Positions 1 through 41,748 of a stretch of 41,748 nucleotides of DNA are shown here, one piece after another. The position numbers and the translations under genes are program-made. This stretch comes from Catajapyx aquilonaris (taxonomy: Eukaryota). The stretch is taken from positions 1 to 41,748 of the forward strand of contig KZ538897.1 in assembly GCA_000934665.2 (NCBI GenBank). Direction: 5' to 3'. Numbering within the stretch: the first letter of the stretch is position 1; the number at the start of each line of letters is the position of its first letter. The notes under the pieces were generated by a model. It had not been told where the DNA came from. It ran no database searches and saw only the letters and a program-made list of their open reading frames with translations.

Positions 1-259
1 GCAGACTTCTATGACATAGGCATACAAAATCGTGTGTAACTCAATGAAAAATGCCTCGATTTGGCTGGAAACTATTTTTGAAAAAAGTAGACAGTTGCCT
101 ATTTCAGATGTGTAAATAAAAATTCTGGGGTGCATTGTGTTTTTTCTAATTATTAAAAAATGGACCTTACTTTCTGGATGCGCCTCGTAATAATAGAAAT
201 ATGCTATGTTTTCATTTTTTATCCAAATAATGATGGCAAGAAATAGTTCACATTAACAA

Positions 260-432
260 AAAATGTATTTGAAATGTATTTACGAAAGTATTTAAATACT
301 TTTGATGTATTTAGTATTTAGTATCTAATTACTTTCTTGTGCAGTATTTAGTATTTAGCATTTAATTACATTTTTTTGCAGTAGTTAGTATTTAGTATTT
401 AATTATATTCAAGTATTTAGTGCCCATCCCTG
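260..432. mobile_element. Right end of a TIR DNA element with (AGTATTT)-like subterminal repeats, abutting a Helitron copy
   Basis: Repeated gtatttagtattt units at about 265-420 end in gtatttagtgcccatccctg (reverse complement CAGGGATGGGCACTAAATAC, a hAT/P-like terminus). The Helitron copy starts immediately at 433. The left end is not identifiable in the window. Confidence 0.45.
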
Positions 433-665
433 GCAGTACTCCCGTCAACTGTCTGTCTTTCTGTGTGTCCGGCCACCAATGCCATCTGTGGTCCTGCTAC
501 TTCAACACCTTCAACCTCTCCCGCCTGTATAACGGCAATTTGCCTGCCATCTGTAGTCAATCTCCAACACCTCCATCCTCTTGGGGGTGGAGCACAGATG
601 GCAGGCAAATGACGGTTGGCAGGGGGACAGACAGACAGACTCACGAACGGCTTTATTTATATAGA
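433..665 (-). mobile_element. Non-autonomous Helitron, 3'-truncated copy 1
   Basis: Reverse complement of the 12363 and 18180 copies. Starts A|TCTATATAAATAAAGCC with a (GTCT)n tract; the 3' hairpin and CTAG end are missing. Confidence 0.8.
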
Positions 666-2046
666 TATTAGTTATATAGCGTTTTTTATGTAAAATTTAA
701 ATTTTGGTATTGTTCGTAGATAATATCCGTCTTATTTTGGGCGAAAGCACTTGTCTACGCGACATAGCTTCCTATGAAGGAACGAGTTTATATGCGATAG
801 AAGTCTAGCCGCCTTCCGGAAATAGGATTGATGCATCCATGACTTGTATCCGGACCCGGAGATTTGTAACGAATTTTGTGCAACACGGGGAGAGAGCGGC
901 CGCTGCCAGTCCCAGCGGAAAACTTTACAACTCAGCAACACCAATCTCTCTGGCAATTTTTTTTTTCTCTTTCGCGGACAACTTGCAGCGACCATTTCTG
1001 TCAAGACGGAGCTGGATGGATATTGTGGAAACAGAACAAGTGGAAAGGACGGCGGATAAGATTGGTGAATCGAGAGGAATAGGATTGCTGCGAGGGTATT
1101 CACGCAAGCAGAAACGTATACTCAAACCAAATCCAAAGGGAAAACGAGTCCCTCTGATATGCTAAGGAACGTGAAACATGGGATTAGGTTACAACTTACA
1201 AGTCGTTTGCATATCTTACGGTTTCCCTTTATTTTGTGGGTTTATTTGCCTCTAGCGGCTATCTGGTTTTCATTTTCTGAATCTAGGCTAATTCAATGAC
1301 CTGTGTAAGTCATCAATTTGCTGTCGACTAAAATATCATCGTCAGCTACTGATTAAGGGGTTGCCATTAGAATAAGGCGTGAAAATAAAATTGGAAACTC
1401 GACTGAAATCACACTGATAATAAACACAACGAAATGACTTGATAGCAGTTGCTTTGCTGAGTATTTTCAGATTCAGTGTACATTTGCTCGTTTACGACAA
1501 AATTGTGTTTGATGATGTGTCTACCCGATTTGGTGTGTAAATAAAATTAATCGTGTTTGTGCAGCACAGTGTAGTCGTTGGTTGGATGGAATCTCTCTGG
1601 ACTGATGCGATTACCGTGCGCAAATCAGCGGCAGAAGCCAGTGCGTATCGGAGCATCCCACGCAAAATTATATTCCCAATGATTTTGTCAAGCTATTTTG
1701 TCACGGTTCGGATAAACATGATGAATTTCTTAACGAGTTTATCTGCAGGGGAAGCCATAACCACAATCATAATTTAGTGCGGTTGAAACCCAACTTTACG
1801 TGTGGCTTGCTGCGTAAAGTGGTGTGTAGTATAAAGCGTTTCTAAACACTAATGCAGTTTGTTTTTATAAGTTATTGTGCAAGATAATCAATATCTGTTG
1901 TGTGATGAATCGATCCTAAATTCAATGCAATTCAAAACTTGGATGATTATTATATTCGGCTTAGTATTAGCATAGGTCTATTAGCACTTTTGATAACTGC
2001 TGCTAATTTAAAGAAACTGCTCTATTAGAACATGTAATATTCCATA

Positions 2047-2622
2047 GTTATGCGCAAACCCCGAAAACGGCCATTGAGCCAAAAAAAAAAGCGAGCATTT
2101 CACGGAATGCTCTTTTAAAACAGGCAGATCGCGAAATTCTCACTTTAAAACGGGTAGATCGCGAAATGCTCATTTTCAAACCATCCATTTCGTGAAATGT
2201 TCATTTTAAAACAGGTAGACCCCGAAATTCTCTTTTAAAAAAAGCCCAGAACGTTTTTCTGGACTACAAAAAAATGCCAGGACACGAATTTAGTGTCGTG
2301 GCTGGTTCAGAAAAAGCCCACAACGCGCTGTGGCAGTTTCTAGTGGATCACTATACGCTATGTAGATAACAACAATAGGGTGATTTATTTCCAGCATCTA
2401 CTTGGCGTAGTGGGAATACAAGAAACTGCCACAGCGCGTTATGGGCTTTTTTTGAACCAGACACTACACTAATTTCGCGTCCTGACATTTTTGTGTAGTC
2501 CAGAAAAGCGTTCTGGCCTTTTAAAAAAGAGCATTTCGGGGTCTTCCAGTTTTAAAACGAACATTTTGCGAAATGCTCCGTTTTTACGCTCAATGGCCAT
2601 TTTCGCGGGGTTTGATCCTAAC
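2047..2622. mobile_element. Foldback/MITE-like element with long imperfect inverted arms
   Basis: Left arm (aaaccccgaaaacggccattgagc ... cgcgctgtggcagtttct) mirrors right arm (agaaactgccacagcgcg ... gctcaatggccattttcgcggggttt). The left arm has about 39-bp internal tandem units. No clear TSD. Confidence 0.75.
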
Positions 2623-3459
2623 ACATAATAGGCCTACCACTTACATATGTACACTCACCTCTTACTTCAAAATCCTAGCCATATCAATATTCTAATATGC
2701 AACGTTTCACCCTTTATAACCATAAAGTTGAGTGCTTCCTGCAAGATCGGAATTGAGGGATTCAAACTATTCGTTTTCTTCGGTGGAACATTTTGCAACA
2801 CTGCAAACCAGCGAATTGGATTCGGAAAGAACATTATCTGCGACAAGCACATCCTCGTCCTAAAGAATGGTATTGCACTTTAGAGACCTCTCTAGTTTGG
2901 CTATTGGCCCGGGAGGCGAAGAGTCTTACCACGCATTAAGTTTAGTGAGATTGAGGAGAACATATATATCACTTAACCTCTTTCACTAACTCGATATACA
3001 GTATATCATTCGATAAATTGTTGAGATAACGCATTTCATCACATATTATAGGTTTTTTTTTCTATACAAAAATATATATATTTTTTTCATTTCTATTACC
3101 TTGTGATAACCCGATTAGGGTTTATAGGGGGGTGGATTACCACCATTTTAGAATAATTTTTCTATTTTTCTTCAGTCACCGTTCAAGGAATTCGGGAAAT
3201 GGGATAGGGATTGTTGGGGAAGGGACACTATACAAAAATAAATTGTTGTAGGCTACAGGAGAAAAACTGTCCAATTTTGACGGCTTTGATTTATGTATAC
3301 CACTAAGAAGCATTTTAAGTGCTCTATCGCCTGGTTGTCCATTTATAGTAGAGAATACTGAAGATTCATAATGAGAAGAATTTTCTGTCTTCACTAGCAC
3401 AAGTGCAAGGTTAAATCTTTGTCTTCGATTATCTCAAAACTGGTTTTTAGGACTTCATT

Positions 3460-3681
3460 TAGGGCTGTGCGATATCCGAAATTGCATATCGACTTTCGAT
3501 ACTCAAAAAATATCTAATCGAAGTCGATATATCGAAAATCGAAAAACCGACATCGAAAAATATTGCAAACCGACATCGCGATATTCGATACATCGCACAA
3601 GCCAAGCGTCGGATATCGCAACTTCGATATTAGGAAAATATCGCATCGACAGTCGATGTATCGAAATATCGCACAGCCCTA
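3460..3681. mobile_element. hAT-like MITE (222 bp)
   Basis: TIR TAGGGCTGTGCGATAT / ATATCGCACAGCCCTA; 8-bp TSD acttcatt/acttcatc (1 mismatch); interior rich in atcg/cgat motifs. Confidence 0.85.
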
Positions 3682-4700
3682 ACTTCATCCCCCTCTATGT
3701 CCACGAAATATCGTATATACGTTACGCAGCGTGTGATATCATTGGCTATGATTGGTCGTGACACCTAGCCCCTCCCAACACCCCCCCTCCCCCACTTCTC
3801 CGACCAGACATCTGAGACCACAGAATTTGTCTTATATAGAACGAGATTAAACTGACAAAAATTCTCTCTGCCTTTGAAAAGCAGAAAGCTTCTATCCGCA
3901 CGTAATCTGATTACCCTCGTATATACTACCTTCCCGTATTCCATTTCAATACAAAAATACGCTGTGGGTGTGGTTGGAATTTTTATATCAACTGGGCGGT
4001 TGAAAGACGCCCACATAACCTTTGCCACAGTAACATCGACAGTCAATTGCGCAAATATATTAATCCATCTATCATAACCTTCACTATAATGAAGTGTGCC
4101 AACCAGCGAATATTGAAGCTTCTGTTAACACGCTATTTAATTGAAAGCGCCTACTTTCATGCCGGAAATGGAAAACGTCACATCTTGAATTCCACCAGTT
4201 GGAGAAACGTGCGGAATCCGCAATTTCCTGCCGACGAATATAATCCTTCTATCAATTATGAACTAAAGGGTATTCTATCCACCGTTTATTACCACGTATG
4301 AGCAAATTCGCCCTCGGACTTAAAGTGAATTAATATAGGACCAGGTTGAAAACTCAAGTATATTTGAAAGGCGTGTAGCTTTGACATATGAGGAGAAGGT
4401 AATTTCCCTTCGCTTTGGATAACTCACGCCCTGATAACGCGGGTTAAGACTTTCAAAGGGAAAAGAGGCGAAGGATTTTATGGAACAAACTTCTGGGCTA
4501 CTTGGCGGCTAACCAAGTGAATCCAGGATTCTTTTTTAACAAAAGAGGCCTTTTGTGATCTCGTCACCCGAGCGAACATTTTTGGCTAGAAAAAAAAAAA
4601 AAATAGGAGAGACTCACAAAGCCTGCTTAGCTTCAGGTAAGACAATCCTTCTGTTTGCAGATCGGCCGAGATTGCATTTGCTCGCTTCCTCTGCGCCGGA

Positions 4701-4736
4701 TATATAACTCTGGCACCATGCAACCACACCTCAGTT
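4701..4736 (+). promoter_or_regulatory. Putative core promoter (TATA box + initiator) of the CCRFamide gene
   Basis: TATATAA at 4701-4707 and an arthropod Inr-type TCAGTT at 4731-4736, about 30 bp apart. Confidence 0.6.
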
Positions 4737-4843
4737 TGCAAACAGGTAGCTGCCTTCTGTGCATTATAGGGAAGGTCTTCTTCTCCTTGCATCATTTGGA
4801 CTGCTGGCTACTGCTGGAGGCACATCTGTCCTGTGCATTCATC
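4733..4843 (+). other. CCRFa: Putative non-coding first exon (5' UTR) of CCRFamide
   Basis: Runs from the Inr to a consensus donor atc|GTGAGT (4844). The CCRFamide ATG is directly preceded by the acceptor ttttctcAG (6398). Confidence 0.5.
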
Positions 4844-5358
4844 GTGAGTATGGTAGTTATTATGTACTATTAAGAAAAGTTTGGGTGGCATCTCCATGTT
4901 AAAAGTCCAATTTCCATATGATAATGGCATTGTATTGTTGGAAATCGCGAGTGTTACAATTCACGTCGTGGATGCATGTCATTAGTTTGTTCCTGACGGG
5001 AAACTGTAACTTTACATTGTGTTAACAATTTTTAAGGGGGGTGTACAGTGCAGTGACATGTCACATTATCGGATACTGTAGTGTCACGTGATCATAGGCT
5101 ATGTTGGCGCGGTTAGTGTTTATTTTGATATTTTGTTGAGTAGCGTGGGTGCATTACACCAGTATATAGTAAACAATGCATACCTTCATTGACACCTGCC
5201 AGCAGTGGCGTGTCAACACTCTGACATTAACCTAGGCTCGCGTAGCGTCATATTTAAATTAGACGTCAGTTCCATTGAATTTGCATAGCCCTATGCAGGT
5301 AGTTGCTGGTCATCGACAATTTATTGGTATGACCGACAATGAGCAGGGAAGGAGATAT

Positions 5359-5409
5359 TCGAGGTGTAATGTAGCACAACACGTCGTGTTGTGCTACATT
5401 ACACCTCGA
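5359..5409. repeat. Perfect 25-bp inverted repeat with a 1-nt loop
   Basis: tcgaggtgtaatgtagcacaacacg - t - cgtgttgtgctacattacacctcga. Confidence 0.95.
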
Positions 5410-6398
5410 GCACAGTATACCCTTGCCTGGTTCACTCATGACATCGGTGTTTAAAACAATGATTGATTGTAGAGCAGCACGATGCTATCGCCAGAATGCC
5501 AAACGAAGCGAGCCCGATGACATATTACGTGTATTCATTTAAAATTCTGGCTGATGTGACCCAATTTAAATGGAGAGAGACGAATTTCCATTGTTGGTGG
5601 ATCTCCCCGAGTGCAACGGAAAAAGGCAGACGAACAATTTTCAGACTCAACAAAAACCTTGATTGGTCTGGCCTGAAATGATGTCCGTAGCATTCACCTC
5701 CAGGAGACATCGCCCGCAGTATAACAAAAGGCCTCGTGCGGACAAATAATTTAAAAAAAAAAAAAAAAATCGAAATCAAACATTGATTTCAAGCCCGGTT
5801 CTTGGCCTGCCAGGGACACATTCGGAATGATAATTGAGACACACACTGGGAATGGAACTATGCATTGTGGACCACTGCAAACGGACCGCTTGAAACATGC
5901 GTTCACTTTGAGGCATACGAACAGAGTGAGAATGTAGGCGTGTGGTCAGTGAATAGAGGTCCAACATTGGATAGGGGGAAAAAAAAGAGTATCGCATTTC
6001 CTGGTGTGCTATACGGTTGCCAGGGAGCAGTTTTGCGGTTGACCACCACGTTGCGCCACGTATTTCCTCTAGGATAGGAGACATTGCGAACCCCCGAAAT
6101 TGCATCAAGTTCAACCCATGAAATGAACTGTGAAACCCACTGACAGGGAGACTGTACAGTAAAAGGTTGAGTGATTTTTTTCCCCCCCTCTCTGGCTTTG
6201 TCTCGTAACCTGTGAAATTGTGTTGGTGTGACCTTTACGCGTTGCCATGGTAGGCTGTTTCATTGAGTACACCCTTTATCATTGCTGGACTATATTGATG
6301 AACGTAATCAGGTTTTATTGACACCGATTAGTTGACGCAATATTTCGCGTATTATTCATAAGGGTGACTGTTTTCTCAGATTAAATATGTTTTCTCAG

Positions 6399-6779
6399 AT
6401 GATGAGGACAGCCGTGACAATTGCACTGTCATGGTGTCTGCTGGCTATGTTGGCCACCGCCTGTCTAGGCAACGGAGACGATGACGACTGCAGCCTGGAC
6501 AAACTCCGGTGTGAGCTGATATGCACATTCCAGGAGCTGGGTGTTCAGTGCGCACGCTGCCAGTCCAGGATGCCCATGCGCTTTGGAAAGAGGAGCCTCC
6601 GAGGGAGGCAGTCCAAGCAGCAGGGTCAGGAACAGGAACAGGCCCTGAAGCAAATGCTTCCATCTGTCCAGGAACCTACGTACTCGCAGAGACCACCAGA
6701 TGACAATAGTAATTCGGAGGTGCGATCTCGCACTCGGCTTTACTTTCCGAACTTGGGTAGGAGATCAGGCTGGGATTAA
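6399..6779 (+). CDS. CCRFa: CCRFamide neuropeptide precursor (126 aa)
   Basis: Signal peptide MMRTAVTIALSWCLLAMLATA, then Cys-rich CLGNGDDDDCSLDKLRCELICTFQELGVQCARCQSRMPMRF and GKR (amidation plus cleavage). The Cys pattern and PxRF-amide end fit protostome CCRFamides. AATAAA at 6940-6945. Confidence 0.88.
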   Translation: MMRTAVTIALSWCLLAMLATACLGNGDDDDCSLDKLRCELICTFQELGVQCARCQSRMPMRFGKRSLRGRQSKQQGQEQEQALKQMLPSVQEPTYSQRPPDDNSNSEVRSRTRLYFPNLGRRSGWD

Positions 6780-8463
6780 CATTAGTTGCGTTCAATATCT
6801 ATCCAATTCGGATTTTAATGGCTGGTATTACACAAACCGTAATTTTCTGGTCGCAAGTTGGTGTCACTTAAACGTTTTTACATGTCTTTTTATTTTGATC
6901 AGTTTGTAGGTTATGTTGTAGAGTGACGCATTGAGATATAATAAATAGCCTGTCATCAGATGTGGACTTTATCAATTATTTTTGTATCAAGTGGTCTGCG
7001 CTGATACCTTCTCCGGTATTACTGAAGCTGCTGACACCACGATACATTCTTCTGTAATAATGCCATGTATGTTGAATACACTCATTAAACATGCGACGTG
7101 GATTATTTGCTTGCATTTCCCAGAACCTCTTATCATTCCATTTTAAACACGAGTACTATGATATGTGTAAAACCAGTACAACTTATTATGATGGGTAACC
7201 GATGGATATGTGAAAATGACTGTCTTTCGGCTTTATTACTGACAGCACTCGTGTGTTACTTTATAATTAGCTAATGTCCCTCTCAGCGACCAAACACAAT
7301 GACAGGTTTGTTGTTGGGGGGAAAATGCCCTTTGTGTACGAGCATATACGTATGTTGACAAAAGAAATAATAATTGCTTCTAGTTTCATTGTAAATATTT
7401 ACATGGCGATAACTAAGCAAATGGAATAGACCTACTGTTGCGTGTAAATATGAGGTTATGAATTTTTTTTCTCATTATCTCAATATAGCTGAGGCTCACA
7501 CAGCACAGGTAATATTAGATCACGTTACTTATTGCCAATAAATATTCAACTGGTGGACATTTTCGACAATGCTTATTTCTTCTTTATTGCCACATATTTG
7601 TATTTGTACAGCTCTATGACGATCACAATATCATTTACGTACGTAGCTGAAATAATTGCACATACACTATTTTAGTTAATGACGAGCAAAAAGTATTAGG
7701 AAAGCGAAAATTCTAGTAAAACAGGCTTCCGTTAAGTATAGGGTAACTAAGAAATGATTTTAGGAACATTTTTATTTCAATTAATCTGTAGCTGATAAAA
7801 CATGCTCTGTGGCACTAGAACTTGAGGAATAGATTGCGGTAACCGTGGCTCTTCTATAGGCCGACTTCTACCGTAGAATAGTTGCGTAGGAGGATGAAAT
7901 CTGAAAATGAAGAGCGGGGCAAGTCAGGACCTTATTGTGCACCAGGCTCATTAGCGAAGCCTGCTAATTAATGCCACAGGTAGAAGAATCATTCGTTACT
8001 TTTCCAAGCTGGAAAATAATACAGGCAAGGCTGTGCTGCTTCAGGTAGTTTAGGTGAAGTCGTAAGCTATATAATCGCGATATACGAAGAACAAGCGATA
8101 AGAAAGCCTCAAGAGAACATGCGCAATTTTAGTACTTGAGAGCAGATGCTAAAAGGTTGAAAGTTTAGCAATTAGGGATTCTGCGGTGCTTGAACTTTGC
8201 ACTTGCTGGTAAGCCAAGGAGAAAGTATGAGCAAAAGAAGCATCTAACACAGCTTGACAAATGGAGCAGTTTGCGATGATAGTATCATTTTCATGAAAGT
8301 CTGCAAAGATCCCAGGCAGAATAATAATATATTGCAACTCTTGATAACTGTAGGAGATTAATCTGTGAAGCAAACGACATCAGTCCCACCACCGTCATTT
8401 CCCGTCACCAGAGATGGCCAAATTGTTGTTTTACCTGGACCGTTTGGGACTAATGATGGTCTG

Positions 8464-9238
8464 TTATTGTCCACGTCTGTGCCACAAGCGGAAAAGAGGC
8501 ATTGGCTTACGCATATGGCCTCTATAATGGTAAGATCTCTTTCCAGGATTGATTGGGTTAATATTTCCGCCATCATTCCAGCAATCGTCACCCAGGTTTA
8601 CGGTACTGCAGTCTCTCTTTCCGGGAGTTGGTCCGGGCAGATGCCCGTTTGAGGTCTGTCCACCGCTGGTCCACTGGCCATTTTGACAAGCATCGGGGTC
8701 ATCTGGGTTGAATTCGCAGTCTCTCTTTCCAGGGGTAGGTCCGTGCATATGTCCGTTAGCGGTACCGGTTCCTGTGCCTGTGCCGCAATTGTCATCGGTG
8801 TTCAGAGGGTCGCAACCTCTCTTTCCCGGTGTAGGTCCATGTTTGTGTCCATTAGCAGTGCCTGTACCTGTAGCTGTTCCTCCGCAGTTGTCATCGGTGT
8901 TCAGAGGGTCGCAGCCTCTCTTTCCCGGTGTAGGTCCATGTTTGTGTCCGTTAGCAGTACCTGTACCTGTACCTGTTCCTCCGCAGTTGTCATCGGTGTT
9001 CAGAGGGTCGCAGCCTCTCTTTCCAGGGGTAGGTCCAGGCAGATGTCCGTTCGCAGTTTGGCCACCACTGGTCCACTGGCCATTTTGACAAGCATCGGGG
9101 TCGTCTGGGTTAAATACGCAGGATCTCTTTTCAGCGTAGTTGCCATGAAGATCATGCAGTCGTGCCAGAAGAATGGCCAAATGCTTGTAGCTACCTTGGC
9201 AACGACCTCCAGGACACAATATTTCAAACGCCCGTTCT
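8464..9238 (-). CDS. Cal-B: Calcitonin gene, calcitonin-B alternative exon with six paracopies (precursor 322 aa when spliced)
   Basis: Acceptor ttaacctgcAG|A completes the phase-2 codon CA from the shared exon, in frame. Six KR-flanked peptides each have an N-terminal Cys pair and a C-terminal P-GKR. Confidence 0.88.
8614..9123 (-). repeat. Coding tandem repeat, units of 108/99/99/96/108 bp
   Basis: Units 9123-9016, 9015-8917, 8916-8818, 8817-8722 and 8721-8614. The three middle units are near-identical, as are the two outer units. Confidence 0.9.
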
Positions 9239-9882
9239 CTGCAGGTTAAATGAGGAATCGAAATAGCTGCGTGAATAATCGCATGCAAGGCGTGCAAAAG
9301 CTGGTTATGAAAATCAGTACAGTAATAAAAATATGGGTGTAAAGGTTAGTAGAGACAAAAGGCTAGAGTATAGGTTAACGCGGCACCACAGTCCACAGGT
9401 GGCTGGTGGCTGGTGGTGGCATGTAGTGGCTGTGTCTCAAAAACGGAACATGCAGGCTGAATAGGCGTGTATCCGCTGAAGGTAGGTCTGTATCCGCAAG
9501 GAAAGGGGGTTAGGTTAGGTTAGGTTGGTACAGCATACCCCTTCCCCTGCCACATTCGGTTTGTCATTACGAAATCCAAACAAAATCAATACTTGCAGCC
9601 TTGCGTTTGCGACACAGCCACTGCCCCCGTCCACTACTCGCCCTCCCGACTTCTTCGGTGCCTCTCTACCCTACTCCTTCCAGACAAAACGACATCAAAT
9701 GTTGGCAATGCATGTGGCGTGCAGTAAAGTCAACTCAACATGATGTGTCCGTTACATGTCGGTTATTAACGGACACTTCATGATGAACCAACGACATTTT
9801 CGACTCTTCGTCAGACACTACATCCTACCAAGAGAAAAGAGAGAAATGGCTATGAGGTTTTGGGACGTGTTTGTCGTGTCCC

Positions 9883-10111
9883 TCAAGCGTTGTGGGATTG
9901 CTGCTGCCTGAGGAGCGCCCACAGGGGGTGCTGGGAATGATCATCCGACGCCTCTGAGCTGGTGGCGTCAAGAGCCTGGTCCGGACTGCGACGACGACGC
10001 TTTCCGGGAGAGTCTGGGGATACCCAGTAGGCTGCTTGCTTAGCGGCGTCCAGTCCTTCCTTGTAGTCGCAGCTCTGGGACATCCCACCGTTGAACAAGC
10101 ACGTCCTCTTC
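9883..10111 (-). CDS. Cal-A: Calcitonin gene, calcitonin-A alternative exon (precursor 140 aa when spliced)
   Basis: Acceptor tttgctattAG|G gives Q-KR-TCLFNGGMSQSCDYKEGLDAAKQAAYWVSPDSP-GKRRRR, matching the arthropod calcitonin-A pattern (TC..N.G.S..CDYK...YW....SP-amide). Confidence 0.92.
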
Positions 10112-10376
10112 CTAATAGCAAACAAACACAAGATTCAGTCTGGAGTTGACATGATATTTTCTCTCTAGCCTGTGACTAGTTGACATACTTGCAATGTAAA
10201 TATGACAAGTCAAACTTGACCTTAAGATGGCCAGCAGAGCCGTATTATCGATTGAACTTTTGTTTACTCGGTTAGGGTTGGTGATCACAACACGCTTGGC
10301 AATGTACAGGGTGTACGCACGTAGCAAAATATTTTATTGGATACTAGCTTATATAATGCAATAATGAAATACTTAC

Positions 10377-10466
10377 TGAACACTGTCCATGTCGTGCTCC
10401 ATACCATCGATGATCCTTTTGACCAAGCCTAGAGCTTTTCGGTTGAGTTGGATACTTCTTAGATGC
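10377..10466 (-). CDS. Cal: Calcitonin gene, shared propeptide exon
   Basis: Encodes (R)HLRSIQLNRKALGLVKRIIDGMEHDMDSV(Q). Donor CA|GTAAGT is phase 2 and compatible with both A and B exons. The acceptor is NAGNAG (10469 or 10466 start, both in frame). Confidence 0.85.
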
Positions 10467-10793
10467 CTGCTCAGGTCCGTAAGGATCGGATTGCCAAGAG
10501 AGTAAAGATTATACAAGTAAATTATGCGTAAGCGTCATCTGGAAACTGAAATTCGGAGAATTTTTGTTAGTTTCTTGCGTAACACCCTGCAGAAGACGTG
10601 GGCGTTCTTCGACACGCACTAGCTGCCACCTGTACTGTGCAAAATGTGAATACAAATAAATTGATTTCCATTACTGCCAGGTGGCATGCAATATCTTCCA
10701 GGTAACCTGGTCATATAAATTTCCTGACCTATACTAGAACAGCTGAAAGTTCGGGAACTGAAGGCCACAATAACCACTAAGGGCCGGTTTCCC

Positions 10794-10948
10794 CAAGCCC
10801 GGTTTTCATTTTTAAAAAACCGGTTCTTTCGGAAAATCCCTGCAAATAGAATAAGAATTTTCCGAAAAAACCGGTTCTTTCGGAAAATCTCTGCAAATAG
10901 AATAAGGATTTTCCGAAAGAACCGGGGTTTTTATGAAAACCGGGCTTG
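10794..10948. mobile_element. Palindromic MITE remnant with an internal tandem duplication of about 50 bp
   Basis: caagcccggttttcat ... atgaaaaccgggcttg arms enclose two copies of aaccggttctttcggaaaatc(c/t)ctgcaaatagaataag(a/g)attttccgaaa. Confidence 0.7.
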
Positions 10949-12362
10949 ATGTTTATTTTAACTTTAAAAACTGCTCTGTTAGAGGGGGAAAAGCAATATG
11001 AGAATGGGATATAAAATGTTTCTTTTTATTCCTCCTGGCCCAATCGTAATCCAATAGTCGCATCGGTGATTCCATTCTAATTTGTTGAGTGATTTACCAT
11101 CTGAAACGAATGGCAACAATTTTGTTTAGACCCGACTGTCACTGGGTATTAAGGCAGCATCGATGTAAGTGTCGGATTCAATTGGCCCTAGGAGGCATCG
11201 TCTAGAGTTCAATAGAAGAGAGTGGCACTTCATATTTAGGAAACTTATAGCTGTCATTCCATTCAGCGGTTCCAATAATGTGGTATTATTATGCGGCGTG
11301 CAATTGGCATTTTGCTGACTATTGCAACCTAATTTGTTTTGATACATCCGAATTTTCTGTATTCATTGTAATCTTGACCCCTTATCATCATTTCGACCCC
11401 GATGAAAGGATTTCCCTCCCTGGTCCTCCCCCGTCGTCAATCTATCTATATGAAGATTGAGCGTCACAATAACCGCACGGACTCCCCCGAAAACGAGCCA
11501 TAAAAGTAGAAGATGGCTCGTGGTTCAGGTCGCCATAAACAATGAACGCAGTCAATTGATTCCATGCAAAGTTTGTTCACCGTAATCGGAGGGTGGGTGC
11601 TGTAAATAACGTTACAATGGTGGCAAATGAGGCGGAACAGGCCATAGATCACCCAGCATGGCTCCATCCGACATTATGTGCTTGCGATCAAAACGATATG
11701 GCAATTGGGCCAAGCAGGTACTTATCGGAGGATGCAATTGAATTAGCAGGGTTTATTAGGACTCAACCGGAAGTGGACTTGATGGATTAGCAGGTCGGAT
11801 TGTAGGCTGCTCGAGGTACAAAACGGATCTAGGCGAGCGTCTTGTTGTCCGGAGAAACCCCTAGACGAGGCTCATCATTCCAGGTTTCCTAGTTCATTAA
11901 ATTAACAGCTTGCTATATATGCTGAGGCTATCAGTGGTTGAACAGGAACTACTTCGGCCTCTTCGCCACTTAGCACATTCCGCCAAGATTTATGGCCGAC
12001 GGCAGAATGTGCAACAATTCGGAACTTTGGGAGGTGGCCCAGTAAGGCCCAGCAATTTACTAGGGGGGTATTAGTTAACAATTAGCAACTTCCTGTTCCT
12101 TAATTTTTATGGCGTAAGACTCTGTATAGAGGGTGTTACTGATTAAAATGTTATTTAGTGGGTAGAGAGATTTTGGTACTGAGCTGCTTATTTATTGCTA
12201 GTATTCGATGTTAATATTAATCCCTGCACAGATATGCAAAAGTGGGTTGTATCATTGTGTTTCATCTGTTGTTCCAATGGGCCATTCATAATAGTAAAGA
12301 ATCCCTTTCAGTATGGATTTTACGGTAGGCCTGTATCACGATTTGTTGGAAGTTATTTTAGA

Positions 12363-12667
12363 TCTATATAAATAAAGCCGTTTGTGAGTCTGTCTGTCTG
12401 TCTGTCCGCCTGCCAACCGTCATTTGCCTACCATCTGTGCTCAACCCCCAGGCCGGGAGAGGATGGAGGTGTTGGGGGTTGACTACAGATGGCAGGCAAA
12501 TGGCGGTTGCCGTTATACAGGCGGGAGAGGTTGGAGGTATTGGAGTAGCAGTACCACAGATGGCATTGGTGGGCTGACACACAGAAAGACAGACAGTTGA
12601 CGGGGGTACTGGCAGGTGTTTTCCCTTCATTCATTTCTTCCCGGGCAACGCCGGGTGCCGCAGCTAT
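12363..12667 (+). mobile_element. Non-autonomous Helitron, copy 2
   Basis: 5' A|TCTATATAAATAAAGCC, (GTCT)n, 3' hairpin cccgggcaacgccggg then gcagCTAT (altered CTAG). Highly similar to the 18180 copy. Confidence 0.85.
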
Positions 12668-13380
12668 CTTAGGTAAAGCAAAACTTAGTTTTGAAATATT
12701 ATGTCTATGCAAAAGTTAGTGCGGTTTTTATGAAAAATAGAAAATCTCAAACTTGTTTGCAAATATCAAAATATTGAGCAGAACTTTCAATGACCCTTTG
12801 GCAACGTTAGGGCAGCTGATGAATGCCGCGGTGGTAAAAACTTCTGGACTTTGACTCAAAGAAGTCAACCATCAATTTCTCAACATCCGTGAGACTGGCG
12901 AAGTGCTCGCCAGAGAAGCCATGTTGCATATAATAGAAATGTCTTTTTTGTTGCTATCGCTCTGGTTTTAAAAAAATAACGAGAAAACAGTGGCGAAGGT
13001 GGGTATTGTCGGAGTTAATCTCGAAATCTGATAAAAAAACAGTGACTGATAGAGCAGTATTCTTCAATTCATGTGGGAGGATTACCTAGTAGAAAATATG
13101 TCGAAATTTGGTTAAGCGCATTGCAAAATATATCCTGCGTGATGATACTGTCTCGCAACACACTTGTTTCGCAACATTATCATTTCGCAATTTAGTGATG
13201 ACAGAAACTCGTCAAATACGTTGTGGAGACACCTACTTCATAAGGCGGACAATCGATTGGCATCGACTAGTCAAATGTGACGCAGAAAGTACAATCATAA
13301 TATATTAATGTACGCATGCCTCGTGTCCCTGGTATTACACTGAAGGAGTGCAGTCGAGTTTGAAAGGATCTACTGCCAAG

Positions 13381-15261
13381 ATGAAGATTTACGGTGTAGG
13401 AATTGTGTTAGTGTCATACTTCTTAACCGGTTGTGAAAGCAATAGCAATAGCACTCTGGACAAACTGCTAGACTTTATTATACCAACATTCCCTCCTAAC
13501 TGTTCCGTAGTATTTGTGCTTGACCATACAACACGTGACATTCTTGGATCCATCTATCAGTATGAATCTTTAAGTTACCGGCCTTGGTCTATACTTATTG
13601 TCGATCCAGATGATGATGTGACTTATGAATACTCGGTTTACAACGGTCAGTGCAATGTGTACGTTTTCATATGCTCACAAGACGAGTGTCTCGATGCCGA
13701 TCTTCCGATGAGACGAAACATAGACTATTTTGTGATACACCTGACTGATGAAAACACTAAATACCTGCCAAGTTCGATAGGTAGCAGGAACATCCTTTTG
13801 ATTGAAACCGATTTAGATGGCGATCAAGTAGCAGGATATAAGCTGATTATACCTAGCTCAAAATGCCCATATGACCCTAGCCTGACTCAACTGACCTACT
13901 GGCATCCCAATGACGGTTTATCTCGCTATGTTCGGGATTTCTTCCCATGGAATTCCTATCATGACATGGCTGGTTGTGAGATGACATCATGCACATCCTC
14001 TTCTTTGGATATGTACTTATTGCATACCATTGCTACTTCAGTCAATATGAAACTTTCTATCCATGAGTGCCGAGATTCCGATGATATATTTCGTGCAAAT
14101 ATATTGATGGGACTTCCGGCTAGCTTATGGGTGTTCAGTGGAATACGACCTGCGTTTGGAGTTGACATGAGTTTCCTGATACCCAACACAATACAACCGA
14201 AATTCAGTTGGATTTCTCTGCTAAGGTGCTACGAACCCTGCTTATGGTTGTATTTTCTGATCATAGTGCTGGGATCCGGAGTCTTCATTTGGATCCTGAG
14301 TAGTATAATCAGATCAGTATCACGAAGGAAGCCATGGGAAGGCAGCAGCTTGTCTTCGGCCATGCTTTACTCCGTCGCGATCATTCTTCGACAACGTCGG
14401 CCTCTTACCTATCACACGGCTCCGCGGTGCTACATTGGATTCTACTTGTTATTTTGCCTCATGATCTCAGGTGTCTATATGCGTGCTTTGATCAAAACTC
14501 TGACAGTGCCTGATGACATGACTGACCGGTTGCCATATATGTTGTGGGATCTAATGGAAAGTGATGTTTACAACGTGGCTAAAACCGTAAAAGCATCCCT
14601 TCTGATTGGTAGTAACGACTACTTTCAAGACAGACTAGACCAGTACAAAGTAGATGATACATGCTTGGAGAAGCTACTCGAAGACGACAAGGCAGTTTGT
14701 ATTGGCTCAGTCGACCAGTTGTCTCATTTTTCCCGAGAATATCCTAACAGAAAATTCCATCATGGTCAGCTATTCTTAACCGGAACTCCAACCTTCTGGG
14801 GATCAAAAGTCATACCAAACCTGTTGGATGCGAAGTTGGCGGGTCTACAGAATTCTGGGATTGTTGAGTACTTTCGTAAGAAGGATGACTTTGAACGAGA
14901 GGAAGTTGAGGATTGGAGTCGTCCGCGAGTAGCTAAGATGGAATCATTAAAAGGAGCCTTTTTGGCTTTGGTAGCAGGGTGGATAATTTCTTTGTCTTTG
15001 ATTATCCTAGAATTGATGATATCCTGCGTATGCAATGTCTCACGAAAGTTACTAAAGAAAGGTGCCGCAAATAATGAGCCAGAAGATACGGAATTCATGG
15101 GCGGTCTTGTGGTAGAAAATGTCATTGTTGTTGAGGACATTGTACCAAGTCCGGAGGCAAAAATTAGGCCCATGACAGTTGTCGGCTTCGTATATGAAGA
15201 CACTGAAGAATCCGAAGATGACAGCTCAACTCCATCTCATAGACGCTCTCTGAGTTTCTAA
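13381..15261 (+). CDS. Intronless divergent ionotropic receptor (variant iGluR, chemosensory IR), 626 aa
   Basis: Signal peptide MKIYGVGIVLVSYFLTGCES; pre-M1/M1 LLRCYEPCLWLYFLIIV; pore loop MLYSVAIILRQ; M3 RCYIGFYLLFCLMISGVYMRALIKTLTVP; S2 end LQNSGIVEYF; M4 SLKGAFLALVAGWIISLSLIILE. The first ATG is 13381 (the track start at 13348 is GTG). Confidence 0.9.
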   Translation: MKIYGVGIVLVSYFLTGCESNSNSTLDKLLDFIIPTFPPNCSVVFVLDHTTRDILGSIYQYESLSYRPWSILIVDPDDDVTYEYSVYNGQCNVYVFICSQDECLDADLPMRRNIDYFVIHLTDENTKYLPSSIGSRNILLIETDLDGDQVAGYKLIIPSSKCPYDPSLTQLTYWHPNDGLSRYVRDFFPWNSYHDMAGCEMTSCTSSSLDMYLLHTIATSVNMKLSIHECRDSDDIFRANILMGLPASLWVFSGIRPAFGVDMSFLIPNTIQPKFSWISLLRCYEPCLWLYFLIIVLGSGVFIWILSSIIRSVSRRKPWEGSSLSSAMLYSVAIILRQRRPLTYHTAPRCYIGFYLLFCLMISGVYMRALIKTLTVPDDMTDRLPYMLWDLMESDVYNVAKTVKASLLIGSNDYFQDRLDQYKVDDTCLEKLLEDDKAVCIGSVDQLSHFSREYPNRKFHHGQLFLTGTPTFWGSKVIPNLLDAKLAGLQNSGIVEYFRKKDDFEREEVEDWSRPRVAKMESLKGAFLALVAGWIISLSLIILELMISCVCNVSRKLLKKGAANNEPEDTEFMGGLVVENVIVVEDIVPSPEAKIRPMTVVGFVYEDTEESEDDSSTPSHRRSLSF

Positions 15262-16303
15262 GGCGGTCTAAAATAGCATAGTACTGTATTAATGGAGAGT
15301 TAAGGTTGCTAAAGTAACGAGCTCTTACTTTATGTAAATGACGACTTACGTGTGTGAGTAAATCATAATATCCCGATATATTTTGTGCTAATATGGCAGA
15401 GAAAGTGAGGTCAACATTTTACTGCCAATACGCGTATTTAAAATATCTGTCCAGTTTTTGAAATATGCATGAATAGGTGACTGAAAGCAAGTCGCGAATA
15501 CCTACAGTGATATTGTCAATATTGGATTGATGATTCTGACTGAAGTGAAATACCTTTTTCACTTGACTATTTGCATATCCACAATTCACTATTGGGCAAT
15601 TTGAGTACATTCTTTATTTGCCAGAGTAAACTCCTTGGAACTGCCCTTTTACAGCACTACCACAAGTTAATGGTTAAATTTAGTGTTGTACTTCTATGTG
15701 AAGATTTATTTTGCAATGTACTACAGCTACGGTTGATGTCAATATTTGCTTAAAAATTTCGATTTTGTCGTGTGTAATGCCCACTTGACCTGGCCCTGCT
15801 GCAGTGCTTATTTTCAGGCACTCATTACGTCAGATTACACATTTCATCGTATCTTTGCTTTAGTCGTAACACTAATGATGTCGTTGTGCACTCCCATCTG
15901 AGTGAAGAGGCCAAACATTAATCTTTTGAAGCACCACTAACGCAGGTGTTTTTCTTGTCCCCGAGTGCGTATTATTCCGGTACGGGTACAAGATCAATCC
16001 TCAGAAGCCAAAGTTCACTGTTCACACGTCACCGTTAAGTCAACAGGTTTCTGCTGCATTAATATATTACTGTTATTGGCAATAATATTCTGTGTCACGT
16101 CGTTCGTGAAGACATGGATTCTGAACCACTTGTCAATGGCTTATGAATTATTTTGCTTTCTGCTCTGAACTGTGAGTGGCAACATATGTCGTGACCTTCA
16201 ATTTAATGATGATGTTGGCACCTCTTGTTTGAATTCTTGTACTGCGTATATGATAATATTTGGCTGATGGTTTTTCAATCTAATAGTTAAGACGGCCCAT
16301 GTA

Positions 16304-16442
16304 CAGTGAAACTTGTTACAGCGGACCCCTTATGAAGACTTGTAATGAGCCTTAATTTTTTCTAGTTTAGGTTTTCCCTACGTTGACTATTACGGAAAAT
16401 TTTCGCGGAACAACACGGCTCCGCTATATACAGGTTTCACTC
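16304..16442. mobile_element. Degenerate Tc1/mariner-pogo-like MITE
   Basis: TA|cagtgaaacttgttacagcgga mirrored by tccgctatatacaggtttcact. Confidence 0.55.
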
Positions 16443-16520
16443 ATTTGGAGATTTTATGTATTCGTTATTTCCATTATATGTCCGATTTTATCGTACCTCA
16501 TGATATTAGTAGCCTATATA

Positions 16521-16794
16521 CAGGGTGTTAATCCTAGGCGTGTCACCAGAAAAGGTGGTGGTAGAGGGCGCAGGTGTGATCATTTTTGAGTAGGGAACTA
16601 GGGGTCGGAAACGCATCCTCACCGAGTCACTCCGCCGCGTGCCGCACGCCTCTTGCACACTGCCTGCCGCAAACTTGAAAGGGGCGTACTCGGTGAGGGT
16701 GCGTTTCCGACCCCTAGTTCCTTATGCAAAAATGCTCACACCTGCGCCCTCTACCACCACCTTTTCTGGTGACACGCTTAGGATTAACACCCTG
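16521..16794. mobile_element. Tc1/mariner-type MITE (274 bp)
   Basis: TIRs of about 110 bp beginning CAGGGTGTTAATCCT, with TA on both sides. Confidence 0.92.
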
Positions 16795-17569
16795 TATTGC
16801 ATCTTCATGATTTGTGAGTGAAATATCTGCATTTTTTGAACTTGTCACTTTATTTGTTTGACATATTCTTCCTGGAAACATACAGTACTGTAATCTAGAT
16901 GTTGTGGACAACTGAAAAAATAGTTTGCATTTTGTATGCAGAATTTATCATTTTCGATTATTATTCACAGACTGTCAGGTAACATGTGGCTTTAACTTTC
17001 TTCGCCAAGAGCCTTCACATGACATATTCAAATGTGGCGCTTGAGGAAATGGCATCCTGTTAAGATACGTCCTGTCGCTGTCGTGTGCGAGCTCATCGCG
17101 TTGTAAAGAATATTCGTACCATAGCACATGATATCCGGCAGTCCAGCCATAATCGAGTAATTTGTAGATCTAAATTTCTATATTGTAATTTTTTACGTTA
17201 CCCCGTGATAGGGCCAGAAGCCCTCTTAGGGGGGTGGAATACCACAATTTTCTATCAATTTTCTGTAATTTTCTTCAACTCCGGTGCAAAATTTTCTATA
17301 TTTAATTTATTGTTTGCATGTAGCATCATATGTAGTAGCCTAATCATGCTTTCATATGGTACCTGTATACTTGAAATTCTACGCAATAAAGTGTGCAAAC
17401 TGGAAGGCGTGTCATTTAGAGTACATGAATGAGAGCGTTGCCATGGTGTAAAAATTGAGTCCTGATCCTCTGAGGATATAAGAGTTAGGGAATTAGGAGC
17501 GATCCCAGCAGGCACTTGCCTCGTCAGCGTAGAGAGGAAAAGGAAAGTCCCTTACGGAATAGATCTCAC

Positions 17570-17673
17570 CTGTCAAACATGTCGCCATAGCTCTGGGCAT
17601 GGCTGGTTCCCAGGACGAAGCAGCCCAAAATGAAGAAGCTGCACAGCATTGGGATGTGGAGGTGTCCCTTCAT
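17570..17673 (-). CDS. Cal: Calcitonin gene, first coding exon (signal peptide)
   Basis: MKGHLHIPMLCSFFILGCFVLGTSHA-QSYGDMFD, then AG|GTGAGA (phase 2, matching the shared exon to give Arg). Acceptor cgtttcAG precedes exon start 17702. Too short for the ORF track. Confidence 0.78.
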
Positions 17674-18179
17674 CTTCGTTTCCTTGCCGATGATTACTAG
17701 ATCTGAAACGAGCCAATCAGAACTGATTTCGTTGTTTTATATACTTAATTTTTCTTCACATGTTTTATAATTGATGAATTCGTTAACGGTGGCAAAAAGG
17801 CGTTAATGTCCTAGGTCATTTTCATATCGACAGCTTTCATTGTATAAGCCACGGATTGTCCGTTGTTGCATGGTCTCTGTATAGGCTCTTTTTTTATAGA
17901 TCTGCTTCATGAGTGTCACGCGTTGATAACGTGGAAATGATGATATTTATACTTACAGAGTTCAACTAATCGCGTCGCGTTGTCAGCTTTGCAAAATTGC
18001 ACATAAGTGAATTCGTGTGTAGAAACACGGAAGAGTACCTTCATGAATCAAATGTGTACAGCCTACTAACCATAATTTGTTGGTAAAGAGGTAAGTAGCT
18101 GTAACCGCTAACATGATCATTTCAGTATTGCGGATTTATTTTAATTTTGATAGGAAAAGGCGAGAAATAATTCCATATA

Positions 18180-18489
18180 TCTTCTATCTTCTATATAAAT
18201 AAAGCCGTTTGTGAGTCTGTCTGTCTGTCCGCCTGCCAACCGTCATTTGCCTGCCATCTGTGCTCCACTCCCAGGCCGGGAGAGGATGGAGGTGTTGGGG
18301 GTTCACTACCGATGGCAGGCAAATGACGGTTGCCGTTATACAGGCGGGAGAGGTTGAAGGTGTTGGAGTAGCAGGATACAGATGGCATTGGTGGGCGGAC
18401 ACACAGAAAGACAGACAGTTGACGGGGTTACTGGCAGGTGTTTTCCCTTCATTCATTTCTTCCCGGGCAACGCCGGGTGCCGCAGCTAG
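18180..18489 (+). mobile_element. Non-autonomous Helitron, complete copy 3
   Basis: Inserted between A and T; 5' TC, 3' hairpin cccgggcaacgccggg and terminal CTAG; no TSD. Confidence 0.9.
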
Positions 18490-21400
18490 TAACGACATAA
18501 ATTCGTAGTGCTATATCAAATCTGAATAGTACATTTGCTCCTAAGTCAGTGAATTATGTATACAAGCATATTGTGTTTCTACGTCAATTTTAGTAACAAA
18601 ATAACAGCCCTCTACAAGTCTATGATTGCCCTATTCAATCTATCACTTACGTTTACGATCAAAGGTATGATATTCATAAAACTTCCGCTTGTATGATTAT
18701 CACACGTATTTGAACTTCGAGAGAGTTTTGAAACACTGATTAATGGCCGATCTTGCTCACGGCCAATTTTCACTTTATGTATCGGATAATCTGATATGGG
18801 AGGATTTAATATAGGCCTACATCCTCCGACTATAGAACGTAGGCGGCGGAAGTGATAAAAGTCATCAACCTTCTCTCGCATTAACTAGCAGACCAGTGTA
18901 ATAAAACATTTAACTAACACTCAGATTCAGTGCAATATTATGAAAGAATAACATAAAGTACGATGATCAAAATTCAAGCCGGAGAGGTGTGGCAGACTCC
19001 CTGTTGTAATTGATGTGAAAAAATTGATATTGGACTGCAATCTTTATCGATTACTCTATTTTGATATGGAGAATGAAATTACTCAAAGTTGATTACTCTG
19101 GAAGCAGTTGTGACGTAGGTTATCCCTTGTTGGTTTCCAGGCACAGACTCCCAATAGAGTGTACTGTATCTAAAAAACCAGAGCCATTTGGATGGAAGGC
19201 AAGCGACGCAACCTTTAAACAATGCGATTTCAAAGGGAATCGGATTTCAGTGATTAACAGTCAGACATTTTAAATCACAGGTGCAGTGCATGAATTTTAA
19301 AGGAGGACGCAAAAGCCTGTGGATTAAACGTTTTAAATGTATTCATCACTTTGAAGGACGCAAAAGCTACAAACTATAGTAGAGATAAGCTCGTTTATAG
19401 AGTTTTATATGCGACGTATATCTTCCTAGTTTGTCCTATATGTTCAACTGCGTAACTTTTCATTGTGTAACTCTACTAATTTGCTAGACGTAATTATTAG
19501 GCAAGTCAAAGAATAAAATTATAATGACTTCCAACAAAGTCTGAACTTCGGGGAAATTTTTTGACGAATATTTAAACCCGATTTTGAAACCTTCCCTTAG
19601 AAAATTTTGTGTTAATGGTTCTGGCCTAATTTGCAAACGACTCATTTGAATCAACTTTTCTCGGCTACGGAGAAAGCCGGATAAAAATAGGCCAATCCAA
19701 CCTTCGCTTGCGATTGAAGAAATGCTCTAACTTTTCCTTCTTCGACAACCACAACTTTTGAACAAGCAGAAACCAAGGTCCTTCGATGCACGTAGACAGA
19801 TGCTAACTAAAGACAAAAGAAAATGACGTACTTGTCAACCTGTTTAAGCACATTCTTTATACAAACTGGTAGCATACCAATTCGTCCGAAACAAATTCGT
19901 CCGATGCAACCTCGCCAGATCCATTCTCGACACTTAATTCCGATTAACTCGCCAATGCGATGGCTGCTCCAGTTGCATCTATATTATTAATACCCTACTG
20001 TGATGGCGATTCCTCCCGCTATGTACGGCCTACAGCATTGGAAGTGATGTCAAAATTTCGCCCGCGTGTCCTATATTTGCAATAAACTTTTTTTTTTTGG
20101 AAATAGTGTCTAGGGAAATTATAAAACACAAAAAACGCCGACCGCCTTAAAAAAAACAACCACCACGGAATTCCCATTCCGGCCGCGGGCGCTACCTCCG
20201 GTATTCACCGGGTAATTCGGTAATTCGCCGTCGGATATCGCTGCCTGGTCCGCGTCTCTCTCAAATTTTGGCAAGTTGGTGCCTAGTATAGTCATATCCA
20301 CCGTGGTAATAACGCTCAAAATATTTCGATTGAACCAAAAGTCGACTTAATTATCCAATATTGGATTACTCATAAGCATCGAACACGCTACACTCCACAC
20401 CATACTAAAGAATTATTGTTAGAGACCTGAATACTTAAGAGGACTCATTTACATCCGCTTGGCGACGTTACAGCTGGTAACATTCTGCATTAGTGTTGAT
20501 CCCCAGATTAGTAACAGCATATGAACCCGAATCGAAGCGCCTGCCGTAGCTTATTCATCCCTCTTCATCCGCAGCTGAAACCACAAGGCCGGTACTTCAT
20601 CCCTAATTTTGTACTTAGCTCTTACAAATTTGGATTTAGCTAAAGATATACAAACAGTATTAGAACCGGTTTTTAAAAAATAGTATTTTGGAAGCATATC
20701 CGCGTGGGGATGTTCGGTTAGGCGAGGAATAATTTATTGCGCAACCATATCAAAGATGATTGTTTGCTTGCGCATCGCTGCCGGTGGACACAAAACCACG
20801 GCTTTGAGATATGCCAGTTTAGCAACATTAGTTACACCTCGGTGAACACAGGTTCTTAGGTAGAAGCGAGTTCCGCCCCGTGCGTCTTTATTTCCTTCGA
20901 GTCTTCCGAGGCCAACCATTCCTCGTTGGAAAATACTGCTTCTGAGAAACTTCCTAACTTGCTCTGAGGGTTTTGCTCTCATGTTGCTTGTACGTTGGGC
21001 CTTCATAAACCGAATCGAAATGTCTTCCGTTTTGAAAAGTTTGGAGGAATTCTGTAAGACTTATTGGGTCATACGATATCCGGCTGTTGCTGAATTATTA
21101 CATAAACTAGCAAATAATATGACTTATGGTGTGGTATTAAACGAGAAAACATGGGAAGTAGCTAATATTACCTACCCAGTGCGGATGCATCATAATGATT
21201 GATCAGTTGGACGAGGTAGGACCCGTGGGTATAACCATTTTTTTGGGATCATTTTTGTTGTGGGAAATAACAACCGCTTTTTCATTGTGGCAAAGTTGCG
21301 TGAATACGGGAGAGAAAAATGATTATTATTCATATCGATCGAATTATGGTAATGCTGCCATTTCCTTGCATTTCACTCGTAGGAATCTTGGGGTCGGAGT

Positions 21401-24400
21401 ACTTCATTTTTGCATCGTTGGTACTGAATATTACAGTAGTTGAATGCATGAATGTTTTATGGTGACACAAGGATGATGGTAAATTAAGTGAGATGGTACT
21501 GTAATATTGCGCATTGTGCTTCTTTTTGTGGTTAGCAGACCATTTTTGTGAGTGTTTTTGAAAGGCTTTGCAGCAGTGTTTAAAAATGTTGGGCTTTATG
21601 TGGACACAGGAACGTTATAACATTTCTCTTATATTATACTCATACCAGGCCTATGGACGCTTTTTTTTGTTAACTATTTCGCATTTTAGGATTTGCGGCA
21701 ATGTCGAGTTTAGGTATTGAGCAATTTGTAACTACGTAGTTCAATTCAGAGCAGGCAATCCTGCCGTGCTTTGTTGTGGTACTTACAATTAGTTTCAATG
21801 GTGCCATACTGGCTTGTCATTATTCACAATGACACTTAAAGCTATAGTTTTGCTCCTCTTGAATGAAATATCTTCAGAGTAAAATATTACCTAATTAGAG
21901 TGTGATTTGCTGTTGTAATTATCTATTAATTTATGTTTGTATGAGGATGGGAGTTATAGTAGTCATAAATGTATTAAATGGTAGACAGGAAGATATATAA
22001 TAATTCGGATACAGTTAACTAGCAAGTGAAACTGACTGTCCTTAAAATTAGCAAACTCGTTAGGATTTGCAGGTGAACTTTCTGAAGTTTTCAGGCGCTG
22101 ATAATTTACCGTAATTTGTACTCGCGGGCATTGGTTTTTGACTTTTGCCAGTGCTCATTAAAATTGCGCTACGCTTTTAAAAAATCAAGATAAATTGATT
22201 AACAGTGAGGACGTGCTCATTTTGCCCTTGCACAGGTTAAGTATACGGCTTCTTATTCTTGAATCTGCTGATATAGTGTTTAAAATGCTTTTCATGTGCG
22301 AAGAGAGAGCGAAAGTAAGCTATCGCTCATAGCTTTTAAAAAAAAAAAAAAATGCGCTACTATATGAATATTAATTCAGACCTTGAAGACGTTAATAATG
22401 AAGCGATCACGACATAAGCACCAGACAAAGCAAACCCTGTCTGAACTGCAATGGTGAAGATTAAGGCGAAATTTCGCGAAATTGAGGCCGCAATTTCAGT
22501 CCCGAGTCACGTATGGCAAAGAAACGAGTTGTTGTTTACAAAGATGGTAAGTGTCACTTTATTTTTATAACGCCTGAAACGGGTTGTAATATGTCAATAT
22601 TAGTAGTATAGTTTGATAAGTATCGCCATTCATGAGTCATCGGTGTATGTAGCAGTGATGTTGAATTTGAGGTGCTTTCATATATGATTTAACTCCTGGA
22701 AAAGAATGGAAATCAGAAGCCATCTTCTAGACCGCATCGATTGAGAGATGTGAGACACATTGCCTATCAAATGTTCCAGAACCATTCCAGTTCCTTTGGA
22801 AATAGAAACCTAAAGGTACCGCTACTGTAGAAAATTCCTGGAAGGCACTGTGTGATTGCATTTGAATCCGTTTGATCTTTGGATCGACATATTTTGTAGT
22901 GGCACGAACCACAGCCAAAAAGTAATATAATGGTAGTATTTATAATATCATGATAATAGCATTACTCGGTAGTTTTTTTTAAACAAAAGGCTTATTATTT
23001 ACTACAAAGAAAAAGAGTCCGTTTTTATATGTACAGTATATTCCAGTTACATACTGTAGAAGCATAACACATTACCCGCGGGGAATAGAATAGTAGACGT
23101 CAGATTTCAGTTTTGTTGTATCTAAATATTAACATGACATGTTAATTTTTCTAAAATTTGGTTTAAGCCTGGAAGAAACCCTGAAATTTTGGAAGCAGTC
23201 CGAATGAGATATCAACGTTATTATTTTCTTGCATATTTATGTATATCGAGCATGTTTGATGATATACAAGTACATTCAACTCTTGTGCGACATAAATAAT
23301 TATTTTGGGTGGTCCTATAGGAAGGTACCTTCCGAGGCCACATGAAATATTTGTCTTAGAATGCTTCGAAATGGGTCATGGCCCCCGTGTTGTATTAAAT
23401 ATAGTTTCTTTATGCTTTTTTCATAACATTTTCATTCGCTGACATTGTTGCGGTAGTAATCATCATGTCCGATTTTTTTTCTCTTTAGTAACCATTATAA
23501 TATACGGTATATGTTTCCGGACACTTTGCCTATCCAATGTGAACATCGCTTGAATATTTTGTTAATTATGGTAGGAAATTTTCTAAAAACTATTATGAAC
23601 ACCATTTGTGTGTACTTATCTCTAATGATTTGTGACATTCTAATTATGGCCAGCTTTCATAACTCAAATCGACTCGCACCGGAAACTGTCAATTTTTGTG
23701 CTTACAGAAAAATTACAATCATGAAAAACCACGGCAAATTTTAAGACTTTACCTCACTATAATTATAACTTAGACCCTTACAATCTTAACCTGCAGATTA
23801 GTTAGGGCCTGACTTTTTGGCCCGGAACATTTCTAGAACTCATTTCGGGCCTTCCTCAGGCAAGCGAAATGAGCCAGAAAATGGCAGATATGTTCTTTAT
23901 AAATAGGATTCTTCTACAGATCATGCCTAAGTATTCTATTCAACATTTAAAAAAATAGTAACTACGATAAAAATAAATAAATAACTACAAACAATCCAAC
24001 ATTCGGGTGTGGAGAAAACCATTCTACCACCCTGTAGGTGGTACAACAAAAGTCGTGACCTTCATCAAGTTTGAAAATCCTTATAACAAATCAAAGACAT
24101 GCAAAACACTCATTAAATAATATGAATTCCACATCTCTCCAGCAGCAGAATATGCTTAATTGGCTATTACATGTTACCATTAATGGAACCACATTCATGC
24201 ATACTTGACGCGACTAATTCCAAGACATCCCACAATATTTGCCTGAAAAGTTGTTGGCGGCACAGTAAGCCAACAATCTCAACTAACCAAAAATTTAATT
24301 CAAAAGGTTGTAAATAAGCACTCACCTGTAGGTTGACCTCTATTCCTAACCATAAAAAATTATTATAAAATATAACTCAAAAAGTTACACAAAAGTCATG

Positions 24401-24587
24401 AACACTGCCATCCTACATAAATACACCAAAATTCCTCAAAGTTCAACTCTAGTTTCAGAATGAAACATTTCCAATGAAACACCCAAATAAGCTCTTTAGA
24501 GTTAGCCAATCTTCTAGTAATCTGATCAAAACTTTGGGCAAGTAACGACCAGAAAAATTAGATTGATGTGACTGACACCTGCCTTAC

Positions 24588-24772
24588 CTCACTTGTTGAT
24601 CAAATGGGGAGATCCCACCTGTGGCTTGGATGGATGCTACTGCCTCTGGGCTAGAAAACCCTGATAATGTGATGACAAGAGGGGGTGGTCCAGTGATATG
24701 AAGGAAGGAGTGCAAGGGGGGATAGATAGATACTTTGGGGCTGATCGAATGCGCACTGGGCTGCTTTTGGCA
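24588..24772 (-). other. Putative non-coding first exon of the calcitonin gene
   Basis: ATG-free stretch starting about 30 nt below a TATA box and ending at donor GAG|GTAAGG (24587). The next clear minus-strand exon is 17702-17570. The TSS is approximate. Confidence 0.5.
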
Positions 24773-24795
24773 ACAGCCCTGCTGCTGGAACCCTC

Positions 24796-24802
24796 TTTTA
24801 TA
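24796..24802 (-). promoter_or_regulatory. TATA box (TATAAAA) of the putative calcitonin promoter
   Basis: Minus strand reads caTATAAAAgagg, preceded by a long C/T-rich tract. Confidence 0.55.
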
Positions 24803-27800
24803 TGTGCTCTGCACAGGTGGGAGGAGGGAGGAGGGAAGGAGGGGGAAGGGGGTGAAGGAGAGCGTGGAGGGGATGGGTGGGGGGGAAACCAGAGGGCAAA
24901 CTCTCTGGTTGCTGTCTTCCTACTTCGTCTATCTATATCTCAGGCCCACTCTTAGAGAGGATTTGGAAGGCAATGCAGGGTCAGCCATTTGACGGGCCCT
25001 CCAGGATTTTCTCCGGATTTCATTATATCGGCTCTACTAGATCTCTCTGGATCCTACCTCTCATTACATTGTATGGGTTGAGATTATGATCCTTCCTAGG
25101 CAAATAGACCTAATCCGGATGATAGACAGCTTGAATTGGTATCGCCGTGTCTCTTTTTTGCTTCGGATACTTTCAAATACTACGATCCGTCAAAGTCCGT
25201 CCTTTGACTTGAGGTTCTCTGCGGTACTGTATTGTCATAATTTGTACAAAGTTCTGCAGTACGAACGAGGGTAGGTTACAATGCGGACCTGTCTGAGTCT
25301 ATAATCATTCTCAATATATTTCACCTAATACTGTCAACGATGTTTGTTTGCATATCATTTGGAAGTTATCTCTCTCCCCACTGGGTGCGCCACCTCTCTG
25401 ACTACATCCCTGATTAGCCCCCCTCCCCACACACCTTCCACCACCTTCCGCTAGGAGGGTGCTCCACAAGCTGCCAGGTGGCGCTCCTGTACAGTTACTG
25501 CTCGCTACGGGTACCCGTACCCTTACCGCGTGCACCCACCACAAGCCCTGTTGATGCACCGTGTTTATTCGGCGTGATAGTAAATATTACAGCATGGCAC
25601 TCTCCTTGGACGCTCCTAATGTAGATTTTATGACTTACGTTTCTATTGTTGCTACTGTCAGCGTTGTAAAGCTTTATTGAAAAGTCTGTTTTTGTAGTAA
25701 GGAGGGAGAGTCTTTCCCTATATAATATTGTACACATGTTCCTGTGGGAAATTAATCAAATTAGTTACTGCATTACTTTTGCTGCAATACTTTCTAGCTA
25801 CAGCATGTTGGATTCAGTTAACAATGAAGACACAATTGTATCATATTAGTTACTGTACAACTTCCTTAAGGTGGCCTGACTCATCGACAACTGCTCACTG
25901 TATTGTGCCGCCAGCACATATAAATCCCTTCACGTGTGATATTTGGTTGCATAACCTGTTCCTTGTTACAATTCGCAAAGCATTAATTATTACAATTTGA
26001 AAACGGCACTAATTAGGAATCCTGCAATATGAGCATTCTACCTCGTACATTTCCTTTGATGCCATATGAATAAATATGAAACTTGCGAATAACTCTGAGT
26101 GCTCACAACTTTGTTCTCTTTGTCGTCTGTCATTTAGGCAGATTTTAAAGAAGATTTAATGAGCCATGTTTATAGGAGTTGCACCATTATCTGCAAGTCA
26201 CCGTGTAGAAACACTGTACATATTTTTTTTGAAGGCGTCTACTAACGATGGAAAATTTAGGTCATTCCTTTGCATACTTTTACTCGATGAAGTGAATTAC
26301 CGCAATAAATGAGGACGGAATTTACTGAATGCCCATAATTTGAGTGAAATAAATCCCTTCCCTTTAGTAGTTGAATTTCATTTACAATTCAGTTGTCCCT
26401 CACTCAGCCAACTTTACACGTGTCAGTTTACGATGCAACCAAAATGCAATTTATAGCCCACCATCGGGAAAACTATTTTCTGTTTAGACTGTCCTGGACA
26501 TGGCATGGCAAACATACGCAGTATTACGCAGCAGTAAATGGATGTACTGTTGAAACCGCATTTTAAAAATGAATATACTGGCAGAAGTAAAGTCGAGCAG
26601 GGTAGGCCAGTAATTGCAAAGGACGACTTTAAGCATAAAATGTGAAGGCCAAATTCTAGGCAGAGCTTGTTAGACCCAGCAACACAGCCTGGAGCAAATT
26701 TAGCTACGCCATCTATTTACTTAAGAAAAAAATGTATTATCCATAATAACTGCTGCGGTTCGCGGTGGTTGCCAGTAATTATGTCACCGGATTTCATTAT
26801 GGCTTTTTTTGCTACCTGTTATCCAATTACATGCCTGACGAATATTTGCGGCGGATAATATCGGACGGCAGTGTATTGGAATACACTTGGCCCAATTTAC
26901 TCCGCACCTGGTAAATACCATTACCTGCAACAATATTGGTCTTGCATCCCGTGAGGTTATTTTTTAGGACTTTTGACAAAGTGTTGGTCACTCAGCTTCA
27001 ACTTTTATATGGTACAGAAGTGTTATGGACAAAGTCTTGTCGTTCTAAATGAAGTTTCCAATATTTTTATTGTGACATCTCAAAATACGGTGGTAGTGCG
27101 CGATGTGACCTTTTTGAGGCAGACACTCTGGACAGGTGTTTCACGGTGCGATGTTTCTCTCTTGGAAACTCACACGTGTGCCAATAAATCGTTAAGTCTC
27201 GTCTCTACAGGCTTAACTTAGCCTATTTGGAACGAACGAAAAACTAGTCTACTGTGGACGTAACTGCTGAACACACACTGTACACAATATGTTTCATCTG
27301 GATCTTATTTCCAATATGACTAATTATGTGTATATTATGAATAGTTTTTAAATTGATGATTAGATGAAATGCTTAATAAGTGTCACCCTTGCAATGTGTG
27401 CCTAATGTTAAAAGTGTGTAACTCAAATAGCTTGTTGTATAATATTATTTTGTAGAGACGCTTGTGCTGTTCAGCTTTAAACAATGTTTAAATTTACAGA
27501 ATCACCTTGTACTATGTAATTTATTAATATTTTTATTTACAACTACTTTTTTAAATGGTCTGAATTATCTACTCCAAATATTATGATGGGCCATTTTCAA
27601 ATTGGAAGCTCGCTTAAATTTACACCCCAAAATAAAGGGCAAATGATAGAATCGATTTTGCCACATAGCAACGCAAATGCTCATAGTTGTTGGGACATGT
27701 ACAGCAAATGCATTGAGTAGTGGGCAACAGGGCGATCCTCTGGGAGGACTTGAAATGTGTAGCAGAAAGCGTAGAGGTAATCGATCACGCAATTCCCTTT

Positions 27801-30800
27801 GAGCTTGTCCCTTGATCAATGGGCCACCCACATCGGGGCCCCATTCAAGTAAGCTGACTTTTCTATTTCAAGTTGTCGGAATCGACGCCTTTGTTTGCCA
27901 CTGGGAATAAGATTTCTTTTCAATAACTTATGACCAAGTTCAGTAAGTGCAGATTAAGTTGCCCTTGACTGTAAAAGTTTGTAGAAAAATCGGTATAAAA
28001 AATATTGAATTTGCATGGTATGTATGAACCCCCCAAACACCTCTACGGTTGTACCAATAAGCAGACTGCATAATACGGTATGTGATACAGTATTTTGAGC
28101 CTGCAAATTATACAGCCTGGCGAACAAGGGTGAGGTTGCGTACAATTTAGGATAAATTTGTCATTTCCGTAAAATTCACTAATGGAGATGTGATTTAAAT
28201 TCTGAAACACGCGGTATCACTGGTTGCACTGGGTACGTCCAGCATAATTGTGGGTACACTGGTGTTGCAAGTTTTAAACCATTATTAGTTACCAAAGAAC
28301 GAGCTTATTGTTTAGATAGTGGTGTACTTTCCATGTTGGTTAGCCATGTATGCATGCAACTGAATTTATGTAGGCTACTGTACACTGAGCACCAAAGTTA
28401 TGAGCACATGTTTTTGACTGGACTCGATGCAGGTACTGTGGATCCTGGAAGCAAGGTGGGATTCGCCTTAACTTTTCCTATAGCTTAGTGGTTTTTGATA
28501 AAGCGGAAACTCGTCGATTAATGAACATTTTCACTATTATACTACATACCGCATATATTTCACTGTCGTGTGTTAATTTTAATGAGGCTTACTCATTTGC
28601 ATACATAAAATAGCAGGCCAGAAGTACATGTGAAGCAGGGAATTCCGGTTTATACTGTATATGGGCATGTAAATGCGAGCAAGTTTTTTTCACCCCAGGA
28701 TTCTAATCTTGCGTGAAACTTTTTAAAGGAAAATGTAATGTGAGAATAAGTAATTGGAAACAGTACTCACAACTCAGTGTTTGCAGAGAAAAGTCGGAAA
28801 GCTATTCGGCGCCTAGAAATTTTTTTTTGCACTTTTACTGCCACCACCACTGGAGTCTAACTTTATTTCTTGTTTGTAATTTGTTCAGATTTTATCTAGC
28901 TCTTGAAATATTATTAGTGCTTCTTACAAAACTGAATAAATGCCATAGAAAAGGTCGTTGCTACGTTATCATAATGCATTTTTGTCAGTGAATTTAACTC
29001 ATTTATTTTTAATATTACAATTTTTTTAAATAAGTACCCAGTAGAATGCCAAAATTTATCAGCGTATTACATGACTCGTTCTTCAAACTTAAAAAAAAAA
29101 TTAAAATTAAACCATAGCGGTTACATGCTCAGTCGGCTTTGTAGGCCACGACTCTCGACAAGTATCCGACAAGTGTTGCTTATACATAGACAGCTGATGT
29201 GCTTTTGACAGATGTAACCTAGTATAACCTCGATCGCTGTTTTCCTAATAACGACGCAAAATTCTTCGAAGCATGTCAAGTCAAGTAGTTCCGCAACGGT
29301 TGGGTGGCTACAGCGTATAAAGTAACCCATACTGTATAGATGAGAATTGATACACCTGCCTGCCTTCACCTCTTCTAGTGAACCTTCCTATTTACCTAGC
29401 GCTCTTGTTTTTTCCTGCGGAAGTCGCCTTTTTAAAAAGTGATTATCTCCTGTCTCCGTTTCCGATGGAAAACCCGCTGGAGTGCGGAGAAGGCAAGATG
29501 CCTGAAGTCTCTCTGGAGGAGCCTCTTCAATGAGAATTTGGGGTCGCCTTAAGTGGGTAGAAAACACAAATTCCCATTCAGATGTCTCGCAGGAAAGGCA
29601 CTCGTCAATTGCTACCGGAACCCTTCTTTGCTTGTAGACATGGAAAGAACCTACTTCGAGAAATACTTCAACCAGGAAGAGCTCAGAATCTGACGAGGCT
29701 TATCTTAGCCTTTGCTTCATCGATAATTGATTGATATGTCGCTGGTCTTGACGGCGGGTTGTCAGCGAGGGTCCTCTGCTAGTCCTAAACATTCAGATAT
29801 TTTTGCGTGGGTCGTTTTTCACTCGTACTGCTCCGTACTGGACTTTCAATAGGTGATGGAAAACGTGATAGGAATTGCCAGTGTTATAGTACCACACCAC
29901 AGTAATTGGCATTCTGTTAATAAGTTCCCACTACTTAAATTCAATATGCACCATGTTTGAGCTGATTTCGACGTAATGAGCAAACTACTTAGGATATAAC
30001 AAGTTTGTGTTTTGCATTAATGACAAGTCGAGTTGGAAACCACAACCACTGTTTCATTACCAGTGAAGGGGGTGACAAGTACACGTGTTGCGTGTAGGTA
30101 GGTACAGTCCCCTGACACTTTTCCCTCAATCCCCTCTCACCTAATGTAGAAGCGATCCAATTAATTCCCAGTGGCTAGAATTACCTGTGTTTTTAGACCG
30201 TAGGACACCAGATGGCCTCTGGACATATGCCCCAATCTATGTCGTCATAAATTCGCTATGTTCCATTAGCCTTCGTTTAGTGTCATCCACTGCGTTAATT
30301 CATTTACTCTGGGGTGTAGCGGAGGCAACTACTTTCATTAACCTTGTGCTATTTATGAACGTATGCAAGAAATGTTTGTACATCCTCTAGAAATCAGAGT
30401 GCTTGCCAGTTATATCAATATTGGACCTACATTGTTTATGTAACGTAATGGTCAAGATAGCCACATTCAATATCAAACAGGATTACTGCTGATAAATTTT
30501 TTATTATTTTGATACGCAAACCAACGCACGCAATAATGTAAGAAGGTGTGATTTACAGCTTCCACGTGTTTGCAACCTCTCAAGAATGTCTATATTGTTA
30601 TTTCGTATTTTTTATCGGCTGCTTAGGCGCATGTAAGGTGTACGGTCTTATCCTGATTACGTGGTAAGGTATCACAATGCTGTCGTGTAGAGTGCATGTG
30701 CAGAGGTTAAGGCCGGGTGGGAAGAGTTGAAAGGATTTTGGCTAGGTGCGTGCAAGGAAAATTCAATTAGAGTAATGACACCTTACGAGGCAGGAGGGAC

Positions 30801-31528
30801 CATGTGGAAGGCTGTTGAAGCCTGAAAGACGCCCTTTGGGGCTTCTCATATGAATGCCCGCCGCCAATCCGATGAGTACTTTCAACTTTTTTAGTGGTAC
30901 CCAATGACCACGTGCACGGCCAATTTCCTGTCCTGTTTAGAGCCCAAATGGCCACCTTTTATCACCGGACTGCCTTCATCTGCAAGATTTTTGCAACTTG
31001 GAAGGTGCAGGATTGTGGACATGTATGCATCACCCACCGCTTAGAGCCACCAATTTGGAGGATTTAGTATGGCATTACACCTACCACAAACTTCTTTTGA
31101 ATACTTGGCAGGGGGACGAGAAGTGATAAGAAATGATTTAATTGGGATTTTATTTCCTGCACCGACGCTCGTAGCGACGCCCACATTCATTATGGGAACT
31201 GGCCGTGTAAAAGCGCAATTAGAGTCACCTCTAAATGTCGCGTCCTGCTTGCGTGTTTGGGCTCTGAGTGTCGGATTAGAATGTCCCGAGTAGGAATAGC
31301 CGGATTTGGTTGTAGGTGATTGATATCGTCCCACGAACAAACCGCAAAAGGCTATACATCACAAGTGGGACAAATGAGTGCCGACAAATATTAAAGTGGA
31401 CAGTGTTGGATATTAATCGCGTCATACTGCTTGCGACATTTTCTGATGCGGCAGAAGTGCAAATCGAAGTGATAGAGTGTGAGCCGTGCGAGTAAGAAGA
31501 GGTAGGCCTTGAGTGACGTCACCGGCTG

Positions 31529-31550
31529 NNNNNNNNNNNNNNNNNNNNNN
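31529..31550. other. Assembly gap (22 N)
   Basis: N run next to a poly-C tract at the palindrome centre. Confidence 1.
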
Positions 31551-32242
31551 TTGGCCCCCCCCCCCAGTGACGTCACCCAAGGGCTACCATTTCTTACTCG
31601 CACGGCTCGCACTCTATCACTTCGACAGGGACCATATACTACATAAGAGGCGCAAACTTCTGTCGGCGCCTTTGATGTTCGCGTCTCTCTGCTCGGGGCT
31701 GGCGGCCATTTTGAAGTGTGGGGAACGCCAACCAGGTATAAATAGGGTACAGGCAAAAATATGGTCCGCCATCTTTGATGGTTTTGGCGGCCATGGCAAC
31801 TACATGGCAAGAACACGCGCGAATCAAAGATGGCGGACCCTATTTTTGCCTGTACCCTATTTATACCTCGTTGGCGTTCCCCACACTTCAAAATGGCCGC
31901 CAGCCTTGGCAATACCCCAAACAGAGAGACGCGGAAATCAAATGTTTTCGCCTCTTCATCAATCTAGTCTAATATATATAAAGCCCCAATCCGAGGAGGA
32001 GGAGGAGAATGAAAAAGATTTCGCACTTCCCGGCGTCGCAGAGACGTCGGACTTGCACCGTTGGATTTCTAGCCTCCGGTATACCGATGCCAAAAATGGA
32101 CCGTGACGTCACGGGTTCTGTAAACGGATGGATTACAGCGGAATACGGGCACCGCGCCGAAGGCGCGCAAGTGGGGCGCAGCTCCACGGGGGGGTCCGGG
32201 GGGGCGGAGCCCCACCGGCTCGCAAAGCGAGTCAAGTATATA

Positions 32243-32666
32243 CAGGGTGTATCTGAACTAAGTGCCCCGACGTATATGACTGCCTTCCTAGCCACCAGAG
32301 GATCGATTGAAGTGTAGGAGTCATTATGTCTGGCCGCCGCATTACTGAGATAAATGCCCGCAAACATGTAGTACAAAATATCCTGTCGGTTAGGCCACCC
32401 ATCGAACCCTCCCCCAGTCAGAAGGCTCTGGAAGGTCTGGGGGCCGGACTTTGTTGGTTTGTTGCCCACAGGTGGTAAGGCCTCTTTGGCTAGTTACACC
32501 AGAAAATTCTATTTAAAAGTCAGAAGGAGCTATTAGGCAAAAATCGCTAAAGAGTGTATCTCAGTAATGAGGCTGCCCAGACATAATGACTCCTCTACAT
32601 AAGTTGATCCTCTGGTGGCTAGGAAGGCAGTCATATACGTCGGGGCACTGATTCAGATACACCCTG
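32243..32666. mobile_element. Tc1/mariner-type MITE (424 bp)
   Basis: TIR CAGGGTGTATCTGAA...agtgccccgacgtatatgactgccttcctagccaccagaggatc is mirrored at the right end; TA on both sides. Confidence 0.9.
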
Positions 32667-33130
32667 TATAAAGCCCCAATACGAGGATATAGGATATAGG
32701 ATGGAAAAGATCTCCCACTTCCCGACGTCGTAGAGGGCTGGGAGTGGCCTTAAAATTGCTGCAAAAATCAAATGGGAATCGAAAAATCCTCAAAACTGCA
32801 AATTTCCCAGCCGTTTTCGAGCTATGGCCCAAAAACCAAATTTTAATTCCCGGCCGTGTCCAGATGTTCGTTAAGCCCGAGAACAATGGCCCACCCTCTC
32901 CTCTCCACCCGCTGTCACTCAAACCTGCCGTTGGAATGATACGTCACAGATGGTCCCACTTGTCATCCCAAGCGCTGTTTTGAACGATACGTCGAGAGGG
33001 CACGTTCGGAAACTCCTCATCTCTACCGGTGACGTCACTGATTTCTGTAACCGGATGGATTAGGCGGAATACGGGCACCGCGCCGAGGGCGCGCAGGTGG
33101 GGCGCAGCCCCACGGGGAGGTCCGGGGGGG

Positions 33131-33160
33131 NNNNNNNNNNNNNNNNNNNNNNNNNNNNNN
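33131..33160. other. Assembly gap (30 N)
   Basis: N run inside a poly-G tract. Confidence 1.
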
Positions 33161-36100
33161 GGGGGGGGGGGCACCGGCTCGCAAAGCGAGTATGTAGTAT
33201 ATGCTCCCTGACTTCAATTTCCACGTCTGACGCATCGGGACAATGTCGCTAGCAGCAGTATGACGGAATTAATGTGCAGCACTGGACAAACAATAATAAT
33301 GGTAAGTGTATCAAGCATGTGAAATCAAGTGTATGAAACTTCCTGATTAGCTTATTTTGTTTTGATGAGGAGACAGGGACAGGACAAACGTAATTCACAC
33401 TAATTGGATTCAGTATCCCTTCGAGGTTATGAATTAGCTCGGAGCTCCGGTGCAGATAACAGCAGTATAAACAGAGACGGTCCGAGCACCGTTTATCCGC
33501 TTTAAATGGTAGAGGTGTCCATGGTCAGGTGGATTGTTAAGAGGGCCTTTGTTGAGGCGCGATTAGATATGTACAATACCTATATATGTCTAAGACCATG
33601 GTGAAGGGGTGATCAGTTGGAGAGTTTGATGTGTTTACAGGTTTCAGGTTTGTGGTCGAGGAGGAAAAGGGCTTATGCAGATGTATAGATATAGTTAAGT
33701 TGTGAAGTGGGTTAGGGAGAATGTTGGGGATACGTTTGAAAGTGGTTAGGACTAGGATTGTGGTAGCAGCTGTTTATGAGCTAGTTAACTCGCCGAATAT
33801 TAATGTTAATAAAATAACCTCTTTACGAGGTTACACTAGGACTAGGTGGATAAAACTGAACACCTGAACTGCAATACTAGGTCATAATAGAAGTTAATAC
33901 TTTGGGACAAAAAAAAGTATTGGCAATATAAGTCTGTTTGTGACATTAAGTAAACATTCCCGGTCTTGTTTGAAGTCAGGGCCTAAGGCGGAAATTTGTG
34001 ATCACTTTTTTCCAAGTCGGAACATGAATTACAGTGCAGTCCTAGGTTGAATGTTTGTTCCAATACAGAGAGATGCTTGCATCCTGTGGTATGATTGTAA
34101 CTGTCATGGTGGTGCAACCCTAAGCAGTACTATACCCCTCCCGACCAACCGTATTTTTAGTCGAATGATAAGGTCGATTGTATGGACTGAAAATACAAGT
34201 TGGTCAGGAAGGCACTGAGTGGGATGGAGCGGAACTTAAGTATCGGTCTCGAAATTTCGGGGGACACTAGCAAGTGTTGCTGTACCCGCAACCTGTGCTT
34301 TTAAGCGTACGGTTTTATCACTGACCAACATTGCTCTATCCGTGTAAACAGCCACATGAAAATTATTATAACCCTGAAAAAGGGCAATAACATTTCTAAA
34401 TTTTGTATAGGTGTAACAGGCAGCAATAATGTTGCGCATACCTCGTTATGTAGCGTGTAACAATAAGGAGATGGTTGAACTTTTTTGCGTAATGAAGTTT
34501 CGGATAGTCCTATATCACTGAATTGAAATTTCGTCGTTGATTTATATGGCTGCGTACTAGCCTTCACAGGTTGTACGTCATAGCTGGCGAAATATTTAGA
34601 GAAAAAAGGCAATTTATTTACGAACCTAATGTAGGTTCTCTTACGTGTACACTTCAGTTTCACGCTGTAGTGATCGACATGAAAGGGCGTAAATGGAATT
34701 TAAATATATCACTCGACATCTGTGTCCTATATATTTTTGATATTATTTAATTGCACTTTGTGGCTACAACGTGGGATTGAGTATACTCTTGACGTCATAA
34801 AAACTGAAATCAATTCATAGACTACTAAAGGAGCTAGTAAAAACCTATACAGTATAACAGTATAGCATTAGAAATCAGAGTGGTAGAGATGATATTATTT
34901 GACACGGGCACACTCTCCACATCACTTAAAAGGCAATAATTTAATAATCATCCACATTGGTTATTCATTAATGTGGAATACACGTAAGCCGGGTGGGAAA
35001 ACGTCATTGAGTGGTTGAGACATCTGACAAAATAGTGCTATATCTGAGCATATGAGAATAGATATTCACGATATCGTGATTATTAAAACCGTCTAAGCAA
35101 CTCCAACCTGTTGATCATCTACTGTGCACTATGCGATTGAACCGCATGGAGCGCACAGATCAAGCTGAGTCACAAAATTCAAAATGGTCAACAAGGCTAT
35201 ACAAGAACATACCTTACCTGCTGGTGCAAAGGACCTTGATGGACGCTGTAGTGTGTCCGGAACTTGTCACCAAATGACAGGCTTTGTGGACACCTTGTCC
35301 CCTATATATAGTGGGTACCAACCACCTCCTCCACAACCTTCAATGGGCAGCAATCCAAACACGCCCACCACTCGACACACCCAGCCTGATAATTAAGTGG
35401 ATGGTGTACGTACGTACACGAGGGAGGAGCCTTTCGACTACGATATATGCCAGAACGTCCAAGATGAGACTCCCCGGAATGATTCGTCTCCAGGTCCTGA
35501 TAAAGGACGTGACGCATCAGACGGAACTCGACTATTTGCCACCCTAATGAGTAGGGAATTCTGTTTGGCAAACGGATCTTTCAGATGCCGCCTTCATTTA
35601 TTCGGACACCGTCGTACCATATTGACATTTTTGAAGGCTGAAGCCTCGACAATACGACCAGAAAATTTTTTCAGAGTTCCAAGTTCGGCATACACATTCC
35701 GCCCCATTGTGGTAAAGCAATATTGAGGTGGTTACGTCACACCTGAGGCCACCTGCCGCTTCCACCATTCGTGTTCCAGCTTTTATTAGTTGATCCACTG
35801 ACGTCCGGAGAGATAGGCCAGTTCATTAGGATGAAGCAAGACAAAAGTGGACAGGATCCCAACTGTCAGGGTACTCTGATCTGATTGCAATTTACTGCTG
35901 ATATCTATGGAAAAAGAGCCACTTGCGTTGATATCAGCACTGACACCTCTTCTGGTGACTGCTCTATCTTTAGCAGGCGCTGGAGTTCATTAGATCGGTC
36001 GGATTGCTGGGCTATAATAGTTGGATATATGCCTGGGTGGATGGATTCTCAATTTGCGAGGTCATCGACAGCGGCAATGACCGGAGAGGGCTGATGGTAT

Positions 36101-37458
36101 CTAATTGGGGTGCAGGAAATTCGTATTAGGTTCACCTTGTCCTCCTATTGGTTGATACATGTTTTGCAAATGATGAGCTAGACTGCGTTGCTTCCGAGAA
36201 TAAATTGAACCTGTTTCTCTAAAAGCCTTTTTTTGACTGGCACAAAATTTTGTACATAGTCCTAAACAAAGAGACAAAATTTTGCAATTTTCCCGAATTG
36301 TTACCGTCCAATTCTGAATCCAAGATGGCTACCGCTCGCAATGCTAATGTGAATTAAAATACTGCACTTGTGTAAATCAAATACTGTACATCACGGAATT
36401 GTCTTCTATTGTTTCTCCATCTCCTGAAAATTTTTAGCAGCTGTAAGATATTAAGGAATATGTTTATGAATGATTTTGGAAGCATTAAATGAACCTAAAT
36501 ATTATTTTCTGAACCGTCAGTTCCATGCCTCGATAGACAAATTGGGCTCTAAAAGTAAAAAAAAAAAATGAAAACTGCTGGTATTGTGAGTCTGTCAAAA
36601 GGAAACTTCCAAATTGCAAAAGGTCTGGTCAAAGAGAAGTAATCAGCAAGGAAAAAGTCACCAACAAAGAAACTATAATTTGGGACACGAATTGGCAAAG
36701 TGAATGAGAAAATGCGATGCAAATGATCGAAACTACAGCCCCTTTTTGGGAGACCCCCCTAAGAGACCTGGCTACCGGTAAAATAACGTGGATACGTGGA
36801 AGCTTGCAGGTGAGGTAATGAGATGTGCACCCCATTTGCTGTTCATTACAGCTGCGGTCCATCTCCTTCCGGCGCTGCAATTGAACTCGTGTCCAGGTTG
36901 ACTCTGATTATTAGTATTATTATTAGGGGAGTGAAGTGGCTGCGGTGTTTGCCAGCCAATCAGGGTAAGGATGGTCCCTATGGTATACTGCGGATGACAG
37001 TTCGCCTTGTGCCCTCACTTTTGGGGTAGAGGTGAGCAGGGACTGTACGACCCACAAGTACTTATTATGAGCTTCAGGGACGCTGAGTCCTAACGCAAAC
37101 TCATGCACTTCCGACCATTTCAATCACTTTTGTCTGCCTCTCAAGTTGTTGTCTTTAGTCCTCCTAAGGAACAGAGGCGCGTCTCCCACGGACCAGACGG
37201 CTTTTGGCTTTTGGACTCATCGCCCACTGGTTTGCACCTAGCCAACTGCCTATACCAACCCCGGTATCGTCACATCCACATCCTCACCCTCATGATGCAT
37301 TTTCATATAGAGCATAATCTGCAAAACGATGTATCAGGAATATTACCGTCATTTGGGGTGAGATTGTGCCAGGTGGGGTGAGATTGTGCCAGGTGGGGTG
37401 AGATTGTGCCAGCACATTTTTGGACAACAGTGCGTCCTACTGGCAGTAAGCGAATTTA

Positions 37459-37560
37459 AGGTGCGTTTACATTTGACGAGCGAAATCTTCGCCGAGACTA
37501 AGTAACCAATATTGTTGAGGCGAGCCTCGGCGAAGATTTCGCTCACATGTAAACGCACCT
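37459..37560. mobile_element. PIF/Harbinger (Tourist-like) MITE (102 bp)
   Basis: TIR AGGTGCGTTTACAT / ATGTAAACGCACCT with a TTA duplication on both sides. Confidence 0.85.
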
Positions 37561-37574
37561 TTACTACATTGAGG

Positions 37575-37929
37575 CAGGGAGCATATACTACATAAGAGGC
37601 GCAAACATTCTATTTCCGCGTCTTTCTGTTTGGGCTGGCGGCCATTTTGAAGTGTGGGCAACGCCAACGAGGTATAAATAGGGTACAGGCGAAGATAGGG
37701 TCCGCCATCTTTGATTCACGCGTGTTCTTGCCGTGTAGTTGCCATGGCCGCCAAAACCATCAAAGATGGCGGACCCTATTTTTGCCTGTACCCTATTTAT
37801 ACCTCGTTGGCGTTACCCACACTTCAAAATGGCCGCCAGCCTTGGCAACGGCCCCAAACAGTGAGACGCGGACATCAAAGGCGCCAACAGAAGTTTGCGC
37901 CTCTTATGTAGTGTAGTATATGCTCCCTG
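37575..37929. mobile_element. P-superfamily-like MITE (355 bp)
   Basis: TIR CAGGGAGCATATACTACA..., perfect 7-bp TSD attgagg, palindromic interior. CA-N-RG termini with 7-8-bp TSDs fit the P superfamily. Confidence 0.82.
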
Positions 37930-38727
37930 ATTGAGGGATGAGTAAGGTTGGCAATGACGAGTAAATTTCACGGTAGGGCGCACTACTGTCCCAAAAAATG
38001 CGTTGGCACAATCTTACCCCAATTGACGGTACTTCTTTAATTTTTCGCACTTTAATCTTTCATAATCCTGAGGGGTGGAGTTTAGGCCAAGGCTTGCTAA
38101 TTATGTGAGAGCCTTACTGTACCAAAGTGACCGTATGCACTACACTCTGAGTAATTTACATGCGCATCAGAACTGGGTGGATTATACCTTACCTGTGATG
38201 ATATTTCAAAGGTATATCTTGAAGGACGGATTCGAGGCGGATTCGGGGCATCTAGTGAGACACGGAAAGGCATTTGAAATAGAAAATGCTGTTATGATGA
38301 TATGATTTTGTATATGGAGACTATATTTAGCACACAGAAACGACACAGAGAGAGTCGAAATTGCATTGTTCATTCTGCGCAAAGGAATCAAAGTGGTGAG
38401 GCAGGAAGCTTTTTCCATCTACCTCTCATTTATTTGCTTTCACATATCCTGTGAATCTGGTCAAAAATAGCAATCTGGGATATACTGTATTGCCTTGATT
38501 CGTGCTTCCTTATTATTTCACAATATTTGTGTTCCCACTGCTAATAACTATTGCACTTGATACATTTTGCAGTCAGCTAATAAGTTATGCGCACTTTCGA
38601 GGTCGTCCTTAAATTGTAATTATTTCAACTATGTCTACATATTTGAAATCATCCTTCCAAAATAATTTTCAAATCTGAGTTTGGCACCAATTTAGGCTAG
38701 GTCGTGTTTATTTTTTGTCCAAGATGA

Positions 38728-40194
38728 GAGGAATGCAAGTGGGTACTCGACCTTTGTCATGGAAAGTGTCGTCCAATTTAGTGAGCCGCCTACCAGAACG
38801 CCCTCGGTTTGCTCTCGTTATGTTGCAGATTAAGCCTAAATTCATTACAAAGCCCTTGAAAGACGCGCAGAAAATTTCCGGCAGTTTTTGTTGACCTTTC
38901 TTCTTCAGATTAGTTAATAGTGGGGTGGTCTTCACATGTTGCCTTTGCCAGAACATCCTGCCTCCCCACATTTTATCTCCGCAGCCCTTTCTAATGAGAT
39001 TTTCTCGTCATTGGGAAACCCTTCATGCTATCCATATCGGGACTATAGATGAACATAGGGGCTTCAATGGGATGTGCGACGGTGTTTCAAAATAGTGCAC
39101 TCAACAGGTATTTTTAAGGCACCAGAATGGAAGGTGGACTGAGATGAAACTGTCAAAAAAGCGAGTCTATCGATGCAGGTGAAAATGGGGACTGTCGTGT
39201 GATATTATGGTGCTAATTCTACTCAACGAGCAGTTGTTCTGGCATAATTTTCATAGTTGTCTTAATAAGCGTCACTGGCACAATAGGAATATTATGTAAA
39301 GTGAATTACACGCCTGCTTTATAACACACAGCGGCTATGAAATGGAAATGAGTAAATAATTGAAACGGTCATTTTGAAAAGGGCAATATAAACTTTTTTT
39401 TTGTCAAAATGAACTGCTGATGCAGAAGTATCATATGATTGGGAATGCATCGAATGAGATTGAAAACGTCATCATGCCATACTCCGGTCATGGTGAACTG
39501 ATGCCACTGAGTTTGAAAGGGGCAATATTCAGGGACTAATCTCATCCTCCTATAAGCTTCTTAAGGTACAATTGCCACCTGAAATGCCAAGTACCACAGC
39601 CTATGAAGGGAGAGTGCCAATCAAGTCTCAAAAGCTAGAAAACATATATCCAAGGAGATGAAGTATGTATTCAAACTACATCACCTTTTATGATGATATC
39701 ATGACTTGACAGACTGAGGAGAAAGAAAGTGACCCTGAAAAAGAGGACTGATAACACTGTCATCATCTCATGTTTGTACGAGTACGTTTCAAATCAAATA
39801 ATATGTACACAATACAACTCCTTTACAAATAATGCATTGTACAGTGATTTTGAAAAGGGCATTATTCCAACAATTTCAATTCCATATTGCAACAATGTGA
39901 AGCGATGGGTGGGTAACAGGTGAATGTTGTGTAATACACTGTGACTTTCAGAACAAAACTGATATTTCACATTTTTGATAGAGAGCACCATTTAAATAAT
40001 ATTAAGTTTTTCTTGTGTCCTGAAAAAAGGGAGGTTCGTGGAATCTTGCCCTTTTCAAAATCACCGATTCAATTATTAGTAAATAATTATTGTTTCTCAG
40101 GCTTGTTTATTTGCAATCGCTACTTCATCTGTCCTATATACATAAAAACGTGTCGTAATCGAGTGAAGTGGAGCGAAACTCATTTGCATTTCTC
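38728..40194 (+). mobile_element. Degenerate DNA transposon, possibly Sola-type, with a transposase C-terminal remnant
   Basis: Imperfect TIR gaggaatgcaagtgggt vs reverse complement of right end gagaaatgcaaatgagt. Frameshifted remnant AYEGRVPIKSQKLENI.../FYDDIMT near 39600-39710. Repeated ttttgaaaagggca motifs. No TSD. Confidence 0.35.
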
Positions 40195-41748
40195 AGTGTT
40201 TGATGTTGGAAAAATAAACACCATTAATTAGGTAGGCATTTAAAAATAATGCTCCACCAAATGAAAGGACGGCTTTGTTTCTGGGATAGGGGTCTACTAT
40301 TATCATTTGGACCACTAGTGTATAATTGTGAGCCTGTACAAACAGAAAGCCTATGTAGACCCGGAACACGACATAAATAAATTTTCACAATATGTTACAG
40401 CCAAAAATTAACAAAAATTGCCTTTCCCTATGTAACCTATCACACTTCCAACGTAATTGTTATTTATAGCTTGAAAACAAATAGACCAATATTGTTGAAG
40501 GAAGTCAGGTGGTAAATGAGCTGACAATGCTGACTGATTACTCGAAGATCTTCAAACAGATTTTAAATACAGCAGGATTATTAACTCTTTGCGCAACCCC
40601 GTTTTGTGGCGAGTTTATTATTTGAAAGTATCAAATACGTACCTTGTATATTGTCGATAATTATGATATATCATAATATATCATATGAGTAAACTACAAT
40701 CATTATGTATGATGTTGAAAATGTCAACCGCCACAGTGGATGGTGCGGCGCGTCATAAAAAACACGTGGAAAAGTTAGTAATCATTATGTTTCTCATTAG
40801 CTACTAAAGTCGCAAATGTCGTACACTTCTCTGCCTTGTTGCAATCGATCATTAGTATCATAAGCTTCTTTTTGGTCAATTTGCACATCGAAGTTAAAAA
40901 TTTCCAAGAAAATCAACGTTTCCAATTCTGTCCGCCTAAATGAGCTTCCCGGCCCACTGTGCGCCCTATTAGGCTACTGCAATCGCACGTTTGATGTTTT
41001 GTTTTACGTCTGTTCAGTTGTCCCAGATCGGAGCTTGCTAATTTTTATCAAATTAGTGGATAATCCAACTGACTTTCGCATGATTACTTGCATCAAAATG
41101 GAGTGACTAACCTGACAAGTTGGATAAGCATGAATTAAATCCTAAACTTCTTTAGAAACCAAATGATTTCAAGTGGATTGTTGAATTGTTTATTTTGGTC
41201 TAATCAACAATCCTGGAAAGCGGCTTGCTTTTATCACGATTTGCCGCTTTTTTATATAGAATCTCGAACGTACCGGCTACACTACAATACAATCAGACAA
41301 TCACAAGCACAATCACTTAATCAAAGACTTAATTGTGATTAAGTTAGTAGATTATGGTTTATAATGAGTTATGATGGTTATGATTAAGTTTATTAGAATT
41401 TTTAAAATTTCCCCCTGACCTTTTTCCTTTATTATTAACCCTTGAAGTGTTTTCTCTCTATTGTAGACTTTCGTGCTTCTACCCGCCTGCGGCATTTGAA
41501 ATGTTTCTTCTATTTTTGTTATAACTATGGCCCCTAGTGATTATCAGGCAGTAAGGAGTAAGCTGCTTATTATCAAGCAGTTACTTTCTGCCCTAGAGCC
41601 TAGAGCTAGACTATCCACTTGCGAGGCCCTTCCCAATCCCCCACCCTCATGACCGGCGTCGTGGATCGTTTAATTGTAATTAAGACAAGAAAACCCATTG
41701 AGAGGCGGATAAAAATAGGACCTCGGCGGGCTCCTTGAATTTTGCCCC

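Follow-up and report, generated by a model that had tools for sequence, protein, structure and literature searches.

The window, by which we mean the whole stretch of 41,748 nucleotides analysed here, contains a minus-strand frame (9237-8467) that encodes six peptide units in the order X1-Y1-Y2-Y3-X2-Z, every one of which follows a KR and closes with P-G-K-R. This frame lies in the calcitonin-B exon (9238-8435, minus strand) belonging to an arthropod calcitonin gene, which also carries a calcitonin-A exon. We see a known hormone gene with a known architecture, not a new kind of system, in which the tail of the B peptides is a divergent variant. A preliminary description had read the exon as calcitonin B expanded into six paracopies of three types, X-Y-Y-Y-X-Z. 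Its translation was reproduced, and the units, their sizes and their KR/PGKR borders were all found; the identity of the exon was also borne out, as the same gene carries an A exon and the Cys pair, Pro-amide signal and single KR sites are present.

Gene structure and splicing

Five sequencing runs cover the window, none of which is recorded as RNA, and the contigs of four of the five were compared. Three of these are DNA runs from one sample, while run X5 comes from a second study and sample, with library type and tissue not on record. Contigs of run X5 bridge four canonical joints (17569/10465, 10376/10110, 9829/7900 and 8435/7900) that are missing from all three DNA runs. Because these contigs bridge the joints, we see that the A and B exons are both spliced to a common last exon.

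All exons lie on the minus strand, all splice sites of the gene model are GT-AG, and the phases match. The 5′ untranslated exon (24588-24747, 5′ end approximate) has a GT donor after 24588 and a TATA-like TATAAAA nearby at 24802-24796, and a loose end at 17704 in run X5 is an exact match to 24590-24619. The signal-peptide exon (17570-17702, with ATG at 17673, the hydrophobic core CSFFILGCFVL and a phase-2 donor) is common to the A and B transcripts, and a 293-nt contig of run X5 terminates at 17570. A propeptide exon of 90 nt (10377-10466) is delimited by the run X5 joints 10465/17569 and 10110/10376; a longer middle exon, starting from an acceptor at about 10538, was rejected, as it runs into a stop immediately and the run X5 contig uses 10466. 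The calcitonin-A exon (9829-10111, stop at 9885-9883) encodes one peptide of 33 aa with a C-x9-C ring (10104-10006), which terminates in DSP-GKRRRR, and its product is 64% identical (E 4e-8) to a barnacle precursor, P0003, the only candidate returned. The calcitonin-B exon (8435-9238, stop at 8466-8464) encodes a propeptide, the six paracopies and a basic C-terminal peptide; it has a GT donor after 8435 and is represented in run X5 by the joint 7900/8435 and by contigs 8435-8695, 8671-8845 and 9073-9238. The untranslated last exon shared by A and B (7571-7900, AATAAA at 7588) is covered by a run X5 contig at 7571-7901 and joined at 7900/8435 and 7900/9829. Neither the A nor the B peptide exon gave a Pfam match over the cut-off. 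Within the reach of our searches the calcitonin gene is single-copy in the genome assembly (G000), a search of which found no second calcitonin-B gene.

The preliminary description implied a transcript joining 10377 to 9238, but the contig sizes in run X5 fit a join of 17570 to 9238 instead. A k=31 graph was modelled from the exons of the window, and the predicted contig sizes were compared with those of run X5. With the B exon joined to 17570, the graph yields contig sizes of 331, 290, 175, 196, 432 and 293 nt, which reproduces all six run X5 contigs listed for the calcitonin gene; with the B exon joined to 10377, it gives 342 and 383 nt in place of 432 and 293. On this modelling we strongly infer that the B transcript is joined 17570 to 9238, a joint that is not itself among those listed for run X5 (15 of 20). 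The main B form likely skips the middle exon, because the 17570 model reproduces the observed contig sizes, and the 90-nt propeptide exon would likely be confined to the A transcript. Contigs drop rare variants, so the modelling speaks to the main B form, and a minor join to 10377 is possible. The B precursor that results from the signal-exon join has 292 aa. According to PMC4237046, the termite B precursor is likewise without the middle propeptide exon, and our data extend this type of splicing to a probably early-branching hexapod lineage.

Several other features share the window. Tail-to-tail with the calcitonin gene lies a second neuropeptide-like precursor (6387-6779, plus strand) with a signal peptide, a four-Cys peptide and a PMRF-GKR end, which we take to resemble CCRFamide; a run X5 contig spans 6403-6777 of it. 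Antisense to the calcitonin gene, inside its 7.1-kb intron, there is an intronless frame of 650 codons (13309-15261, plus strand) with a Lig_chan domain (E 9e-8), likely encoding a divergent ionotropic receptor. Interspersed repeats occur at about 396-671, 12362-12666 and 18184-18510, the first and last of which are recognised by similar frames, and further repeats at 9460-9680, 10760-10950 and 16550-17260 have very high DNA depth, as does 12362-12666. Short TTAGG-type runs are found near 9510-9530, and N gaps at 31529-31550 and 33131-33160.

Sequence and evolution of the six-unit array

The two X paracopies (X1, 9025-9123; X2, 8623-8721; all units on the minus strand) have 33 aa and a C-x9-C ring. 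The Y paracopies have C-x8-C rings, with 30 aa in Y1 (8926-9015) and Y2 (8827-8916) and 29 aa in Y3 (8731-8817), while Z (8545-8613) has 23 aa, a C-x8-C ring and a 12-residue tail. Counted after the second Cys, the tails of X1, Y1, Y2, Y3, X2 and Z comprise 21, 19, 19, 18, 21 and 12 residues, respectively. The Cys pair, from which a disulfide is predicted, and the Pro-amide signal (P-G followed by basic residues) are present in all six units. The pattern KR.?C-x6-10-C-x8-25-PG[KR]R occurs seven times in the window vs no occurrence in 100 of 100 mononucleotide shuffles, and the seven matches fit the six units plus calcitonin A. PGKR-x-C is found at all five internal junctions; a single KR directly after Pro-Gly, near the next Cys, is described as a mark of calcitonin B in PMC4237046. 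Calcitonin A has one peptide per precursor with a stretch of basic residues behind it, a trait that does not hold for the six units but does hold for the exon at 10111-9829. DH31, the calcitonin-like diuretic hormone, has no disulfide bridge and is encoded by a separate gene (PMC4237046), and is excluded here because all six units carry two Cys residues.

Five of the six peptides, namely the X and Y units, have T(A/S)NGH..GPTP as their C-terminus, with the last 11-12 residues in common. Type Y further has an H-x-H pair plus a linker of Gly and Thr; aromatic residues are absent from it and its tail is free of acidic ones, while its ring retains an acidic segment, NTDD. The predicted [M+H]+ values of X1, Y1, Y2, Y3, X2 and Z are 3365.43, 2849.20, 2863.21, 2795.12, 3439.40 and 2430.01. 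Upstream of the array, the B propeptide (9237-9130, minus strand) has a small C-x4-C loop (CPGGRC) ahead of an L.RLH helix; this loop may be released as a peptide of its own or be what is left of a former paracopy.

The DNA units had been called near-identical and recently duplicated. This is true of Y1 and Y2, which are identical at 96/99 nt (three differences, dS 0.08), but not of X1/X2 (92/108) or Y1/Y3 (83/96). Values of dN/dS were 0.05/0.78 for X1/X2, 0.02/0.75 for Y1/Y3 and 0.04/1.01 for Y2/Y3, the last with one codon set aside for an indel (Fisher p <2e-6 for each pair), so that the ratio is 0.03-0.07 in like-type pairs other than Y1/Y2, at dS of about 0.75-1.0. Y1/Y2 is thus the only recent duplicate, and the other like-type pairs are old and under strong purifying selection. 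The types split once and have been conserved since, and the data contain no ongoing diversification within types, which runs against the earlier suggestion of a diversifying ligand set. In the last 14 codons, X1 differs from Y3 at 5/42 positions vs 8/42 from X2, small numbers that hint weakly at tails being homogenised by exchange among the units.

Candidate receptors, proposed function and copy number

The genome has at least 17 HRM and at least 58 7tm_2 matches, counted exon by exon, with the ectodomain of the receptor spread across several exons. Of these matches, our comparison covered 11 stretches from nine contigs. A compact gene on contig C1483 (about 41.6-44.0 kb) is the putative calcitonin-B receptor, and a gene on C366 (about 38-53 kb) the putative calcitonin-A receptor. 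These assignments come from comparison by eye with sequences in the PMC4237046 supplement: C1483 agrees at 23/49 residues of one segment with GPCRB-7 of Zootermopsis, its putative B receptor, and shares with this receptor ITDGPR..LDI.RVL.TKL (19/29 residues), while C366 agrees with the termite putative calcitonin-A receptor at 36/48 residues of the same segment. When the genome was searched with one C1483 frame, five matches were returned from ten candidates, namely C1483 itself, C366 (42%) and three weaker ones. No paralogue closer than C366, and no sign of receptor expansion, turned up in this search, the counts of which are lower bounds. Judged from these similarities, a single receptor, the faster-evolving one, likely serves all six ligands. 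Other class B1 receptor genes are found, for example, on C33, C3084 and C4364, and on C55 (38.7-55.3 kb) a pair of similar class B1 receptor genes (L033 and L034) occupies opposite strands, each facing the other, and looks like a local duplication. As of PMC6585902, the calcitonin-B receptor had not been formally deorphanised in insects, and our literature search found, by title, no publication reporting this.

We consider that the B exon probably gives rise to six peptides that signal as gut hormones through a single calcitonin-B-type receptor. By analogy with the family, the 292-aa precursor would be cut at KR, amidated at P-G and have its rings closed, releasing two X, three Y and one Z peptide. 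Class B1 receptors are generally described by a two-step binding model. Following this model, the T(A/S)NGH..GPTP-amide end of X and Y would be held by the ectodomain of the receptor, whose core would be activated by the ring. The array would mainly raise hormone output, mixing agonists that differ somewhat in potency or stability, and the His tail would be a local replacement of the usual acidic-aromatic tail, matched by the fast-evolving C1483 receptor. Y and Z may be poor agonists, given that Y is without an aromatic residue and without acidic residues in its tail, and that the tail of Z has 12 residues. Expression would be expected in midgut enteroendocrine cells, where calcitonin B has been located in the locust (10.1101/2021.07.28.454216), and work on decapods also suggests expression in the gut (PMC4888303). 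In two tenebrionid beetles, PMC9552230 reports that calcitonins were undetected by mass spectrometry in CNS samples.

The three types might instead be pharmacologically distinct, with X an agonist and Y and/or Z a partial agonist, an antagonist or the ligand of another class B1 receptor, the precursor then delivering a 2:3:1 cocktail. Each type is kept separately by purifying selection, X and Y have rings of unequal size and distinct linkers though their last 11-12 residues are common, and the genome has several other class B1 receptor genes (C33, C3084, C4364 and C366). However, a single B-type receptor was found, other calcitonin-B precursors also have mixed types for which we found no reported separate role, and the tail DNA of X1, being nearer to Y3 than to X2, hints in its small numbers at exchange across types. 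We regard this reading as unlikely. Quite unlikely, too, is a wholesale rewiring of the ligand-receptor interface, in which all six peptides gave up the family-wide acidic-aromatic tail (five of them for a His-bearing one), the single receptor co-evolved to recognise the change, and selection maintains three pharmacologically different types (an agonist together with a partial agonist/antagonist or second-receptor ligand) that one precursor in the gut sets free at a constant 2:3:1 ratio.

As no listed contig spans the array, and Y1 and Y2 differ at only 3/99 nt, one might ask whether the copy number is an assembly artefact, with Y1 and Y2 as alleles of one unit or with further Y copies collapsed; the sequencing data make this very unlikely. 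Pieces from the three DNA runs and from one run of another study show 0 differences at the array ends. A tandem Y1-Y2 model predicts a contig of 175 nt at 8671-8845, whereas a model with alleles of one unit predicts 180 nt, and the 175-nt contig is among those listed for three of the four sequencing runs (runs X1, X3 and X5). DNA depth in two bins over the array, relative to the flank, was 1.13/0.67, 1.02/1.13 and 0.91/0.85 in the three DNA runs, which share one sample; a depth of 0.67-1.13 of the flank indicates that there is no large hidden expansion. Checked in this way against the contigs of the sequencing runs, the repeat count agrees with six tandem units; six copies are supported, and one extra unit of the Y1/Y2 type is possible. 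It is highly improbable that the Y copies act outside hormone signalling as secreted effectors, such as His-mediated metal binders or defence peptides, for which the H-x-H pair, the Gly/Thr linker and the want of an aromatic residue, all kept by selection, might speak: there is one copy of the gene, laid out canonically with A and B, Y retains the ring, the NTDD segment and the Pro-amide, and D+E (3-5) exceeds K+R (0-1) in all six peptides, unlike cationic antimicrobial peptides.

Both the function of calcitonin B and its pairing with a receptor are inferred in the literature (PMC6585902, PMC4237046, 10.1101/2021.07.28.454216). A natural variant that is without the most conserved tail segment, that has a new tail under selection, and whose putative receptor gene is present offers a test of this pairing, and could show what region of the peptide is recognised.

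Comparison with known calcitonin-B precursors

Database searches returned no relative of the array. A protein homology search with the whole B frame gave none of 8000 scored candidates at E<=10, and one with residues 170-236 gave none of two candidates. Searching 1.84 billion representatives with phmmer returned no calcitonin, the single match (P0004) being an unrelated 2511-aa repeat protein with no GKR, and the ESM Atlas gave no usable match. These blanks have no meaning for novelty, because the same libraries returned no known insect calcitonin B. A literature search, outside which lay subscription papers, figures and bioRxiv supplements, found no published description of such peptides in early hexapods; one supplement file of PMC4770511, searched as text, had no motif matches, and calcitonin A and B are missing from the precursor list of that paper.

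As to lineage, the presence of calcitonin A and of a CCRFamide-like gene argues against Holometabola, going by PMC6585902. No match to PDF was found over the cut-off, and PMC4770511 gives PDF as absent in Protura and Diplura; CCAP here is PFCNAFTG, unlike the collembolan or campodeid forms in the same source. The want of a PDF match and the form of CCAP would fit, weakly, an early-branching hexapod.

We compared the six units by eye with 32 published B precursors (termite and other sets of 6 + 1 + 1, 19 beetle rows and five decapods), having dropped two Tribolium repeats and a Homarus fragment without a tail. Acidic residues followed by W, Y or F in the tail are found in at least one copy in 32/32 published precursors, vs none of the six units here, so the earlier remark on tails without such a segment holds; this acidic-aromatic tail is our own reading of the consensus, and the text of PMC4237046 does not state it as defining. 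The rings had also been called atypical, which applies to type X, as a ring of nine is unseen among the 32 B precursors, but not to Y and Z, whose rings of eight fall inside a published range in which seven residues are common and eight occur sometimes (C-x8-C in Lepismachilis, Aethina, Oryctes and Aleochara); ring size, too, is a consensus trait that the text does not give as defining. The His-containing tail is not in itself unusual, since His is known in the tails of decapods (EDSHF) and beetles (WLHG). Nor are the copy number and the mixing of types, which Ramulus, Anoplophora B1, Leptinotarsa and Nicrophorus already show; beetle calcitonin B has from one to seven copies, and its precursor ranks, in beetles, among the most variable (PMC6585902).

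The gene most resembles that of the termite Zootermopsis nevadensis as described in PMC4237046, where one gene has a common signal exon and a common last exon, the A exon encodes one peptide with several basic residues after it, the B transcript leaves out the middle propeptide exon and has several Cys-ring/Pro-amide copies with single KR sites, and there is one putative receptor per type. The termite differs in having three near-identical copies with x7 rings, as opposed to six copies of three types with x8 and x9 rings here, and a DDDYF-type tail in place of T(A/S)NGH. Calcitonin B of Lepismachilis y-signata (Archaeognatha, PMC4237046) shares a C-x8-C ring whose first Cys is preceded by a single residue and, as in type X, C.NGQW past the second Cys and a tail of 21 residues, but has two copies and retains the acidic-aromatic DGDYF. 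The entry named 'Locusta Calcitonin' in the precursor list of PMC4237046 is identical in sequence to the Lepismachilis entry of its Suppl. Fig. 5, and we assign the C-x8-C sequence to Lepismachilis; Table 1 of that paper gives a different Locusta B.

Decapod B peptides (PMC4888303) have an (F/L)NLGD ring motif that resembles both Z (NLGD) and X (FN..D..AC), and a tail with (G/A)NG, to which two species add a His (EDSHF); homology with the NGH found here is possible. They differ in being single-copy, in sharing the propeptide exon with A, and in keeping an x7 ring, acidic residues and Y/F. The L.RLH propeptide ahead of the first KR resembles that of several beetles (PMC6585902). Closest in copy number are Ramulus B, with six copies of which two are without Cys (PMC4237046), Anoplophora B1 and Leptinotarsa B, each with two interleaved types, and Nicrophorus B, with seven full copies (PMC6585902). 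All four have six or more paracopies, as here, and three of the four have interleaved types; however, where their second type has lost the disulfide and kept the acidic-aromatic tail, the present array has kept all six rings and lost the tail.

What the first reader, a model, noticed from the sequence alone, without database searches (positions are those of the whole stretch)
10467..17569. Intronless chemosensory IR nested antisense inside the calcitonin gene
Seen: the best signal-peptide exon (17673-17570, strong donor, phase 2) joins the shared exon in frame across 7.1 kb, and that intron contains the full IR ORF on the opposite strand. Known: divergent IRs are often single-exon and thought to spread by retroposition. 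Inference: a chemoreceptor embedded in a gut/neural hormone gene could share enhancers (for example sensing in calcitonin-B enteroendocrine cells) or be expressed mutually exclusively through transcriptional interference.
Basis: partly seen in the sequence, partly recalled or inferred. Interest (0 to 1): 0.75.

Follow-up and report, generated by a model that had tools for sequence, protein, structure and literature searches.

The report
Chemoreceptor gene inside calcitonin gene intron
An intact, single-exon gene for a very divergent taste/smell-type ion channel lies backwards inside the predicted long intron of an arthropod calcitonin hormone gene; a second calcitonin gene in the same genome has the same exons without it, so this is likely an ordinary gene-within-a-gene with no link between the two functions.

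Summary
Observation confirmed. The 104-nt phase-2 signal exon (17673-17570, minus strand) is the only good candidate among 260. It matches the signal exon of a second, A-only calcitonin gene in this genome in length and phase, and the termite precursor layout. The 7,103-nt intron holds an unbroken 626-aa ORF on the plus strand, a divergent ionotropic receptor (Lig_chan above cut-off) with no close paralog. One correction: the 'shared' exon 10466-10377 is more likely A-specific, as in termite and stick insect (shared in a crab). The IR is intronic in either isoform. The regulatory reading is unsupported. The paralog's matching intron is 1,047 nt and has no IR. IR-family matches lie on at least 144 contigs. 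In flies, nested pairs are common, 71% antisense, and no more co-expressed than random pairs. No retroposition scars were found, and no RNA run was listed, so splicing and expression are untested. The scan had not noted this pair, but it noted IRs nested in two other genes of this genome (unchecked). Verdict: real, ordinary nested gene.

The parts
24588..24802 (-). Predicted calcitonin promoter (TATA at ~24802) and non-coding first exon ending at 24588
   Evidence: TATAAAAG motif and donor GAG|GTAAGG; the paralog on G000:C6455 has the same TATA and a near-identical exon end; termite gene also has a non-coding first exon (PMC4237046 Fig. 2 legend). Not tested in RNA.
17570..17702 (-). Calcitonin signal-peptide exon (ATG 17673; 104 coding nt; phase-2 donor)
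   Evidence: 47% identical to the paralog's 104-nt phase-2 signal exon; same 35-residue span as the termite shared N-terminus
10467..17569 (-). Host intron, 7,103 nt, GT-AG, phase 2 (8,331 nt, to 9239, if B skips the next exon)
   Evidence: homologous intron of the paralog is 1,047 nt
13381..15261 (+). Divergent ionotropic receptor, single coding exon, 626 aa: predicted signal peptide, short N-terminal domain, shortened S1, M1 (292-310), M3 (352-370), S2, M4 (525-543)
10377..10466 (-). 90-nt pro-peptide exon; likely A-specific, possibly shared
   Evidence: 69% identical to the 90-nt exon of the A-only paralog; A-specific in termite and stick insect, shared pro-region in a crab
9883..10111 (-). 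Calcitonin-A exon (one Cys-bridged, Pro-amide peptide)
   Evidence: compared by eye with termite calcitonin A
8464..9238 (-). Calcitonin-B exon (own pro-region, six Cys-bridged Pro-amide peptides)
   Evidence: no second B exon found in G000
12363..12666 (.). ~300-nt dispersed repeat; further copies at 18190-18488 and near 430-670
   Evidence: copies 91-97% identical on many contigs
12700..13057 (.). Older dispersed repeat(s), leaving about 320 nt of unique sequence before the IR start codon
16518..16797 (.). ~280-nt inverted-repeat (MITE-like) dispersed element
   Evidence: 110-nt arms; copies 93-96% identical
10768..10951 (.). Short inverted-repeat dispersed element

Best explanation
An intact 626-codon ionotropic-receptor gene lies antisense in the predicted intron behind the signal-peptide exon of a calcitonin A/B gene, and it is likely a passenger: probably transcribed from its own nearby promoter in chemosensory neurons, where it would act as a tuning subunit with an IR co-receptor, while the host is predicted to splice it out in its own neurons (A) and gut cells (B). 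Shown: the layout, the open frame, the family, the exon homologies and the absence of the IR from the paralogous intron. Inferred: the splice junction, expression of either gene, the cell types (from locust and decapod data), the co-receptor need (recalled IR biology). The antisense orientation and lack of introns probably let the insertion be tolerated. Any mutual exclusion would be a by-product of two narrowly expressed genes, not a switch.
For: A second calcitonin gene (G000:C6455) has the same TATA/non-coding exon end, 104-nt signal exon, 90-nt exon and A exon, but a 1,047-nt intron with no IR trace (best tblastn E 0.76). IR-family matches lie on at least 144 contigs (counted in 70; lower bound, true iGluRs included). 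That gives about 0.4-1.7% per gene of this intron span and 16-57% for at least one of an assumed 50 neuropeptide genes. Nearly 10% of fly genes are nested and 71% are antisense; expression correlation of nested pairs (median rho 0.019) equals random pairs (0.032) (PMC3814207 passages; PMC5174743 passages). The same intron also collected at least four dispersed repeats. The frame stays open although nothing closer than 22% overall identity was found among the aligned paralogs, which argues for a maintained gene.
Against: No expression data at all. Co-expression of antisense nested pairs is reported as relatively common in C. elegans (PMC12274878 abstract). Only about 320 nt of unique DNA lies before the IR start, and no TATA box was found there, so the IR may borrow nearby elements. 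The paralog is A-only, so it cannot test a link specific to calcitonin B. The chance estimate rests on an assumed gene number and on uniform spread.
Confidence: 0.74

Rival explanations
1. Convergent transcription is used as a real switch: heavy calcitonin transcription through the intron silences the IR in peptidergic cells, or the reverse, and this is selected.
For: The promoters face each other about 11.5 kb apart. Interference is argued to shape fly nested genes (PMC5174743 passages).
Against: That paper treats interference as a cost that selection removes, not as a function. The paralog works without the IR. No expression data.
Confidence: 0.08
2. The IR shares enhancers with calcitonin and is a luminal or internal sensor in calcitonin-B enteroendocrine cells (or calcitonin-A neurons), gating peptide release.
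For: Calcitonin B is made by midgut enteroendocrine cells in locust (10.1101/2021.07.28.454216). The IR is retained in the gene that has the B exon and absent from the A-only copy. [quoted passage not shown] Nested co-expression occurs in C. elegans.
Against: Fly nested pairs are not co-expressed above random. Convergent transcription in a high-output endocrine cell should hinder the IR (inference). A nested-induced short host RNA starting below 13381 would have no signal exon. A literature search listed no title on IRs in enteroendocrine cells among the 20 of 25 papers shown (listing only).
Confidence: 0.07
3. The IR is silent or on its way to becoming a pseudogene; the open frame simply has not broken yet.
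For: S1 is about 39 residues shorter than the family profile (positions 198-275 vs residues 211-249) and lacks the conserved S1 glycine motif of its paralogs. It has the longest branch in the tree (2.22). The nearest canonical AATAAA is 2.1 kb downstream.
Against: 626 codons without a stop, with a predicted signal peptide and all three membrane helices. No recent parent exists in the assembly from which an unselected intact copy could have come.
Confidence: 0.08
4. The nesting is an assembly chimera made at dispersed repeats on either side of the IR.
For: Young repeat copies lie on both sides of the IR (12363-12666, 16518-16797) in a fragmented assembly of 20,583 contigs.
Against: It needs two wrong joins at different repeat families that leave and then rejoin the same gene. 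No gap in the intron. Two signal exons and two A exons were found in G000 and they pair up contig by contig.
Confidence: 0.03

Closest known systems
Opposite-strand intron-nested protein-coding genes of Drosophila (PMC3814207, PMC5174743; passages read)
   Same: Short duplicate-family gene inside a long intron, antisense, single coding exon (37% of antisense nested fly genes are intronless).
   Different: Host is a neuropeptide precursor; this pair was not found in print; no parent gene can be named.
Divergent ionotropic receptors of arthropods (Croset et al. 2010, PMC2924276; passages read)
   Same: Single coding exon, about 620 aa, Lig_chan domain, lineage-specific, parent not identifiable.
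   Different: Unusually isolated (<=22% identity to aligned paralogs; best outside hit 25%, E 4.7e-7) with a shortened S1 lobe.
Arthropod calcitonin A/B gene of the termite Zootermopsis (Veenstra 2014, PMC4237046; passages and supplement parts read)
   Same: Non-coding first exon, signal exon of the same span, 30-residue pro-exon, A exon, then a multi-peptide B exon.
   Different: Six B peptides instead of three; an extra A-only gene exists in this genome; an IR sits in the intron (the termite intron content was not seen).
C. elegans ceh-10 nested in polq-1 (PMC12274878; abstract only)
   Same: Opposite nested layout.
   Different: There the nested gene induces a short host RNA; here such an RNA would lack a signal exon, and no link is shown.

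Membership tests
Divergent ionotropic receptor (iGluR superfamily) | Lig_chan ion-channel domain | tested here: met
   PF00060 32.5 bits vs cut-off 30.8; all displayed Atlas rows are arthropod-dominated clusters at 0.95-0.97, top rows with Lig_chan; profile of the alignment hits kainate/NMDA/delta chains, best E 1e-25
Divergent ionotropic receptor (iGluR superfamily) | Signal peptide, M1-pore-M3, S2, M4 topology | tested here: met
   Hydrophobic spans 292-310, 352-370, 525-543; confident helices in the model; signal peptide judged by eye only
Divergent ionotropic receptor (iGluR superfamily) | Complete S1-S2 ligand-binding clamshell | tested here: inconclusive
   S1 about 39 residues short of the family profile; model pLDDT <50 over most of S1, mean 54, pTM 0.40; Foldseek hits are all iGluRs but weak, best E 3.5e-4, TM 0.15
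Divergent ionotropic receptor (iGluR superfamily) | Single coding exon, not an ortholog of conserved antennal or co-receptor IRs | tested here: met
   One open frame; best library hit 25% identity, 15 hits at E<=0.001, none at 1e-10. Named antennal IR orthologs were not placed in the tree.
Divergent ionotropic receptor (iGluR superfamily) | Expression in chemosensory neurons and ligand-gated current with a co-receptor | not testable with these tools
   No RNA run listed
Arthropod calcitonin A/B gene | Cys-bridged, Pro-amide peptides of A and B type on separate exons behind one signal exon | tested here: met
   compared by eye with precursors in PMC4237046 supplements; Pfam has no matching family
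Arthropod calcitonin A/B gene | Both transcripts made by alternative splicing | not testable with these tools
   All joins are in frame; no RNA
Intron-nested gene | Whole inner gene inside one intron of the host | tested here: met
   Coding region wholly inside 10467-17569; UTR ends unknown, first downstream AATAAA at 17385 is still intronic
Retrogene inserted at this site | Intron-bearing parent, poly-A remnant, target-site duplication | tested here: not met
   No parent; no A-run >=7; longest flank match 11 nt, at the 95th percentile of 200 shuffles. An old event would have lost these marks, so retroposition is unproven, not excluded.
Co-regulated nested pair | Shared enhancer, or correlated or exclusive expression | not testable with these tools
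   No expression data; indirect evidence is against

The most novel reading that the evidence does not exclude
The orphan IR has been kept in the intron of the one calcitonin gene that still makes the gut B peptides because it shares that gene's enteroendocrine enhancers, and it is the luminal chemosensor that triggers calcitonin-B release: sensor and hormone encoded at one locus, with the A-only duplicate having shed both the B exon and the receptor.
Probability: 0.06. Interest if true: 0.7.

Novelty: new member of a known kind. Interest (0 to 1): 0.2.

Why it matters
As it stands it is a correct and useful annotation: a calcitonin A/B gene, an overlooked IR in its intron, and an A-only paralog that serves as an internal control. 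Nested antisense genes and single-exon IRs are both common, so the layout alone tells little. It would matter if the IR proved to be expressed in calcitonin-B gut cells, since that would name a sensor for a gut hormone whose trigger is not given in the papers read here.

Tried and rejected
RNA evidence: no RNA holder was listed for 8400-18000; this is no evidence either way, and no reads could be laid. Word-based protein searches found nothing for the IR or the B exon; single-sequence PDB search found nothing. Alternative signal exon inside the intron or below 13381: none; extending exon 10466 upstream meets a stop with no ATG. Signal exon belonging to another gene: rejected by homology to the paralog's signal exon; the genome search with this 34-aa query found only itself, so it is insensitive, having missed the paralog. 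Close IR parent: none for the N-terminal 250 aa or the DNA; only 70 of 337 candidates were scored. Tree: quick method only, 38 rows (window IR, 26 of 29 own loci with L017, L022, L026 left out, 11 of 15 library hits); the IR's place is unsupported. Structure model too weak for ligand-site claims. Retroposition scars: not found. Dating: paralog dS about 1.4, dN 0.24 on 108 codons is near saturation and cannot order IR arrival against the duplication. Literature: no paper held calcitonin A, calcitonin B, ionotropic receptor and intron together; searches for IRs nested in introns gave no usable rate (listings only). PMC4770511 did not cover this gene. Intron lengths in the termite figure are an image and were not seen; supplements of the bioRxiv locust paper (its Fig. 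S1 on exon boundaries) were not seen and may bear on the shared-exon question.
Full report
What is there. The window is a whole contig (G000:C1773) of a 286-Mb, 20,583-contig genome. The homologs point to an arthropod; I did not identify it further. On the minus strand lies a calcitonin gene: a signal-peptide exon (acceptor 17702, ATG 17673, 104 coding nt, phase-2 donor at 17570), a 90-nt exon (10466-10377), a calcitonin-A exon (10111-9883) and a calcitonin-B exon (9238-8464) with six peptides. All joins are in frame. On the plus strand, inside the 7,103-nt intron, is an unbroken ORF 13381-15261 of 626 aa.

Is the signal exon right? Three lines say yes. First, of 260 ATG-to-phase-2-donor candidates upstream of 10466, only this exon has a strong donor and a hydrophobic core; the one loose candidate inside the intron lies in a repeat. 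The donor matrix was a generic one of my own. Second, the termite A and B precursors share an N-terminus of the same 35-residue span, followed in A by a 30-residue segment that resembles the 90-nt exon (PMC4237046 supplement; by eye). Third, a search with the A exon found a second calcitonin gene on G000:C6455. It has the same TATA motif and non-coding exon end as window 24802/24588, a 104-nt phase-2 signal exon (47% identical), a 90-nt exon (69%) and an A exon.

Correction to 'shared exon'. In termite, the B mRNA skips the third and fourth exons (Fig. 2 legend), and the stick-insect A and B precursors diverge at the same point. The 90-nt exon is kept in the A-only paralog, and the B exon here carries its own 36-residue pro-region. 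Against this, a crab shares the whole pro-region between A and B (PMC4888303 supplement), and both joins are in frame here. I put A-specific at about 70%. The IR is intronic either way.

The inner gene. It scores above the Pfam Lig_chan cut-off. The Atlas returns arthropod IR-type clusters at 0.95-0.97. A profile of it with 26 paralogs hits iGluR structures. It has three membrane spans in iGluR order. It is an orphan: 17-22% identical to 26 aligned paralogs, best library hit 25% at E 4.7e-7, no second match for its N-terminal 250 aa or its DNA, and the longest branch of a quick tree, with unsupported placement. Its S1 lobe is about 39 residues shorter than the family profile. The model is weak there (mean pLDDT 54), so nothing can be said about a ligand. 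An intact frame with no recent parent favours a maintained gene, but decay is not excluded.

How it got there. A single long frame is the norm for this family here (25 of 49 non-self matches have open frames >=580 aa; 12 of 29 fetched loci were cut at an edge). Croset et al. attribute the intronless state to one or several old retropositions followed by DNA-level duplication, and could not name parents (PMC2924276 passages). No poly-A tract and no target-site repeat beyond chance were found. So retroposition at this site is unproven. The paralog's homologous intron is 1,047 nt with no IR trace. Either the IR arrived after the duplication (dS about 1.4 on 108 codons, near saturation) or it was deleted from the duplicate; the data cannot order these. 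The window intron also holds at least four dispersed repeats.

Is it surprising? IR-family matches fall on at least 144 contigs (44, 104 from the listed rows, 4 shared; counted). One search scored only 150 of 948 candidates, and the count includes true iGluR genes. With 144-300 sites spread evenly, a gene with 7-16 kb of intron has a 0.4-1.7% chance of holding one; among an assumed 50 neuropeptide genes the chance of at least one case is 16-57%. In flies nearly 10% of genes are nested, 71% antisense, and nested pairs are no more correlated in expression than random pairs (PMC3814207 passages). Interference is described as a cost that selection removes (PMC5174743 passages). On the other side, co-expression of antisense nested pairs is reported as relatively common in C. 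elegans (PMC12274878 abstract). Earlier notes of this scan describe IRs nested in a TRP-channel gene and in CRIM1 in the same genome; I did not check them.

Mechanism. Most likely the two genes are independent. The host is predicted to make calcitonin A in neurons and B in midgut endocrine cells, as in locust (10.1101/2021.07.28.454216, abstract, introduction and passages), and to splice out the intron. The IR is probably driven from the ~320 nt of unique DNA before its start, or from an unseen 5' exon, in chemosensory neurons; its need for a co-receptor is recalled IR biology and comes from no call. Antisense orientation and lack of introns make such an insertion tolerable. A short host RNA started from the IR promoter region would lack a signal exon and so could not give secreted peptide. 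One point keeps the gut-sensor reading alive: the IR sits in the copy that has the B exon, and the copy without B lacks it. That is a single case.

Novelty. No paper in the library held calcitonin A, calcitonin B, ionotropic receptor and intron together, so this pair seems undescribed there, but the kind is well known. Interest 0.2.

Noticed in passing
L035:2909-4719 (G000:C6455, minus strand): Second calcitonin gene, A-only, with the same exon sizes and phases; no B exon found in its contig or elsewhere. An A/B gene plus an A-only gene differs from both the one-gene termite and the two-gene locust layouts in the papers read. It lies just downstream of the last exons of an ABC-transporter-like gene (judged by eye from the ORF).
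   Followed up: partly
window 6387-6779 (+), TATA-like site near 4700, possible non-coding exon ending near 4833: CCRFamide neuropeptide gene, tail to tail with calcitonin, about 1.7 kb between the stop codons. The Cys spacing and the C-terminal RFamide motif match crab CCRFamide1 by eye (PMC4888303 supplement). Whether the two genes are neighbours in other arthropods was not tested.
   Followed up: partly
window 8464-9238 (-): The B exon has six peptides from ~99-nt repeats; three carry Gly/Thr-rich runs and look unlike the termite B peptides. Its pro-region holds an extra pair of cysteines.
   Followed up: no
window 12363-12666 and L035:3663-3897: The same ~300-nt repeat family sits in the homologous intron of both calcitonin genes, in the same orientation; flanks do not align, so these are probably independent insertions.
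   Followed up: partly
   Followed up: no
window 17703-24587 (-): The predicted first intron of the calcitonin gene is about 6.9 kb against 159 nt in the paralog, so both long introns are expanded in this copy, not only the one with the IR.
   Followed up: no
window 31464-33284 and 37575-37915: Nested inverted-repeat elements next to the two N gaps; the upper 17 kb of the window shows no long ORF that looks like a gene.
   Followed up: no
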